From contig JAHFTW010000001.1 of assembly GCA_023269235.1 (NCBI GenBank), forward strand, positions 43,548-107,547: a DNA stretch of 64,000 bases, in the 5' to 3' direction. Under the pieces are notes generated by a model, which saw nothing but the letters and a program-made list of their open reading frames with translations, was not told the DNA's origin and did not search any database. Below are positions 1 through 64,000 of this stretch, piece by piece. Numbering within the stretch: position 1 is the first letter of the stretch; each line of letters opens with the position of its first letter. The position numbers and the translations under genes were made by a program. Source of the DNA: Thermoplasmata archaeon (GTDB lineage: Archaea > Thermoplasmatota > E2 > JACPAO01 > JAHFTW01).

Positions 1-1101
1 TCCAGCGACGACATGCTGTGGGTGGACCCTGACACCGACCGCGTCTTCGCGGATTTCATGACGGGCCTCTACTGCAGCAAACTGTTCTACAGCGACAACG
101 AGGGCGCGAGCTTCACACCGAGCCCCTTCGACTGCGGCGTCCCCGTCAACGACCACCAGAAGGTCATGACCGCGCACTACGGCCCCGACCTCCCCAAGCC
201 CTCGAATCCGATCTACCCGAACCTCGTGTACTACTGCTACAACAAACTCCTCGCCAGCGACTGCGCCATCAGCGTGGACGGCGGCCTGACGTTCCAGTAC
301 GACCGCCCGACCACCATCATCGACCAGGGCGGCGAAGGCGGCACGACCCCGGTGCTGATGGGCCCGTGCGGAGGCATCAACGGCCACCCCGCCGGTGCCC
401 CCGACGGCACGCTGTACCTCCCCATCAACAACGGCTGCCCCGGCCCCGTCGTCATGGTCACGACCAACAACGGTCTCACCTGGACCGTGCGCCAAGGCCC
501 GACCGCGCACGGCGCCGAGGAGATTGACCCCGAGATCACCGTCACGCCCGACGGCACGGCGTACATGCTCTACCGCGGCACCGACCACCTCGCTTACCTC
601 ACGCGCTCGCACGACCGTTTCGCCACCTGGGAAGGCCCTTGGCTCGTGAGCCCGCCCGACGTCCGCTCCACGGTCTTCGCCGGCCTCACCTCCGGCGACG
701 ACGGGCGCATCGCGTTCAGCTTCCTCGGCACGCGCGACTCCGCGGAGGATCCGTCCAACGCCCCGAACGCGACGCACTGGAACCTCTACTACGGCACCTC
801 CCTGGAGGCCGAGGCGGAGCGCCCCCTGTTCCGCGTCGTGCAGGCCAACGCCGACCTGGACCCGGTGCAGATCGGCTGCGTCTGGCTCGGCGGCGGCGGG
901 AACCCGTGCCGCAACATGCTGGACTTCATCGACATGGCGCGCACCCCCGAGGGGCGGCCCGTCGTCGTCTTCTCCGACGGCTGCACCGCAACCTGCGACG
1001 GCAACGCGACCGCGACGAACCTGAACTCGCGCGGCCGCACAGTCACCATCGCGGTGCTCGACCAGGGGCCCTCGCTCGTGGCGGCGACTGGGCGCTACTG
1101 A
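1..1101 (+). CDS. BNR/Asp-box repeat protein (sialidase-like glycosyl hydrolase fold), 5'-partial
   Basis: Frame is open to base 1. Repeated Asp-box-like motifs (SVDGGLTF, TTNNGLTW, SDNEGASF) typical of BNR repeats. Confidence 0.55.
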   Translation, partial: SSDDMLWVDPDTDRVFADFMTGLYCSKLFYSDNEGASFTPSPFDCGVPVNDHQKVMTAHYGPDLPKPSNPIYPNLVYYCYNKLLASDCAISVDGGLTFQYDRPTTIIDQGGEGGTTPVLMGPCGGINGHPAGAPDGTLYLPINNGCPGPVVMVTTNNGLTWTVRQGPTAHGAEEIDPEITVTPDGTAYMLYRGTDHLAYLTRSHDRFATWEGPWLVSPPDVRSTVFAGLTSGDDGRIAFSFLGTRDSAEDPSNAPNATHWNLYYGTSLEAEAERPLFRVVQANADLDPVQIGCVWLGGGGNPCRNMLDFIDMARTPEGRPVVVFSDGCTATCDGNATATNLNSRGRTVTIAVLDQGPSLVAATGRY

Positions 1102-1859
1102 GGTGGCTGCGGCGGCTGCGGGGGCATCTGCCCCGCGGCTTCGGCGGCGGCCAGCCTGGCCTTCTCTTTCCGGTGCCCGACGTAGCCGAGCGTGAGCGCG
1201 ATGGCGGTCACGGTGAGGCTGAAGCCGACGGGGAGCCACCAGGGCCAGCGCAGCTCCTCGCGGAAGACGAAGGAGTAGAGGACCGTCCACCCGGCGGCCG
1301 TGACGAAGACGGCGCCCGTGACCGCGGTGATGATCTGGCGCGGGCGCAGGCCGGTGATGCGGCCGATGGCGATGCCCAGGAGCGGCGAGTTGAACGCGAA
1401 GGGGACGATGAGGTAGAGGAACAATCCCCACGGGCCATACTTGTCAATCTTCTTGCGGTGCTTCGCGGCGCGCAGTTGCGCGGAGCGCACGAAACTGGAG
1501 AAGTAGCCCTTGCCGCGCTCGACGCCGTCGAAGGCCATGTGCACGAACGGGTACGCGAAGAAGACCGCGGCGAGGTCGGTCGTGAAGAGGAAGGCGCCAA
1601 TCAGCCACGGGTTGCCGCCGGCGGCGATGCCGGTCGGGATGCCCGCCTCCTTGCCGGCCGCGAAGAGCGTGCCGACGGCGAAGAGCATGGGGCCGAGCTG
1701 GCCCTGGGCCTTCCAGAACGCGCCCGCGAGCATCGCGGCGGAAAGGAGCGCCGCGCAGGAGGCCGCGACGGGGAGCCACTTCACGGCGGGCGGGAGCGGT
1801 GGCCGCGGCGGCTTGGCGGACGGGCTCGGGAGGTTGGGGGCGTGGGGGAGTTCGGTCAT
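1095..1859 (-). CDS. Polytopic membrane protein, unknown function
   Basis: Multiple hydrophobic helices. The first ATG follows a TTG listed in the ORF track. Lies 6 nt downstream of the TrmB stop, so probably co-transcribed. Confidence 0.55.
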   Translation of the reverse strand: MTELPHAPNLPSPSAKPPRPPLPPAVKWLPVAASCAALLSAAMLAGAFWKAQGQLGPMLFAVGTLFAAGKEAGIPTGIAAGGNPWLIGAFLFTTDLAAVFFAYPFVHMAFDGVERGKGYFSSFVRSAQLRAAKHRKKIDKYGPWGLFLYLIVPFAFNSPLLGIAIGRITGLRPRQIITAVTGAVFVTAAGWTVLYSFVFREELRWPWWLPVGFSLTVTAIALTLGYVGHRKEKARLAAAEAAGQMPPQPPQPPQ

Positions 1860-1865
1860 CAAGTC

Positions 1866-2747
1866 TCAAGGGGCGCGGACCTTCCCCACGAGGCGGGCGA
1901 GGCGGCGGCCGCCCCGGGTCCCTAGCACCTTGCGGAGCCAAGCCGGGTCGAGCCGTCCGTCGCGCCACAGCGTCTCGAACTTGCCTTCGAGGTCCTGGGC
2001 GAAGGCACGGTCGTCCAGGTGGACCACCGCGAAATAGCTAGTGGGTTCGAGCGGATTGCGCACGCCGAGCACGACGCGCTCGCCGTCCAGAAGGGAGAAC
2101 GGCAAGGTGTCGGTGGCGGTGAGGCGGACCTGGAGCCGGTCGCCGAGGTAGGGCAGGGTCGCCTCCAGGACCTGCTCGACATAGGGCGTCCCGAGGAGGT
2201 AGTCCACGTCCCTGCTGCGCAGCAGGATGCGGGTGCGCACGCCGCGGTCCACGGCCTGCCGGAAGGCGTCGAAGAGCGCCAGGTCGTCGTCGCGCAGGCG
2301 CTCGAACGTGAGGTAGGCGTCCACCTGCTTGCGTGCTTCGTGCGTCGCCTCGATGAGGAACTCGCGCGACGCGTCCTCGCCGAGCCGCACGCCGTACAAG
2401 GTCGAGCCTGGCACGGTCTGCGGCTGCAGGCGGGAGAGGTCAGCCTCCAGCTGCGCGGCCTGCTGGGAGAGCCCTTTCTCCTCCTCCTGGAGGCGGCGTT
2501 TTCCGGTGGCGAGGAGGCGCTGCGGGATGGACGCGGCGGGGGCGGCCGCGAAGAGCTGGGGGCGGCCGGCGCGGGCCGTGGCGAGGCCGCGCTCGACGAG
2601 GGCGTGGAGGGTGTCGTACACGCGGCCGAAGGGGATGCCGGCTTCGCGTGACAGGTCGGGGCCGCTGCGCTCGCCGTGGCGCAAAAGGTGGGCGAGCGCC
2701 TTGCTCTCGTATCCATTGAGTCCCAGGGCCTCGAGCCGGTCGAGCAT
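1866..2747 (-). CDS. trmB: TrmB-family transcriptional regulator (HTH plus C-terminal TrmB domain)
   Basis: N-terminus MLDRLEALGLNGYESKA... is the canonical TrmB wHTH start. The longer ORF (to 2765) begins with TTG. Divergent to the isoprenoid operon. Confidence 0.7.
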   Translation of the reverse strand: MLDRLEALGLNGYESKALAHLLRHGERSGPDLSREAGIPFGRVYDTLHALVERGLATARAGRPQLFAAAPAASIPQRLLATGKRRLQEEEKGLSQQAAQLEADLSRLQPQTVPGSTLYGVRLGEDASREFLIEATHEARKQVDAYLTFERLRDDDLALFDAFRQAVDRGVRTRILLRSRDVDYLLGTPYVEQVLEATLPYLGDRLQVRLTATDTLPFSLLDGERVVLGVRNPLEPTSYFAVVHLDDRAFAQDLEGKFETLWRDGRLDPAWLRKVLGTRGGRRLARLVGKVRAP

Positions 2748-2815
2748 GGATACAACCTCTTGCAAGTTGTGCCAAGTCGGGATGCTTCAAGAACCCCTCC
2801 TGTGTCGAAGCGGAC

Positions 2816-4174
2816 ATGGAACGGGGCCACGTCCGGGCCGTCCTGGGGCGCCACGCCCTGCCCGGGCCGGGCCACGCCTGGTCGGATGCCGACCCGACCC
2901 GTCTTCTCGATGCCTGGGTGCTCGACGACCCGCTCCAGGAGCTCCAGCGCGCCTCAGGCGAGTCCCGGCTGCGCGAGCTGGGCCACGACTACGCGGTGCT
3001 GTGGGCGCGCACGTTTCGCACCCTTGTGCGCCACCTGCGCGGCCGCCCCGAACGCGCCCTGAGCCTCTTCGTCGCCGAGGTGTACCCCTTCCTGCGCGGC
3101 GACCGGCTCGCCGCCCGCCTCGAGGAGGCCCGCCCTGGCGCGGCGCGCGTCAGCCTTGCGGGAGGCCTTCCGCCCGCCTACCTCGCCGGCCTCGTCGAGG
3201 GCTTCGTCAACCTCTCCGGCGCCGAGGCGCAGGCCACCGCGCTTCCGGCCCCCCTGGATGCCCCCGCCACGCTTGTCCAGGTCGCGTGGCGCCTGCGTCC
3301 CGCCGAGCGCCTGTCGCGCTTCGTCCAGCAGGCGGCGCTGCTGCGCTTGCCGCTCCTCTCCTGCGCACTGCTGGGCGCCCTGCTCGGCGTTGCTCTCGCC
3401 TTCCACCTCGCGGGCCCGCTGGAGCCGTGGCGCGTCGCCGCCGTCCTGGCGGGCGCCGTCGCCGTCCAGGTGGGCTCCAATGCGTGGCATGACCTCCACG
3501 CGCGCCATCCGGCGGGCATCCTCGGCGCGCCGCGCCTCGGCCGCCCGGCCCTCTGGCGCCTCGTCTGGGCTGGCTACCTCCCCGCCGCCATCCTCGGCGT
3601 GGCGCTCGCCTGGAACAACGTGGTCGTGCTCCTCTTCGCCTTCGCGGGCGTCGCGGTGAGCGTCCTCTTCGCCCGCTTCCGCGGCGCCGGCTGGGGCCCG
3701 GTCCTCGCGGGGCTCACCTACGGCCCGCTCCTCGCGGAGGGCGCGCTCCACGCGGTCCTCCCCGGCGCGCTGGACCACGTCGGCCATCTCGCCGCCGTCC
3801 TGTGGACCCTCCCCGTGGGCGCGCTCGCCGCCGCCATCCTCTACCTCGACGACCTCGCCGACCGGCCCCTCGACCAGGCGGGCGGCCACCGCACGCTTCT
3901 CGTCCGCCTGCCCCAGGCCGGCCACTGGCTTGGCCTCGCCTCGCTGCTCCTGCCCGCGACCGGCCTCCTCGCCGCCCTCGTGGCCCTCGCCGCGCCGGGC
4001 CCGCTCGCCCTCCTCGTCGCGAGCCTCGTGCTGGTCCTCGCCGCCGTCGCCATCCTCCTTCGGGTGCGCGGCCACCTCGACGACCCGCACGCCCTCTCCC
4101 CCGACCGCGTCGCCGCCGTCGCCCTCCACCTCGCCGCCTCCGCCGTCACGATCCTCGCCCTGGTGCATCCATGA
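2816..4174 (+). CDS. UbiA-superfamily prenyltransferase-like membrane protein with ~180-aa soluble N-terminal domain; first Asp-rich motif degenerate
   Basis: 7-8 TM helices. Second UbiA motif intact (YLDDLADRPLDQAGGHRTLLVRL, MenA-like). First motif position reads N-A-W-H-D-L-H-A-R instead of NDxxDxxxD. Stop overlaps the next start (ATGA). Confidence 0.6.
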   Translation: MERGHVRAVLGRHALPGPGHAWSDADPTRLLDAWVLDDPLQELQRASGESRLRELGHDYAVLWARTFRTLVRHLRGRPERALSLFVAEVYPFLRGDRLAARLEEARPGAARVSLAGGLPPAYLAGLVEGFVNLSGAEAQATALPAPLDAPATLVQVAWRLRPAERLSRFVQQAALLRLPLLSCALLGALLGVALAFHLAGPLEPWRVAAVLAGAVAVQVGSNAWHDLHARHPAGILGAPRLGRPALWRLVWAGYLPAAILGVALAWNNVVVLLFAFAGVAVSVLFARFRGAGWGPVLAGLTYGPLLAEGALHAVLPGALDHVGHLAAVLWTLPVGALAAAILYLDDLADRPLDQAGGHRTLLVRLPQAGHWLGLASLLLPATGLLAALVALAAPGPLALLVASLVLVLAAVAILLRVRGHLDDPHALSPDRVAAVALHLAASAVTILALVHP

Positions 4175-5139
4175 GCCACCCCGTCACCGCCGTCTTCCAG
4201 CCCGCGACCGTCGCCCTCCTCGCCGACGTGGAGAAGCGCCTCCTTGCCCAAGCGGCTAGCCGCGACGCGCGCCTCGCATCCTGGACCGCGCAGTCCCTGT
4301 CTGCCGGCGGCAAACGCGTCCGCCCGCTCTTGCTGCTCACCGCGTTCGAAGCATGTGGCGGCACCAGCCTGGGCCCGACCGCCCAGCATGACGCGGTGGA
4401 CTCCGCCGTCGCCTTGGAGCTCGTCCATACCGCGAGCCTGGTCCACGACGACATCATGGACGACGCGAGCGAGCGCCGCGGCAAGCCGAGCATCGTCGCC
4501 GCGCACGGCCGCGACGGCGCCATCCTGGTCGGCGACTACCTCTTCACGCAGGCCTTCGCGCTTGCCGCGACGCTCCCCAAGGAGGCGATGGCGATCACCG
4601 CTGACGCCTGCCGCCGCCTCTGCGAAGGACAGCTGCGCGAGCAGGAGCTTCTCGCGTCGGGCAAGCCCGACCGCGACGCGTACGTCGCTGTCATCCGCGA
4701 CAAGACTGCCGCCCTGCTCGCCGCCGGTTGCGCCATTGGAGCCACCATGGCGCGCGCCCCGGACGCGACGGTGCAGGCGCTCTCCCGCTACGGCGACGCC
4801 ATCGGCCACGCCTTCCAGGTCCTCGACGACCTGCTCGACGTCGCGGGCGACCCCGCGTGGACCGGCAAGCCCGCCGGCACCGACTTCGTGGCGGGGACGA
4901 TGACGAGCCCGTACCTCAACTTCCTCGAACGCGGCGGCCGCCTGCCCGCGCGCCGCGACCCGGCCGGCTTCGCGACAGTGCGCGAGCAGCTCTTCGAGTC
5001 CGGCGCCGTCGCCGCGAGCCAGCTGGAGGCCTCCGCGTACACGCAGGCTGCGCTCCTTGAGCTGGCTGTACTCCCCGCGTCGCCGGCCCGTGACAGCCTG
5101 GAGAAGCTCGCGGAGCTTCTGATGGAGCGGGCAGCGTGA
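4171..5139 (+). CDS. trans-polyprenyl diphosphate synthase (IspA/IdsA family)
   Basis: FARM/SARM motifs: LVHDDIMDDASERRGKP and FQVLDDLLDVAGD. Start chosen at MSHPVTAV. The longer ORF from 3802 is an Arg/Pro-rich out-of-frame overlap of the upstream gene. Confidence 0.85.
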   Translation: MSHPVTAVFQPATVALLADVEKRLLAQAASRDARLASWTAQSLSAGGKRVRPLLLLTAFEACGGTSLGPTAQHDAVDSAVALELVHTASLVHDDIMDDASERRGKPSIVAAHGRDGAILVGDYLFTQAFALAATLPKEAMAITADACRRLCEGQLREQELLASGKPDRDAYVAVIRDKTAALLAAGCAIGATMARAPDATVQALSRYGDAIGHAFQVLDDLLDVAGDPAWTGKPAGTDFVAGTMTSPYLNFLERGGRLPARRDPAGFATVREQLFESGAVAASQLEASAYTQAALLELAVLPASPARDSLEKLAELLMERAA

Positions 5140-7826
5140 GCCGCGAGGCCCGCGTCCCATCCGCCCCCGCCCCCACGCCCAAGGAACCCCGCTCGCCCGT
5201 CTGGCTGCGCGAGGCGCTCGGCCGCATCAGTCGCGGCTCCGCGCGCCACCGCGTCGCCGTGCTCTCGCTGAGCGCCCTCGCGGTCGTCCTGCTCAGCTTC
5301 GGGCTGCCGCAGCTCCGGTTCGAGGACAACCCGGTGGACGCGATGCCCACGGGCGACCCGAACACGCTCGCCGCGCTCAACCTCACCCACACCTTCCCGG
5401 GCGCGGCGTACGCAAGCCCCGTCTTCGTCGGAGTGGACCCCGCGAAATGGGCCGCCGCCGACGCCAAGCTTCCCAACCGCGTCCCCCTGGGCCGAATCCC
5501 TGGGGCGCAGGGGACGCCGGCGGCCAACGACCTCGTGGGTCTGCTGAACCAACTTCTCGGCATGGGGCAGAACCCGTCCGGCGGCGAGACGCCCAAAGGC
5601 CCGGAGCCGGTGCCTGGCGCGCTCAACATCACGGACGAAGTGTACATGCGAGGGCAGAACGAACTGTTGGGCTACCTCCAGGCCCGCGTGCCGGAGCTGA
5701 AGTGGGCCATCACGCTCGAGTCGCAAGTCCGGCTCGTCAACTACACGAACACAGGCGTTCCTGGCCCCGGCGTCGGCCCCACCGCGAAGCCGCTCCGGTT
5801 CCCCGACAGCGCCGCGTTCGCCATGCCGGGAACCGACTTGCAAGGCGAGCAGCAGTACGCCGCCGACTGGACGGGCTACTTCGTCGCCTCGCCCGCGTCG
5901 GTGCGCTCCATCGTCAGCAAGGACTGGTCCAGCACGCGCCTCGCGTACCTCTTCGAGCCGGACGGCAAGTCGCTCGCCGAGGTCGGCCAGTCCTTCCACG
6001 ACGCCGTGGAGTCCTACAAGGCGGAGGTCGCGCGCTGCGATGCCGGCGCGTCGTGCAGCCTGGCCTGGAACGTCTTCGAGCGCGACTCCATCCTCGTGGA
6101 TGCCCGTGCGCCCACCGCCGCCGCTGCCCATTTGTCGGAGACCACCAAGCAGGACGTCTTCCTCCTCGCCCCCATCGCCGCCCTGTTCGTCGGCGCGTGT
6201 CTCCTCCTGCAGTTCCGCCGCCCCGGCACGGTCGCCGCGATGGTCATTCCGCTCGGCCTCTCCGGCCTTGGCGTGCTTGGCGCCTTCGGCCTGCTCGGCC
6301 TGCGCATCCAGTCCGCGAGCCTGCTGGTGTTCCCGGTCCTCATCGGCACCGGCATCGACTTCGGCATCCACATGGCGGCCGCGTTCCACAACGCGCGCCG
6401 TGACGGCGCCGACCGGTTCGAGGCGAGCTTCGCCGCCGGCCAGCACGCGGGCCGCCCGCTCCTCATCGCCACCGTCACGACCCTGGTGGACATGCTGTTC
6501 CTCATCCTCGCGCCCAACCAGCTCCTGCGCGAGCTGGGCTTCGCCATCCTGCTCGGCCTCACGCTCATGCTGGTCGTGAGCCTCACCGCGCTCCCCGCCG
6601 CGCTCAGCTTCTGCGCGACCCCCCGGCGGCGGGAGGCGCCGCTCGACCGCGTCCTTGTGCGCGGCGCGCGGTTCTGGGGCACGCACCGCGTCTTCGGCGG
6701 GGCCGTCGTGCTCGCGACCGCCGCGGCCGGCATCCTTCTCCTGCCGCAGCTCAACACGCTCGTCATCGGCACCCCCGCCGCGTTCTTCCCCGCCGACGAC
6801 CCGCAGCGCCACGACTTCGAGGCCTCCAACGCGCGCTACTTCCGCTCGCAACAAGACTTGGTCACGAACGTCCTCGTCTTCGAGGGCGACCTGACGACGC
6901 CGGCCGCCATGGACGAGCTCCTCGACATGGAGCAGACGGTGAAACGGCTCGACTTCGTGCGGCCCGATTCCGCGGTCTCGGTCCATTTCGCCATGAACGC
7001 CTGGATCCAGGTCCGCCAAGGGACCGCCGGCGTCGCCCCGGTCCTCGCGCAGGAGGCGCTCGCCCCGGGAAGCACGTTCCCGCACACGCAGGCCGACATC
7101 AAGGCCGTCCTCGACGAGATGTTCCAGACGCCGCTCGCCAACTACATGTCCTTCTTCATCGCGAAGGACCGCTACGACATCGGCGTCATGCTCGTCGAGA
7201 TCGACCAGCCGTCCGACTTCAACGCCCTGACGCCGCAGTGGGACGCGCTGCAGAAGACCCTCGCTGACGTGCAGGCGCGCCACCCCGACGCCCACCTGCG
7301 CGTCCATGTGTCCGGCGCGAGCGCCATCGCCTACCTCTTCACCGCGCGTGAGCTCCCCTACCTGCAGATCGCCGGCTACATCGGCATCGCCGCGACGGGC
7401 CTGCAGATTCTCCTGTTCCGGCGCTCGCTCCGGGAAGCCCTCATCGTGAGCGCCTGCGTCCTCGTCGCCGGGGCGTGGTGGGGCGGCCTGCTGGCCCTCT
7501 CCGCCATCCCGCTCTCCATCGCGCTCGTCGTGCCGCTCGTCATCCTCGAGGCCATCGGGTCCGACTACACGATGCACCAGCTCTTCGCCATCGCGGAGGA
7601 AGGCCCGCGCGCCTGGGACACCGTGGGCCGCGCCATCGTCTATTCCGCCATCACGGACCTGGGCGCGTTCCTGGTCTTCGCGTTCATGCGCTACGGCCTC
7701 CTGCGCCAGGCCGCCCTCGCCACCGCCTACGTCCTCTTCTGCGCGCTCGTCGCGACGCTGGTCCTCGTGCCCGTGCTCTCGCGCCGCAAGGAACTTCCCC
7801 CCGCCCCCGCTGGAGCCCCAACATGA
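5136..7826 (+). CDS. MMPL/RND-superfamily (SSD) membrane transporter, predicted lipid exporter
   Basis: Two 6-TM bundles, each preceded by a large extracytoplasmic loop; ~890 aa. Start overlaps the upstream stop (GTGA) and stop overlaps the downstream start (ATGA). Confidence 0.75.
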   Translation: MSREARVPSAPAPTPKEPRSPVWLREALGRISRGSARHRVAVLSLSALAVVLLSFGLPQLRFEDNPVDAMPTGDPNTLAALNLTHTFPGAAYASPVFVGVDPAKWAAADAKLPNRVPLGRIPGAQGTPAANDLVGLLNQLLGMGQNPSGGETPKGPEPVPGALNITDEVYMRGQNELLGYLQARVPELKWAITLESQVRLVNYTNTGVPGPGVGPTAKPLRFPDSAAFAMPGTDLQGEQQYAADWTGYFVASPASVRSIVSKDWSSTRLAYLFEPDGKSLAEVGQSFHDAVESYKAEVARCDAGASCSLAWNVFERDSILVDARAPTAAAAHLSETTKQDVFLLAPIAALFVGACLLLQFRRPGTVAAMVIPLGLSGLGVLGAFGLLGLRIQSASLLVFPVLIGTGIDFGIHMAAAFHNARRDGADRFEASFAAGQHAGRPLLIATVTTLVDMLFLILAPNQLLRELGFAILLGLTLMLVVSLTALPAALSFCATPRRREAPLDRVLVRGARFWGTHRVFGGAVVLATAAAGILLLPQLNTLVIGTPAAFFPADDPQRHDFEASNARYFRSQQDLVTNVLVFEGDLTTPAAMDELLDMEQTVKRLDFVRPDSAVSVHFAMNAWIQVRQGTAGVAPVLAQEALAPGSTFPHTQADIKAVLDEMFQTPLANYMSFFIAKDRYDIGVMLVEIDQPSDFNALTPQWDALQKTLADVQARHPDAHLRVHVSGASAIAYLFTARELPYLQIAGYIGIAATGLQILLFRRSLREALIVSACVLVAGAWWGGLLALSAIPLSIALVVPLVILEAIGSDYTMHQLFAIAEEGPRAWDTVGRAIVYSAITDLGAFLVFAFMRYGLLRQAALATAYVLFCALVATLVLVPVLSRRKELPPAPAGAPT

Positions 7827-9319
7827 CCCACCCGCAGACCGCCGCGACCGCACCCGCCTGGTTCGATGACACGCCCGAGCACCCCCTCCTCGTCCGCCAC
7901 CCGTCGGCACCGCTCATCGAGACGCGCGTGAGCAAGGTCATCAAGGGCACCCTCGACGGCATCTTCCAGCACTTCTGGGGCTCGGAGCCGCGCCTTCGCC
8001 TCGAGCTGCACAAGGACCACGTCAAGCAGTACCACATCCACCGCGAGACGCCCGACTCCTTGGAGTACGAGTTCGTCTTCGAAGCCTACGGCACCCGCAA
8101 CTGGGGCCTCGCCGTCGAGGTCGCGCAGCGCCCACACCGGATTGACGTCGAGGTCAAGCAGGGCCCCATCGCGGGGCAGACCGTCACCACGCTCTTCCGG
8201 GAGGTCCCGGGCGGCATCGAGGTCACGCAGGTCAACCGCGTCTGGCCCGGCGGCAACGAGCTCGCGGTCAAGATCATGGGCGGGAAGCTGAAGGCGCGCC
8301 TCGCCGCGCTCGCCGGCGTCCACCTCGAGCAGCACCGCCACGACATCGAGGGCCTCGAGCGTTTCGTGGACCGCTTCAGCCAGGAGCACCAGGAGAGGAT
8401 GGAGCACGCCAAGGTCAAGCCCGTCGTGGACCTCCTCAAGACGACGCGCGCCATCACGCTGCCCATCATCCTGCTCCCCGTCATAGCGGCCGCGGCGGTC
8501 GCGCACGGCCAGGGCGTCTTCGATGGCGCCGCGCTCGCCCTCACGCTGCTCGGCTCCGCCGCCGCCCTGCTGGGAGCCAACCTGCTCAACGACCTGTACG
8601 ACTTCAAGGGCGGCGCCGACCAGGCGGCCCGCACCATCCCAGGCGCCATCGAGACCGGCTCCGGCGCGTTCACCGAGGGCCGCTGGAGCCAGCGCAAGGG
8701 GTGGGCCATGACGGCCCTCCTCGCGCTCGTCGCGCTCGCCTGCGGCCTGGTCCTCGCGGCCACCTCGACGCCGCTCGTGCTCGCCTACGCGGTCGCCGGC
8801 GCCGTCATCTCGTACGTGTATGTCGGTCCGCCTTTCCCGCTGGCCTACAAAGGCCGCGGCCTCGGCGAGGCGTCCATCTTCCTCGCCTTCGGGGTGCTTC
8901 CCGTCGCGGGGGCCGTCCTCGCGCACGGCGGCGTCCTCACGCCCACGACGTGGGCGGTCGGCGTCCTGTTCGGGTTCACCAGCACGCTCGTGCTGTACCA
9001 CCACCACTTCCTGCACTGGCAGGCTGACCTCGCGGCCGGCAAGGGTTCCCCCGTCGCGCTGCTCGGCCCTGAGCGCGGCTCCTGGGTCGGCCTCGCGCTC
9101 GCGTTCTCCACGAGCATCGCGGTCGCGCTCTGCGTCCTTGCCGGCTTGGTCCCCGTCTGGAGCCTGCTCGCCGCGCTGCCGCCGTTCCTGCTCGTGGCGC
9201 CGCACGCGCGCATCCTCGACGGCGACCAGTCGCCTCCAGCGCGCACCAAGGTCGCGGGCGCGGCCTTCGGCGCGATGGCCCTGTCAGGGCTCGTCCTCGC
9301 CGTCACGCTCTGGTTCTAG
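7823..9319 (+). CDS. Fusion: N-terminal SRPBCC/Bet v1-like putative ligand-binding domain plus C-terminal MenA-like UbiA prenyltransferase
   Basis: C-terminal 8-TM domain with NDLYDFKGGAD (MenA-type first motif) and ADLAAGKGSPVALLG. The ~200-aa N-terminal soluble domain looks SRPBCC-like by eye. Confidence 0.65.
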   Translation: MTHPQTAATAPAWFDDTPEHPLLVRHPSAPLIETRVSKVIKGTLDGIFQHFWGSEPRLRLELHKDHVKQYHIHRETPDSLEYEFVFEAYGTRNWGLAVEVAQRPHRIDVEVKQGPIAGQTVTTLFREVPGGIEVTQVNRVWPGGNELAVKIMGGKLKARLAALAGVHLEQHRHDIEGLERFVDRFSQEHQERMEHAKVKPVVDLLKTTRAITLPIILLPVIAAAAVAHGQGVFDGAALALTLLGSAAALLGANLLNDLYDFKGGADQAARTIPGAIETGSGAFTEGRWSQRKGWAMTALLALVALACGLVLAATSTPLVLAYAVAGAVISYVYVGPPFPLAYKGRGLGEASIFLAFGVLPVAGAVLAHGGVLTPTTWAVGVLFGFTSTLVLYHHHFLHWQADLAAGKGSPVALLGPERGSWVGLALAFSTSIAVALCVLAGLVPVWSLLAALPPFLLVAPHARILDGDQSPPARTKVAGAAFGAMALSGLVLAVTLWF

Positions 9320-9325
9320 CGCGGT

Positions 9326-9666
9326 CTAGCGGCCGTTCGCGGCCCAGGCGGCGAGCGCCGCGCTCGCCTCGGCCCAGGACTGGTCAAGAGCGGCCAGCTG
9401 GTCCAGTTTTGGGAAAGCTCCGCCCCGAGCGGCCTGCTCGATGGCGAGCGCCTGCTCGCGCACACCCTCGAGGCCGAACTGCGCCGCGTTCCCTTTCAGG
9501 GTGTGGTACGCGCGCTGCAGGCTCGCGATGTCCTTCGCCTTCAGGGCGGCCCGGCCGCTCGCGAGCAGCGTGGGGCCTTCCGTGAGGAAGAGGTTGACCA
9601 GCTCCACGACGGCGGCGCGGTCATCGCCGAGGTCGGACAGGAGGGTGCGAAGGGCTTGGTCGGCGT

Positions 9667-9670
<4 letters not shown>
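9326..9670 (-). CDS. HPt (histidine phosphotransfer) domain protein
   Basis: YHTLKGNAAQFGL contains the HxxKG phosphoacceptor motif. Start ATG overlaps the HK stop (ATGA). Confidence 0.7.
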
Positions 9671-13695
<4,025 letters not shown>

Positions 13696-13799
13696 TGTCC
13701 TCCATTTGGTGCCCAGGGCCTATTTGACGGCGCCCCGCCAACTCTAAATCCTTCAGGAAAGCGGTACTGGGTCCTGCTTTCACAACCCTTAAACGACTT

Positions 13800-14960
13800 A
13801 TGAATGGGTCGCGCGCAATGCGCGTCGTTGTCGCCCTCCTTCTGACCACCTTGGTCCTGGCCGGGTGCGCCTCGACCCCGCCCACGGCGGACCCGAGCTC
13901 TTCGGCCCCTGGCAAGCAGCTTGACCAGGGCGTCAATAAGCTCGACGTGCCGACCCTGCCCGCCACGCCCCCGGCCGCCGGGGAGCGCACTCTCGCGAAG
14001 GTTCCGCAGTGGAAGCTTGGCGAATACTGGACCTACCACATCGTGGATGGGTTCACGGGCCACGAGTACGACGTCACGCGCGTCGTGGCGGGCACGGACG
14101 GCGCCAACTACCTCGTCGGCTTCCCGCTCGAGGCCTTCAGCAACGACATCCTCATCTTCCACATCCCGGGCTACGGCGACGTCAGCCAGACCGACCTCTC
14201 GTTCGAGGTCCACGACAAGACCTTCGCGCCGCTCAAGTTCCCGTTGGAGGGCACCAACCAGTGGCCGACCCAGTTCGAGGGCCGGGACGGCACCGTGACC
14301 GTCGAGAAGGCGGAGGGCGGCAAGGCCGACTTCAGCGCCTCCGGCAGCGGCTGGACGATGACCTACACCTACGACGCCGAGGCGGGCGAGGTCACCAAGC
14401 TGAACTACCCCGGATACGCCAGCTACGAAGTGACCAAGCACGGCTACAACTACGCCGGCCTTGTGCGCGTCCCGCACGCCCACGACCTCATCTTCTTCAA
14501 CGGCCGCGTCGCGGGCGCGTTGGACGTCAACCTCCAGCCCTCCACCAGCCCGACGTCGGAGACCGTGCAGATCGCCCCTGGCTACGACCACCTCGCCTTC
14601 ACCATCATCGTCGGCAACCTGTTCAACGTCCTCCCCGGCACCACGATGGCGAACCCGTCGTCGGAAGGCTACTACTCGGAGAAGGTCACCTCCCCGAACG
14701 GCACCGTGTTCCAAGTGGTCTCCACGCCGGCGGACCCTGCCCTGAAGCTGCAGTTCTTCGGCACCGGCGAGCCCACGGGAACGTGGACGCTCGAGCACAT
14801 CGCCGCCGGGCCGGGCCAGGCGTTCGTCGAGGGCATCGGCTACCACTCCATCGACGTGAGCCTCCCAAGCGGCTGCGTCGTCCAGAGCGTCAACGCCGGC
14901 CACCACGGCGCCCCCTGCAAGGTCACGGCCGCCCAAGCGGGCGACGCCAAACCCTTGTAG
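13800..14960 (+). CDS. Secreted lipoprotein, unknown function
   Basis: Signal peptide with lipobox LVLAGC. No recognised domain. Confidence 0.6.
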   Translation: MNGSRAMRVVVALLLTTLVLAGCASTPPTADPSSSAPGKQLDQGVNKLDVPTLPATPPAAGERTLAKVPQWKLGEYWTYHIVDGFTGHEYDVTRVVAGTDGANYLVGFPLEAFSNDILIFHIPGYGDVSQTDLSFEVHDKTFAPLKFPLEGTNQWPTQFEGRDGTVTVEKAEGGKADFSASGSGWTMTYTYDAEAGEVTKLNYPGYASYEVTKHGYNYAGLVRVPHAHDLIFFNGRVAGALDVNLQPSTSPTSETVQIAPGYDHLAFTIIVGNLFNVLPGTTMANPSSEGYYSEKVTSPNGTVFQVVSTPADPALKLQFFGTGEPTGTWTLEHIAAGPGQAFVEGIGYHSIDVSLPSGCVVQSVNAGHHGAPCKVTAAQAGDAKPL

Positions 14961-14980
14961 CGCCGACTCGTCCCCAGGTC

Positions 14981-15394
14981 ATGACGGGTCCCCTGAACCT
15001 GCGCCGCCATCCGAAGGCGGAGCCGGTCGTTGACCCCAGCGCGGACCCACGCCTCGACGAAGGGCTCGCTCTCTTCAACGAGGGCCACCACTGGCACGCG
15101 CACGAGTCCTGGGAGCCGCTCTGGATGGGCCTCGAAGGGGACGACAAGCTGTTCCTCCAGGGCTACATCATGGCCGCGGCGATGCTCGTGCAGTACGGCA
15201 AGGGCGTGCGGCGCGGCGTGGAGAACCACTGGGCGAACGTCCAGTTCCGCTTGCGCGGCAAGGCGGCGCGCTGGGGCCTGGACCCGGTGCCGTTCCTCGC
15301 CCAGCTCGAGCCGTACGGGGAGGACGCCCGCTCCGGAGCGGCGCTCGCGCGCGAGGTCGGCTTGGTCCAGGCGCGACGGGTCCAGGCACCGTGA
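14981..15394 (+). CDS. DUF309-family protein
   Basis: Contains HESWEPLW, the DUF309 HExxExxW signature. ATG at 14981. Confidence 0.55.
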   Translation: MTGPLNLRRHPKAEPVVDPSADPRLDEGLALFNEGHHWHAHESWEPLWMGLEGDDKLFLQGYIMAAAMLVQYGKGVRRGVENHWANVQFRLRGKAARWGLDPVPFLAQLEPYGEDARSGAALAREVGLVQARRVQAP

Positions 15395-15438
15395 ACCGGT
15401 TCAATTGTTAACCTCCGACATCATTAAGAAATGCAACT
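15395..15438 (+). promoter_or_regulatory. AT-rich promoter/operator candidate upstream of the MarR-MFS operon
   Basis: Low-GC island in a 68% GC genome (cattaagaaatg). Adjacent palindromes accggt, caattg and gttaac (ggttcaattgttaacc). Typical position for a MarR autoregulatory operator. Confidence 0.3.
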
Positions 15439-15888
15439 GTGTCGCCGGTTTCGGACATGGCCGACGCACGCCCTGCCGCCGCCGCCTTCCTCGACGCCAT
15501 CCCCCGGATGATGTGCGACCTGCGCAACGAGCTCGCCGACTCCGGCTCCGGCCTCACCATCGCGCAGTTCCGCTGCCTCAAGATGGTGCAGCGCAGCGCT
15601 GACGTGTCGCTCGGCGACCTCGCCGACGCCCACGGCGTCTCGCCGCCCGCCATGAGCAAGCTCGTGGACGGCCTTTTCGAGGCGGGGCTCCTCGAGCGTC
15701 GCCCCGACGGCAACGACCGTCGTCGCCTCCAGCTCTCCGTGACCGCCGCCGGCAAGCGCAAGCTCGAAGCCGTCGGGGATCGCCTCAAGACCGCCCTCGC
15801 GGCCCGCCTCTCCCCCCTCGCCCCCGCCGAATTGGCCGCCCTCGAGCGCGCCCTCACGACCCTGAACGCACCCCTGGTGACCGCATGA
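15439..15888 (+). CDS. MarR-family transcriptional regulator
   Basis: wHTH core LTIAQFRCLKMVQ...LSVTAAGKRKLE. Possible GTG start at 15439 (alternative ATG at 15457). Stop overlaps the MFS start. Confidence 0.8.
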   Translation: MSPVSDMADARPAAAAFLDAIPRMMCDLRNELADSGSGLTIAQFRCLKMVQRSADVSLGDLADAHGVSPPAMSKLVDGLFEAGLLERRPDGNDRRRLQLSVTAAGKRKLEAVGDRLKTALAARLSPLAPAELAALERALTTLNAPLVTA

Positions 15889-17864
15889 GCGAGTTCCCCC
15901 CCGCCCCCGACCCCACGACCGCCAACGCCGCCCCCAAGGCGCAGCTGTCGCACAAGCAGATCCTCGTCGTCTTCTCGGGCCTCATGCTCGGGATGTTCCT
16001 CTCCGCGCTCGACAACACCATCGTCACGACGGCGCTCCCCAGCATCGTCGGCGACCTGGGCGGCCAGAGCCAGACGACCTGGGTCGTCACCTCCTACCTG
16101 CTCACCAGCACCATCACGATCCTGCTGTGGGGCAAGCTCTCGGACATCTACGGCCGCAAGGTCATGTTCCAGATCTCCATCGGCCTGTTCCTCGCCGCAA
16201 GCGCGCTCGTCGGCCTCGCCAACAGCATGATGTTCCTCGTCCTTGCCCGCGGCCTGCAGGGCATCGGCGCCGGCGGCATCATGAGCCTCGCCTTCGCCAT
16301 CATCGGCGACATCCTGTCGCCCCGCGAGCGCGGCAAGTACATGGGCCTCATGGGCTCCGTCTTCCTCGTCGCGATGGTCGTCGGCCCACTGCTGGGCGGC
16401 CTCATCGTCGAGAACCTGCACATCGGCGACGTCGCGCCGTGGCGCTGGATTTTCTACATCAACCTCCCCATCGGCATCCCGGCCCTCTTCATCACCGGCA
16501 TCGTCTTGCGGCTGCCCTTCAACAAGCAGCCGCAGAAGGTGGACTACCTCGGCTTTGCCCTCATGGCCCTCGGCGCGAGCGCCCTCATCCTCGGCCTCAT
16601 CTGGGCCGGCCAGCCCGCCTCATGGGACCACGCCTACAACCTGCGCTGGCTTCCCGGCGTCGGCGACGCGGCCCCCCTCGGCGCCCCCGCGCCCACGGAG
16701 GGCCTGGCGGTCTTCCTCGGCGACTGGCTCGTCGCCATCCTGCTCGCGAGCGGCGTGGCCCTGCTCGGGCTCTTCGTCGTCTCGCAGACCAAGGTCAAGC
16801 AGCCGCTTCTGCCGCTGCGCCTGTTCAAGGCCCGCAACTACTGGCTCGGCTCCGTCGTCAGCTTCGTCGTCGGCGCGGCCATGTTCGGGGCCTTCGTCTT
16901 CCTGCCCACTTACTTGCAGATCAGCACCGGGGTGTCGGCGACGAACTCCGGTCTCCTGATGCTGCCCCTCATGTTCGGCATGTTCCCCTTCATGACGGTC
17001 TCCGGCAACCTGGTCAGCAAGACCGGGAAGTACAAGGTGTGGCCGCTCGTGGGCCTTCCGACCGGCGCCGTCGGCCTGTTCCTGCTCTCCTTCCTCACCG
17101 CGGACACCCCGCTCTGGTTCGTCGGCCTGGGCATGTTCGCGCTCGGCGCCGGCATCGGCATGACCATGCAGGTCATCGTCGTCGCGGTCCAGAACGTCCT
17201 GGACATGGGCGACCTTGGCATCGGCACGAGCGCCAACACCTTCATGCGCCAGATGGGCGGCGTCTTCGGCGTCGGCCTCTTCGGCGCCTACTACGCCAGC
17301 CGCATCATCGGCCTCATCCCCGGCGCCCTTGGCATCGCCTCGAAGTATCCCGGCGTGGACAAGACGCCCATCCTCGCGGGCTTCCAGGTCAACCCCGGCA
17401 TCGTGCACGACTACCCCGAGGAGCTGCGCACCTTCATCACGGGAGGCTTCGCCGACACGGTCGCGCACATCTTCCTGTTCGCGGCGCCCGTAATGCTGCT
17501 CGGCTTCCTCGTCGTCCTGTTCCTGAAGGAGATCCCGCTCCGCACCGCCCGCAACGTCGGAGGGACCGGCGCCGTTGCCCGGCCGGGCAACGACCCCATC
17601 GTCGCCTCGGAGACGGCCGTGCAGAGGCAGATCGCGAAGCCTGGCGCCGCCTTCGTCCCGGCCCCCGCCGCGACCAACGGGGCGGCGGCCGGCACGGGTG
17701 CCCGACCCGGGTCTAGCGCAGGGCCGCGCGGCTCCACCGTGCGCGTCCGTGCGCGCTCGGTCGTGGCCGCCGAGGCGGTCGCGCGCCTTCCCCAGAGCCC
17801 CGGCCCGAAGGCCACGCACCGCCAGATCCAAGCCTTCGTGGACCGTCTGCCTTCCGAGCGTTGA
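15885..17864 (+). CDS. MFS transporter, DHA2/EmrB-QacA family (14 TMS), drug efflux
   Basis: 14 predicted TM helices. Conserved MFS motifs GKLSDIYGRK and LARGLQGIGAGG. Confidence 0.9.
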   Translation: MSEFPPAPDPTTANAAPKAQLSHKQILVVFSGLMLGMFLSALDNTIVTTALPSIVGDLGGQSQTTWVVTSYLLTSTITILLWGKLSDIYGRKVMFQISIGLFLAASALVGLANSMMFLVLARGLQGIGAGGIMSLAFAIIGDILSPRERGKYMGLMGSVFLVAMVVGPLLGGLIVENLHIGDVAPWRWIFYINLPIGIPALFITGIVLRLPFNKQPQKVDYLGFALMALGASALILGLIWAGQPASWDHAYNLRWLPGVGDAAPLGAPAPTEGLAVFLGDWLVAILLASGVALLGLFVVSQTKVKQPLLPLRLFKARNYWLGSVVSFVVGAAMFGAFVFLPTYLQISTGVSATNSGLLMLPLMFGMFPFMTVSGNLVSKTGKYKVWPLVGLPTGAVGLFLLSFLTADTPLWFVGLGMFALGAGIGMTMQVIVVAVQNVLDMGDLGIGTSANTFMRQMGGVFGVGLFGAYYASRIIGLIPGALGIASKYPGVDKTPILAGFQVNPGIVHDYPEELRTFITGGFADTVAHIFLFAAPVMLLGFLVVLFLKEIPLRTARNVGGTGAVARPGNDPIVASETAVQRQIAKPGAAFVPAPAATNGAAAGTGARPGSSAGPRGSTVRVRARSVVAAEAVARLPQSPGPKATHRQIQAFVDRLPSER

Positions 17865-17865
17865 C

Positions 17866-18324
17866 CTAGGCGCTGGGGCCGGTCGCGACCGGATACCCTT
17901 CGTGGCGCCAGCCTGCCATGCCGCCGGTCATCTCCTTGACCTGGAATCCCAGGCGGGCCAGCCGCAGGGCGCCCTTGGTGCTGGCGTTGCAGTGCCAGCT
18001 CGTGCAGTAGGTCACGAGGGCCTTGCCGCGCAGGTGCTCCGTCGTCTCCGGCGCGATGGTGCGGTAGGGCAAGTTCAGTGCGCCGGGGACATGGCCGGCG
18101 GCGAACGAGGTGGCCGAGCGGCAGTCCACAACGACGAACGGGGCGTCGCCTTTGTCGAGGTCCGCCTTGACGTCGCTCGGGTCGGTCTCGAACGCGAGGC
18201 GGGCCGCGAAGTGCGCCTCCGCGACGGCGGGGGCGGCGGGCGGGGTCTCGAGCACGAGGCTGAAGCGGGGCGCGGAGGCCATGGCGCGACAACGGGGGAC
18301 AGGCTCTTGGCCCTCACCCTGCAC
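17866..18324 (-). CDS. Rhodanese-domain sulfurtransferase
   Basis: Active-site loop region LVTYCTSWHCNAS resembles the CX4-5 rhodanese motif. A later start at 18282 (MASAPRF) is possible. Confidence 0.6.
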   Translation of the reverse strand: MQGEGQEPVPRCRAMASAPRFSLVLETPPAAPAVAEAHFAARLAFETDPSDVKADLDKGDAPFVVVDCRSATSFAAGHVPGALNLPYRTIAPETTEHLRGKALVTYCTSWHCNASTKGALRLARLGFQVKEMTGGMAGWRHEGYPVATGPSA

Positions 18325-18335
18325 GGGTGCGAGGC

Positions 18336-18827
18336 TCAGTAGCGCTCGCGGACGCGGCGTGCGGGGACACCGGCCCAGAATTCGCCCGGGGGAACGTCGC
18401 GGTTGACGAGGCTCATCGCGCCGACGACGGCGCCCGCGCCGACGGTGACGCCTGGGAGAATGGTGCAGTTCGCGCCGACGGTCGCGCCCTTGCCGACCCG
18501 GACGTCGCCGAGCTGGTAGGCGTCATGCGTGTAGCCGTGCGCGAGAAGCGTCGTGCGGTAGCCGACGATGGCGTCCTCCTCGATGGTGATGCGTCCTGGG
18601 AAGAGGATGTCCACCTGGACCTTGTAGCCCAAGCTGACGTGCTTGCCCACCTTGGCGCCGCTGCGGCGCACCATCCAGTTCTTGAGGGCGTACCACGGGG
18701 CGACGTCCGCGGTGGAGAGCCAGACGATGTTCCACGCGACGCGCCATCGGCTGGTGTCGCGGAAGCCATACTGGAGCGCGTTGCGGGGGCCGCGGCTGGG
18801 GCGGGTCTCGACGCGCGGGTGGGGCAC
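18336..18827 (-). CDS. Hexapeptide-repeat (LbH) acetyltransferase, WcaF-like
   Basis: Similar to WcaF throughout (RWRVAWNIVW...LFGAKVGKHV... and the hexapeptide region). GTG start. Confidence 0.8.
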   Translation of the reverse strand: MPHPRVETRPSRGPRNALQYGFRDTSRWRVAWNIVWLSTADVAPWYALKNWMVRRSGAKVGKHVSLGYKVQVDILFPGRITIEEDAIVGYRTTLLAHGYTHDAYQLGDVRVGKGATVGANCTILPGVTVGAGAVVGAMSLVNRDVPPGEFWAGVPARRVRERY

Positions 18828-18868
18828 GGCGACCGATGTAGGTCTGGGGTTTTAGCCCGAAGGGTGAA

Positions 18869-19399
18869 GTGCCCGCGCGGGCTTTTGCGCCCGTGGCCTT
18901 GGACCTTCAGGCGCTTGCCAACCTGGCGACCGCGCTGGCCTTGCTGGTGGCCGTCGTCTTCGGGGCGCTCCAGTTCCGGCACGCGCAACGGCGGCGCAAG
19001 GACGCCTTGATGCAGGAGGCCATCCATCTCGCGCAAAGCGAGTCCGTCATCAACGCCATCGAGCTGGCGTTGGCGATTCCGGACCCCGTCCTGCAGACCT
19101 TCGATGCCCAACCCAAAGAGAGTCAGCAGGCCGCCTGGAGTTCCCTCTACATCATGGAGGCGATGGGCTTCATGGTCTGGGAACGGATGCTCGGGCTGCA
19201 CGACCTCGACCTCTTCATGGGTGGCGCAACGCGTGGCTTGTGGAAGAAATTCAAGCCCCTCGTCGAGGCGACGCGGGTCGCGCAGGCCAATCCAGGCAAG
19301 CTCGAATGGTTGCAATGGCTTGCCGAACGGATGGTCGAAGACCCTGCCCCCGGCAAGAATCTTGGCGCGCACGTCGCGTTCCGCGACTGGAAGCGTTAG
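18869..19399 (+). CDS. Hypothetical protein with N-terminal TM segment
   Basis: ORF with GC-typical codon usage and one N-terminal hydrophobic helix. No known domain. Confidence 0.4.
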   Translation: MPARAFAPVALDLQALANLATALALLVAVVFGALQFRHAQRRRKDALMQEAIHLAQSESVINAIELALAIPDPVLQTFDAQPKESQQAAWSSLYIMEAMGFMVWERMLGLHDLDLFMGGATRGLWKKFKPLVEATRVAQANPGKLEWLQWLAERMVEDPAPGKNLGAHVAFRDWKR

Positions 19400-20256
19400 G
19401 CGGTTTTTGGGGAAGCCAGCTCCTTCGCGAACCGCTCCGCCGCCGCTTTGGCGTGCGCCTTCCAGTCGGCGCCCTTGCCGGCCTGCAGGATGGCGCGGCC
19501 CACGTTCACTAGCGCGAAGTGCCCGTTCTTGTCGGCGCCTTTGGCGAGGCTGGTGCGCGCGTCGCCGCCTTGCGCCCCGACGCCTGGGATGAGGAGCGGG
19601 ACGCCGTCGCCGCAGACGGAGCGCAGCTTGGCCAGCTCGTCCGGGTAGGTCGCTCCCGCGACGAGGCCGAGGTTGCCGAACTCCCTGTTCCATTCCATCG
19701 CCTTCGTCGCGACATGGTGGTAGAGCGGGCGTGTCTCCTTCAGCCCCATCGCACCTGGAAGGAAGTAGGACCCAGGCGGCGCGATGGGGAGGTCCTGGAA
19801 GTCGCCCGCCGTTGCGTTGCTTGTGCGGGCAAGCAGGAAGACGCCCTTGTCCGCGTAGCGCGCGAACGGCTCCACGGAGTCGCGGCCCATGTACGGGGCG
19901 ACCGTGATGGCGTCCACGCCGAGCTCGTCGAAGGCGGCCTCCGCGTACTTGGTCGCGGTGTTCCCAATGTCGCCGCGCTTGGCGTCGTAGATGACGGGCA
20001 GGTCGGGCGGCAGGGCCGCGATGAGCTCCTCCAGCGCCTCGTTGCCGGTTCGGCCCAAGGCCTCGAAGAAGGCGGCGTTCGGCTTCACCGCCGCGGCGAC
20101 GTGCGCCGTGGCCTCGACAATGCCGAGGCAGAACTCCAGCACATGCTCGGCCTCCATGCCGTCCGGGAACTGCTCCGGATCGGGGTCGAGGCCGACGCAG
20201 AGCCACGAGCCGGCGCGCTGGGCGGAGGCGGCGAGGCGGGCGTTGAAGGAGTCCAC
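19396..20256 (-). CDS. pyrF: Orotidine 5'-phosphate decarboxylase (type 2)
   Basis: CVGLDPD...AVKPNAAFFE...IYDAKRGDIGNT motifs. Confidence 0.9.
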   Translation of the reverse strand: MDSFNARLAASAQRAGSWLCVGLDPDPEQFPDGMEAEHVLEFCLGIVEATAHVAAAVKPNAAFFEALGRTGNEALEELIAALPPDLPVIYDAKRGDIGNTATKYAEAAFDELGVDAITVAPYMGRDSVEPFARYADKGVFLLARTSNATAGDFQDLPIAPPGSYFLPGAMGLKETRPLYHHVATKAMEWNREFGNLGLVAGATYPDELAKLRSVCGDGVPLLIPGVGAQGGDARTSLAKGADKNGHFALVNVGRAILQAGKGADWKAHAKAAAERFAKELASPKTA

Positions 20257-20280
20257 GCGGTCCCGAGGGCCAGGCGGGCG

Positions 20281-20565
20281 TTAGGCTTTGCCGGGCACGA
20301 ACGGGAGCGCCTCGCGCCGGCGCAGCGCCCCCCGCGCGGCGGCCAAGACAAGCAGGGTATTCGCGTGAGCTGGTGGGGCGCGCCCTTGGGCCGCAAGCTC
20401 GGTCTCCCGGAGCGCCTCCTCTGCGCTGCGGCCGCCCATCATGCGGCGGCGCAGCTGGCGCACGGTCCAGGCGACGGCGGCCGGGTCGGCGTCCGGGACA
20501 GCGTCGGGAACGCGCTCGAGGCGCAAGACGAGGTCGGTGAGGCGGTGGGCGACGGGGTCAGGCAT
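20281..20565 (-). CDS. Hypothetical small protein
   Basis: ORF only. Start assumed at MPDPVAHRL. Confidence 0.3.
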   Translation of the reverse strand: MPDPVAHRLTDLVLRLERVPDAVPDADPAAVAWTVRQLRRRMMGGRSAEEALRETELAAQGRAPPAHANTLLVLAAARGALRRREALPFVPGKA

Positions 20566-20665
20566 GGCGCCGCGATGGCCCGCCTCCGGTCGAAAGCCGT
20601 CCCTCTGGAACCTCAATAGGGGCACGACCGCGCCCGGCGGTCGATCGTCCTGAAGCTGAAGCTGG

Positions 20666-21058
20666 TTAGGCCTTGCCGTCGACGAGGACCTTGAAGCCGG
20701 CGTAGCCGAACCGCTTGCCGTCAATCGGCATGGTGGACGGGTCGAGGGTGCTCATCCGGGGGTCGGCCATGACTTTCTTATTGATGCGGTCCCGGTCGGC
20801 CTTGGACTTGAATACGATGAAGGAGAACAGCACCGTCTCGCCGCGTTTGGCGAGGGCCATCTTCGGGAACTGCGAGGGCGCCGTTTTCATGCCGCCCTGG
20901 CCATCCGGGAATACGGAGAACAGCTCGTCGGCGACGCACTCCTTGTAGTCAAGCGCGCCGTGCTCCATCCAGACCTTGCGGCCCAGGATGGCGAACTTGC
21001 GGTACGCGGCGAGCTTGGCCTTGGGCACGGGAAGGAGGAAGCCATCAACGTAGGCCAT
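20666..21058 (-). CDS. DUF1428-family protein (YbaA-like)
   Basis: MAYVDGFLLPVPK...FGYAGFKVLV pattern typical of DUF1428. Confidence 0.6.
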   Translation of the reverse strand: MAYVDGFLLPVPKAKLAAYRKFAILGRKVWMEHGALDYKECVADELFSVFPDGQGGMKTAPSQFPKMALAKRGETVLFSFIVFKSKADRDRINKKVMADPRMSTLDPSTMPIDGKRFGYAGFKVLVDGKA

Positions 21059-21167
21059 GCCCGTGACATCCAGACGCGCACGATATCACTGCCGGTCGGC
21101 GGGTTGCTTTCACTGGACTCCCCACGCGGTCGACCGTGAATGCGTGGGGGTCGGCTCCACAGGCAGG

Positions 21168-21806
21168 ATGATGTACGGGGCCAGCCTGGAAAACGCCATG
21201 GAGCGCGCCCTGGCCTTCCACCCGTTGCGGGAACACCAGGCCGAGCCCGAGCGCCTGGCCGCGCTCATCCAGGAGGCCAAGGCCGTCCTTCTCGACCGCG
21301 GCATGGCCTCCATGGAAGAGTACGGGGACATGCTCAAGTGGGGGCTTGTGCGGCGTGACGGCAAGATGCGCAGCATGCACGTCTACCACCCCGACTGGTG
21401 CTCCTTTAGCGACACGTTTCGCGGCACCATCCACTACCACGGCGGCGCCATCCGCGGCACGCTCCTTCTTGGCGGCTTCGAGCACTCCATCTACGAGGCC
21501 AAGCCCGACCCCGACGGCGACCGCTTCCATCTCGGGCAGCCGTACAAGCTGACCAAGCACACGCGCCTGCAGGGCGCCGGCACCACGTACGACCTCCCGG
21601 CCATGGTGCCGCACTGGCTCAAGCCGACCTCCCTCACGCTCACCTCCTTCGAGGAGGAGGACAACGGCGAGATGGGCGACCTGGTCAACCCCGCCTCCGA
21701 TGCCATTGACGACCACAAGTGGACGCAGGAGATGGCCGATGCTCTCCTCCCGGTCTTGCTGCGGCTCCTCGACGAGAAGTTGGCCGCGCTGATGGTCCTC
21801 GCCTAG
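21168..21806 (+). CDS. Hypothetical protein
   Basis: ORF with GC3-rich codon usage. First ATG at 21168 (verified in sequence). Confidence 0.4.
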   Translation: MMYGASLENAMERALAFHPLREHQAEPERLAALIQEAKAVLLDRGMASMEEYGDMLKWGLVRRDGKMRSMHVYHPDWCSFSDTFRGTIHYHGGAIRGTLLLGGFEHSIYEAKPDPDGDRFHLGQPYKLTKHTRLQGAGTTYDLPAMVPHWLKPTSLTLTSFEEEDNGEMGDLVNPASDAIDDHKWTQEMADALLPVLLRLLDEKLAALMVLA

Positions 21807-21840
21807 CCGACGTGGGACACGACAGAGCGTCCGCTAGCAC

Positions 21841-22157
21841 CCATCTTGGTTCGGCTAGCGAGGCGCGCGGCGAAGAAACGGCGAAGCGTCCTACGACTGC
21901 TCCCTCTTCCTGCTCATCCGCGCTTGCAAGCAAGCGCGGATTCGACCTCGCACCAGGGCCTGCGCTTCGCTAGGCCGCTGTGCATCGGCACCAAGACGGA
22001 AGTCCGGGCTTCGCCCTAGGACTGTTCCATCTTGGTGATCATCCGCCGCGCGGGCGCGGCGAATTCTTCCTCGCTCGGCCGCTTCGCTAGGCTTCGCTTC
22101 GGCACCAAGACGGAACCCAGGCCTTCGGCCTAGGATTGTTCCATCTTGGTGATCATC
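21841..22157. repeat. Tandem direct repeat (~114-117 bp unit, two good copies plus one degenerate) containing pseudo-copies of the aIF-5A 3' end
   Basis: ccatcttggt(gatcatc) at 21841, 22027 and 22141. tcggcaccaagacgga at 21985 and 22099. gcttcgctagg at 21964 and 22081. The copy at 22027-22043 re-encodes ...MITKMEQS* on the minus strand. Confidence 0.7.
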
Positions 22158-22522
22158 TTGCGCTCCATCGCGATGATGTAGCTGACGTCGCCGCCGGCGA
22201 TGAGGCCCTCGGCGAACTCCTCGGGGACGACGATGTCGAAGGTCTCGAACGAGTCCTTGTCCATGATCTGGGCGACGCCGCCGTGGAAGGAGAGGAGCTG
22301 GGCGGCGCGGCGGTCAACCGTCGGGATCCAGACCTTGTCCGTCACGCTGCCGAGGTAGGTGCGCTTGGCGTTGGTGAAGATGCTGCGGGCCTCGATGCGC
22401 AGCTTGGAGGCGCCGTGCTTGCCGGGCTTCGACTTCTCGATGGAGTCGATCTTGCAGGGCTCATCGTCGATGAGCATGAACCGGCCTTCCTTGAGCTCAC
22501 GGGCCTCAAGCTGTTCCTTCAC
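22130..22522 (-). CDS. eif5a: Translation initiation factor 5A (aIF-5A), hypusine-containing
   Basis: Hypusination loop SKPGKHGASK. GTG start. Confidence 0.9.
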   Translation of the reverse strand: MKEQLEARELKEGRFMLIDDEPCKIDSIEKSKPGKHGASKLRIEARSIFTNAKRTYLGSVTDKVWIPTVDRRAAQLLSFHGGVAQIMDKDSFETFDIVVPEEFAEGLIAGGDVSYIIAMERKMITKMEQS

Positions 22523-22544
22523 ACTACGCCTCGAAGGCGGGGAC

Positions 22545-22562
22545 GGAAGGGCCTACATAAAG
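22545..22562. promoter_or_regulatory. TATA-box-like element in the divergent intergenic region (aIF-5A / amino-acid permease)
   Basis: cctacataaaggg is the only AT-rich octamer in the 98-bp divergent region. ~35 nt upstream of the aIF-5A GTG on the minus strand. Confidence 0.3.
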
Positions 22563-22620
22563 GGTTCCGGGCCGGAAAGTGCGCGCGTGGCAAGCCAAGT
22601 TTCTTCACCCGAGCACGGCC

Positions 22621-24042
22621 ATGGCCGACCCCATGCCGGACGCCGACGAGACCCCTTCCGGCGACGGCCTGCGCCGCGAGCTCAACCTCTTCGGCGCGGT
22701 CTCGATGATCGTCGGCATCGTCATCGGCTCCGGCATCTTCCTGGGCGTCAACCGCGTCGCGGCCGGCGCCGGCTCGCCGTGGCTCATCGCGCTGGCCTGG
22801 GTGCTCGGCGGCGCGCTGACGCTCATGGGCGCGCTCACCTACGCGGAGCTGGGGGTCATCTTCCCGCGCGCCGGCGGCGCGTACGTCTTCATCCGCGAGA
22901 GCATCGGACGCTTCCCCGCGTTCCTGCTCGGCTGGACGACCTTCACCGTCAACCTTGCCGGCTCCGCCGCCGCCTTGGCCGTCGTCTTCGCGGCGCAGCT
23001 CAACGTCCTCAAGCCCGGCGGCTTCGGGCCCATCTGGCCTGATCATCCCGACTGGTCCATCAAGGCGACCGCGGCATGCCTCATCCTCCTCGTCGCCATC
23101 ATCAACTACTTCGGCCTGCGCCTCGGCGGCAACGTGCAGAAGGGCTTCACGGTCCTCAAGGGAGGCCTCATGGTGTTCCTCGCCGTCGCGGCCCTCGCGT
23201 ACACAGGACCCCAGGCCGTCGCGCCGATGGGCGCGGCCGCGGCCGACCGCGTCACCGAGCACGGCTTCGACTTTGCCGGATTCTTCGGCCTCGCCATGGT
23301 CGCGGTCTTCTTCGCCTACGACGGCTGGACGAACGTCGCCACCGTGGGCTCCGAAATCAAGGACCCCGCCCGCAACCTGCCGCGCGCCATGCTGTTCGGC
23401 GTCCTCGGCGTCCTCGTGCTCTACCTCTCCGTCTCGTTCGGCTACTTGCACGTCCTCGGCTTCGACGGCTTCGCCAACTCGCAGCGCACCGTGGCGAGCG
23501 ACGCCGCGCATGTGCTGTTCGGCAACCTCGGCCAGGGCCTCGTCGCCGCCGTCATCCTCGTCTCCGTGCTCGGCAGCCTCAACGGCATCACCATCTCGGG
23601 GCCGCGCTTCTACTACGCCATGGCGCGCGACGGCCTCTTCCCGCGCCTCTTCGGCGAGGTGAACCGCCACCACGTCCCGGCCCACTCCATCTGGGGCCAG
23701 GCCGGCCTCGCCATCCTGTTCCTGCTCTTCCTGGACTTCGACCAGCTCACGGGCAGCATCGTCTTCGTCTCGTTCTTCTTCTACGCCCTCGCCGCCGTGG
23801 GCCTGCTCGTGCTGCGCCGCACGCGCCCGGACCTGCCGCGCCCCTACAAGGTGCCCGGCTACCCGGTCGTGCCCATCCTGTACATCGTGGGCAGCGTCTC
23901 GTTCTCGCTCTACCAGCTCTACCTCGCGGTGACGGACTTTGCCCACGCGGGTTACCTGCTCGCGAGCGTCGCCATCGTGGCCGCCGGCGTCCCAGTGTAC
24001 TTGTATTATCGGCGGCGCGGCGCCGCAGTGGACAAGGCCTGA
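22621..24042 (+). CDS. APC-superfamily amino acid permease
   Basis: 12 TM helices. N-terminal GAVSMIVGIVIGSGIF signature. Confidence 0.85.
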   Translation: MADPMPDADETPSGDGLRRELNLFGAVSMIVGIVIGSGIFLGVNRVAAGAGSPWLIALAWVLGGALTLMGALTYAELGVIFPRAGGAYVFIRESIGRFPAFLLGWTTFTVNLAGSAAALAVVFAAQLNVLKPGGFGPIWPDHPDWSIKATAACLILLVAIINYFGLRLGGNVQKGFTVLKGGLMVFLAVAALAYTGPQAVAPMGAAAADRVTEHGFDFAGFFGLAMVAVFFAYDGWTNVATVGSEIKDPARNLPRAMLFGVLGVLVLYLSVSFGYLHVLGFDGFANSQRTVASDAAHVLFGNLGQGLVAAVILVSVLGSLNGITISGPRFYYAMARDGLFPRLFGEVNRHHVPAHSIWGQAGLAILFLLFLDFDQLTGSIVFVSFFFYALAAVGLLVLRRTRPDLPRPYKVPGYPVVPILYIVGSVSFSLYQLYLAVTDFAHAGYLLASVAIVAAGVPVYLYYRRRGAAVDKA

Positions 24043-24800
24043 GCGAGCACGCCCCATTCGTAGGGCGCGATCGCCATGGCGGTGCGGCTGCCGCCCCCGA
24101 TCCAGTCCAGCGCATCGGTCACGGCTTGCGGCGGGATGTTGAGCGTCTCCGCGAGCGGGGAGAGGCTGTGGCGCAAGGTCTTGCGCTTTGACTCCCACGC
24201 GGTGTCGAGGAGGAGCCCCATGCGCTCGGGCTCCACGAACTTCTTCGGCTCGAGGCGCACGACGCAGGAGTCCACGAAGGGGCGCGGCTCGAAGGAGCGG
24301 CGCGAGAGCGGGAACAGGACGCGGGTCTTGGCGCGCAGCGCGGTCTCGACCGTGAGGCGACCGTACGCGTCGGAGCCGACGGGGGCAGTGAGGCGCTCGG
24401 CGAGCTCGTTCGGCATGACGAGGATGAGGCGCCCGACGTCGTGGTCGAGGAGCCGGCGCAGAATGGCTGGGAGGATGCGGTAGGGCGGGTTCGCGACGAC
24501 GGCGTCCACCTTGTCGGGCAGACGGACATGGAGGATGTCACCCTGGACGACCTTGACGCCGTCCCAGCCGCGCCGCTTGAGGACGTCCACGCGGTCGGGG
24601 TGCGACTCGACGGCCACGACCCTTCCTCCGGGCATGACGGCCTTGGAGAGCGGCTCGGTGAGCGCCCCGACCCCGGCGCCAGCGTCCAGAACGGTCTCGC
24701 CGGGCTTCAGCTCCGCCGCGGCCACGATGCGGGCGGCCGCCTCCTCGAGGAGGAAGTGGGCCCCTTCCTGGCGCGTCTCCGGGTCGGTCGGCACAGCCAC
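24006..24800 (-). CDS. rsmA: rRNA small-subunit adenine dimethyltransferase family (KsgA/Dim1-like)
   Basis: SAM motif VLDAGAGVGALT. Catalytic tetrapeptide reads NPPY rather than the usual N[IL]PY. C-terminal FxPxPxVDS motif (FEPRPFVDSCVV). 37-bp convergent overlap with the permease. Confidence 0.6.
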   Translation of the reverse strand: MAVPTDPETRQEGAHFLLEEAAARIVAAAELKPGETVLDAGAGVGALTEPLSKAVMPGGRVVAVESHPDRVDVLKRRGWDGVKVVQGDILHVRLPDKVDAVVANPPYRILPAILRRLLDHDVGRLILVMPNELAERLTAPVGSDAYGRLTVETALRAKTRVLFPLSRRSFEPRPFVDSCVVRLEPKKFVEPERMGLLLDTAWESKRKTLRHSLSPLAETLNIPPQAVTDALDWIGGGSRTAMAIAPYEWGVLAQALSTAAPRRR

Positions 24801-24847
24801 TCCAGGCCACCGAACACCCTAAACCCCTTGCCTGTCGTCCGAGCCTC

Positions 24848-26509
24848 GTGCAGGACCTGCGCGTGGCCCAGGCCTTGGCGGCGGCCGCCTACGACGCGTG
24901 GCGCGGCATCCAGGCCCGCAGCGACCTGCACGAGAAGGTCGGCAAAGGCGCGGGCGGCAACGCCACGAGCCGCGCCGACGCGGTCCTGGAGGCCGCCATC
25001 TTGGAAGCCGCAAAGCCGTTCGGGATGAGCGTGCTCTCGGAAGAGGCCGGCTTCGTGAAAGGGGACGGCCCGCTCCTTGCGGTCGTGGACCCGCTGGACG
25101 GGTCCCGCAACGCCGGCCGCGGCATCCCGTTCCACTGCACGAGTGTTGCCGTCGGCCCCGCGACCGGCCGCCTCGGCGACCTACGCGCCGGTGTCGTGCG
25201 CAACCTCGTCACCGGCGACCTGTACGAGGCCACCAAAGGGGGCGGCGCGCTTCTCAACGGCAAGGCCATCGCCCCGCGGCCGTTCGACAGCAAGGAGTTC
25301 CTCCTGGGGACCATCGCCGACTACGCCGAGGCCGAGATCGAGGAGGCACACCGACGCCCCGGCCGCCACATCCGCGACCTCGGCTCGGCCGCGCTTGAGA
25401 TGTGCCTTGTCGGCACTGGCGCCCTCGACGCCTTCCATGTCCGCAAGCCGTGGCTGCGGGTCATCGACATCGCCGCCGCCACGCTTGTCGTGCGCGAGGC
25501 CGGCGGCCAGGTCCTCGACCCGGCGACGGGCCGCGACCTGGACATGCCGCTCAACCTCGAGGTCCGCAGCGGCATCCTCGCGACGCACAGCGCGGGGGCC
25601 CGCAAGGTCCTCCTCGGCTCCGTGACGCCGAAACCCATGCCGGGCCTCGCCGGCGCTCCCTCCAATCCGAGCGGACCCCTCACCTGGGCCCTCGTCGGGA
25701 AGGCCGGCATCCCGCACGTCCGCTCCGAATCGGTCCGGTTGCGCGAGAACCTGGAGAAGAAGGGCCAGGCCGTCCTGCTGGAGACCGACCTCGCGAAGGC
25801 GCTCGGCGGCAAGGCCCACTCGCTCGCCGAGCTCGACCAGCTGGCCGACCTCTTCCTCACCGTCGGCGGCGACGGGACCATCCTGATGACGCAGGCCGTG
25901 ACCGACAAGCCGGTCTTCGGCGTCAACGCTGGAGCCATCGGGTTCCTCGCGGAGGTGGAGCCGCCGCAGGCGGTCGCGGCCATCGACCAGATCCTGCGCG
26001 GCGACTACCGCGTCGAGGAGCGCGACAAGCTCTCCGCGTGGCTCGACGGCAAGCCGCTGCCCGACGCCACGAACGAGGTCACCCTGCAGACCTCGCGCAT
26101 CGCCAAGCTCATCCGGTTCCGCATCAGCGTGAGCGGGGAGGTCCTGGACACACTGCGCGGCGACGGCATCATCGTCAGCACCGCCACCGGCAGCACCGGC
26201 TACGCGATGAGCGTCGGCGGCCCCCTCGTCCACCCGCTCGTGCACGGCACTGTCCTCGCGCCCATTGCTCCGTTCCGCCTCTCCGCGCGGCCATGGGTCG
26301 TCCCGTCGGAGTCCGTGATCGAGCTGACATTGGAGGACCGCGAGTCGCAGACGGGCACCGGCCAGGCGCGCGTCGTGGTGGACGGCCAGCATGGCTTCGA
26401 CGTCGAGCCCGGCCAGGTCGTGCGCGTGGCGCCCTCCACCCGCAAGGCGCGTTTCATCCGGCTCGGCCCCGGCTTCTACGAGCGTGTGCGCTCCAAGCTG
26501 ACGCGGTGA
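24848..26509 (+). CDS. nadK: Bifunctional NADP phosphatase (IMPase/FBPase fold) / NAD+ kinase
   Basis: N-terminal IMPase motifs (VVDPLDGSRNAGRGIP). C-terminal NAD kinase GGDGT (TVGGDGTILM) and NEVTL. Same architecture as the M. jannaschii fusion. Confidence 0.85.
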   Translation: MQDLRVAQALAAAAYDAWRGIQARSDLHEKVGKGAGGNATSRADAVLEAAILEAAKPFGMSVLSEEAGFVKGDGPLLAVVDPLDGSRNAGRGIPFHCTSVAVGPATGRLGDLRAGVVRNLVTGDLYEATKGGGALLNGKAIAPRPFDSKEFLLGTIADYAEAEIEEAHRRPGRHIRDLGSAALEMCLVGTGALDAFHVRKPWLRVIDIAAATLVVREAGGQVLDPATGRDLDMPLNLEVRSGILATHSAGARKVLLGSVTPKPMPGLAGAPSNPSGPLTWALVGKAGIPHVRSESVRLRENLEKKGQAVLLETDLAKALGGKAHSLAELDQLADLFLTVGGDGTILMTQAVTDKPVFGVNAGAIGFLAEVEPPQAVAAIDQILRGDYRVEERDKLSAWLDGKPLPDATNEVTLQTSRIAKLIRFRISVSGEVLDTLRGDGIIVSTATGSTGYAMSVGGPLVHPLVHGTVLAPIAPFRLSARPWVVPSESVIELTLEDRESQTGTGQARVVVDGQHGFDVEPGQVVRVAPSTRKARFIRLGPGFYERVRSKLTR

Positions 26510-26512
26510 GCC

Positions 26513-27061
26513 ATGGGCTTCCTCGGCTTCGGGCGGAAGAAGCGGCGCGAGTACGTCGTGCGCGCCAATTTCATGGATCTCCCCGAGGAAGAGTGGACCG
26601 ACGACGAGTTCGACCACTGGCTCGCCACGTGCCCCGAGGACGAGTACTGGGCCTACTGGGAGGACTGGAGCCGCGCCACCGTCGATCACCCCACGGTGCG
26701 CTCCATCCGGCAGAGCGTCCTCGACCTCGCCCGCGCCGCCGCCGCCTCCAGCCACCCGCAGGAGTTCGGCGCCATGATGCGGCTCAAGGGCGACACCATC
26801 ACCGAACTCGTCCTGCTCCCCATCGTGCAGGGCGACGCGCACACCATCCTCTACACGCACCGGCTCCCGGTGGACCGCACCATCCGGGGGACGCTGCACA
26901 GCCACCCGAGCCCGCACCCGTACCCGTCGGACGCGGACTTCGAGTTCTTCGAGAGCCAAGGCGTCATCCACGTCATCCTCGGCTCCCCCTACGGCCCGGA
27001 TGACTGGCGCGCGTACGGTCACGACGGCCAGCCTGTCAGCCTCCGCGTGGTGGACGGATGA
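26513..27061 (+). CDS. JAMM/MPN+ metalloprotease-domain protein
   Basis: HSHPSPHPYPSDAD matches the JAMM motif HxHx7Sx2D, with an upstream Glu (PQEFGAMM). Stop overlaps the next start (ATGA). Confidence 0.65.
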   Translation: MGFLGFGRKKRREYVVRANFMDLPEEEWTDDEFDHWLATCPEDEYWAYWEDWSRATVDHPTVRSIRQSVLDLARAAAASSHPQEFGAMMRLKGDTITELVLLPIVQGDAHTILYTHRLPVDRTIRGTLHSHPSPHPYPSDADFEFFESQGVIHVILGSPYGPDDWRAYGHDGQPVSLRVVDG

Positions 27062-28044
27062 CTGAACTGGACCCGAGCCTCCTCGCCGCCGGCCTCTTCG
27101 CCCCCGTCGTCGTGTGGGTCCTTTGGCGCGGCCAGACGGTGAGCGTCGAGCTGCTGCGCACGCGCCTGCTGGTCCTGACGCGGCACAAGGACCAGGCGTG
27201 GGTCTACGCCATCGTGAGCTGGTTCGGGACGTTCCTGCACGAGGTCAGCCACGCCCTTGTCCTCCTCCTCAGCGGCCACGGCATCAAGCAGTTCCGCGCC
27301 GGCGTCGAGAAGGGCCACGTCACCCCCGCGACGATGCGCAAAGGCCCCGTCTCGTTCCTGTTCTTCCTCGTCGCGGCCCTTGCGCCGCTGTTCCTCCCCC
27401 CGCTCCTGGTCCTCGTCCTCCTGGCGGTCTTCCTCGACCCTGGCCTCTTCACGTTCGCGCACGGCGGTCCCGGCCTCCAGGTCGCTTGGGACCTCCTGGT
27501 CTCCTTCGGCATGGACTTCCCGCTCCGGCTCGTGCGCGACCTTGGCGACCTCGACCTCGCGAGGCCAGCCCACCTCGGCGTCCTCGCCGCCGTCCTGCTC
27601 GGCATCCCCGGCGCGCGCCCGAGCCACGTCAAGAGCCGCTGGCATGGCCCCGAGGGCGACATCGCGGTGCTCCGGGCCCGCATCCGCGAGAACCCGCTCC
27701 CGTTCGTGGCGTTCTTGCTCATCCTCTACCTGGCCTCGTTTCTCACCCTTGTCTGGCCCGAGGCGTACTGGGTCCCGCTCCAGGCGGTCTGGGCGATGGC
27801 CATCGCCGGCATCGTCCTCGCCCTCTTCGGGAGCCTGTGGTGGAGCCTCGCCGGCCTCGACGGGCGCGTGACGCCCTGGCTCGCCTGGCTCGGGCCCGCC
27901 AGCTTCGTCGCCGTCCAGGTCGCCGCCCGCGTCGTCGCCCTTCCCGCAGGCACGACCTTTCTTCAGGTCAACCTGGCGAGCCTCGCGGCCTGGCTGCTCG
28001 TGGCCCTCGTCCTGGGCGCCGTGGCGCGCCGGTCGAAGGGTTAA
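27058..28044 (+). CDS. M50/site-2-protease-like intramembrane metalloprotease
   Basis: HEVSHAL in a TM helix (HExxH) and a C-terminal LAGLDGR (LDG motif). Polytopic. Confidence 0.55.
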   Translation: MTELDPSLLAAGLFAPVVVWVLWRGQTVSVELLRTRLLVLTRHKDQAWVYAIVSWFGTFLHEVSHALVLLLSGHGIKQFRAGVEKGHVTPATMRKGPVSFLFFLVAALAPLFLPPLLVLVLLAVFLDPGLFTFAHGGPGLQVAWDLLVSFGMDFPLRLVRDLGDLDLARPAHLGVLAAVLLGIPGARPSHVKSRWHGPEGDIAVLRARIRENPLPFVAFLLILYLASFLTLVWPEAYWVPLQAVWAMAIAGIVLALFGSLWWSLAGLDGRVTPWLAWLGPASFVAVQVAARVVALPAGTTFLQVNLASLAAWLLVALVLGAVARRSKG

Positions 28045-28062
28045 GGGTCCCGCGACGGCTGC

Positions 28063-28812
28063 GTGCGCCTGATGGGCGTGCTGATGCTGCCGGGCGAGCG
28101 CGAGGTGGTCCGCCTCCGGCCGACCACTCTCTCCAACCCGTGGGTCCACGTCGGCGCCCTCGGTCTGGGCCTATGGGCCTTGGTCCTCCAGGCGCTCTTC
28201 TCCTCCCGGTCTTGGCTGGAGACGAAGGTCGTGTGGTGGCAGCCCTGGACCTGGTTCGTCGCCAACGATCTCGCCGCCCACTTCTGGGCCGCCACGGCCC
28301 CCGTCGGGGTCGGCCTCGCGCTCGGCCTTCTCGCCCACAAGCGCCTGGGGCTCTGGCTCGCGGTCGGCTCCGCCATCGGCGCCAGCCTCGTCACGCTCCT
28401 GCTCGCCATCCCTGCCGCGCAGGGGCTCCCGGTCTCCGTCGCGGCGATGGCCGTCCTGGTCCTCGTCTTCGCCGAGCTGCGACGCCGCTCGCAGCACTTG
28501 GCCGTCACCACGCTGCGCCTCGTCGCCTGGCAGGAGTTCCCGCGCCGCCGGGAATGGACGGCCCGCCATGCCGACCTGGTGGACCTGGAGCTCCGGCAGG
28601 GCGCCCTCGCCCGCGGCCTCGGCACCGGCACGCTCGTCGCCGTCCAAGGCGACGGCTCGCGCACCCTCTTCTGCAACGTCGCGCGGGCCTCCCGCGTCCG
28701 CACGCTTGCCGAGGCGCTCGTGCGCCAGGCCACCGCGACACCCTACCTGCGCGAGAGCCAGGACCTCGACCGCCAGGTCGCGGATGCCCTCGCGGCCTTG
28801 CAGCGCCGCTGA
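28063..28812 (+). CDS. Membrane protein with C-terminal PH-like (bPH_2/YdbT-like) domain, putative
   Basis: Two or three N-terminal TM helices followed by a soluble domain. The assignment is weak. Confidence 0.35.
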   Translation: MRLMGVLMLPGEREVVRLRPTTLSNPWVHVGALGLGLWALVLQALFSSRSWLETKVVWWQPWTWFVANDLAAHFWAATAPVGVGLALGLLAHKRLGLWLAVGSAIGASLVTLLLAIPAAQGLPVSVAAMAVLVLVFAELRRRSQHLAVTTLRLVAWQEFPRRREWTARHADLVDLELRQGALARGLGTGTLVAVQGDGSRTLFCNVARASRVRTLAEALVRQATATPYLRESQDLDRQVADALAALQRR

Positions 28813-28881
28813 AGCAAGCCTCATCCTCCCCTGCGCGGTCGAAGCGCCGTGGCCATCGTCCGTTGCTTGCGCAACGGAGAA

Positions 28882-29211
28882 ATGCCACCCCCGGCTCCGA
28901 CGGGCGTGGCCTTCTGCGGCAACTGCAAGAGCCTCGTCTACCCCGTGGGCGGGAAGCTCTCGTGCAAGAAGTGCGGCTGGAGCTCGGACGGACCGGCCGC
29001 CGCCAACGTCGTGCGCACCGCCGCGTCAGGCACCAAGCGCGTCGTGCTGGAGAAGAAGGAGGAGGCGCGCCCCCTCCAGACGACGACCTGCCCGAAGTGC
29101 TCCCACGACCGCGCCTACTTCCACCTCATGCAGACGCGGCGCTCGGACGAACCGCCGACGCAGATCAACGAGTGCGAAGCGTGTCATCACTCGTGGCGCG
29201 ACTACGGATGA
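28882..29211 (+). CDS. tfs: Transcription factor S (TFS) / RNA polymerase subunit M-like
   Basis: N-terminal Zn ribbon CGNC...CKKCGW and C-terminal CPKCSHDRAYFHLMQTRRSDEPPT...CEACHH (TFIIS-type ribbon with acidic hairpin). Start chosen at the ATG after the ggag RBS; the longer ORF has a GTG at 28849. Confidence 0.8.
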   Translation: MPPPAPTGVAFCGNCKSLVYPVGGKLSCKKCGWSSDGPAAANVVRTAASGTKRVVLEKKEEARPLQTTTCPKCSHDRAYFHLMQTRRSDEPPTQINECEACHHSWRDYG

Positions 29212-29284
29212 TGGCGTGGTACGTCGAATGGACCGGGCGGTCGCGGGAGTGCCATCCAGGCCCTCCGCGGAATGACCCGGAGAA

Positions 29285-30133
29285 TCAGGGCCCAGCGGCC
29301 GTGAAGTTCGGGTCGGGCGGCTGGAGATAAAACGCGGTGAAGATGGCCTCGAAGTCCTGGTCGAAGGCGAAGGCGGCTCCGGCCCCGGCCTCGAGCTCGT
29401 CGAGGTTGGCCCCGACGCTCCACGTGACCCGGACCGTTCCCCCGCCCGAGTAGTATTTCTTGCTCGCGGCCTGGCCCACCACGACACGAAGAATGCTGCC
29501 TCCCTGCGCGGCCGCGAGCAGCGTGTCCTTGTCCCCGAAGCCGACCGTTTCCACGGTGGCGTTGAGATACTGCGCAAGCGGTGTCCGCGGTGCCCAGGAC
29601 GTCTCGAGGACGACTCCAGCCAGGTCCCCGTTGACCTGGAACTCCGCGACACGCTGGCTCACCCCCGTGTTGACGCCCTGGACGCTGCTGCAGTCGCGCA
29701 CATCGGCCCCGCCGCTGGTCTCGACGTCGGCCTCGCACACGATGAACCCCTTGAACTTCTGCGACACCGCGTAGGGTTTCGAGGAAGGGACAGGGTCGAG
29801 CGTGAAGTTGAGGAGGGTCGAGTTGCCGACCGAGACGCTCACGGCCTTGCCGCGCGGCAGGAAGCCCTTGGCCTCGACGACGACCACGAGCGGGACCTGG
29901 GCAGGGAGGCTTGGGAAGGCGAAGCGGCCATCGTTGCCCGACGTGGCTGTCGCGTTGGCGCTAGCGATGGTCACCTTGGCCCCCACCACCGGGCGCACTC
30001 CCGAGTCCACGATGTAGCCCTGGAGCATCGGGAACTCGTCTGACCCGGCCGCAGGGCCGGTGGACTCCGCCGGCCCGGAGCAACCCGCCAGCAGCAACAG
30101 GACCGGGATGGCGAACGCGAGGGCACCGCGCAT
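29285..30133 (-). CDS. Secreted lipoprotein with carboxypeptidase-regulatory-like (CarbopepD_reg) beta-sandwich domain
   Basis: Lipobox LLAGCSG, then GYIVDSGVRPVVGAKVTI...TSGNDGRFAF. Paralogous to the next gene. Confidence 0.6.
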   Translation of the reverse strand: MRGALAFAIPVLLLLAGCSGPAESTGPAAGSDEFPMLQGYIVDSGVRPVVGAKVTIASANATATSGNDGRFAFPSLPAQVPLVVVVEAKGFLPRGKAVSVSVGNSTLLNFTLDPVPSSKPYAVSQKFKGFIVCEADVETSGGADVRDCSSVQGVNTGVSQRVAEFQVNGDLAGVVLETSWAPRTPLAQYLNATVETVGFGDKDTLLAAAQGGSILRVVVGQAASKKYYSGGGTVRVTWSVGANLDELEAGAGAAFAFDQDFEAIFTAFYLQPPDPNFTAAGP

Positions 30134-30179
30134 GCCCGTGCCGCGCCCGCGAGCCGTGGAGGCCGAGGTGAAGCCGGCG

Positions 30180-31028
30180 TCAAGCCTTGGTGATGGTGTA
30201 GTCGGGTGGGGGCGGGGCGACATAGAAGAGGCTCGCGAAGGCGTCCACTTGCTGCTCGAACGCGAACCCGGCGCCAGCGGCCACCTCGTTCGCGTCGTTG
30301 TTGGGGTCCACCCGCACGGTGAGCTTCATCACGCCGCCGGGGGTGTAGTATTTCTGGGCCGTCGCCTGGGGGACGGTGAGCCGCAGCGGCGACGTGGAGA
30401 CCCCCTCGGCGAGGATGACGTTGAGCTGGCCCAGGTTGAGGGTCTCCAGGCGCGCGCTGAGCGCGGACTCCAGCGGGGACTGGGCCGTCCAGGCCAGCTC
30501 GAGGACGACGCCCGCCAGGTCCGGGCCGACGGCGATCTCCCATTGGTCCCTGCTCGCGGATTCGATGCCCGTTCCTGAGCTGCAGTCGTACGTGGAGTTC
30601 TGGCCGGACACCTCCGTCGCGACCTGGCAGGCGATGAACAGGGTCTGCGGGAGCTTCTGCATGAAGGGGGTCTTCGACGAGATGGGCTCCATGGTGAAGT
30701 TCAGCCGCACCGTGGACTGGGTCGGGACGCTGACCTGCTTCGACAGGGGCGTGAAACCATCCTTGGTCGCTACGAGGAGCAGAACGCGGTCCACGGGCAA
30801 GTCGGTGAACGCGTAGTGGCCGCTCGCGTCCGTCGTCGCCGTGGCGTTGGTGTCCAGCACCCGCACGTGAACGTCCTTCATCGGGACGATGCCAGGATCC
30901 AGGACGTAGCCGGACAGAAGCGGCGTCCCGGGTGGGACCCCTGCGTCTGACGCGCCTGTGCCCGAGTCGGTCTGGCTACAGCCCGCCAACAGCATCAGGG
31001 CGGCGGCCGCGAGGGCGGTCGGTCTCAT
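30180..31028 (-). CDS. Secreted lipoprotein with CarbopepD_reg-like domain (paralog)
   Basis: Lipobox LLAGCSQ, then GYVLDPGIVPMKDVHVRV...TDASGHYAF. ~35-40% identical by eye to the previous gene. Start overlaps the M14 stop. Confidence 0.6.
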   Translation of the reverse strand: MRPTALAAAALMLLAGCSQTDSGTGASDAGVPPGTPLLSGYVLDPGIVPMKDVHVRVLDTNATATTDASGHYAFTDLPVDRVLLLVATKDGFTPLSKQVSVPTQSTVRLNFTMEPISSKTPFMQKLPQTLFIACQVATEVSGQNSTYDCSSGTGIESASRDQWEIAVGPDLAGVVLELAWTAQSPLESALSARLETLNLGQLNVILAEGVSTSPLRLTVPQATAQKYYTPGGVMKLTVRVDPNNDANEVAAGAGFAFEQQVDAFASLFYVAPPPPDYTITKA

Positions 31029-33496
31029 CGCGTGCGGCGCATGGCGACGGCGAGGGCCGCGAGGGCCAGGACGCCGAGGGCCAGCTCGAAGCCGGGGGTT
31101 CCCTTGCCCTGCGAGGAGCTCGCGGCGTGGCTGGCGGCCGCGGCGGCCGGCTCGTTGGGGGTCTGCTGAATGATGCCCTTGTCGTTGATGACGACGGGCG
31201 GGGCTTCGAGCACGTTGCCCCAGTACAGCATGTTGCGCAGAATCTGGTTGCCCGAGTACGTGGTGGCGTAGTGGTCCAGGCCGTAGGGGTGGTAGAACTC
31301 CTCCGTCGGGTCGGGCAACAGCGAGCCGATGAACTGGATCTGGCCCTTGCCGAGCGGGATCTTGCCGAGGCCGACGCCGTTGCCGGCGCAGCGGTCGCTG
31401 ATGCTCGTCGAGCCGCAGGCGATGCCCCAGACGTCGCCGCCGACCTTGCTCAGGGCGTCCGTCTTGACGAACCAGTTGGGGACCGCGTTGGCGCCCGTCT
31501 CGAAGCCGAGCGGGGTAGGCTCGACCGTCTGCTTGACGCCGCCGCGCACGTTGCGGTTGGCCTCGCTCGAGGCGTCCTGGTACTCGTAGAACACGGGCTT
31601 GGAGAGGTCCATCGCCTCGCCGCCCATGTACTGCAGGACGTTGTCCACGGCGCCGGAAGTGACGCCGGCGAGGTCGAGGAACTTGAGCGCCGAGTCGGTG
31701 AGGACGAGGTTGCCGCCGTCTTGGACCCAGCCCTTGATGGCCTCGACCGTCGCGGGGCTGCCGGCGATCTGCTCGATGGCGGAGCCGGGAATGACGAAGG
31801 AGTCGAAGCCGTTCAGCTTGGCGCGGGTGATCTCCTGGGTGGTCGCCTTGACGAGCACGCCCGGCTGGTTGCCGTTGCGCACGTAGGGCTTCAGGTCCTC
31901 CCAGTACTTGGCGGGGCGAGCAACGAAGCCGCCGTTCTTCCCGTAGTCCCACAGGTCGTCGCCGGGGTTCTTGTCGGCCCAGCCGCCGGGGGTCTTCAGG
32001 TTCCCTTTCTCGTCGATGTCGTCCTTGTTCGTGGCGACGAAGGTGGGCTCCAGGTAGAGGGTGCGCTTGCCGTGCGTCTCGAAGCTGATCTTGACGTCGA
32101 GGGCCGCGGCGTCCATGAAGGACTTGACGATCTCGCGCACGATCTTGACGTGGAAGTCGTTGAAGACCTGGCCGGGGCCGTACTGCGAGTCGGTCGTGAT
32201 GTGGTTGTAGGCCAACTCGATGTCGTAGCCAGGCGCGTTGAGGCCGGAGTCCTGGGCGAAGTAGTCGCCGTTGAAGCCGGAGTCAGTGTAGCCGATGGCG
32301 TCGATGACGGTGTAGTACTCGGCGAACTGGCTGGAGCCGGCGTTGGCGAGGGCGCCCTGCGTGAAGCACTCGTTGGCGGCGGTGCAGGCCGTGTTCTCGA
32401 CGTTCTCACCATTCTGGAACAGGTTTTGCCACCCGTCGAAGTGCGGGTCGTCGTTGAGGCGCTGCTTGAGGGTCTCGGCGAGGCGGACGCTGCGCTGCAT
32501 CTCCTGCGGCGTCATGGACGCGGCGGGCATCATGATGGCGCCGAAGTTCTGGTGGTTCAGCATGCCGTGGATGTCGATCGCGTAGCTCCAGGTGATGTTC
32601 TGCGTGAGCATCCAGTTGTAGTAGCCGATGGATTCCGGCTCGCCGACGGGGTCGCGCTGGGGGTTCTGCCAGCCGAGGGTGGGGGCCTGGCGGTTCAAGT
32701 CGACGTTGTGGCCGTTGGTGCGGCAGAAGCCGGGGCCGGCGCCGCAGTAGGGGTCCAGGATGAAGGGAACCTCGTCATGGGCCCATCCGTCCGCGTTGGG
32801 GAACAGGAGGAAGATGCGCATGAAGTCCAGGTAGTCGCGGTACGTGGAGACGTCGCCGCCGGTGGGCTTGGCAAGGGGCGTTGGCATGCCGGCGCCGTTC
32901 TGGACGGTCTCGGCCGCGAAGCCGATTCCCTTCAGGAGATCCTCGAGGACGCGGAAGCCGCCTTCGCGGCCGCCCTTCTCGTTGCCGTGGATGGAGAGCA
33001 TGAACAGCATCGACTGGCGGTTCTCCATTGGGATGGGGGAGTCCTTGTTGGTGATCTCCAGCATGTAGATGGGGAAGCGGACGCGGGCGCTGTCGGCGCA
33101 GCCGGGGCCCGTGGGGCAGCCGCCGACGGAGTCGGAGACATGGTGGACGGTGAGGTACTTCTTGCCCATCTCCGAGTTGGCGAGGTAGTCGAGCGCGGCC
33201 TGGAACTCGAAGTAGGAAACGTAATCGGTGGCTGGCAGGGAGCTGGCGCCCGCGAGCGCGTAGGGGGACCCGGCGGTCGAGAGGGGGCTGGCCTCGGGGA
33301 AGACGCGGCCGGTTGCGGACTCGCACACGCTGGGCATGATGACTGGGGGGACCATCGAGGGGGCGGGGCTGACCGAGCCAAGACAGTAGGGGACCGCCGG
33401 ATTGGCCGCCGCGGGGGTGGGAACAAGCGTGAACACGAAGAGCGCGGCCGCGAGCAGGGCGGGGCCGTTGCGCAGGAGGCGGGAGCCTTCCGACAT
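31025..33496 (-). CDS. Secreted M14-family zinc carboxypeptidase-like protein with PGF-CTERM archaeosortase sorting signal
   Basis: Signal peptide. SIHGNEKGG (M14 HxxE zinc site). C-terminus ...GTPGFELALGVLALAALAVAMRRTR* is PGF plus TM plus a basic tail. Confidence 0.7.
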   Translation of the reverse strand: MSEGSRLLRNGPALLAAALFVFTLVPTPAAANPAVPYCLGSVSPAPSMVPPVIMPSVCESATGRVFPEASPLSTAGSPYALAGASSLPATDYVSYFEFQAALDYLANSEMGKKYLTVHHVSDSVGGCPTGPGCADSARVRFPIYMLEITNKDSPIPMENRQSMLFMLSIHGNEKGGREGGFRVLEDLLKGIGFAAETVQNGAGMPTPLAKPTGGDVSTYRDYLDFMRIFLLFPNADGWAHDEVPFILDPYCGAGPGFCRTNGHNVDLNRQAPTLGWQNPQRDPVGEPESIGYYNWMLTQNITWSYAIDIHGMLNHQNFGAIMMPAASMTPQEMQRSVRLAETLKQRLNDDPHFDGWQNLFQNGENVENTACTAANECFTQGALANAGSSQFAEYYTVIDAIGYTDSGFNGDYFAQDSGLNAPGYDIELAYNHITTDSQYGPGQVFNDFHVKIVREIVKSFMDAAALDVKISFETHGKRTLYLEPTFVATNKDDIDEKGNLKTPGGWADKNPGDDLWDYGKNGGFVARPAKYWEDLKPYVRNGNQPGVLVKATTQEITRAKLNGFDSFVIPGSAIEQIAGSPATVEAIKGWVQDGGNLVLTDSALKFLDLAGVTSGAVDNVLQYMGGEAMDLSKPVFYEYQDASSEANRNVRGGVKQTVEPTPLGFETGANAVPNWFVKTDALSKVGGDVWGIACGSTSISDRCAGNGVGLGKIPLGKGQIQFIGSLLPDPTEEFYHPYGLDHYATTYSGNQILRNMLYWGNVLEAPPVVINDKGIIQQTPNEPAAAAASHAASSSQGKGTPGFELALGVLALAALAVAMRRTR

Positions 33497-33642
33497 AAGG
33501 GCGCGACCCTAGGGGGCCTGTTTAACGTTTGTCGGGCTCGGCTCACCGCAGATTTGCGGGAGGGTCCCACCAGTTGAAGGACGCTGGCGGGCGCAACCCG
33601 CGTGGTCATTCCTGGAATCAGGCGGGAATTCGACGAATCCGT

Positions 33643-33891
33643 TCACCAGAAGTCCGCCGACGCCCCGGACGAGTCCAAAGGGTCCTCGTAGACTTCCTTG
33701 GTCGCCTTGAAGCCGGCGGCCTCGGCGCGGGCCATGAGCGCCTTCGCGCCGGCCTCGTCGGAGACGGGGAACTCGAAGGTGAGCTTCGTGCCCGCCTCGG
33801 ACAGGAGCTTCTTGAAGTTCTCACGGTCCTCCTTGAACAGCTTGGCCGTGGCGTTGTCCTTGCAGACGACGGCGACGCGCAGGGTGGCCAT
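33643..33891 (-). CDS. Small hypothetical protein
   Basis: 82-aa ORF starting MATLRVAVV. No recognised domain. Confidence 0.35.
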   Translation of the reverse strand: MATLRVAVVCKDNATAKLFKEDRENFKKLLSEAGTKLTFEFPVSDEAGAKALMARAEAAGFKATKEVYEDPLDSSGASADFW

Positions 33892-33896
33892 GCGGC

Positions 33897-34393
<497 letters not shown>

Positions 34394-34397
<4 letters not shown>

Positions 34398-35044
34398 TTA
34401 GCGGTTTGGCTCGGTCCTGGCAAGGCGTCCGGGGTGGCGATGAACCAGCCTTCGAGGACCGGGTGGCGGCGAACGGCCTCCCAGGCCAGGCGGGTCCCAG
34501 GGGGAAGGCCCCGGAGGTGGGCGACCGTCGCCCCTTCGACGACCAGGGTGGCAAGCTCCGTGGACGTGGCCAGCTCGGCCTCGGCTTGGACGCGGACCTG
34601 TCCGGCGTCCTCGACCCGGCGGTCGGGCGAGAGCGCGACCAGGAAGCCGTTCAGGGGTTCGCCGTGCGAGGCCTCGACGATGTCGACGCGGGCGGCTCCC
34701 AGGCCGAGCTCAGGGCCGTCGCGGCCCGCCTTCACAACGGCGCCGCGGAGCCGAAGCGAGAGGCCCGGTCGCCACGCGGCGGCGCGAGCGGCCTCCTCGT
34801 CCCACAGCACCAGGTCCGCCTCGCCCGTCGTGTCGCGGAGCGCGACCTTCAGCAGGCGGCCTTCGCCGCCGCGCTTGCGGGTGAAGGTGCGCGGGAGGCC
34901 GATGGCGACGATTTGGGCCTCGACGACGCCGACCGCGCCGGGCACGAGGGTTCCGAGCGCGAGGCGGAGCGTCTCGTCATGACCCGCCGCCGCGCGTCGA
35001 GCGCGCTCCGCGACGATGGGGTCCACGAGGTCCTCCCAGTCCAT
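34394..35044 (-). CDS. OB-fold nucleic-acid-binding protein (RPA/SSB-like), putative
   Basis: Two OB-like segments (e.g. [22 protein letters not shown]). The assignment is weak. Confidence 0.35.
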
Positions 35045-35195
35045 GCGTCGGCGACCGCAAGTGGGGGGAAGAGGCCATCGGGCGGTGGGGCAAAACCAAT
35101 CCTTCGGACAAGCGCGGGATGAAGCACCGCAAGAAGTCCGACGTCAACCCCCGTCACCCAAACGCTCATCCGGGCGAGGGCGATTTCACGGTGTG

Positions 35196-35762
35196 ATGGA
35201 GGCGTTCCGGCTCATCGAGGTCGAACTGCCAGGCGAGGGGTTCGTCCAGGCCGAACAGACGCGCGGCGCGCCGGGGGCGGTCCTGGATGGCATGCGGCAT
35301 CGCACACGCATCGGCGTCCACGGGCTGGTCTTCTCCAGTTTCGCCATCGTGAGCGGCATGGGCCAACCCGCCATCCAAGCCCTGGTCGCGGCTCTCGATG
35401 CCCGCTACCTTCCCACGAAGGACCTTGGGCCGTTGCCGGGCGTCGGGCATCTTCTGGAGACGCACATTCCCTTGAGCGCTCTTCGGTCGGACGCGTTCCG
35501 CTTCCTGTTCCGCTTCCATGAACGATTTCCTCGGCCATGGATCCATTGCGAGGATGGGCGGTACCTCATCCGGGGGGAGGCCCCGCCGGGCGACGAGGCC
35601 GACGATGTCGTCCAACGCGTGGAGGCCTACTTCGTCAAGCGGGGGGTCGGCTCCGTGCGCGTGATGGCCCCGACCGTGGAGGAACGCGCCCGCTTCGACC
35701 TGCTCAGCGATTTGGCATTGGGGCGACGCGGACTAGGTTCGGGGCCCAGGGTGCCGGCGTAG
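35196..35762 (+). CDS. Hypothetical protein
   Basis: ORF only. Start at MEAFRLIEV. Confidence 0.35.
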   Translation: MEAFRLIEVELPGEGFVQAEQTRGAPGAVLDGMRHRTRIGVHGLVFSSFAIVSGMGQPAIQALVAALDARYLPTKDLGPLPGVGHLLETHIPLSALRSDAFRFLFRFHERFPRPWIHCEDGRYLIRGEAPPGDEADDVVQRVEAYFVKRGVGSVRVMAPTVEERARFDLLSDLALGRRGLGSGPRVPA

Positions 35763-35824
35763 CCGACGCATTCGGCGCGCATCCGGTGCCCTTTCAAGCC
35801 TAAAGCGACTGAAGCGCCTGTCGC

Positions 35825-36583
35825 ATGGATGACCGCCCCTTCGCCGGCCGCACCGCCCTGGTGACCGGCGCCGCCGCCCGCCTTGGCCGCATCATCGCGC
35901 TCCGGCTCGGCACGCTCGGGGCGAGCGTCGTCGTCCACCATAACGCCAGCACCGTCGGCGCCTACCAGGTGTGCTCCGAGCTGCAAAGCCGCGGCGTCGA
36001 GGCGTTCGCGGTCCCGCAGGAGCTTGGCGACCCGAACGGGCCCGCGAAGCTGATGGCCGCCGCGCGCAAGGCCGCCGGCAAGCCGCTGGACTTCCTGGTC
36101 AACAACGCGGCCACCTACCCGAAGGCAAAAGTGACCGACTTGAGCTGGGACAAGCTCACCGACAGCCTGGCCGTCAACGCGTGGGCGCCCTTCGAGCTGA
36201 CCCGCCTCTTCGCGGCGCAGGCCAAGAAGGGCGGCGCCGTGGTGAACCTGCTCGACACGCGCATCGCCGACTACGACTGGGACCACGTCGGTTACATTCT
36301 CTCCAAGCACATGCTCGCCGAGATGACGCGTCTCTGCGCGGTGCAGTACGCCCCGGATGTGCGCGTCAACGCCGTCGCCCCAGGCCCCATCCTGCCCCCG
36401 GTCGGCGAGGCTGAGGCGACCCTCGACCGGTTGAGCCGCCACCTGCCCCTGCGCACGACGCCGACGCCCGACGACGTCGCGGACGCGGTCCTCTACCTTC
36501 TCGGCTCGCGCGGCGTGACCGGCGACATCCTGCACGTGGACTCCGGCCGGCACCTCGGCAAGGCCGTGTACGACCCGAAGTAG
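35825..36583 (+). CDS. Short-chain dehydrogenase/reductase (SDR)
   Basis: TGAAARLG Rossmann motif, NNAA, and the Y-x3-K catalytic pair (YILSKHML). Confidence 0.85.
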   Translation: MDDRPFAGRTALVTGAAARLGRIIALRLGTLGASVVVHHNASTVGAYQVCSELQSRGVEAFAVPQELGDPNGPAKLMAAARKAAGKPLDFLVNNAATYPKAKVTDLSWDKLTDSLAVNAWAPFELTRLFAAQAKKGGAVVNLLDTRIADYDWDHVGYILSKHMLAEMTRLCAVQYAPDVRVNAVAPGPILPPVGEAEATLDRLSRHLPLRTTPTPDDVADAVLYLLGSRGVTGDILHVDSGRHLGKAVYDPK

Positions 36584-36655
36584 CCGACGCCCACGTCCTC
36601 GGCCCCACCGGTCCGGCATCCTCCACCTTATGCGGCAAGCCCCGCATCGCGGCGC

Positions 36656-37129
36656 GTGGTCTCCGTCGGCCAGCCCCTGCCCGCCTTCTCCGTCCTCGCC
36701 GCCGTGAGCGGACGCACCGTCTCCCCCGCCCTCTTCGCAGGAACCGGCGTCCTCGTCGTGCACGGTGCCAAGACCGCCGACGCCGCGAAGGAGGTCAGCA
36801 AGGCCGTGCGCACGAAGTGGCCGCAGCCCGGCGCCGTCGCGCTCGCCACCGTCGTCGACCTGCGCGCCTTCGCCGGCATCTGGAAGAAGGTCGCGGAGGC
36901 GCAGCTCAAGTCCACCTACGAGAAGCTCGCCGCGAAGGCGAAGGAGGCCGGCATGGATCCCGCCGAGCAGGTCCTCATCGGCACCGATTGGGATGGGGCC
37001 GCAAGCCAAACCCTCGGCGTGGAGAAGCCGGACGAGGAGGCTGTCGCCTACGTCCTCCAAGGCGGCAAGGTCACGGCCGTCTGCAAGGGCAAGGAGATGG
37101 CGGCCGCCGTCGTCGCGGCGCTCACCTAG
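36656..37129 (+). CDS. Hypothetical protein, possibly redoxin-like fold
   Basis: N-terminus VGQPLPAFSV resembles peroxiredoxin/TlpA starts but no CxxC motif was seen. GTG start. Confidence 0.35.
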   Translation: MVSVGQPLPAFSVLAAVSGRTVSPALFAGTGVLVVHGAKTADAAKEVSKAVRTKWPQPGAVALATVVDLRAFAGIWKKVAEAQLKSTYEKLAAKAKEAGMDPAEQVLIGTDWDGAASQTLGVEKPDEEAVAYVLQGGKVTAVCKGKEMAAAVVAALT

Positions 37130-37203
37130 GGCCAGGCTGAACGGGTCCACGCGAACGGAATCGGTCGGGGCCGGCGCTTCCGTTCGGGACTGCGCCTTGC
37201 GGC

Positions 37204-38394
37204 ATGGCCATAACCGTTGCCGCCCATAGGGACATGATGCGCGACGTCTGCGTCGTCGGGATCGGCAGCACGAAGTACGGCAAGTCGGACCTCTCCGCCC
37301 GCGAGCTGATGGCGTCCGCCGCCCAGGGCGCCATCGCGGACGCCGGCATCGACCCCGACCGCATCGCCTCCGGCATCTTCGGCAACGCGTTTGGCGTCGC
37401 GGAGAAGCAGGGCCACCTCGGCCCGCTCATCATGACGGCGCTCGGCCTCGACACGAAGCCCGCCACCGTCGTCGAGACCGCCTGCGCCTCGGGCGGCACC
37501 GCGTTCCACCACGGATATCGGGAGGTCGCGGGCGGCTTCTCGGACGCGGTGCTCATCGGCGGCGTCGAGCGCGTCAGCATGCTGGACACGCTCACCGCGA
37601 CGACGTACTTCGCGTACGGCTCGGATTTTACCTACGAGGGCGGCACCGGCTGCTCGTTCCCCGGCCTCTACGCCACCATGGCGCGCAGCTACTTCCAGCG
37701 CTACGGCGCGACGGAGCAGGACCTCGCCAACGTCGCCATCAAGAACCACGAGAACGCCCTCCACAACCCACTGGCGCACCTGCAAAAGCGCATCACGATG
37801 GAGGACGTCATGGGTTCGATGAAGGTCGCCGACCCGCTCAAGCTCTACGACGCGTGCCCGTTCTCCGACGGAGCGGCGGCCGCCATCCTGTGCGACGAGA
37901 AGACGGCGCGCGAGTTCACGGACACACCCATCTTTGTGGAGGCGAGTGCTCGCGCCGGAAGCATCGCGGCGCTCCATGACCGCCCCGACCTGACGAGCCT
38001 CCCCGGCGCCGTCCTCGCCGGGCAGACCGCGCTCCAGCAGGCCAAGCTCACCGTGGACCAGATCGATTTCTTCGAGGTGCACGACTGCTTCACCATCGCC
38101 GAGGTCGCGGCCAGTGAGGACCTGGGCCTGTTCAAGAAAGGCACCGGCGCCAAGGCCGCCACCGACGGCCTCACGCGCATCGGCTCCAAGCGCCCCATCA
38201 ACCCGAGCGGCGGCCTCAAGGCGAAGGGCCACCCCGTCGGCGCGACCGGGGCGGGCCAGGTCGTCGAGGTCGTCAAGCAGCTGCGCGGCGAGGCGGGGGG
38301 CCGCCAGGTCGAGAACGCCCGTCGCGGCCTTACGCACAACGTCGGCGCCACCGGCGGCACGGTGGTCGTCAACATCCTGTCCCGGAGGTCGTGA
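37204..38394 (+). CDS. Thiolase-like acetyl-CoA C-acetyltransferase (archaeal SCP-x type)
   Basis: TACASGGTAF active-site Cys region and C-terminal GH..GATG. Followed by its DUF35 partner. Confidence 0.85.
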   Translation: MAITVAAHRDMMRDVCVVGIGSTKYGKSDLSARELMASAAQGAIADAGIDPDRIASGIFGNAFGVAEKQGHLGPLIMTALGLDTKPATVVETACASGGTAFHHGYREVAGGFSDAVLIGGVERVSMLDTLTATTYFAYGSDFTYEGGTGCSFPGLYATMARSYFQRYGATEQDLANVAIKNHENALHNPLAHLQKRITMEDVMGSMKVADPLKLYDACPFSDGAAAAILCDEKTAREFTDTPIFVEASARAGSIAALHDRPDLTSLPGAVLAGQTALQQAKLTVDQIDFFEVHDCFTIAEVAASEDLGLFKKGTGAKAATDGLTRIGSKRPINPSGGLKAKGHPVGATGAGQVVEVVKQLRGEAGGRQVENARRGLTHNVGATGGTVVVNILSRRS

Positions 38395-38396
38395 GA

Positions 38397-38785
38397 TGGC
38401 CGACGTCGAGTCGCCGCGCCCCGTCATGAGCCTCAAGGAGCAGCGCGAGGAGCTGCGCAACGGCAACGTCGTCGGCTACCACTGCAAGGCGTGCGGCGAG
38501 GACCGCTTCAGCCCCATGCTGCGCTGCCCGAAATGCAAGTCCGGCAAGGTCGAGCGGCGCACGTTCAGCAAGACCGGCACCGTCGTCACCTACACCGTCC
38601 AGTCCGTCGCCTCCGAGCAGTTCCTCAACGAGACGCCGTTCGCGTTCGCCATCATCAAGCTCGACGACGGCCCCACCGTCTCCGGCTGGATTCCTTGGAT
38701 CGCGAAGCCAAAGGATTTGCCGATGGGCCAGAAGGTCGAGTACGTCGCGAGCTACAAGCCCGGAATGATGTTTGAAAAGCGTTAG
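38397..38785 (+). CDS. DUF35 OB-fold/Zn-ribbon protein (thiolase/HMG-CoA synthase scaffold subunit)
   Basis: CKACGEDRFSPMLRCPKCKSGK Zn ribbon plus an OB-fold. Begins 3 nt after the thiolase stop. Confidence 0.8.
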
Positions 38786-38835
38786 TTCGCCCTTCGCACC
38801 AATTCGCTTAAGTGAGCCCCTTCCGGGTCCTGCCC

Positions 38836-39810
38836 ATGCGCCGTGCGCTTGCCCTGATTGTCGTTTGTGCCTTCGTGGCCGGATGCGCCCAGCCGAAGTC
38901 GGACCCCACGACGTCCTCGACGACCCAGGCGGCCACCTCGTCGCCTGAGCCTGGCGTCCCCCAGGTGCTGGCCGACGCGAAGCAGGCACGCTCCCTGAAC
39001 AACCTCACCTCGTTCCACTGGGCCCTGGATGGCGTCGTCGACGACTACGCCCTAGAGTTCACCGTGGACTTCGGCAAGCAGAACCGCTGCAAGACAGAGG
39101 TCGCCATCGAGGACGGCGGCGGGTTGGGGCCGCACCTGCTCAGTCTCCTTGAGGCAAGAAATAGCATCAGCTGGGGTTCCAGCGGCTCGGGCAGCACGGC
39201 GGCCGCCCACGCGGGCACCGTCGACACCCGCAGCGAGAGCGGCGGCGGAGGGTCGAGCTTGTCCGGGCAATCTGGGACGTTCAGCGGGGAGCAACGCTTC
39301 ACCTACCTGGTGCGCAACGCACAGCCGAGCGAGCACGGGTTCCTCCTGGGCAATGCCTCCATCGGGTTCTCCGTCACTTGCGATTCCCCGTTCAGCATCC
39401 GGGATGCCCAAGGGGGTCGCCAGGTTATGCTGCTCGATCCGTCCAACTTGGGCGGAGGCGCCGGAGCGGAGGTCTTCCTCGTCGGGTCGGCCGACGTGCT
39501 CGACACGGCCAGCAAGGAGTTCACCGCGCCCAAGGTCCGCGTCGGCGCCGGCGGGTTCGGGGTGCATGCCGCCCACGTGACCGCGGCCCACCCGTCCGGG
39601 ACCGAGGAGTGGATCTGGGCGCCCGACATGGCGGCGTCCGCGCTCCCGGACACGTTCATCGTGGACGACACGGCAGGCACCGTCTCCTTCACCGTGGAGC
39701 AGGCGGGCGTCTACTTCGAGGCCTTCTGGCTGGCGGCGTGGGGCTTCGACGGTCCGATCGACTTGGCGGCCAATGAACGGTCTGCGTCCGTCGTTGAGAG
39801 CCCGTTCTAG
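38836..39810 (+). CDS. Secreted lipoprotein, unknown function (Gly/Ser-rich)
   Basis: MRRALALIVVCAFVAGCAQ lipobox. The longer ORF has a GTG at 38812. Confidence 0.55.
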   Translation: MRRALALIVVCAFVAGCAQPKSDPTTSSTTQAATSSPEPGVPQVLADAKQARSLNNLTSFHWALDGVVDDYALEFTVDFGKQNRCKTEVAIEDGGGLGPHLLSLLEARNSISWGSSGSGSTAAAHAGTVDTRSESGGGGSSLSGQSGTFSGEQRFTYLVRNAQPSEHGFLLGNASIGFSVTCDSPFSIRDAQGGRQVMLLDPSNLGGGAGAEVFLVGSADVLDTASKEFTAPKVRVGAGGFGVHAAHVTAAHPSGTEEWIWAPDMAASALPDTFIVDDTAGTVSFTVEQAGVYFEAFWLAAWGFDGPIDLAANERSASVVESPF

Positions 39811-39816
39811 GCCGCG

Positions 39817-40833
39817 TCAAAGACCCTTGAGCACCGATGCGACGCCCGCAGGGACCTCGCCGGCGACTAGGTAGGCCGCGCGCTTGGCGATGGGGTCGGT
39901 CGCCTCGCAGCCGATGGCGCAGACCAGCGGGTTGCCCTCGATGGCCTCCAGGAAGTCGAGGGCGCCGCGCACGCCCACCGTGACGAGGAGCCGCGGCGCG
40001 ACGTGGTGGTCGTGGACGCCCACGACGTTGCCCTCGTCCTTGGCGAGGCCGCGCTCGACGATGCCGACGGTGACGCCGAAGACGGCGTCGAGGCGCTGGG
40101 CGAGCTGGCGCGCGAGGTCCAGCTCGGCGGCGCTCTGGATGCGGGCGCCAGCGACGACGACGCGGTCGGCCGTCTCCAGCGTCGGCGTGGGCGCCGGTTT
40201 GTGGCCGAGCACCTCGATGGGCGCGAGACGGCCGGCCTCGACCGAGAGGTCGTGGACGCGCACCGTCGCGTCCGGCGTCTCCAAGGGGGCGCGGAACAGG
40301 CCGCGCTGGACGGAGACGAACTGCGGCAGGACCTGCAGGGCGCTCACGACCTGGAAGCGCGCCTGGCCGCCGGACTCGTGGGTGACGACGGCCTTGCGCT
40401 CGCTCGTGTCCATCTCGACCTTGCTGGCGCCGGTGGCAAAGCCGACGCCGAGGCGGTTGGCGGCGTACGCGGTGACGGCGTCGCCGGTGCGGCTCTGGAA
40501 GACGAGGACCAGCTCGGGCTTGCGTTTGCGGACGACCTGCTCCAGGATGCGCGCGGTGTGGTCGATGGGGGCGTAGTCGGGCGCCGCGACGCGGTACACG
40601 GTGTCGATGGGGTAGCGCTTGAGTTCGGCGGTGGCGGCGTCGAGGCTGGAGCCGATGAGCAGCACCTCGACCCGGCAGCCCAGTTCGTCGGCGAGGAAAC
40701 GCGCGCGGCTGACGAGGGCGAGCGTCTCGGGGTACACGCCGGTCTTGGTCGCGCGGCCAAGGACGAGGATGTTTCGCCAGTCATTGCCGCGCACGTCCTC
40801 CAGGTTCGCGGCGGGGCGCGGCGCATCCGCCAT
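39817..40833 (-). CDS. etfA: Electron transfer flavoprotein alpha subunit
   Basis: N-terminal alpha/beta domain and a C-terminal FAD-binding region (VGVHDHHVAPRLLVTVGVRGALDF...AIGCEATDPIAKRA). ATG at 40833 verified in sequence. Confidence 0.85.
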   Translation of the reverse strand: MADAPRPAANLEDVRGNDWRNILVLGRATKTGVYPETLALVSRARFLADELGCRVEVLLIGSSLDAATAELKRYPIDTVYRVAAPDYAPIDHTARILEQVVRKRKPELVLVFQSRTGDAVTAYAANRLGVGFATGASKVEMDTSERKAVVTHESGGQARFQVVSALQVLPQFVSVQRGLFRAPLETPDATVRVHDLSVEAGRLAPIEVLGHKPAPTPTLETADRVVVAGARIQSAAELDLARQLAQRLDAVFGVTVGIVERGLAKDEGNVVGVHDHHVAPRLLVTVGVRGALDFLEAIEGNPLVCAIGCEATDPIAKRAAYLVAGEVPAGVASVLKGL

Positions 40834-40868
40834 CGTGGCGTAGAGGCCGGCGAGGCCGAGGTCGTCGC

Positions 40869-41645
40869 TCACGGGGAGCCTCCCTTCTCCGCGATGAGGC
40901 TGCGGCTGCGCAGGCGACGGACGAGGGTCGCGCCGTCCACGCTCTCCAGGCTGCGCGACTCCTGCGGGACGTTCTCGATGCGCTGGCGCTTCGTGAGGGC
41001 CTTCTGCACAGTGTAGTTGTCGGCCTTGACACGCAGGATGCCCTTGACGCGGTGGGCGTCGTGGATGCCCCACGCCGTCGGGTGGCTGGGCTCCAGGTCG
41101 CCGACCAGCAGGACGGAGGGGCGCGGGACGCGCAGGTCGTAGTCGCCGAAGAGGGACTGGTACGCGATGCGCAGGCCGACGCCATCCACGGCGACGCGGC
41201 TCACCCCGACGAGGCAGGGAAGCTCCAGCTGGCCCGCGAGGGCGGCGAGCGTCCCGGTGAACCCGGCGAACTCGCTGCGGGCGGGGCCGATGACGGCGTC
41301 GAAGGGCCCCATCTGCTTGTACACCTCCGCGATGGTGGTCGCGCGCGTCGAGGCGTCGGACTCGCTCTTCTCGGCGCCCTCGACGAGGACGCCCTGGTCG
41401 GCGCCGTGGGCCAGCGCCTCGCGCAGGACCTCCTCGCCGCCGCCTTTGTCCACGTGGACGACGACGAGCTCGGCGCCCTCGGCGGCGAGCTGCTTGGCGA
41501 GGGCGAGCGCCTGCGCCGACTCGCGGCTCAGGATGCGCTCGACGCCCTCGGTGTCCACGAGGCCGTTGCGCTTGAGGCGCACCTTGCCATGGAAGGCGCC
41601 CGTGACGGGGACGAGGACGCGCAGACGCGCCCCGGATGGAGGCAT
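40869..41645 (-). CDS. etfB: Electron transfer flavoprotein beta subunit
   Basis: ETF beta fold (RVLVPVTGAFHGKVRL...VYKQMGPFDAVIGPARSEFAGFTG). Start overlaps the ACAD stop by 1 nt. Confidence 0.85.
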   Translation of the reverse strand: MPPSGARLRVLVPVTGAFHGKVRLKRNGLVDTEGVERILSRESAQALALAKQLAAEGAELVVVHVDKGGGEEVLREALAHGADQGVLVEGAEKSESDASTRATTIAEVYKQMGPFDAVIGPARSEFAGFTGTLAALAGQLELPCLVGVSRVAVDGVGLRIAYQSLFGDYDLRVPRPSVLLVGDLEPSHPTAWGIHDAHRVKGILRVKADNYTVQKALTKRQRIENVPQESRSLESVDGATLVRRLRSRSLIAEKGGSP

Positions 41646-42856
41646 CAGGCACCTTCCTGGAGCAATTCGCGCGCAATAATGAGGCGCTGGACCTCGTTGG
41701 TCCCTTCGTAGATCTCGGTGATGACCTGGTCGCGGAAGGAGCGGTCGATGCGGTACTTCATCTTCAGGCCGTCCCCACCGAAAATCTGGATCGCGCGCTC
41801 GCCGGCGCGGCCGGTCATCTCGCTGCAGTGAATCTTGACGGCGGCCGCGGCGCGGCTCACCTTCTCGCGCAGCGCGCGGGGGACCGGCTCGCCGTGCGCG
41901 ATCTTCTCGTAGTACTCGTTCGTCAGCGTCGCCGCGTGGTAGACGGCGTACTCGGCGAGATGGATGTCGGTCGCCATGTCGGCGAGCATCCACTGGATGG
42001 ACTGGTTCTTCCCGAGCGGCTTGCCGTACCGCTCGCGGTCCTTGGCGCGCCGCACGCAGTCGTCGAGGAGCCGCTTGCAGGCGCCGAGGCACGCCGCGGC
42101 GAGGCCGACGCGGCCGCCATCGAGGGCGGTGAGCGCGGCGATGAAGCCCTCGCCGACCTTCCCGAGCACGTTCTGCTTCGGGACGCGGCAGTTGTCGAAG
42201 ATGAGCTCTGCCGTGTTGCTCTGCCGGATGCCCATCTTGTCCTCGATGGTCCCGACCGTGAAGCCGGGCGTCCCCTTGGAGACGATGAACGCCGTCACGC
42301 CGCCGTGGGCGCCCAGCGTCTCGTCGGTGACCGCGAAGACGACGACGGTGTCGGCGAAGTTGCCGTTCGAGCACCAGATCTTCGTGCCGGAGATGAGCCA
42401 GTCGTCGCCGTCGCGCACCGCCTTCGTCTTGATGCTGGCTGCGTCCGAGCCCGCCGTCGGCTCCGTGAGCGCGAACGCGGCCAGATGCCGTCCTTCGGCG
42501 ATGGGCCGCACGAAGCGCTCGCGCTGGTCGTCGTTGCCGAACAGGTAGATGGGCATCAGGCCGATGCCGCTGTGGGCGCCGAAGATGGTGCCCAGGCTGG
42601 AGTCCACCGCGGAGATCTCCTCCATGAGGATGCAGTACTCCACCTCGCCCATGCCGGCGCCGCCCAGCGCGCGCGGAATGCCGATGCCGAACCAGCCCTG
42701 GTGCTGCATCCGCTTCACCAGCTCCAGCGGGGAGTCGCCGCCGTGGCCTGACCAGTCGTCGTCCGGCAGTCCGGGTTCGATCTGGCTGCGCATGAACTGG
42801 CGCGCCGAGCGCTTGAGGAGGCGCTGCTCTGGGGTGAAGGCGAACTCGAAGGCCAT
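41645..42856 (-). CDS. Acyl-CoA dehydrogenase
   Basis: Canonical ACAD N-terminal, middle and C-terminal domains (GSDAASIKT, and a C-terminal ...YEGTNEVQRL tail). Confidence 0.95.
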   Translation of the reverse strand: MAFEFAFTPEQRLLKRSARQFMRSQIEPGLPDDDWSGHGGDSPLELVKRMQHQGWFGIGIPRALGGAGMGEVEYCILMEEISAVDSSLGTIFGAHSGIGLMPIYLFGNDDQRERFVRPIAEGRHLAAFALTEPTAGSDAASIKTKAVRDGDDWLISGTKIWCSNGNFADTVVVFAVTDETLGAHGGVTAFIVSKGTPGFTVGTIEDKMGIRQSNTAELIFDNCRVPKQNVLGKVGEGFIAALTALDGGRVGLAAACLGACKRLLDDCVRRAKDRERYGKPLGKNQSIQWMLADMATDIHLAEYAVYHAATLTNEYYEKIAHGEPVPRALREKVSRAAAAVKIHCSEMTGRAGERAIQIFGGDGLKMKYRIDRSFRDQVITEIYEGTNEVQRLIIARELLQEGA

Positions 42857-42867
42857 GGGGCTTGCGC

Positions 42868-43650
42868 CTACTTGCCCTTGAACTCGGGGCTGCGCTTCTC
42901 GATGAACGCGGTGACGCCCTCCACCAGGTCCTCGGTGGCGGCGAGGCGCGCGGCGGCGTCGCTTTCGACCTTGAGGGCCGCCTCGCGGGTAGAAGCGCGG
43001 ATGGTGGCGTTGATGGCGAGCTTGGCCTCGCTCACGGCAAGGGGGGCGGCCTTCATGTGGATGGCGCGCGCGATGTCGATGGCCGCGCGGACCTCCTCAC
43101 CGTCGGGGACGATCTTGTTGACGAGGCCGATGCGCTGCGCCTCCTGGGCGTTGATCATCTGGCCCGTGAAGATGAGCTCCTTCGCCTTGGCGGGGCCGAC
43201 GAGGCGGGGCAGGCGCGTCGAGCCGCCCCAGGCGGGCAGGAGGCCGATCCAGACCTCGGGCTGGCCGTAGCGGGCGCGGTCGCTGCTGACGCGGATGTCG
43301 GCGGCCATGGCCAGCTCGCAGCCGCCGCCCAGCGCGAGGTTGTTCACGGCGGCGATGACGGGCTTGCGGCAGTCCTCGATGGCGTTGAACGCGGCGTGGC
43401 CGGCGGCGACGAGCTCCGCGGACTGCTGCGGGCCGAGGCCGGCGAAGGCCTTCAGGTCGGCGCCGGCGCAGAAGGCGTGGTTGCCGGAGCCCGTGAGCAC
43501 GATGGCGCGCACGTCGTCGTTCTTCGAGAGGCCGTCGAACTCCGCCTTGAGCTCTTTCAGGACGGCGGGGTTGAGCGCGTTGACCGGCGGGTGGTCGAGC
43601 GTGACGGTGGCGATCTTGTTGTCGATCTTGACTTTGACGAGGTCTCCCAT
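42868..43650 (-). CDS. Enoyl-CoA hydratase (crotonase family)
   Basis: AIVLTGSGNHAFCAGADLK oxyanion-hole motif. Start at MGDLVKV (ATG at 43648-43650 verified). Confidence 0.9.
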   Translation of the reverse strand: MGDLVKVKIDNKIATVTLDHPPVNALNPAVLKELKAEFDGLSKNDDVRAIVLTGSGNHAFCAGADLKAFAGLGPQQSAELVAAGHAAFNAIEDCRKPVIAAVNNLALGGGCELAMAADIRVSSDRARYGQPEVWIGLLPAWGGSTRLPRLVGPAKAKELIFTGQMINAQEAQRIGLVNKIVPDGEEVRAAIDIARAIHMKAAPLAVSEAKLAINATIRASTREAALKVESDAAARLAATEDLVEGVTAFIEKRSPEFKGK

Positions 43651-43694
43651 GGTGTGTGTCTCCGGGTGTGGGTGGGGGAAGGGTGGGGTGAGGC

Positions 43695-44684
43695 TTAGGC
43701 GTCCCGGTTGTACTCGAAGAAGCCGCGCCCGGACTTCTGGCCGAGGCGGCCGGCGGCGACGAGCTGGTTGATGATCTGGACGGGGCGCTGGGCGACGACG
43801 CCGCCCTGCTGCTCCCGGATGCTCTTGGCGGCGTGCTGGATGACGTCGAGGCCGACCAGGTCGGCGAGGGCGAGCGGGCCCATCGGGAAGCCGGCGCCGG
43901 TCTGCATCGCGAGGTCGATGTCCTTGGGCTTGGCGATGCCCTCCTCGTAGCAGGCGAACGCCTCCGCGAGCATGGGGCCGAGGATGCGGTTCACGAGGAA
44001 GCCGGGGCACTCCTTGACCTGGATGGGGATGAGCGGGTAGCGGTGGTTGCGCAGAGGGGCGAGGAAATTGACGACGTCCTCAACGATGTCGGCGCGCGAC
44101 TCGATGCCGGGGATGATCTCGATGAGCGGCAGCGTGGTCGGGGGGTTGAAGAAATGGACGCCGAGGAAGCGGCCGCGACGGGCGGACGGCAGGCTCGCGG
44201 CGAGGTCGGTGATGCTGAGCGTGCTCGTGTTGGAGGCGAGGACGGTGTGTTCCGGCACCTTGGTGATGAGCTCGGCGAAGATCTTCTTCTTCAGCGCGGG
44301 GTTCTCGGGCGCGGCCTCGATGACGAGGTCGGCCTTGTCGCAGCCCTCCCACCCTGTCGTGAACGTGATCTTCGCGAGGAGCTTTTCCTTGCGCTTGGCG
44401 TCGAAGTTGGGCTTGAGCGTCTCGGCGGCCTTCGCCTTCTGCTCGGCGGTGAGGGCCACGCCCGATTTGGACTCGAACTCCTGAATGGCGCGGGCCGCCT
44501 TTCCGGCCTGGAACGCGACGAGGCCGTCCAGGTCGCCTTCGATGGTCTTGCGGCCGCGGGCGAGGGCGGCGTCGTCCACGTCCCGGAGCGTCACATTGAC
44601 GTTGTTGAGCGCCAAGACCTCGGCGATGCGGGCGCCCATGACGCCGGCTCCGATGACGATGGCCCGGTCAACGAACAGCACCAT
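43695..44684 (-). CDS. 3-hydroxyacyl-CoA (3-hydroxybutyryl-CoA) dehydrogenase
   Basis: N-terminal NAD-binding IGAGVMGARIA, the SNTS motif and a C-terminal dimerisation domain. Confidence 0.9.
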   Translation of the reverse strand: MVLFVDRAIVIGAGVMGARIAEVLALNNVNVTLRDVDDAALARGRKTIEGDLDGLVAFQAGKAARAIQEFESKSGVALTAEQKAKAAETLKPNFDAKRKEKLLAKITFTTGWEGCDKADLVIEAAPENPALKKKIFAELITKVPEHTVLASNTSTLSITDLAASLPSARRGRFLGVHFFNPPTTLPLIEIIPGIESRADIVEDVVNFLAPLRNHRYPLIPIQVKECPGFLVNRILGPMLAEAFACYEEGIAKPKDIDLAMQTGAGFPMGPLALADLVGLDVIQHAAKSIREQQGGVVAQRPVQIINQLVAAGRLGQKSGRGFFEYNRDA

Positions 44685-44994
44685 GGGTTCACTGCCGGTC
44701 GGACCGGCATCCGGACAAGCCCACCGGGCCGGTTAATAGTTCCTCCAAGAGTCATCCCGGCAGGCTTGCCCAGTTCAATACCCATTGACAGGTTCATGGC
44801 TGACTTGAAAATGTCCAGGTGAAGCCACGGGGTACCCGATTCGAAACGTACCGCTTCGTCTGTCGCTTTCTCAATCCGCGTCCGACGATTTTTTCTCCTG
44901 GACGGCCGGGTCAGGCCAGCGTCGTTTTCCCTCGGGTCTGCTCTTAAGCTTGTGGGCCAACGGGTATGAACCTCGGAGTCGCGACCTAGGGACC

Positions 44995-45846
44995 ATGGCC
45001 GCGCAACCGACCAGTCCCTCTGCCTATCCTGGCGCCATTCGCATCCCCACGCCCAAATCCAGCAGTTCCTGGACCGCGCCGTGGCGCGCCGGCCAGGCGC
45101 CGACCCGCCCCGGGGTAGCCCCCGTCCGGCCGCTTTCTGCGGTCCCTGCCCCCGCGCCCGGTCCGGCCAAGGCCCCCCGGGCCCCTCCCCCCATGCGCGC
45201 GGCCGCCCATGCAGCCCCCCCTCGTCCTGCGGCGCCGACCCGCCCGGCCCCTGCCCGCGGCCCGGCCCCCACGGACGCCAAGCCCCGCAAGGGCCTCGGC
45301 GCCTGGATCCGCCTCCACAAGGTCGCCTCGATTGCCATCGTGAGCCTCCTCCTCGTCGCCGGCCTCGTCGCGGCCGTCGTCTCCATCCGCCAGGACGTCA
45401 CGGCGACGACCAGCTCCAAGGCCCCGCTTGTCATCTTCCAGAACGGCGCCGACTACGCCAGCATCAACACCGCCGGCTTCGCCACCTTGACGCTTGGCAC
45501 CTCCGCCACCAGCGCCACGTTGGCGCTCTCGGGGATTCCGGGCGCGGCCCAGACCAGCCTCGGCAACATCCTCAAGCTCAACAACCAGGACGCCACCCAC
45601 CCCGAGTCCGTCACCCTCGGGCGCAGCACGACCCTCAACGCCGCCATCACCAGCTTTGTCGTGACGGTCAAGAATGGCGCGAGCACGCTCGCCACCTGGG
45701 ATGCAGTCTCCGCAGCGTCCTCGTCCAGCTTCACGCTCCCCGTCTCCACAGTCCTTGACATCACCATCGTGCTCGTGGTCACGGACGGCACCGCGGCCGG
45801 CAGCCTTGGCAGCTTCGGCATGCAGTTTACCCTGGCCCCCACGTGA
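44995..45846 (+). CDS. Paralog 1 of tandem Ser/Thr/Ala-rich surface proteins: Pro/Ala-rich cytoplasmic tail, single TM anchor, beta-rich ectodomain
   Basis: ~110-aa P/A/R-rich N-terminal tail, TM IAIVSLLLVAGLVAAVV, then ...VIFQNGADY...SFGMQFTLAPT. The longer ORF starts at 44950. Confidence 0.55.
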   Translation: MAAQPTSPSAYPGAIRIPTPKSSSSWTAPWRAGQAPTRPGVAPVRPLSAVPAPAPGPAKAPRAPPPMRAAAHAAPPRPAAPTRPAPARGPAPTDAKPRKGLGAWIRLHKVASIAIVSLLLVAGLVAAVVSIRQDVTATTSSKAPLVIFQNGADYASINTAGFATLTLGTSATSATLALSGIPGAAQTSLGNILKLNNQDATHPESVTLGRSTTLNAAITSFVVTVKNGASTLATWDAVSAASSSSFTLPVSTVLDITIVLVVTDGTAAGSLGSFGMQFTLAPT

Positions 45847-45856
45847 GGCGACGACA

Positions 45857-46510
45857 ATGACCGACCCGCCATCCAACACCATTTTGCGTGCATCACCCGC
45901 CCAAAAGTCGCCCCGGCACCGCGGCGTTGCCGGCCGCCTGTTCAAGGCCGGTCGCTTCAGCCTCAGCGTGTGGATGAAGCTCCACCGCACCCTGCTGGCA
46001 TCCCTGGCCGGCCTCCTCGCCGCGGCCATCCTCGTCGTGGCCGTCGTGAGCTTCCGCATGGACGTCACCTCGAACCCCGCCTCAAAGGCTCCCGACGTCG
46101 CGTTCCAGAACGGCGCCGACTACACGGGCATCAACGTCGCGGGCTTCGCGACCGTGACGCTCGGCGCGTCCGGCACCAGCGCCACCTTGGCCCTCTCCGG
46201 CATCGCCGGCGTCGCGCAGACGAGCCTCGCGAACATCCTGAAGCTCTCCGACGGCAGCGCGACCGTGCCCTACACGGTGAGCCTCGCCCGCAGCGCGGCC
46301 CCGAACGCCGCCATCACGAGCTTCCAGGTCACCGTCAAGAACGGCGCGAGCACCCTGCTGACCTGGGACGCGGTCGCCTCCGCGACCTCGTCCAGCTTCA
46401 CGCTGCCGGTCTCCACCAGCCTGGACATCAGCATCCTCGTCGTCGTCGCCGACGGCACCGCCGCCGGAAGCCTCGGCAGCTTCGCGATGCAGTTCACTCT
46501 GGCTCCGTGA
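45857..46510 (+). CDS. Paralog 2 of tandem Ser/Thr/Ala-rich surface proteins
   Basis: gagg RBS. TM LASLAGLLAAAILVVAVV, then VAFQNGADY...SFAMQFTLAP. ~65% identical to paralog 1 in the ectodomain. Confidence 0.6.
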   Translation: MTDPPSNTILRASPAQKSPRHRGVAGRLFKAGRFSLSVWMKLHRTLLASLAGLLAAAILVVAVVSFRMDVTSNPASKAPDVAFQNGADYTGINVAGFATVTLGASGTSATLALSGIAGVAQTSLANILKLSDGSATVPYTVSLARSAAPNAAITSFQVTVKNGASTLLTWDAVASATSSSFTLPVSTSLDISILVVVADGTAAGSLGSFAMQFTLAP

Positions 46511-46518
46511 GGGTCGTC

Positions 46519-47043
46519 ATGCTGCGCGGCGGCCGAGTCGTCCTTGCCACCTTCGTGGCGATGGCGCTCGCCGTTGCCGCCACGACCACCCACCGCCAGG
46601 ACCTCACGACGACGCCCGCCGCGAAGGCGCCTCCCGTGACCCTGGCGGCGGGGACGAGCGGCTCGACCTCGCTTGGCTCGAGCGGCACCAGCGCCACGAC
46701 CTCCGTCGGCATTGGCCTCACCACGCTCACCGTGCTCAAGGTCCACAAGGTCTCGGACAACTGGGATGTCAAAGTGAGCCTCGGCTCCGCGTCGGGGTTC
46801 GGGGTCCTTGAGTCCGCCACAGTCGCCCTCGTGGGGGGCTCCGCCCAGAACCAGGTCGTCATCCTGCTTGGCACTGTAACCCAAAGCTCGGGCAGCACCG
46901 TCGCGCTGACAGGATCCGACCTCACGATCACCGTCGCCGGCACGGTCGCCGTCACCGGCACCTTGGCCCTCAACGTGGTGCTGGTGCCCCAGGGCGGCAC
47001 GGCCCCCGTCATGACCTACTCCTACACGTTGACCCTGACCTGA
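46519..47043 (+). CDS. Paralog 3 of tandem Ser/Thr/Ala-rich surface proteins (more divergent)
   Basis: gaggg RBS, signal/anchor VVLATFVAMALAVAATTT, then a similar T/S/A/G/V-rich beta-type composition. Confidence 0.55.
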   Translation: MLRGGRVVLATFVAMALAVAATTTHRQDLTTTPAAKAPPVTLAAGTSGSTSLGSSGTSATTSVGIGLTTLTVLKVHKVSDNWDVKVSLGSASGFGVLESATVALVGGSAQNQVVILLGTVTQSSGSTVALTGSDLTITVAGTVAVTGTLALNVVLVPQGGTAPVMTYSYTLTLT

Positions 47044-47103
47044 CGCGGCCCGCCCCGCGCAGTCCTTATCCCCCCGTCCTCCCTCGACACGGACAGTGAG
47101 ACC

Positions 47104-47379
47104 ATGAGTCCAGCCAAACCCGCCAAGAAGACCGCCGCGAAGGCCGCGGCGCCCGCCAAGAAGGCCGCCCCCAAGGCCGCCGCGAAGAAGCCGGTCACGC
47201 ACACCCCACCCAGCAAGAAGGTCGTCGCGAAGGCGCAGCATGACCACCAGGACCCCCGCGTCGGCGCCGACCACGGGCATGCCCAGGCCGGGCACGCGAA
47301 GCACCAGCACGAGGGCATCCCCCCGGCTCCGCGCTTCAACAAGGTCATCAACTGGTTCCGCCGCGGCAGCGGACGATAG
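47104..47379 (+). CDS. Small Lys/Ala/Pro-rich basic protein with His-rich C-terminal tail
   Basis: AKKTAAKAAAPAKKAAPKAAAKKP (histone H1/Hc1-like), then HDHQD..HGHAQAGHAKHQHEG. Possible RBS upstream. A T-rich stem-loop terminator candidate follows. Confidence 0.4.
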   Translation: MSPAKPAKKTAAKAAAPAKKAAPKAAAKKPVTHTPPSKKVVAKAQHDHQDPRVGADHGHAQAGHAKHQHEGIPPAPRFNKVINWFRRGSGR

Positions 47380-47406
47380 GACGCTGGCGTGGCGGCCGAA
47401 GGAATG

Positions 47407-47500
47407 CCTCCGGTTGACGGAGTCGACCGGAGGCTCCGCCGCGGCACGGGCCGCTGAACGTTGCTCACGCTAGCCCTTCTTCTCTTTCTCTCCCCTTTCT
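47407..47500 (+). terminator. Stem-loop plus pyrimidine/oligo-T tract, terminator candidate
   Basis: Inverted repeat cctccgg-N13-ccggagg (47407-47433), a second GC hairpin gcggc..gccgc, then cccttcttctctttctctcccctttct. Confidence 0.3.
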
Positions 47501-47507
47501 AGAGGTC

Positions 47508-47747
47508 TTACGAGCCGACGACGATGACGTCGCGCACGGCGCGGATGGCCGAGAACGGGTAGGTGAGGCGGCCCTGGGCGTCCTTGGGCATGCCCTTCGT
47601 GTTGACCTCTTGGCCGGGCTCGACGTGGATGCCGACCAGGTCGCCGGTCTGGACGTTCGTGCTGATGGCGCGCAGGATGCCGAGGTAGCCTCCCTCGTTG
47701 CTCATCACGGTCTTGCCACGCAGCTCGGACTCGAAGACCTTCGTCAT
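47508..47747 (-). CDS. PRC-barrel domain protein
   Basis: ~80 aa with GKTVMSNEGGYLGILRAISTNVQTGDLVGI, typical of archaeal PRC-barrel proteins. ATG at 47745-47747 verified. Confidence 0.55.
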   Translation of the reverse strand: MTKVFESELRGKTVMSNEGGYLGILRAISTNVQTGDLVGIHVEPGQEVNTKGMPKDAQGRLTYPFSAIRAVRDVIVVGS

Positions 47748-47799
47748 ATCTTCCCTCAAAGGCCACCAGTGGGCGGCCGAAGATAAGGATTCGGAACGG

Positions 47800-48156
47800 C
47801 TACGCGGGGAGGACGCGCGTGTCCGGGTTGCTCGGGCAGGAGTCGGCGCTCTGGAATCCGCCGACGCCGTTGGATTCCGTGTACACCAGGGCCGGCTGTT
47901 CCCCGACAAGGTAGACGTAGTACTCGTTCACGTCGGTCTTGACGATGTAGGAACCCTGCTGGACCTCGCACGGCGGCGATTCCGGCGCTGCCGAGGCCGG
48001 CGGCGTGGACGGCGAAGGGTCGGCTGGGTCGGACGACGACGGGGCGGCCGACGCGCTCGTCTTGCCCGAGGTCGGGGCGGGGCTCGGCTCAGCCGTCTGG
48101 CTCGCGCATCCGGCAAGGAGGAGGCATCCTACGAAGGTCAGGGCAAGCAGGCGCAC
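47800..48156 (-). CDS. Small secreted lipoprotein (Ser/Pro/Ala-rich linker)
   Basis: Lipobox LLLAGCAS. GTG start with ggtgga RBS chosen to avoid a 62-nt overlap with cdc48; the longer ORF reaches 48264. Confidence 0.45.
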   Translation of the reverse strand: MRLLALTFVGCLLLAGCASQTAEPSPAPTSGKTSASAAPSSSDPADPSPSTPPASAAPESPPCEVQQGSYIVKTDVNEYYVYLVGEQPALVYTESNGVGGFQSADSCPSNPDTRVLPA

Positions 48157-48202
48157 GAGGCGTCCACCCGGCAAGCGGGTCTTAGGGCTTTGGAGCGCCG
48201 TC

Positions 48203-50422
48203 CTACAGGAACTCCATCCCGCCGGCGTTGCCGGTGGCGGCCTTCTTGACGGCGGTCTGGCCAAGCTGCTCGGCGAGGCGGTCGTAGTACTTGATGACCT
48301 CCTCGGTCACCGAGCTGCGAACACTGCGGAGCGCCTCCTCGAAGTGGTTCTTGTTGACGATGCGGGCCTTGCGGTCCTCGCGCAGCGCCATGATGGCGGA
48401 CTCGCGACAGAGGCTCTCCAGGTCGGCGCCGACGTAGCCCTTCGTGAGCTTGGCGAGCTCGGCGAGGTCCACGTCCTTGCCGAGCGGCATGCCGGCCGTG
48501 TGGACCTTGAGGATCTGCAGGCGGGCGCCCTCGTCGGGGGCGCTGACCTTGATGACGCGGTCGAAACGGCCGGCACGCAGCAGGCCGGGGTCGATGATGT
48601 CGGGACGGTTGGTGGCGCCGATGATGACGACGCCCTCCATGCCCTCGAGGCCGTCCATGAGCGTCAGGAGCTGGTTGACGATGCTCTCCGTGACGTGGCT
48701 GCCCTCGTAGGCGCCGCGGCGCGGGGCGATGGAGTCGATCTCGTCGAGGAAGACGATGCTCGGGCTTGCCTGTTTCGCCTTCTTGAAGATCTCGCGAATG
48801 GCCTTCTCGGACTCGCCGACCCACTTCGACAGGACCTCGGGGCCCTTGACGCTGAGGAAGTTGGCGCCGGACTGGTTCGCGACCGCCTTGGCAAGAAGGG
48901 TCTTGCCGGTGCCGGGGGGACCGTAGAGCAGGATGCCGCGCGGCGGCTTGATGCCCATGCGGGTGAACGACTCGGGGTCCTCGAGGGGCCACTCGACGGC
49001 CTCCTTGAGCTGCTGCTTGACCTCGGCGAGGCCGCCGACGGTCTCCCAGGTGACGTTGGGGACCTCGACGAGGAACTCGCGCAGGGCCGAGGGGTCCACG
49101 ATCTTGAGGGCGCCCTTGAAGTCGTCCGCGTTGACGTTCATGCGCTCCAGCAGTTCGGCGGGGACCGGCTGGTCAAGGTCAATCTCAGGGAGGAAGCGCC
49201 GGAGCGATTTCATGGCGGCCTCGCGGGCGAGGGCCATCAGGTCGGCGCCGACGAAGCCGTGCGTCTGGTCCGCGAGCGACTCCAGGCTCACGTCCTCCGC
49301 CTTCGGCATGTTGCGCGTCTGGATCATGAGGATCTCGAGGCGGCCCTCCTTGTCGGGGACGCCGATCTCGACCTCGCGGTCGAAGCGGCCAGGGCGGCGG
49401 AGTGCTGGGTCAATGGAGTCAGGGCGGTTGGTGGCGCCGATGACGATGATCTTGCCGCGGCCCTTGAGGCCGTCCATGAGGGTGAGCATCTGGCTCACGA
49501 CGCGGCGCTCGACCTCGCCCTGGACCTCGTCGCGCTTCGGGGCGATAGCGTCCATCTCGTCGATGAAGACGATGCTGGGGGCGTTCTTCTCGGCCTCCTC
49601 GAAGGTCTTGCGCAGGTTCTCCTCGGACTGGCCGTAGAACTTGCTCATGATCTCGGGGCCGTTGATGGTGTAGAACTGCGCGCCGGCCTCGTTGGCGACC
49701 GCCTTGGCGATCATGGTCTTGCCCGTGCCGGGCGGGCCGTGCAGCAGGACGCCCTTGGGCGGGTCGATGCCGAGGCGCTCGAAGAGCTCGGGGTGCTTGA
49801 GGGGCAGCTCGATCATCTCGCGGACGTTCGTGAGGGCCTCGCGCAGGCCGCCGATGTCCTCGTAGCTGATCTGCGAGACGGCGGCGCCGGCGCTGGTGGC
49901 GGCCTCCTCGCTGACCTTGATCTGGGTCTCCTCGTTGATGAGCACGATGCCCTTGGGGTTCGTGCTGATGATGCTGAACGGGAGGGCGTTGCCGAACAGC
50001 GCGATGTTGGGGACGACGACGATGTCGCCCTGGACGCAGGGGCGCTTGAGCAGGCCGCGCTTGGCAAGAGCGTCGATGCCGTCGCCGAACTGAATCTGCT
50101 GGTCCTGGCTGATGGCGGGCGCCAGGGTGACCTGCTTGGCCGGCTTGACATCGGCCTTCTTGATGGCGACCTTGTCGCCGATGCTGACGCCGGCGTTCTT
50201 GCGCGTCAGGTTGTCCACATGGATGATGCCCTTGCCCTCGTCGCCGGGGTGCGAGCGCCAGACGACGGCGGCGGTCGTCTTGTGGCCCTTGATCTCGATG
50301 ATGTCGCCGGGGCTGAGGTTCAGTTCGACGCGGGTCTGGCCGTCGAGGCGGGCACGGCCGTAGGACACGTCCTGCTGGAGGGCCTCGACGACGCGGAGGG
50401 TGGCTTCGGTCTTGGTGGCCAT
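48203..50422 (-). CDS. cdc48: Cdc48/VCP/p97-type AAA+ ATPase (N domain plus two AAA domains)
   Basis: Two Walker A boxes (GPPGTGKT twice), SRH regions, the N-terminal double-psi barrel region and a C-terminal tail. Confidence 0.95.
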
Positions 50423-50586
50423 GGGATGTCAGCCCGGCATCTGTCAGGACTTCTACAAAAGGTGAACGGTGCCGGCTAGCGCCGTCCCCTTCTGCGGTCC
50501 TGGGGCGTCTCCGCCCGTGCCAGACTTGCCATCCGTCCCCGGTTCTTATAGGAGCGGAAACGCGCCGTCCCCGCAGCCGCCCGGCC

Positions 50587-52488
50587 TCAGTTTAGGAAGA
50601 GGGCGAAGCAGATGTAGCTCAGCGCCACCATGACGAAGGCGTGGCGGAGGCCAAGGATGGCCTTGCCCGACCCCATCTGCCCCGCTACGATGCCGTCGCC
50701 CAGCCCCTGCAGGACGGCGGCGAGCAGGTAGAACAGCTGGTAGTCCTGGAGGCTCAGCGTCTGGCCCTTGAGCGCCCCGAACGAGGCCAGCTGGGTCTGG
50801 TTCGCGGCGGCCTGGCTCGCGGCGACAAGCTGTGGCACGAACTGCGCGTACATGATCGAGGCCACGCCGAGGAACACGAGGAAGGTCACGTAGATGACGA
50901 CGGTGTAGAGGCTCATTGAGAGGCGGCGCTCGGTCTCGAGCGTCTTGATCTCGCGCGCGTCGCGGGCGGCCGCGATGAGCACCTCGGTCGTGGAGCCGCC
51001 GGAGCGGTCCGCCTGCAAGATGAGCGTCACCGCGCGCTGGACGAGCGGCGTGCGCACCCGCTCCGCGAAGCGCTGCAGGACCTCCTGGAAGCCGACGTTC
51101 CAGGTCACCTGGTCCGCCATGCGCCGCACCTCGGGCGTGAGCGGCCCGTAGTCGCCGCGCGCCGCCACCGCGATGGCGCTCGCGAGCGTGAGGCCGCCTT
51201 TGTGGCTCGAGGCGATGTCGCGCAGGAAATCCGGGAAGCGCTCCTCAAGCTGCCGGATGCGCTTCTGCTCGCGCGCCGCGTAGAAGCCGTACGGCCCCAG
51301 GGCGACCAGCAGGCCGAGGCAGAAGAAGTGGATCCAGGCGTTGGGTGGCATCCCGAGGAGGCTGTTGCCCGAGAACAGGATGAACGCGGGGACCATCAGA
51401 AGCACCGCGCCGACGGCCGAGCCGCCGAGGAGGAACGCTTCGCGCAGCTTCTTCGCGTCCGTCTTGACCTGGAAGAGCGGCGGCTCCAGCGGCTCCGAGC
51501 GGGCAAGGCGGAAGGCGGCGGCCAGGCTCAGGCCCATCGCCAGGAGAAGGAACCCGAAGACGCCCAGGATGACTGGGTCCTTCGCGACGTCGGCGAAGAC
51601 GCCCACCACCCCAAGGCCGAGGAGGATGAAGAGCAAGAACACCAGCATCAGCAGCGCGAAGGCCGCCAGGATGGGCAGGAAGATGGCGCGGTTTCGGTTG
51701 ATGGCCGGGCCGCCCGCCATGCCGCGGTCGCTGCCGAGGATGGCGCCGATGCTGGGCAGGCTGCGGCTGCGGATGAGCGCAAAGGAGGCCGCCGCACCCG
51801 CGCCGAGGGCGAGGAGCGGGACGTCGGCGTCCTGCGCCCCGCCGCGAAGGCTGAGCCACCCGACGAGGAGCGCGAGGACCGCCACCAGGCTGAGCCCGAG
51901 GAACGTGAGCAACGTGCGCGCCTCGCTGCCCGGGCGCGGAGGGCCTTGGAGCGTGGTCCAGTGCGCGTAGCCGCCGACGCCGAGCAGGATCGCGAGCATC
52001 GCGAGCGCGCCCTTGCCAAGGATCTCGTACGCGAACGGCAGGTGCAGGACCCCGTACCGGGCCGGGAGCGCGAAGCCAAGGACGACGACGGAGAGGATGA
52101 GGAGGACATGCAGCATCAGCGTGGAGATGCGCAACCGCTGGGCGACCTCGAGCTGCCGTGTCCGTTCGCCGGCGTCTTTCGCGCCGTAACGGCGCAACCG
52201 GTCGACGGGGTGTCCCAGGACGGAGCCGACCGCCACCAGGAGGAGACCGGCCGCGAGCAGCAGGCCCATCACCTGGGGCCAGGCGCCTCCGACGGGGACG
52301 GTGAGGCCCGCCGCGCCGACGATGGAGAGGGCGGTGCCGAGGGCTCCGCAAATGAGGGTGGCCAGCTCCAGGCCGGGGTGGGGCTGGGTGGGAGCGGTGG
52401 GAGGGGACACCTCGAGGTCGGGACGGCTCTCAAAGGCTGGCAGGCGCAGGAGCTTCCCGGCGGGGCCGTCGTCGCGTGGGTCCGCCAT
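50587..52488 (-). CDS. TadC/FlaJ-like polytopic membrane protein (T2SS-F domain) of a type IV pilus-like system, with extended N-terminal membrane region
   Basis: T2SSF-like segment FPDFLRDIASSHKGGLTLASAIAVAA. Multiple TM helices. Adjacent to the TadB-like protein and the ATPase. Confidence 0.7.
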   Translation of the reverse strand: MADPRDDGPAGKLLRLPAFESRPDLEVSPPTAPTQPHPGLELATLICGALGTALSIVGAAGLTVPVGGAWPQVMGLLLAAGLLLVAVGSVLGHPVDRLRRYGAKDAGERTRQLEVAQRLRISTLMLHVLLILSVVVLGFALPARYGVLHLPFAYEILGKGALAMLAILLGVGGYAHWTTLQGPPRPGSEARTLLTFLGLSLVAVLALLVGWLSLRGGAQDADVPLLALGAGAAASFALIRSRSLPSIGAILGSDRGMAGGPAINRNRAIFLPILAAFALLMLVFLLFILLGLGVVGVFADVAKDPVILGVFGFLLLAMGLSLAAAFRLARSEPLEPPLFQVKTDAKKLREAFLLGGSAVGAVLLMVPAFILFSGNSLLGMPPNAWIHFFCLGLLVALGPYGFYAAREQKRIRQLEERFPDFLRDIASSHKGGLTLASAIAVAARGDYGPLTPEVRRMADQVTWNVGFQEVLQRFAERVRTPLVQRAVTLILQADRSGGSTTEVLIAAARDAREIKTLETERRLSMSLYTVVIYVTFLVFLGVASIMYAQFVPQLVAASQAAANQTQLASFGALKGQTLSLQDYQLFYLLAAVLQGLGDGIVAGQMGSGKAILGLRHAFVMVALSYICFALFLN

Positions 52489-52489
52489 G

Positions 52490-53374
52490 CTAGGCCTCCG
52501 GGGTCATGACCTTGATCGTCCACGCGAAGCCCGCCTGGGCCATCGGGATGAGGACGAAAATCAGGAGGTAGCCGATGAGCAGGTTGTCGCCCCCGGAGCC
52601 GCCAAACGTGGTCATGACGGAGAGGATGACGATGAGGAAGAGCGGCGCGGCGACGACGACGGTGACGAACGCCTCGGCGAGCACGCCCAGCCCTTCGAGG
52701 AACTTGCGCTGTTCCTGGCGGTTGTCAAGGAGGTATTGGTCGGCCTTGTCGGAGAAGTACGTCTTGAGGTCGCCGCCCGAGGTGAGCGCCGTCACGGCGC
52801 CCTGCAGGAAGTCCTGGAACTTCGTGCTGGGGCTGCGGTCAATGGCGCGCGCCAGGGCGCCCATGATGTCCTGGCCCAGGACCCGCAGGTCGCGCACGAT
52901 CCAGGCGCATTCTTGCGCGACCTCGCCATAGAGCGGCTGCGCGGCGAGGCCGGCGAAGAGCTGCTCCGGCGTCGCTCCCGCGGAGGCCATGGTCGAGATG
53001 TAGTTCAGCGCGTACGGCAGCTTGGCGTTGAGGCCCCGGCTGCGGTTGAGGGTGCGCAAGTCGGGAAGGATGATGGCGGAGAGGTACACCATGATGGCGA
53101 GCACCACCGGTGCTGGCACGAGGAAGATGAACAGGCCCGCCGGGATGCTCGCGAGGCCGGTGAGGCTGGCGAGGATTAGGACGAGGACGGGGATGAGAGC
53201 AAGCAGCCCCGCCAGAGCCGCCGTGAGGTAGGCCGAGGCGAGGTACACCTCGGGCCGCAGCAGGATGTGGGCGCGCTCGAGCGCGAGGCGCAGGTGGGCG
53301 TTCTGGCTCGCCGCGCGTGTGGCGAGCGGCCCGAACCAGCGGTACCCGAGGCGCTCGAGGCTGCGCAGCGCCAT
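52490..53374 (-). CDS. TadB-like membrane protein (T2SS-F domain)
   Basis: Soluble helical segment between TM hairpins (LPYALNYISTMASAGATPEQLF). Start chosen at MALRSLERLGY, 1 nt after the ATPase stop. The longer ORF (to 53449) would overlap the ATPase by 74 nt. Confidence 0.6.
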   Translation of the reverse strand: MALRSLERLGYRWFGPLATRAASQNAHLRLALERAHILLRPEVYLASAYLTAALAGLLALIPVLVLILASLTGLASIPAGLFIFLVPAPVVLAIMVYLSAIILPDLRTLNRSRGLNAKLPYALNYISTMASAGATPEQLFAGLAAQPLYGEVAQECAWIVRDLRVLGQDIMGALARAIDRSPSTKFQDFLQGAVTALTSGGDLKTYFSDKADQYLLDNRQEQRKFLEGLGVLAEAFVTVVVAAPLFLIVILSVMTTFGGSGGDNLLIGYLLIFVLIPMAQAGFAWTIKVMTPEA

Positions 53375-53375
53375 G

Positions 53376-55370
53376 TCATTCCCTCGCGATGCGGGCCATG
53401 AACCCCTTCGGGTCGCGGTAGTAGGAGGTGACGTTGCGCGCCACGTCACTGTAATGGCGCACGCCCTTGGCCATCATCCATTCGAGCGCCTTGGTGCGGT
53501 TGGCCCACTCGGCTTGCAGGGTCGCTTCGGAGAGGTTGCGCCGCTCCGCGATCTGCTCGAGGAGGTAGGAGCGCCCGAGGAACGCATGCTTCCCGGTCTT
53601 GACGTCCCACTCGAAGACGGTGTTCGTCAGGAGCTCCCGGGTGTCGGGGTCGAAGCCGACGATCTCGGTGACGTTGAGGATGCGGCGCGCCAGCTTGTCG
53701 TCCACGCGGACCTGGGCCTGGATGGCCATCAGGCTGAGCGTCTGGAGCATGATGCGCGGGATGTTGATGGGTGCGTTCTCGAGGCGGTACACGGCGCTCT
53801 GGACCGAGTCGGCGTGCATCGTCGAGTACACGGCGTGTCCGGTCGCCATCGCCTGGAACAAGGTGAGGGCCTCAGGGCCGCGCACCTCGCCCACGATAAG
53901 GTACTCCGGGCGCTGGCGCAGCGCCGCCTCCAGGAGCTTGTACATGTCGATGGTCCCGGCGGGCTTGCCGGACGCGGTCTCGGCGCCGAAGCCGCTGCGG
54001 GTGAGGCCGGCGATCCAGTTCTCGTGGCTCAAGTTGATCTCGCGCGTGTCCTCGATGCTGACGATCTTCTTCTCGGGCGGGATGAACTGGCTCACGGCGT
54101 TGAGCGTCGTGGTCTTCCCCGAGGCCGTGCCGCCCGCGAGGAGGAACGAGGCGCCCATCTCCATGACGAACCAGAAGTAGGCGGCCATCTGCGGGCTGAT
54201 GGTGCCGTACCGAATCAAGTCGGGGGGCGTCAGCGGGTCGGCGCGGAACTTGCGGATGGTGAAGCTGCTGCCGCGCGTCGTGACCTCGCGGCTCAAGGTG
54301 GCCTGCAGGCGCGAGCCGTCCGGCAGGGTCGCGTCGAGCAACGGGTCGGCAACGCTGATGTGCTTGCCGCTGCGCTGGGCCAGGCGGACGACGAAGGCGT
54401 CCAGGTCGGCGTCGGAAGGGAAGACGACGGTCGTCCGGAGCGACTCGTACTTGCGGTGGAACAGGTAGATCGGGATGGTCGGGCCGTCGCACGAGATGTC
54501 CTCGATCATGCCATCGCGCAGGAGGACGTCCACGGGACCGAAGCCGAGGAAGTCGCGCACGAGATGGTACTCGACGCGCTGCAGGCCGACGGGGTCGAGG
54601 CGGATGGCGTGGTCGAGGACCGCCTGGCGCGCCGCCGTGAGCAGCACGTCGGACCAGTCGGCGCCGCTGCGCTGCTGGATGGCCTTGCGGCCGTCCAGGG
54701 TCCGGATGAGCGTCTCGCGCAGGAACTCCAGGACCGCCGTCTCGTCATTGCCCAACGTCGGCTCGATGACCTGGTAGAGATAGCTGCGGTCCGTTTCGTT
54801 GAGGAGGATGCGCACCCAGGCGCGGTCGGGGACGACGGGGGTCAGCTCGACTTCGCGGTGGCCCGTCGGGACGGGCGGAATGGAGGTGACCGGTCCGCCC
54901 TTCGCAGGCGCCTTCGCGACCGGCATGGGGGGAAGCGGGCTGAGCAACGAGGCCGGTTTGGGCACCGGTCGGGGCGGCGGAACGGGAACGCCGGCCGACG
55001 GCGGAGGCGGGGGTTGAACGAGAGGGGATGGAGGACGGGATGACGCGGCGCGAGGCCGGACGCCGGTCGTCGCGGCCGCCGCGGGCAAGGTGCCGTGGGC
55101 AAGGGCGGTCGCGAGGTGCGTGTCCGTGAACTCGAGCAGCTCCTCGACAGGTGGCGTTGACTGGGGGGGCGGCGGAGGAATTGCGTTGAGTCCAGGCGCG
55201 CGCGGGGTCGGCCGGCGCTCGGCCATGCCGGTGGGGACCTGGGCGGGGGCGGACCGCGGCCCCGCAAAGGGCGTGGGCGACGCGCGCGCGGGGGGCGACG
55301 GCTTCGCTTTCTTGGCGGGCGCCTTGGACGATTTTGCCGCGGTCTTGGCCCGGGGTGGTGAGGGGGTCAT
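53376..55370 (-). CDS. FlaI/TadA/CpaF-family secretion ATPase with ~200-aa Pro/Ala-rich low-complexity N-terminal extension
   Basis: Walker A LAGGTASGKTT, Asp and His boxes (ATGHAVYSTMHAD). N-terminus rich in P/A/K (PPPPQSTPP, PPPPPSAGVPVPPPRPVPKP). Confidence 0.9.
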   Translation of the reverse strand: MTPSPPRAKTAAKSSKAPAKKAKPSPPARASPTPFAGPRSAPAQVPTGMAERRPTPRAPGLNAIPPPPPQSTPPVEELLEFTDTHLATALAHGTLPAAAATTGVRPRAASSRPPSPLVQPPPPPSAGVPVPPPRPVPKPASLLSPLPPMPVAKAPAKGGPVTSIPPVPTGHREVELTPVVPDRAWVRILLNETDRSYLYQVIEPTLGNDETAVLEFLRETLIRTLDGRKAIQQRSGADWSDVLLTAARQAVLDHAIRLDPVGLQRVEYHLVRDFLGFGPVDVLLRDGMIEDISCDGPTIPIYLFHRKYESLRTTVVFPSDADLDAFVVRLAQRSGKHISVADPLLDATLPDGSRLQATLSREVTTRGSSFTIRKFRADPLTPPDLIRYGTISPQMAAYFWFVMEMGASFLLAGGTASGKTTTLNAVSQFIPPEKKIVSIEDTREINLSHENWIAGLTRSGFGAETASGKPAGTIDMYKLLEAALRQRPEYLIVGEVRGPEALTLFQAMATGHAVYSTMHADSVQSAVYRLENAPINIPRIMLQTLSLMAIQAQVRVDDKLARRILNVTEIVGFDPDTRELLTNTVFEWDVKTGKHAFLGRSYLLEQIAERRNLSEATLQAEWANRTKALEWMMAKGVRHYSDVARNVTSYYRDPKGFMARIARE

Positions 55371-55453
55371 GGAGGTCCAGTCCTTCAGGGTGAGACGGTC
55401 GTGTGGCAGGGATTGTCTTGAGGCGCTTAACCGTTTCCGGAGGAGCCGGAGCC

Positions 55454-56497
55454 TCAGCTGAACGTGAAGAGGACCACGAGGTCCTGGAAGTCGGCCGCCG
55501 ACGAGTTGAGGTCGTCCGTGAACTCGTAGAGGAGGATGACCTGGTTCCGGTCGAGCACCATGGTCTGCGTGTAGGTGTTCACGTACGGCTGCATGAACGA
55601 GGCCAGGAGCGCCTGGTTGCCGAAGGCGGGCCGGTTGGGGGCGGCATCGCCTTGCTTCAGGGTCAAGACATGAGGCGTGGACGCGATCGAGGTGTAGGTC
55701 TTATCGAACGAGCAGCTGGCGAGCCTGGCCCGTCCTTCGACGCCGAGGACGGAGCCGGCGGGCACTTGGCCCAAGTTGAGGCTCTGGCCACCGTTCGGGT
55801 TCACGGGAGCGCCGCCAAAAAGGGAAGCGTAGCTGGACCCGCCGTTTTGGGTGTAGCGCGCCGTCACGTCCATTTGCGGCCCGGACGCGCCGCAGGTGAT
55901 CTGGGCACCCACGATGGCCAGGTTCACGTTCCAGGTGCCGCCGGACACCGTGATGCCGCCCGAACCGGCGCCGATGAGGAAGGCCGGCGACTGCGAACGC
56001 AAGGCCTCGACCTGGAAAACGTACTCGCGGTTGGAGTACACGGTCACCTGGGCCTCGCGCCCGGCAGCGGAGTAGCAGCCGGCAACGGGGCCGATGATGC
56101 AGAGCCGGGTCCCCACCGTCCAGGCGGGGCCGCCAATCTGGGCCGAGAAGGTGGAGAGGGGCACCGCGGTCTGGACGCCATCCAGCGTGATGAACAACGT
56201 CGAGCCCGCGACGGGGATGTCGTCCGGCCCGCTTGGCTCCAGGTAGTAGCCTTCGCCCGTGAAGGTGGCCTTTCCGCCGGACTCCACGGGGTCGTGCGGT
56301 TGCGTGCGCAGCACCTGCGTCATGACGACGAAAAGCGCCGCGAGGACCACGACGATGCCGATCAGCAGGATGCCGCCAATGGGCCCTGTGGCTGCGCCCC
56401 GGTCGGTGGCGAAGCGTCGGCGGGGGGCGCGGGGGGCAGCCTCCATGACCCTACTGTGCTGAGGGGGCTGCCTTTCGGGCTTTCGGGAAAGGTTCAT
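55454..56497 (-). CDS. Archaeal type IV pilin-like protein (class III signal peptide), 347 aa
   Basis: DRG|AATGPIGGILLIGIVVVLAALFVV fits the archaeal prepilin [KR][GA]-hydrophobic pattern and Pilin_N. An alternative ATG at 56446 gives a shorter leader. Confidence 0.65.
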   Translation of the reverse strand: MNLSRKPERQPPQHSRVMEAAPRAPRRRFATDRGAATGPIGGILLIGIVVVLAALFVVMTQVLRTQPHDPVESGGKATFTGEGYYLEPSGPDDIPVAGSTLFITLDGVQTAVPLSTFSAQIGGPAWTVGTRLCIIGPVAGCYSAAGREAQVTVYSNREYVFQVEALRSQSPAFLIGAGSGGITVSGGTWNVNLAIVGAQITCGASGPQMDVTARYTQNGGSSYASLFGGAPVNPNGGQSLNLGQVPAGSVLGVEGRARLASCSFDKTYTSIASTPHVLTLKQGDAAPNRPAFGNQALLASFMQPYVNTYTQTMVLDRNQVILLYEFTDDLNSSAADFQDLVVLFTFS

Positions 56498-56513
56498 CCG
56501 TCTCGCCTCGGGC

Positions 56514-58034
56514 CTATCCTGCCGGCTGCAAGGCGATGCCCACCGTGCCCTTGCGCAGGGTCACGAGGACATCCTTCGTGGCGTCGGTGGGGGACGAGCA
56601 GGGCCCGAAGAAGTTCAGGGTCGCCGAGCCCGGCGTGCTGCCCACGACCGGCGTGGTGCTGATCGTGTACTTCGCGGCGGAGGTCGTCGTGTCGAGGCAG
56701 GGAGCAAGCGACGGGGCGGCGGCGGACGAGAGGCCGGCGAGCTTCATCCGCTCGTCCCAGAACGCGGCCCACGCGGCCGGGTGGTTGGTCGTCAGCGTGA
56801 AGGTGATGTCCTGCGCGGTGGCCTGGAGGGCGGTGCCGGCGCCCGAGGGCGAGGCGACGATGGTGGCGGCGCGCGCGCCGGTCACGGCCGCGGAGCCGCC
56901 CGAGAGGGCCGGGAAGCTCCACGCGATGCCGGCCTGGCTCTGCGTGGTGCCCACGGAGAAGCTGGGCGGCGACACCATCGCGTCGCCGTCGGTCTGCGTC
57001 AGGAAGACGGCGCCGTACTCGAATCCGTACGTCTGCACGGGCAGGCGCTGGTTGTTGACGAGCACGCTCAGAACGCCGGTCGGGGTGAAGTCGTTGAAGC
57101 TGGTGTAGCTGAGGCCGAGGCCGCCCTTGCGCACCGTGCCGTAGGCGGTGCCTTGGTCGTACACGAAGGCGACCTGGCCGGCGGTGTTGCCCTGTGCGTA
57201 CTGCGCCTTGAGCGGGAACGCCGAGGCGGGGACCGCCGCCAGGACGGCGCCGAACTCCCCTTCCGTCAGGGGATCAAAATAGAAGTAGGCGGGCAAGAAG
57301 GCCGGCACGGTGGGCACGATGGCTTGGCTCCGCGTGCGGTAGGGAGTCGCCGAGCAGGTGGCGGCGGCCGGGTTCTGCGCGGCGTAAAGCTGCGCCTCGA
57401 TCATTTTGTTCGCGCCCGTCACGCCGCCCGTCACGCCGGCGAAGACGACCTTGACCTCGCCCTGGCAGTTGTTGCTGCCGTCGGTCAGCGTGAAGTCGAG
57501 CGTCTGGGTCCCGGAGGGGAGCGAATCCGGGTTGGGGACACGCATGCGCAAGTGCGCGACGCCGAGGATCCCGGTGACCTGCGAGCCGTCCCAGGTCCAG
57601 TCCTCGTTGAGGCTGTAGAGTGGGCTGCCCCCGGCCTGCTGCAGCGCGATGGGGCGGGCGGTGGTCATCGTGAGGCCTGCGTTGGACGAGGAAGGCGTGT
57701 AGGTGACCGACCCCGGCAGGAGCTGCGAGCCGAAGAAGCTGAAGCCCTGCGCCCGGGTCAGGCTGATGGACTCCGAGAGGGCGACGGTGGTCTGGTTGTT
57801 GGCGATGCGATCCAGGTCGGATTTGAGCTGGCCCACGACGCTGCCGGTCTCGATGCCGGTGTCGCGTTCGCGCTGCTTGTCCCAGATGGGGACGAACTTG
57901 ACCTGGATGACCGTGAGGGTCACGAGCAGCAGGCCGAACATCAAGATGGCCCCGAGGACGGTCGAGACGGCGTGGTCATCGCTGCGTGGGCGCGGCATGG
58001 GCCGGAAGCCTGGGAAGCGGGGGCGGGCCGTCAT
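56514..58034 (-). CDS. Large archaeal pilin-like/adhesin-like protein with Pilin_N-type N-terminus, 506 aa
   Basis: ...SDDHAVSTVLGAILMFGLLLVTLTVI is homologous to the N-terminal helix of the next gene. The rest is beta-rich and T/S/G-rich. Start overlaps the upstream stop (ATGA). Confidence 0.6.
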   Translation of the reverse strand: MTARPRFPGFRPMPRPRSDDHAVSTVLGAILMFGLLLVTLTVIQVKFVPIWDKQRERDTGIETGSVVGQLKSDLDRIANNQTTVALSESISLTRAQGFSFFGSQLLPGSVTYTPSSSNAGLTMTTARPIALQQAGGSPLYSLNEDWTWDGSQVTGILGVAHLRMRVPNPDSLPSGTQTLDFTLTDGSNNCQGEVKVVFAGVTGGVTGANKMIEAQLYAAQNPAAATCSATPYRTRSQAIVPTVPAFLPAYFYFDPLTEGEFGAVLAAVPASAFPLKAQYAQGNTAGQVAFVYDQGTAYGTVRKGGLGLSYTSFNDFTPTGVLSVLVNNQRLPVQTYGFEYGAVFLTQTDGDAMVSPPSFSVGTTQSQAGIAWSFPALSGGSAAVTGARAATIVASPSGAGTALQATAQDITFTLTTNHPAAWAAFWDERMKLAGLSSAAAPSLAPCLDTTTSAAKYTISTTPVVGSTPGSATLNFFGPCSSPTDATKDVLVTLRKGTVGIALQPAG

Positions 58035-60307
58035 GTAGTGCTGATCCTCGCGTAGTCGAGAAGGACGGTGGTGGTCACGGTGCTCGCCGGGTTGACGTCA
58101 CGGATGCGCACCTTGGGCGCCCCGTTGTTGTACTCTGTGGGCAGCAACGTGAGCTGGCAAGTGTAGGCGACGGCGGTGACGGAGACCGAGTTGAGCTGGC
58201 TGGGGCAGACCCGCCAGGCCCCCGTGCTGGGGTTGAACACGCCGACGATGAACACGTCGTTGGCGACAATCGGGGAGATGTGGTAGCCCAGGTCCAAGGT
58301 CTGCGCCCCGGTCGTCGGGCTGGAGTTCGGCACGTTGGCGAACGTGAGGACCTGGTTCATGCCGCGGCCCGCGCCGCCGGTCACGGCGTAGGAGACCTTG
58401 ACGAAGAGCTGGTCCACGTTGGCGTTGGCGCTTGGGCGGGCGGTGAGCGTGAAGTGAATGGCGAGAGCCTGGATGTCGGCCGTCGTCCACGAGCGGTCCG
58501 CGGTGACGTCCAGCGTCGTCACGTCGTCCACGGTGTTTGAGCTCAGGGTCGCCCCGGTCAGGGTCGTTGGACCGGTCGCGCCCCCCACGGCGTAGTCCAT
58601 CGTGATGGTCGGGGAGGTCCCGGTGCTGGACTTGCGGGCTTCGAAGCCGATGAGGACCTGCGTGATGCCGCCGGCGCCGGCAGGGGGCGTCGTCCAGATT
58701 CCGTCGACGTAGAGGTTGGCGTTGACGCTGCTCAGGGTGGCGAACTGGTCGTCGCTCAACAAGGCGCACGCCTGGTTCACGTACGTCGGGCAGCTCGTCT
58801 CGGAGACCGAGTTGCTTCCCGTGTTGGACGTGCCGGGCTGGATGGCGAAGGTGACGGGCACTTCCGTCATGCTCGCTTCCGTGCCGCCCGCCGCCGTGGC
58901 GCCCACCGCGTTGGTGATGGTTCCTGCCGTAGCCACGATGCCGCCCGTCGTGATGTAGGTGGGCGAGACGATGTCCACTAGGTCGGACTGGGCGGCGCTC
59001 GGCCCGGTGTTCCCGGCGGCGTCCTTGAGGTTGAGGAACTGGTACTGCAAGGTGCGTCCGGCCTGCAGGTACCACGTCTGGCTAGGAACGACCCCCGTCC
59101 ATTGGTGGTTGGCGGGAGCGCCGACGCGGCTCAAGGCGCCACCAGCGACATACGCGGGGTTGGTGCCGTCATTGAGACGGTAGGCCAGCGTCGGCGTCGC
59201 CGTCGTGTCGTCCACGCCCCAGCAGTTGTCCACGATCGTTCCCGTCACGGTGACGGTGCCGGCCGGCGTGGTGCTCACCAGGTTGGCCGGGCTCGCCGCT
59301 TGCCACGTGACACTCGGCGGCGTCGTGTCGCCGGTGCAGTCCGCGTCAATGACGTCGCTCTGCGTCGAACTGGTCCCGGCGTTGGCGCGCAGGTCCTTGT
59401 AGGACGCAATGTAGTACTCGAGGACCTTGCCGGACTGGGCGGACCAGGTCTGGCTCGGGACGGTGCCGGTCCAGACGGAGAGACCTTGGGTCGTCATCGC
59501 GCCGGCGTCCGCGTACGCCGGAGCCGAGAGGCCACGCAGGCGCCAGAAGAGGTGCGGCGGGAACGCGGTGTCCACGCCCGCGCAGTTGTCCAGCAGCGTG
59601 ACAGAGACCGTGATGGCGCCCGAGGAGAGGCTCGTGACATCGGAGGGGCTTTGCACCCACGGGCCGGCACTGGGCGCGGTCGTGTCGAAGGGGCAGGCCG
59701 CGCCCGAGGAGACTTGGCCGGGCACCAGCGTGGCGGTGGCGAGGAGCTGGCTGCCGGCGGAGCCGCCGGTCTGGCGGGAGACCACGTTGAGCAGCACGTT
59801 GTCGGTGGACTGCAGGGTGAGCGTAAGCGTCCACGTCTGCCCGATGGAGAGACGGCCGTTCGGGAAGCCGAGCGCGGTCCCCGTGATGCTCACCGGGGCG
59901 CCGATGTTGATCTTGTACAGGATGGTCGTCTGCGACGCCTCGATGGCCTCGCCGCCGACGTTGCGGACGATGAGCTGCTCGTCGCCGTTGCCCCAGGCGG
60001 CGTTGCCGGGGCTCACGGAGATGGCCAGGTTCGCCTGCGGGAAATCCACGGGGCCCTTGAACGAGAAGACCAGGGCGCCCATGACCGTCGCGAGCGTGAC
60101 GGTGATGGCCACCAGGAGGATGGAGCCGACGACGTCGGAGACCGCACCGCGGTCGCCCCGAAGATGAAGCCGGGAAGGCGAAGAACGGCGGGACATCATG
60201 GTCATGGGCAGGCTCCTGCCGACCGCCCCGTCCGTGGGCCCTCGAGGGTCTTGAACCCGTCGGCAGAAGGCAGAAGACCCCTTCGCGCGGCGGGCCGCAT
60301 GGTTCAC
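58031..60307 (-). CDS. Large archaeal pilin-like/adhesin-like protein with class III signal peptide, 758 aa
   Basis: RGDRG|AVSDVVGSILLVAITVTLATV prepilin-like N-terminus, followed by a long Thr/Ser/Gly-rich beta domain. Start overlaps the receiver stop. An alternative start at 60205 (MTMM) is possible. Confidence 0.6.
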   Translation of the reverse strand: MNHAARRAKGSSAFCRRVQDPRGPTDGAVGRSLPMTMMSRRSSPSRLHLRGDRGAVSDVVGSILLVAITVTLATVMGALVFSFKGPVDFPQANLAISVSPGNAAWGNGDEQLIVRNVGGEAIEASQTTILYKINIGAPVSITGTALGFPNGRLSIGQTWTLTLTLQSTDNVLLNVVSRQTGGSAGSQLLATATLVPGQVSSGAACPFDTTAPSAGPWVQSPSDVTSLSSGAITVSVTLLDNCAGVDTAFPPHLFWRLRGLSAPAYADAGAMTTQGLSVWTGTVPSQTWSAQSGKVLEYYIASYKDLRANAGTSSTQSDVIDADCTGDTTPPSVTWQAASPANLVSTTPAGTVTVTGTIVDNCWGVDDTTATPTLAYRLNDGTNPAYVAGGALSRVGAPANHQWTGVVPSQTWYLQAGRTLQYQFLNLKDAAGNTGPSAAQSDLVDIVSPTYITTGGIVATAGTITNAVGATAAGGTEASMTEVPVTFAIQPGTSNTGSNSVSETSCPTYVNQACALLSDDQFATLSSVNANLYVDGIWTTPPAGAGGITQVLIGFEARKSSTGTSPTITMDYAVGGATGPTTLTGATLSSNTVDDVTTLDVTADRSWTTADIQALAIHFTLTARPSANANVDQLFVKVSYAVTGGAGRGMNQVLTFANVPNSSPTTGAQTLDLGYHISPIVANDVFIVGVFNPSTGAWRVCPSQLNSVSVTAVAYTCQLTLLPTEYNNGAPKVRIRDVNPASTVTTTVLLDYARISTT

Positions 60308-60741
60308 CGGATGCGGCCGAAGCGGCCGGACTCGGTCTCCATCTCGTTGAGGATCTTGCGGACCGCCTCGGTGCGGGCGGGCTTGGGCAGGTAGGCGAAC
60401 GCGCCCTGGCGGATTCCCTTGACCACCATCGGGTCGGAGGCCGGGAGGCCGGTCACGAGGATGACGCGCGTGCTCGGGTTGCGGGCGAGGATCTTCGCCA
60501 TGACGTTGAGGCCAGAGTCGGCGGTGTCGTCGAGCACCATGTCAAGGAACACGGCGTCGATGGGCGCCTTGTCGAACTGCTTGAGGGCCTCCACCGCGTC
60601 GGCCGCCTCAAGGATCTGGGGCGGCGTGCGGGTGGCCTGCTTGATGGCCGAGGCGAGAGTGAGCCGGATCGTGGGGGAATCGTCCACGAGGAGATAACGG
60701 GCCACAAGGACACAAGGGGGGAGTGATACATGAAGCCGCAT
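60304..60741 (-). CDS. Stand-alone CheY-like response-regulator receiver domain
   Basis: LLVDDSPTIRL...DAVFLDMVL...ILVTG...K (phospho-acceptor D and conserved K). First gene of the pilus operon. Confidence 0.75.
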   Translation of the reverse strand: MRLHVSLPPCVLVARYLLVDDSPTIRLTLASAIKQATRTPPQILEAADAVEALKQFDKAPIDAVFLDMVLDDTADSGLNVMAKILARNPSTRVILVTGLPASDPMVVKGIRQGAFAYLPKPARTEAVRKILNEMETESGRFGRIR

Positions 60742-60829
60742 GGAACGGGGCGGAGGGCGAAGTCGCGGCGGGACAGGTCAACCGCGCGACCCCAAGACCT
60801 CAAATAAGGCGCGCCTAAACCTGGTCCCC

Positions 60830-61261
60830 ATGCAGGGGGCACAGGCGGCTCCGTCGGGGCCGCTGTTTCACTTCACCGACCGGCGCCGATTCTACTGGAA
60901 GCTGGCCCTGCTCGCGGTCACCACCGTCGCCCTCGTGCCCATCCTCCTCCTGAAAGACCAGGGGTGGGCCACGCTCTACCTCTGGAGCCTCGTCGCGGTC
61001 CACGTCGGCGGCGTCGTCATCGTGGTCCTCGGCGTCAAGCGCGCCCAGATCGCCCCGGACACGCGCGGCCTTGTCATCCGCCTCGTCGCCATCGCCCTCC
61101 TCGTGGCCCTTCTCTACCTGGCGAGCAAGGGGCTGCAGGACCCCACGCTCGGCCTGGTCTTCTGGGGGAGCCTTTTTGCCATCTGGGCCCTGCACACTGC
61201 GGGGCTTGCCCTGCTGCACATCCGGGGCCGCCGCGAAGCCTCCGTCTGCCCGTTCGTGTAG
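60830..61261 (+). CDS. Small membrane protein (4 TM), unknown
   Basis: ATG at 60830 is preceded by AT-rich cctcaaataagg (TATA-like). Four hydrophobic helices. Confidence 0.4.
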   Translation: MQGAQAAPSGPLFHFTDRRRFYWKLALLAVTTVALVPILLLKDQGWATLYLWSLVAVHVGGVVIVVLGVKRAQIAPDTRGLVIRLVAIALLVALLYLASKGLQDPTLGLVFWGSLFAIWALHTAGLALLHIRGRREASVCPFV

Positions 61262-61323
61262 GCGGCCCGCCGCGCCGACCCAAGGCGCCACCTTTTGATG
61301 CGAGGCGGGCGTCCTGCCCCTGA

Positions 61324-64000
<2,677 letters not shown>

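Follow-up and report, generated by a model that had tools for sequence, protein, structure and literature searches.

Three tandem genes in the genome of a Thermoplasmata archaeon, P1, P2 and P3, probably encode subunits of a donor-strand-complemented extracellular fibre of the TasA superfamily, on the side of that superfamily occupied by the thread subunit Saci_0406 and the bundling pilin AbpA. They were identified in a 64,000-nucleotide stretch of contig JAHFTW010000001.1 (the window). Within the TasA/thread/ABP pilin superfamily, P1–P3 form a new branch from the Thermoplasmatota that is divergent and has an unusual, extended putative signal peptide. The analysis shows homology, a matching fold, a gene pair that is conserved, a conserved cleavage-type site and purifying selection. 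In the literature surveyed, subunits of threads and bundling pili are placed almost entirely in the Thermoproteota, and no homologues outside that phylum were found in a 2025 study of Tafi pili (PMC12337348). If the proposed assignment is true, thread-like donor-strand fibres extend to uncultured, high-GC Thermoplasmatota. The cassette would then be a small, defined set of major-like and minor-like subunit genes, a natural case of a long, conserved N-terminal extension on a pilin signal peptide, and a candidate fibre for adhesion or biofilm formation in a Thermoplasmatota lineage whose surface structures are undescribed in the literature surveyed.

Table 1. Features of the P1–P3 cassette (window coordinates; arrows mark predicted cleavage).
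Feature	Coordinates	Strand	Parts (residues)	Basis or remarks
Conserved upstream block CTCTTAAGCTTGTGGGCCAACGGG	44941..44964	+		Aligns with the same position upstream of the family A gene in a relative's locus (L001)
P1, family A pre-protein, 283 aa	44995..45846	+	1–109, Pro/Ala/Arg-rich N-terminal extension; 110–127, hydrophobic and cleavage region; 128–283, predicted mature subunit	ORF, BLASTP, family alignment
P1 predicted mature N-terminal tail VVSIRQDVTATTSSKA, 16 aa, candidate donor strand	45376..45423	+		Predicted cleavage LVAA↓VV after invariant Ala127
P2, family A pre-protein, 217 aa	45857..46510	+	1–44, N-terminal extension; 45–62, hydrophobic and cleavage region (candidate site LVVA↓VV, Ala62 invariant); 63–217, mature subunit	ORF, BLASTP, AlphaFold model
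P3, family B pre-protein, 174 aa	46519..47043	+	1–21, short typical Sec-type signal (candidate site AVAA↓TTTH); 22–174, mature subunit	ORF, profile comparison
Protein C, 91 aa, small, basic, Lys/Ala- and His-rich, ends NWFRRGSGR	47104..47379	+		Downstream, same orientation

P1, P2 and P3 are co-directional, closely packed + strand open reading frames (44995–47043) that are separated by gaps of 10 nt (P1–P2) and 8 nt (P2–P3) and have a strong third-position GC content (0.87–0.92). GAGG sequences are present 8 nt upstream of the P2 start (45845–45848) and 6 nt upstream of the P3 start (46509–46512), in agreement with an earlier sequence-only reading that described tandem + strand genes, two of them with a gagg ribosome-binding site. 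The conserved block upstream of P1 contains a TATA-like TTAAG ∼49 nt before the P1 ATG and is the putative promoter of a P1–P2–P3(–C) unit. The gene for protein C occurs in relatives whose flanking genes are the same and is missing from two other A–B loci, and its membership of the P1–P3 system is uncertain. All three P proteins are rich in Ala, Ser, Thr, Gly and Val and contain no Cys. None of P1, P2 and P3 has a match in Pfam or NCBIfam, even at E≤10, and the previous statement that they have no recognisable domain therefore holds. C likewise yielded no meaningful hit in either library; when 48 distant relatives were compared with Pfam, only stray PKD-like matches were obtained, in three or fewer of them.

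The public record calls P1 as a 217-residue protein starting at ATG 45193. Because a DNA alignment with locus L001 of a relative shows conservation both of the region upstream and of the N-terminus ‘MAAQPT’, the start was placed at ATG 44995, as the sequence-only reading had it. The conserved DNA indicates that the public call cuts the Pro/Ala-rich tail short and that the long tail is real, and the truncated call is corrected here. Protein alignment with shuffling controls weakly supports conservation of the first 66 residues (best z 3.2). The sequence-only reading described the tail for P1 alone. Its existence is borne out, but it is a feature of the whole of family A, in which a median of 44 residues (range 3–114; 44 in P2 and 109 in P1) precedes the hydrophobic segment, compared with 2–9 residues in family B. 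Only family A has the conserved, positively charged juxtamembrane motif GLxAWxRxHK, in the form GLGAWIRLHK at the end of the P1 extension. Other proteins encoded in this 70% GC window also start with Pro/Ala/Arg-rich stretches, so the suggested compositional kinship of the P1 tail with the N-terminal extension of a pilus ATPase probably reflects general composition.

P1 and P2 are 65% identical over 206 residues (BLASTP, E 7e-75), whereas P3 can be aligned with either by BLASTP only in the hydrophobic segment and in the motif ‘RQD[VL]T...KAP’. Profile–profile comparison of P3 with family A reveals homology over the whole ectodomain (97–98% probability, E 7e-11 to 3e-13), so the description of the three proteins as paralogues stands, with P3 a distant one visible only to profile methods. 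The mature part of P3 extends ∼16 C-terminal residues, or one more strand, beyond that of family A. For the P1/P2 ectodomain, a dS of 0.71, a dN of 0.18 and a dN/dS of 0.25 indicate purifying selection. Copies of the P1 type and of the P2 type fall into separate clades, and both types are found in tandem on another contig. Given a dS of ∼0.7, these separate clades and the orthologous tandem pair elsewhere, the duplication is old. The sequence blocks reported to be shared by P1 and P2 were confirmed. The recent duplication and diversification read from them are contradicted by the dS and dN/dS values and by the orthologous tandem pair.

Two AlphaFold models (pLDDT 76.7 and 72.7) have 7pnb_A and 7ueg_A as their top structure matches, the thread and bundling pilus subunits, respectively. 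Neither family A nor family B gave a match when its profile was searched directly against PDB sequences, and the sequence-level connection was obtained through distant relatives. A profile of mature family A, excluding the signal, retrieved 72 clusters from a library of 1.84 billion representatives, among them a subgroup, A8, one member of which is named from Desulfurococcales. HMMER E values for A8 members with this profile are 9e-7 to 3e-4 (1.84 billion library). By hhalign, family A matches A8 with 98.5% probability (E 2e-15 over 142 columns). For family B, the E value to A8 is 8.7e-5. In the PDB, the A8 profile in turn has a single hit, 7pnb_A, matched over its full length with an E value of 8.7e-6. 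Family A is therefore tied to Saci_0406 transitively, by way of A8, and this bridge is visible only with distant relatives. The role listed first in the sequence-only reading, that of TasA-like or archaeal bundling-pilin-like donor-strand subunits, gains support from both the structure matches and the profile evidence.

In vivo, Saci_0406 is processed at A23↓D24, which places the cut 16 residues ahead of its PPMYF (PMC9715654). A −3/−1-compliant site is located at exactly this distance ahead of the conserved Pro of ‘AP[PDL]VxF’ in all seven A8 members, all four scored family B members and nearly all of family A, where mis-anchored rows were confirmed by hand only. The −1 Ala is invariant in family A and the −3 residue is small or aliphatic. 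Since this invariant Ala occupies the position equivalent to the Saci_0406 cleavage site, the ‘anchor helices’ of P1–P3 are more likely to be cleavable signal peptides, and the membrane anchoring claimed previously is doubtful. An early argument for a signal anchor, based on a 22-residue uncharged stretch, was weakened once the homologous cleavage position had been mapped. The 16-residue N-terminal tail is the most conserved segment common to families A and B and, once freed, is likely to be the donor strand. Tat export was also considered and rejected: several homologues have ‘RRGL’ before the helix but the residues are RK in P1 and RF in P2, and charged side chains are situated between the ‘RRGL’-type motif and the hydrophobic stretch.

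Saci_0406 is the thread subunit of Sulfolobus acidocaldarius (PDB 7PNB; arCOG10215) and is encoded alongside its paralogue Saci_0405 (PMC9715654). Its Sec-type signal and the 16-residue tail that leads up to the conserved ‘APP..F’ strand have predicted counterparts in P1–P3, and like them it lacks a Pfam domain; Saci_0405, a structurally similar second subunit, accompanies it as P3 accompanies P1 and P2. The differences are nevertheless considerable. The thread is from the Thermoproteota rather than the Thermoplasmatota, its subunit head is ∼30 residues longer than the head here, and thread subunits do not have the 30–110 residue N-terminal extension of family A. The mature N-terminus of Saci_0406 is an Asp, with a proposed isopeptide bond to Asn57, whereas the predicted mature N-terminus is here Val, Leu or Thr (VVSI.., VVSF.. 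and TTTH.. in P1, P2 and P3), and this lack of a conserved Asp counts against the fibre model. The YYY motif of the thread is also absent, with a conserved Asp/Asn found 7 residues further in (RQ[DN]VT). Finally, the thread is densely N-glycosylated, with five glycans per subunit, and no N-x-S/T sequon is present in P1, P2 or P3, a further point against the fibre model. The proposal of a glycosylated surface antigen is accordingly unsupported as regards N-glycosylation, and an N-glycosylated antigen was rejected, although some homologues contain one sequon, at QNVT.

AbpA, the bundling pilin of Pyrobaculum calidifontis (PDB 7UEG), is a jelly-roll variant that forms a donor-strand polymer after cleavage by signal peptidase I (PMC9245690). 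It matches the AlphaFold models in fold but yields no sequence-level hit, and AbpA loci comprise eight genes, including one for the three-domain, TapA-like AbpB, in contrast to the single-domain paralogue and the lack of other conserved accessory genes here. TasA is the founder of the superfamily that holds threads and bundling pili (PMC9245690; bioRxiv 10.64898/2026.01.04.697558). The TasA/TapA/SipW system of Bacillus subtilis has a secreted beta-sandwich with an N-terminal donor strand and a minor nucleating partner, as is proposed for P1–P3, but P1–P3 do not match the TasA family PF12389 (Peptidase_M73) and their locus contains no SipW-type peptidase. In outline, unprocessed P1 and P2 also resemble TafF1 and TafF2, the proposed anchors of the Tafi pili of Natrinema sp. 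J7-2. However, most Tafi pilins are exported through Tat, they fall in another structural group, P1 and P2 have a conserved signal-peptidase-type site, and homology is not claimed.

From these comparisons we infer signal peptide cleavage, donor-strand polymerization, and major and minor roles for families A and B. In the proposed model, P1, P2 and P3 would each be exported via Sec and cut after the invariant Ala by a housekeeping signal peptidase I; no peptidase gene adjoins the cassette, either in the window or in relatives. The product would be a beta-sandwich head of ∼150 residues with a 16-residue N-terminal tail ([VL][VL]xIRQDVTTxPSAKA), and this tail would enter the open sheet of a neighbouring subunit to give a thin filament of chained subunits. 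Family A would be the polymerising subunit, represented here by the two old paralogues P1 and P2, while P3 of family B would have the minor role, probably that of a cap or nucleator, as with Saci_0405 or TapA. The Pro/Ala/Arg-rich extension with its GLxAWxRxHK motif would serve as an extended n-region of the signal peptide.

An arrangement in which P1 and P2 are instead uncleaved type II membrane proteins, with the N-terminus and disordered Pro/Ala tail in the cytoplasm and the jelly-roll outside, and form a base tethering a filament of secreted P3, is rather unlikely. It would accommodate the restriction of long N-terminal regions and GLxAWxRxHK to family A, an uncharged stretch that reaches 21–27 residues in that family when counted to the Arg of RQD, and the AlphaFold model of P2, in which one unbroken helix of 35 residues (36–70) runs across the proposed cleavage site. 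Furthermore, a Sec signal peptide would very rarely have the 30–110 residues that precede the hydrophobic segment in family A, and predictors might well call such a sequence a signal anchor. This length and the unbroken helix both count against the fibre model. However, the −1 Ala is present at the proven thread cleavage position in families A and B alike, and the hydrophobic and cleavage region is just 18 residues up to this site, the usual length for signal peptides. Family A is also closer than family B to the major thread subunit, as judged from their E values to A8, and the extra C-terminal strand of family B is expected of a self-complemented cap rather than of a polymeriser. The conserved GLxAWxRxHK motif and the disordered cytoplasmic tail also led us to consider that family A is a membrane-tethered donor-strand subunit that couples a fibre or lattice to the cytoplasm, or else a pilin gated by its extended signal peptide. 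Bacterial autotransporters, which have extended signal peptides, offer a parallel for gated export. We regard such a tethered or gated arrangement as unlikely; it is not described for the TasA superfamily in the literature surveyed.

If the resemblance to threads were one of fold only, P1–P3 could be monomeric or loosely associated surface beta-sandwich proteins, such as adhesins, S-layer-associated or other envelope proteins, that share the superfamily's ancestry without building donor-strand filaments. The family has few members, all in a handful of Thermoplasmatota MAGs, many proteins that make no filaments also have jelly-roll and Ig-like folds, and no dedicated signal peptidase, assembly or regulatory gene is linked to the cassette. 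We consider this quite improbable, as strong conservation of a 16-residue tail positioned like the thread donor strand is hard to explain in monomers, and the paired major-like and minor-like paralogues are as in known donor-strand systems. According to the Tafi study, some subunits of the TasA superfamily, CanA and Hyper2, need neither chaperone nor catalyst to self-assemble into filaments (PMC12337348). A type IV pilin identity, with the hydrophobic helix retained and assembly by pilus machinery, is extremely improbable and was rejected. It draws on the single N-terminal hydrophobic helix of each of P1, P2 and P3 and on a complete archaeal type IV pilus-like locus (50.6–60.3 kb) 3.5 kb from the cassette, encoding a T2SSE ATPase, two T2SSF proteins and three Pilin_N proteins (55.4–60.3 kb). 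Those neighbouring pilins match Pilin_N but P1–P3 do not, the P1–P3 head folds match donor-strand pilins, and no class III leader motif was seen by eye, family A having R, H and K between its sole K/R-G and the hydrophobic stretch. Nor does a pilus locus lie next to the cassette in the loci of relatives (L001–L004).

A scan of GTDB genome representatives returned three loci only, all in Thermoplasmatota MAGs. A functional tie to the flanking genes (beta-oxidation genes, PRC-barrel and CDC48) was rejected; they look like lineage synteny only, because the A–B pair is also found in a different context. Families A and B themselves are neighbours at all loci examined, two of which lack the shared flanking genes or the gene for protein C, and this pairing parallels that of Saci_0406 and Saci_0405.

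Three consecutive plus-strand genes of the window encode two paralogues of one protein family, P1 and P2 (family A), and a paralogue of a second, P3 (family B). Together with the gene for a small basic protein, C, they form a four-gene cassette flanked by a divergent beta-oxidation set and a convergent PRC-barrel gene. The window has a GC content of ∼70%, and GC at third codon positions is 0.87–0.92 in the P1, P2 and P3 frames. GAGG occurs 8 nt 5′ of the P2 start and 6 nt 5′ of the P3 start, in agreement with the ribosome-binding sites that a sequence-only reading had assigned to two of the genes, and the intergenic gaps are 10 nt (P1–P2) and 8 nt (P2–P3). Because of the third-position GC, the GAGG sites and the short gaps, the P1–P3 ORFs can be regarded as real genes that almost certainly constitute one transcription unit. 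The closest database relatives of the proteins come from Thermoplasmatota/Thermoplasmata MAGs.

Features of the window, with predicted signal peptidase cuts marked by a slash
Feature	Position	Strand	Assignment or content	Predicted cut
619-aa ORF	39820-41676	-	ETF and ETF_alpha domains	
3-hydroxyacyl-CoA dehydrogenase	ends 44684	-	divergent beta-oxidation set	
Near-palindromic motif	44783-44825		candidate operator	
P1	44995-45846	+	family A	LVAA/VVSIRQDV
P2	45857-46510	+	family A	LVVA/VVSFRMDV
P3	46519-47043	+	family B	AVAA/TTTHRQDL
C	47104-47379	+	small basic protein, 91 aa	
Type IV pilus-like locus	50587-60307	-	T2SSE ATPase, two T2SSF platform proteins, three Pilin_N pilins	
Response regulator	60304-60741	-	flanks pilus-like locus	
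Cache/HAMP/PAS histidine kinase	61324-63999	+	flanks pilus-like locus	

In the AlphaFold2 model of P2, built from a 36-sequence alignment (pLDDT 76.7), a long N-terminal helix leads through a low-confidence linker into a ten-strand beta domain. Its best Foldseek matches in the PDB are the Saci_0406 thread fibre of Sulfolobus acidocaldarius (7pnb_A, E 2e-5) and the AbpA bundling pilin (7ueg_A, E 4.8e-5), followed by a match at E 8e-4. Searches by two methods, starting from two models, converge on archaeal donor-strand pilins, and the bundling-pilin-like role listed among the earlier candidates is supported by the structure search. An HMMER search of 1.84 billion cluster representatives with a mature family A profile (signal removed) yielded only 72 clusters at an E value of 1e-3 or better; most of the distant matches have 165–195 aa and short signal peptides, and none of 48 distant clusters scanned contains a meaningful Pfam domain. 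One subgroup of these relatives, A8 ('..AYAG/VIVIYPVTGTVS..PPVVFEEGSN'), includes a cluster in which one member is labelled as a Desulfurococcales archaeon. Family A aligns with A8 over 142 columns (hhalign, 98.5% probability, E 2e-15), and the sole match of the A8 profile among all PDB sequences is Saci_0406, at full length (E 8.7e-6); Saci_0406 also ranks first for a broader profile, A7 (E 0.0026). From these two profile links we therefore conclude that family A is, by sequence, a distant homologue of the thread subunit and not a mere structural look-alike. Three distant relatives of 335–340 aa (P0074, P0085 and P0116) carry a tandem pair of beta domains with numerous N-x-T sequons, whereas the window proteins are single-domain and sequon-free.

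P1 and P2 share 65% identity across 206 aa (E 7e-75). P3 aligns with them by BLASTP only in the hydrophobic segment and 'RQD[VL]T..KAP', but when profiles of family A (36 sequences) and family B (9 sequences) were compared, the probability was 98% (E 2.6e-13) for the alignment that kept the signal and 97% (E 6.8e-11, 130 columns) after its removal, which bears out the proposal of three paralogues. Family B runs ∼16 residues past the C-terminal end of family A, and these residues form one additional C-terminal strand in the P3 model. The duplication of P1 and P2, previously read as recent and diversifying, is instead old, with both copies kept under purifying selection. The ectodomain has a dS of 0.71, a dN of 0.18 and a dN/dS of 0.25 (the N-terminal part, at ∼1.5, evolves freely); neighbour-joining places P1 with P0003 and P0005, and P2 with P0006 and P0002; and a single contig carries P0003 and P0006 in tandem, with a B gene and then a C gene behind them.

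The public call for P1 starts at ATG 45193 (217 aa), whereas the sequence-only reading placed the start at ATG 44995, giving 283 aa and a long Pro/Ala-rich tail. Upstream DNA alignment revealed a block, CTC(T/A)TAA..TTGTGGG.CAACGGG, common to the window and a relative's locus, L001, ∼25–50 nt 5′ of the ATG, and the two share the first six codons, ATGGC.GC.CAACC.AC (MAAQPT); MAAHPT and MAAKPT are the N-termini of two more homologues. The distance to the divergent gene is 311 bp from ATG 44995, compared with 205–340 bp in relatives and 509 bp from 45193. On the strength of the upstream match, the N-termini and the spacing, the long tail is judged genuine and the public call truncated. The residues encoded at 44995–45192 are missed in P1, and P0024, called as 193 aa from an internal GTG, likewise seems truncated, its ORF in L006 running upstream to 'MAQLTPRPL..' (∼3785–3920). 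Such low-complexity extensions, here the Pro/Ala-rich N-termini of family A, are easily overlooked by public gene callers in such a high-GC genome.

Signal peptidase I cleavage leaves Asp24 as the first residue of mature Saci_0406, whose N-terminal strand serves as the donor (PMC9715654). P40 of 'APPMYF' follows this cut (A23/D24) by 16 residues, and a conserved 'AP[PDL]VxF' strand is common to families A, B and A8 in a gap-free homologous alignment. At 16 residues before that proline, the −3/−1 rule holds in 7/7 A8 members by automated scan, in all four family B members that the motif search could anchor and in nearly all of family A, mis-anchored or missed rows being confirmed by hand only. 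No other offset is universal (the runner-up, 21, fits 27 family A sequences), and the column of the −1 Ala (Ala127 of P1, Ala62 of P2) does not vary. Up to this site the hydrophobic and cleavage region has signal-peptide length (P1 and P2, 18 residues; P3, 15), and on these grounds we predict cleavable signal peptides in place of the membrane anchors first proposed. We nevertheless keep an uncleaved signal anchor in P1 and P2 as a live alternative because in family A the hydrophobic core is preceded by an unusually long stretch (median 44 residues, up to 109–114; Pro/Ala/Arg-rich and ending in a conserved GLxAWxRxHK), compared with 2–9 residues in family B. A precedent is provided by TafF1 and TafF2, proposed Tafi pilus anchors that combine a TM helix with a jelly roll (PMC12337348).

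With cleavage as the preferred reading, we infer from homology that P1, P2 and P3 would be exported through Sec and cleaved by a housekeeping signal peptidase, and that the 16-residue tail would insert in a neighbour's sheet to build a filament. This tail is the best-conserved segment between families A and B and is positionally equivalent to the thread donor strand. More tentatively, family A, which is more closely related than family B to the major thread subunit, may be the polymerising subunit, and the extra C-terminal strand of P3 could fill its own groove; family B would then act as a cap or a nucleator, the role suggested for Saci_0405 and TapA. P1, P2 and P3 contain no N-x-S/T sequons and, unlike the thread, lack Asp at the predicted mature N-terminus, so neither its glycan coat nor its isopeptide bond is expected here; N-glycosylation of the suggested surface antigens is accordingly not borne out.

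An A gene is directly followed by a B gene in every locus examined: L001 and L002, which share the beta-oxidation flank (L001 also has PRC and CDC48 genes downstream), a JGI contig, L004, L008, and L003, which has quite different neighbours. A histidine kinase gene lies directly upstream of the L003 pair, and an Rce1-like CPBP intramembrane protease gene (6040–6702) ∼4 kb downstream. TasA, AbpX, AbpA, threads, cannulae and Tafi have been united in one TasA superfamily, in which the thread, AbpA and CanA families are mainly from Thermoproteota (bioRxiv 10.64898/2026.01.04.697558), and the Tafi paper reported no bundling-pilus or thread pilin homologues outside that phylum (PMC12337348). The cassette family comprises 36 clusters at 90% identity, with 3 GTDB species representatives, and is confined to a few Thermoplasmatota MAGs. 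It is a new, divergent Thermoplasmatota branch of putatively polymerising proteins, in which the predicted signal peptide is extended and the cassette is minimal, with just two families.

The type IV pilus-like locus is a complete one of archaeal type; it carries its own pilins and does not adjoin the cassette in the relatives examined. Its pilin-like proteins (347, 506 and ∼724–758 aa) have Pilin_N leaders, one also matching DUF7289, and the T2SSE domain of its ATPase begins only at ∼residue 306, after a Pro/Ala/Lys-rich extension.

Protein C is very basic: its N-terminus is rich in Lys and Ala and its middle in His, and its C-terminus is a conserved NWFRRGSGR. No membrane segment is present, and the only family resemblance is a weak one to histone H1-like HC2. 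The gene is conserved downstream of the A–B pair in relatives that share the flanking genes and is absent in L003 and L004. In the intergenic region between the beta-oxidation set and the cassette, a conserved near-palindromic motif, TTGACAGGTTCA ... GAAAATGTCCAGGTGAAGC, looks like a candidate transcription-factor operator, perhaps for a factor regulating fatty-acid genes; it also occurs upstream in L001, L002, L008 and L004 (there as GAACATGTTC). In the 619-aa ORF the ETF domains occupy only the C-terminal half, and relatives have two separate ETF genes (∼256 and 350 aa) at this position. The first 300 residues may not be genuine but a spurious extension in the same frame, the ETF beta gene lying in another; alternatively, the ORF may represent fused genes or a frameshift.

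Follow-up and report, generated by a model that had tools for sequence, protein, structure and literature searches.

A type IV pilus-like locus with large modular pilin-like proteins and a neighbouring receiver gene in a Thermoplasmata archaeon

We analysed a 64-kb stretch of DNA from a Thermoplasmata archaeon (64,000 nucleotides, hereafter called the window), in which seven minus-strand open reading frames encode, in order, a stand-alone receiver, three large pilin-like proteins, a secretion ATPase and a platform protein that is divided over two genes. All seven had been listed in a preliminary description of this DNA, and all were present, each with coding-type GC3 (0.89-0.94, in a window of ~70% GC). 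Searches with Pfam models also bore out the family content that had been proposed, namely receiver, pilin-like, T2SSE and T2SSF proteins. The type IV pilus-like operon is a lineage-specific form of an archaeal machine that is already known.

The first gene (60304..60741, minus strand) encodes a stand-alone receiver domain (REC; Pfam Response_reg, 4.4e-18) of 145 aa when the longest reading frame is taken. Since the GC3 of the first 13 codons is 0.46, we moved the start to the GTG of codon 13 at position 60705, which probably gives a protein of 133 aa. The residues D20/D21, D67, T97 and K120, read directly off the sequence, form an intact phospho-acceptor set. The receiver had been called CheY-like, which is correct for its architecture but not for its family: it scored 37.6 bits against the CheY_Halo model, for which the cut-off is 200. 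Moreover, no che genes were found in the window, and there is no CheA, CheW or CheF context around the receiver. An assignment as CheY ortholog was rejected on these grounds, and the protein reads as a stand-alone REC domain of generic type, in which the D/D/D/T/K residues are intact.

It had also been proposed that the receiver gene is coupled to the first pilin gene by an ATGA overlap, and that the latter encodes a protein of 758 aa. However, the junction reads GTGA, and the GTG is there only as the mechanical start of the longest reading frame. The 34 codons upstream of ATG 60205 have a GC3 of 0.76, compared to 0.92 in the body of pilin 1, the Shine-Dalgarno sequence AGGAG is located 7 nt ahead of this ATG, and an independent public gene call likewise gives 724 aa. 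Taken together, these data correct the length of pilin 1 to 724 aa and place its start 98 nt past the receiver stop, which rules out translational coupling between the two genes. The genuine ATGA overlap is that of pilin 1 with pilin 2 (58031-58034).

The divergent intergenic region ahead of the receiver gene contains a TATA-like AT-rich element, TTATTTGA on the minus strand (60800..60807), which is a candidate promoter of the operon. Between positions 50300 and 61400, four sites have A or T in at least seven of eight positions, from which two are intergenic, one before the receiver gene and the other before CDC48. The former is the sole intergenic element of this kind upstream of the operon, and none was found in the gaps between the receiver gene and pilin 1 or between pilin 3 and the ATPase. 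The genes are tightly coupled, and transcription as one operon, from the receiver gene through TadC, is plausible. A scan with bacterial promoter and terminator models returned no promoters and 7 terminator-like sites (4.1±2.1 expected), and is uninformative because the host is an archaeon.

On the plus strand, a divergent unit (60830..63999) harbours a small three-TM membrane protein (60830-61261) followed by a sensor histidine kinase, which runs from 61324 to the end of the window. The Pfam domains of the latter, dCache (weak), HAMP, PAS_3, HisKA and HATPase_c, are those of a classical HisKA sensor. The preliminary description had a divergently encoded hybrid kinase at this position. The kinase and its orientation were confirmed, whereas its hybrid character comes down to a receiver-like motif cut at the window edge: no complete receiver domain was detected in the 892 aa of the kinase that fall inside the window, and the C-terminal tail shows a degenerate receiver-like stretch and 'RILIVEDN' at its last residues. 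The kinase is the probable partner of the receiver.

The three pilin-like proteins are encoded between the receiver and ATPase genes. Modular pilin 1 (724 aa, 58031..60205, minus strand) has the class III-type N-terminus ..GDRGA/VSDVVGSILLVAITV, where the slash marks the likely cleavage site. Pilin-like protein 2 (506 aa, 56514..58034, minus strand), the start of which overlaps the pilin 1 stop, matches the DUF7289 family (Pfam, 6e-8), for which no paper was found in a full-text literature search. Pilin-like protein 3 (347 aa, 55454..56497, minus strand) has the class III-like N-terminus ..TDRG/AATGPIGGILLIGIVVV. The Pilin_N match anticipated for all three proteins was obtained above gathering score for pilin 1 (Pfam, 4.5e-13), and was sub-threshold for pilins 2 and 3 (E 0.009 and 0.0013, respectively). 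Their N-termini are of class III type, as had been noted, but not with the cleavage site first given for pilins 1 and 2. The families of both carry a conserved D-[DE]-x-[AG]/V-S motif, followed by a hydrophobic helix, and cleavage therefore likely occurs one residue later. Not one of the three N-termini seems to match the FlaFind pattern strictly. Substrates with a class III signal peptide and a pilin N-terminus are encoded at the locus.

In the predicted structure of pilin 1, the N-terminal module superposes on an H. volcanii pilin. It is predicted to be followed by two Ig-like repeats and by C-terminal beta-jelly-roll domains resembling carbohydrate-binding modules (CBMs). The model has a pTM of 0.37 with good local pLDDT and a flexible beads-on-a-string architecture. 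When the model was compared to the PDB with Foldseek, generic Ig/FN3 arrays alone were matched, with very low TM-scores, and the sequence gave weak N-terminal matches to archaeal pilins alone (8GI2, E 0.003). In the model of pilin 2, an N-terminal helix of 58 residues is joined by beta domains with a weak resemblance to lectins. Pilin 3 has a C-terminal extracellular domain of ~170 aa, which no Pfam model matched among the proteins scanned. It is found again in 510 representative proteins, many of them 400-1500 aa long, in combination with Laminin_G_3, CARDB, MopE or TSP3 domains. Sequence searches of pilins 2 and 3 against the PDB gave no meaningful match. An N-terminal pilin module followed by independent non-pilin domains, the hallmark of a modular pilin, is present at the locus, and the earlier guess that the pilins are adhesin-tipped fits the predicted combination of a pilin module, Ig-like spacers and CBM-like or lectin-like domains.

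A small pilin module with binding modules grafted on via linkers is also found in bacterial modular minor pilins, such as Streptococcus sanguinis PilB (vWA) and PilC (ConA-like lectin), ETEC CofB and Vibrio cholerae TcpB (PMC8179133, PMC9934059). The bacterial proteins are predicted or shown to be located at the pilus tip, where they mediate adhesion, including glycan binding by lectin-type modules (PMC8179133, PMC9934059), and modular pilins are probably tip-located adhesins (PMC8179133). In contrast to the bacterial modules (IPR012902), those described here are of the archaeal Pilin_N type. The added parts, with putative functions, differ as well, being Ig-like repeats and CBM-like jelly rolls, DUF7289 and the Pfam-unmatched domain. 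Every pilin gene in this locus is modular, which is another difference from the bacterial systems.

The secretion ATPase (53376..55370, minus strand) is of the archaeal PilB/GspE2 type (Pfam T2SSE, 1.1e-38). As a member of the FlaI/PilB/VirB11 superfamily it has all catalytic motifs intact, with Walker A (GGTASGKT) at 413, the Asp box at 440, Walker B at 491 and the His box at 511. A Pro/Ala-rich N-terminal extension of ~200 aa had been reported; it holds if the start is ATG 55370, in which case the first 180 aa contain 27% Pro and 16% Ala. One public gene call begins 148 codons later, giving 516 aa, and the GC3 is 0.80 in the extension versus 0.95 in the core. The protein has more than 7,800 homologs, of which the nearest with a source name are mostly labelled Thermoplasmatota or Thermoplasmata. 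Among solved structures, the ATPase matched 2OAP (A. fulgidus GspE-type) with 446 bits, FlaI with 277 and CpaF with 160. Its tentative placement in clade 2 / system 2 is by proxy, through the higher score of 2OAP, which we take to be a clade 2 member, over FlaI. The preliminary description had further referred to the locus as Tad. This membership was rejected, as the ATPase reached 161.6 bits against the TadA model TIGR03819 (cut-off 373) and CpaF is far behind 2OAP.

The N-terminal half of the platform is a TadB-like protein (52490..53374, minus strand; T2SSF 3.5e-15). It most likely starts at ATG 53374, 1 nt past the ATPase stop, which corrects its length from 319 aa to 294 aa; its relatives have 292-295 aa. 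The TadC-like C-terminal half (633 aa, 50587..52488, minus strand) starts 1 nt beyond the TadB stop and has its T2SSF domain at residues 421-547 (1.9e-15), behind a polytopic N-terminal extension of ~340 aa, with ~11 hydrophobic segments predicted in the protein. The platform is thus polytopic, and one T2SSF domain is encoded in each of the two adjacent genes, in agreement with the TadB- and TadC-like membrane proteins described before. The halves correspond to positions 21-249 and 263-536, respectively, of the ArlJ model (555 positions). A platform encoded by two genes is shared with bacterial Tad (TadB/TadC) and archaeal Epd, system 1 (EpdJ/EpdK). However, the ATPase is only distantly related to CpaF/TadA and much closer to 2OAP and, unlike Tad and Epd, this locus has no tiny Flp/EpdE-type pilin, dedicated peptidase or secretin.

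Furthermore, we scanned the GC3-supported open reading frames across the window with Pfam. As the preliminary description had stated, no prepilin or class III signal peptidase (Peptidase_A24) and no FlaF, FlaG or KaiC/FlaH were found among them; nor were archaellin, FlaCDE/X, CheF, Roadblock or small GTPases. A small major pilin had likewise been reported as missing, and indeed no further pilin-type N-terminus, hence no small pilin including Flp-like ones, was found in the window, nor a small pilin within ~10 kb of the related loci described below. For an 823-aa protein encoded at 31025-33496, no similarity to the pilin genes of these loci could be detected.

The receiver at the head of the operon could be taken as a sign of an archaellum-type motility apparatus under CheY control. 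ArlI/FlaI is the best NCBIfam match of the ATPase, the platform halves match ArlJ models, and ATPase relatives are labelled 'FlaI' in some databases. Nevertheless, we consider such an apparatus highly improbable. The ArlI/FlaI and ArlJ matches are all below their equivalog cut-offs (412.5 versus 550 bits for NF058587, and 75.7 versus 550), 2OAP is a far better match than FlaI, the receiver is not a CheY ortholog, and the window harbours no archaellin, FlaF/ArlF, FlaG/ArlG, FlaH/ArlH, FlaCDE/ArlCDE, FlaX/ArlX or CheF. Archaellum membership was rejected on this basis, in line with the earlier view of a pilus or adhesion locus.

Several features that had been called unusual are already on record for the type IV pili of euryarchaeal clade 2 (Makarova, Koonin & Albers 2016, PMC4858521) or system 2 (Sivabalasarma & Albers 2026 preprint, bioRxiv 10.64898/2026.04.22.720090). 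We count among them the PilB/PilC loci of Haloferax volcanii, the pilins of which are PilA proteins (pilus structure 8FJ5), and the GspE-type ATPase of A. fulgidus (2OAP). Two tadC-like genes are often seen at clade 2 loci, as are large minor pilins of 250-550 aa and a PilA encoded in trans (PMC4858521). At system 2 loci, the N-termini of the ATPases are extended and large proteins resembling adhesins are encoded (bioRxiv 10.64898/2026.04.22.720090). The locus described here resembles them in its ATPase, which is FlaI-like, non-archaellar and extended at the N-terminus, in its T2SSF platform, for which two tadC-like genes are noted at many clade 2 loci, and in its large beta-rich pilin-like proteins; in those systems the major pilin is often encoded in trans. 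On the other hand, its platform is split into complementary halves, whereas system 2 platforms are described as single genes (2026 preprint), the set of pilin 1 family, DUF7289 family and pilin 3 is specific to this lineage, and receiver genes, usually accompanied by a kinase, are conserved next to it. By word search, "response regulator", "receiver" and "CheY" are absent from the texts of PMC4858521 and the 2026 preprint.

When searching for related loci, we found the set of pilin 1, pilin 2, ATPase, TadB and TadC complete in 8 other Thermoplasmatota-type loci, and the pilin 1-pilin 2 pair followed by the contig end in five more contigs. The same gene set recurs in Thermoplasmatota MAGs. The split of the platform is kept in L001, L003-L005, L010, L012-L014 and L020, while orthologs of pilin 3 are present only in the closest loci, L001, L007 and L010. 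The Ig-like spacer arrays vary in copy number from 0 to 5. Of the 13 distinct related loci, 9 have a receiver gene, which is often accompanied by a divergent kinase; the kinase adjoins the receiver in L001, L004, L005, L009, L010, L012 and L016. This synteny supports the link to two-component signalling that had been suggested before. The receiver of the window is at most 28% identical to those heading the related loci (BLAST, E 7e-4), and therefore the correspondence between the regulators is positional and orthology cannot be claimed.

The locus fairly likely encodes a two-component-regulated adhesion pilus of the euryarchaeal non-archaellar kind, with modular pilins and a major pilin that is probably encoded elsewhere. 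A hexameric PilB/GspE2-type ATPase would be seated on a platform formed by the two complementary half-gene products, the TadB-like and the TadC-like protein. A class III signal peptidase encoded elsewhere would remove the short leader, after which the ATPase would pull the pilin-type proteins out of the membrane by their N-terminal hydrophobic helices. Pilin 1 would contribute a complete small pilin module, two Ig-like spacers and the CBM-resembling domains, pilin 2 a long pilin-type helix with the weakly lectin-resembling beta domains, and pilin 3 would be the carrier of a widespread uncharacterised extracellular domain. The three modular pilins would most likely make up a priming or tip complex of low abundance, in which modules that bind glycans or surfaces are presented, and the shaft would consist of a small PilA-type pilin whose gene lies elsewhere in the genome.

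We know of no type IV filament with a major subunit of 500-700 aa, and consider it unlikely that the large proteins, chiefly pilin 1 with its complete pilin module, are themselves the repeating subunits of a self-contained fibre. Such a 'bottle-brush' filament would have no small major pilin, and every subunit would display Ig-like spacers and CBM-like heads. The small-pilin search, negative in the window and within ~10 kb of the related loci, is consistent with it; for this genome the search covered 64 kb. In addition, the flexibility of the pilin 1 model could permit packing, and Raynaud et al. allow for a location in the filament body if the linker is flexible (PMC8179133). In their models, on the other hand, bulky modular pilins clash sterically in the filament body (PMC8179133), and the use of pilins encoded in trans is documented for the machines of haloarchaea and other clade 2 members (PMC4858521).

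The CBM-like and lectin-like predicted folds of the accessory domains and a locus without a major pilin would also suit a bindosome-like or pseudopilus display, in which the ATPase and platform would assemble a short cell-proximal structure that anchors the three proteins, as glycan binders, at the surface for polysaccharide capture rather than long-pilus adhesion. Class III signal peptide proteins with binding domains have been proposed to functionalise archaeal TFF machines for substrate scavenging (2026 preprint). We find this doubtful for the present locus. Membership of the Sulfolobus-type bindosome (Bas) was rejected at 195 bits for BasE (cut-off 1000) and 44 for BasF (cut-off 1300), no ABC transporter or solute-binding-protein fold was tied to the locus in the window, and the variable Ig-like spacer arrays are more typical of outward-reaching adhesins.

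In an adhesion pilus regulated as we propose, the receiver would be phosphorylated by the divergently encoded membrane sensor kinase. Lacking an output domain, it would exert its effect through protein-protein contact with the machine. Its target might be, for example, the N-terminal region of the ATPase or the platform extension, which would tie pilus assembly to an external signal. To our knowledge, most archaeal stand-alone receivers have no known partner or conserved neighbourhood. Single-domain receivers that are genetically tied to a type IV filament machine are known from archaeal CheY-ArlCDE and bacterial PilG/PilH and FrzZ/RomR-MglA/MglB (PMC7534055, PMC3441718). The present case differs from these systems, since the receiver is not a CheY ortholog and the window contains no Roadblock, GTPase or KaiC genes. 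In classical Thermoplasmata, two-component systems are nearly absent (3 kinases and 4 regulators in 11 genomes; PMC5847659).

With its CBM-resembling subunits and the adjacent pair of sensor kinase and receiver, this conserved pilus operon would offer a testable handle both on the attachment of uncultured Thermoplasmatota to polysaccharide-rich particles and on the way in which archaeal stand-alone receivers find their targets. We know of no characterised surface appendages of uncultured soil and sediment Thermoplasmatota. The idea of modular pilins, so far documented in bacteria, would moreover be extended to archaea. If the locus turns out to be just one more system 2 pilus, with the major pilin encoded elsewhere, the benefit would lie mainly in better annotation, covering the DUF7289 family, the pilin 1 family and the Pfam-unmatched extracellular domain of pilin 3.

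There is also a small chance that the locus represents a distinct, undescribed Thermoplasmatota filament subtype. It would have large modular pilins with lectins or CBMs as its sole substrates and no small shaft pilin, and a dedicated receiver would switch its activity post-translationally. In sister lineages the receiver would act via an adjacent Roadblock protein, a KaiC-N/Rab-like GTPase fusion and a KaiC-like ATPase, and the window would hold a stripped-down version with the receiver acting directly on the ATPase or platform. If true, the MglA/MglB-type spatial control known from bacterial pili would have its counterpart in archaea. Roadblock and small-GTPase genes come after the receiver gene in the sister loci, an order that recalls the MglB/MglA logic. 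The KaiC-like gene of the sister loci was rejected as a FlaH ortholog, since FlaH structures were matched with E 2.6e-4 and KaiC with 1e-12 to 1e-17. MglA is absent among the best 60 PDB matches of the sister-locus GTPase, which by sequence is Rab/Arf-like.

The window has a G+C content of about 70%, and its true genes show a third-position GC (GC3) of about 0.9. Seven consecutive ORFs with high GC3 were found on the minus strand between positions 50587 and 60741. In Pfam searches, the products matched Response_reg (receiver, 4.4e-18), T2SSE (ATPase, 1e-38) and, with a single domain in each of the two membrane proteins, T2SSF, in agreement with the preliminary description. The archaeal pilin N-termini proposed for the three large proteins were recovered with Pilin_N for pilin 1 (4.5e-13; 50 bits against a cut-off of 25), but not for pilin 2, which matched DUF7289 (6e-8) and reached only E 0.009 with Pilin_N, nor for pilin 3, which remained sub-threshold (E 0.0013). 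The locus is real and is a non-archaellar archaeal type IV filament system, as had correctly been recognised from the sequence. Its host is a Thermoplasmatota archaeon: the closest source-named ATPase homologues are mostly from Thermoplasmatota/Thermoplasmata, with a few from Halobacteriales or Euryarchaeota, and the related contigs in genome collections are Thermoplasmata/Thermoplasmatota MAGs, with two labelled uncultured Halobacteriales and one 'bacterium'.

The ATPase harbours the Walker A, Asp box, Walker B and His box motifs. With the NCBIfam models it scored below cut-off for the ArlI/FlaI equivalog (412.5 bits, cut-off 550), BasE (195 bits, cut-off 1000) and TadA (161.6 bits, cut-off 373), and among solved structures the type II secretion-like ATPase 2OAP of A. 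fulgidus was by far the best match (446 bits, versus 277 bits for S. acidocaldarius FlaI and 160 bits for CpaF). These scores identify it as an archaeal pilus ATPase of non-archaellar type, and they would fit euryarchaeal clade 2 of Makarova et al. (PMC4858521), the sister group of the archaellum clade. That the ATPase drives an archaellum, to which its sub-threshold ArlI/FlaI match might point, is very unlikely in view of these scores. In addition, a Pfam search of selected GC3-supported ORFs across the window gave no match to archaellin/FlaF/FlaG, KaiC/FlaH, Peptidase_A24, Roadblock or small GTPase families, which bears out the reported lack of FlaH/FlaG/FlaF-like genes and of a prepilin peptidase. 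The Pro/Ala-rich N-terminus ascribed to the ATPase is present in the ORF (27% P and 16% A over 180 aa), but it hinges on the start codon, which one public gene call places 148 codons further downstream. N-terminal extensions are nevertheless widespread in the ATPase family, most relatives having a length of 570-800 aa.

In NCBIfam, the ArlJ/FlaJ model (555 positions) is covered by the two membrane proteins in complementary halves, one aligning to positions 21-249 and the other to 263-536, which shows that the platform is divided between two genes rather than duplicated. With its start at 53374 the TadB-like protein has 294 aa, similar in size to its relatives. The 633-aa TadC-like protein carries a polytopic N-terminal extension of about 340 aa with approximately nine transmembrane segments (50587-51600). 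This extension is kept in more distant loci (604-623 aa in L003-L005 and ORFs of similar size in L012-L014) and absent from the closest relatives, L001 (413 aa) and L010 (ORF of about 334 aa).

The receiver gene had been described as coupled by an ATGA overlap to a 758-aa pilin 1. This was not upheld, as the junction reads GTGA and the GTG is merely the mechanical start of the longest ORF. The 34 codons preceding the ATG at 60205 have a GC3 of 0.76 versus 0.92 in the body of the gene, an AGGAG lies 7 nt 5' of this ATG, and pilin 1 has 724 aa in a public gene call for an identical contig; there is therefore a gap of 98 nt between receiver and pilin 1. A genuine ATGA overlap joins pilin 1 and pilin 2 (58031-58034), followed by gaps of 16 nt (pilin 2-pilin 3), 83 nt (pilin 3-ATPase), 1 nt (ATPase-TadB) and 1 nt (TadB-TadC). 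With a GC3 of 0.46, codons 1-13 of the receiver ORF appear to be non-coding. When 11 kb were searched for AT-rich sites (at least 7 of 8 A/T), four were found in all: TTATTTGA (60800-60807), which precedes the receiver ORF by about 60 nt, TATAAGAA in the spacer between TadC and CDC48, and TTCTATTTTGAT and AACAAAATGAT (coding strand) at 57273-57284 and 57400-57410 within the pilin 2 coding sequence. The latter two may be internal promoters or chance occurrences. No such site was present in the receiver-pilin 1 and pilin 3-ATPase gaps, and the pattern would be compatible with a single transcription unit from the receiver to TadC.

In an alignment of 14 sequences, two parts of the pilin 1 family are conserved, namely the N-terminal motif D-[DE]-x-[AG]-V-[SA]-D-x-V-G-S-I-L and some 300 aa at the C-terminal end. 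The family also harbours a variable number of Ig-like repeats, each about 125 aa long and marked by two conserved Cys residues (C..D..APTV..W.QSP.DV...G.VTV.A.L.DNCAGVD), of which the window protein has two copies; the range of 0 to 5 copies among the orthologues suggests that the length of the putative adhesin stalk evolves fast. The AlphaFold model of pilin 1 (pLDDT 77, pTM 0.37) has a beads-on-a-string shape, with a helix at residues 23-47 and beta domains at 58-160, 179-285, 298-411 and 416-724, and Foldseek matched it to tandem Ig/FN3 arrays including invasin and InvD. The pilin 2 family (21 sequences, the named ones being recorded as hypothetical proteins) conserves D-[DE]-x-[AG]-V-S-x-V-L-G-A-I-L. 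The pilin 2 model is good (pLDDT 84.8, pTM 0.72) and shows an N-terminal helix of 58 residues that leads into beta domains, so that both predicted structures have the expected N-terminal helix plus beta domains. Full-length relatives of pilin 3 were found in the closest loci only, and its C-terminal domain (about 170 aa, 55454-55980) recurs in 510 representative proteins (E<=1e-3). Many carriers are 400-1500 aa long, with Laminin_G_3, CARDB, MopE, TSP3 or DUF4215 domains, and the pilin 3 domain is often internal or repeated in them. As nine scanned proteins gave no Pfam match to this domain, it seems to represent a widespread but uncharacterised type of extracellular domain.

All three proteins correspond to the 'modular pilins' of Raynaud et al. 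(PMC8179133), with binding modules grafted onto a pilin module, and they are most likely presented at the filament tip. We propose that a peptidase encoded elsewhere would cleave the leader, after which the ATPase and split platform would assemble the pilin-type proteins. The three modular pilins would then form a priming or tip complex displaying CBM-like or lectin-like modules on Ig spacers, by which the cell would attach to surfaces rich in glycans. Three heuristic scans of the window returned no pilin-type N-termini beyond the three known genes, in keeping with the claim that a small pilin is lacking, and none was found within the flanks of any related locus. In clade 2 loci the PilA major pilins are often encoded in trans (PMC4858521), and the shaft pilin of this system probably is as well. 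Alternatively, the large proteins might build a self-contained bottle-brush fibre, for which the beads-on-a-string model and the lack of a small pilin gene could speak, or a bindosome-like display structure; the likeness to modular pilins points to the tip complex.

Thirteen distinct related loci, excluding the window copy (L006), emerged from look-ups of exact proteins and from a pattern scan across GTDB genomes; L002 and L008 represent the same place as L001. Orthologues of pilins 1 and 2 are present in 13/13, and eight also have the ATPase, TadB and TadC, while five contigs stop before the ATPase. The window-type order, with a divergent kinase followed by receiver, pilin 1, pilin 2, pilin 3, ATPase, TadB and TadC, is found in L010, which has a second receiver and kinase downstream, in part in L007, and rearranged in L001. 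In a second type (L004, L005, L009, L012, L014 and L016) the divergent kinase is followed by receiver, Roadblock, GTPase fusion, KaiC-like ATPase, pilin 1, pilin 2, ATPase, TadB and TadC. This Roadblock/GTPase/KaiC module, which is not in the window, precedes the pilin genes in sister Thermoplasmatota loci (L004:4071-6742, L005:2032-4695, L003:4314-6588; also L009, L012, L014 and L016). It encodes a Roadblock/LC7 protein, a fusion of about 400 aa between a weak KaiC-like N-domain and a Rab/Arf-like small GTPase, and a KaiC-like ATPase of about 250 aa that is nearer to KaiC than to FlaH, and it is reminiscent of the MglB/MglA-type control seen in bacterial pili. Nine of the 13 loci contain a receiver gene, and in six of the seven with the module it stands at the module head; in L003, receivers lie downstream and an unannotated 198-aa gene occupies this position. 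In more distant Methanosarcinales loci, a divergent ATPase adjoins a KaiC-like gene and three or four DUF7289-like pilins, in agreement with the report of Makarova et al. on Methanomicrobia (PMC4858521).

The window receiver keeps D20/D21, D67, T97 and K120, has no output domain and is only about 28% identical to the receivers of related loci. It might bind the machine directly and so pass on to it the state of the sensor kinase encoded next door. This kinase, at 61324, has dCache (weak), HAMP, PAS, HisKA and HATPase_c domains (Pfam). A complete receiver domain, implied by its earlier naming as a hybrid, was not found in the part inside the window, where any such domain would be cut off by the edge. 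The name is nevertheless likely to hold, because the region at 63600-63999, after HATPase_c, contains a degenerate receiver-like stretch (VVLLVEPDE...) and its last residues, exactly at the window edge, are RILIVEDN, a canonical receiver start; the protein probably belongs to the hybrid kinases and also contains a pseudo-receiver. Another hybrid kinase, of 1342 aa, is encoded at 9667-13695 (minus strand) and has MASE1, several PAS, HisKA, HATPase_c and receiver domains. These two kinases show a lineage rich in two-component systems, unlike cultivated Thermoplasmata, with three kinases in 11 genomes (PMC5847659).

Most of the traits initially called unusual are already documented for euryarchaeal clade 2 or system 2 pili. 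In clade 2, two tadC-like genes and, as a signature, a beta-rich minor pilin (250-550 aa) occur in many loci, and KaiC ATPases and Roadblock proteins are often encoded nearby (PMC4858521). System 2 comprises extended ATPase N-termini, large adhesin-like proteins and single-gene platforms (Sivabalasarma and Albers 2026 preprint), whereas the window platform consists of two genes. The searched literature did not describe the lineage-wide pairing of receiver and kinase with a pilus locus, the particular modular pilin families or the Roadblock/GTPase/KaiC module of the sister loci. The terms response regulator, receiver and CheY were absent from the text of PMC4858521 and the 2026 preprint in a word search, and the type IV pilus papers searched mention only Roadblock and KaiC neighbours, in general terms. 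Elsewhere in the window, the minus strand at 31025-33496 encodes a protein of 823 aa, two genes away from a cyclophilin (33897-34397); its hydrophobic N-terminus resembles a signal peptide, and Pfam gave no match. This protein has no detectable similarity to the Pilin_N+fn3 protein of L003, which adjoins a cyclophilin upstream of the pilus locus.
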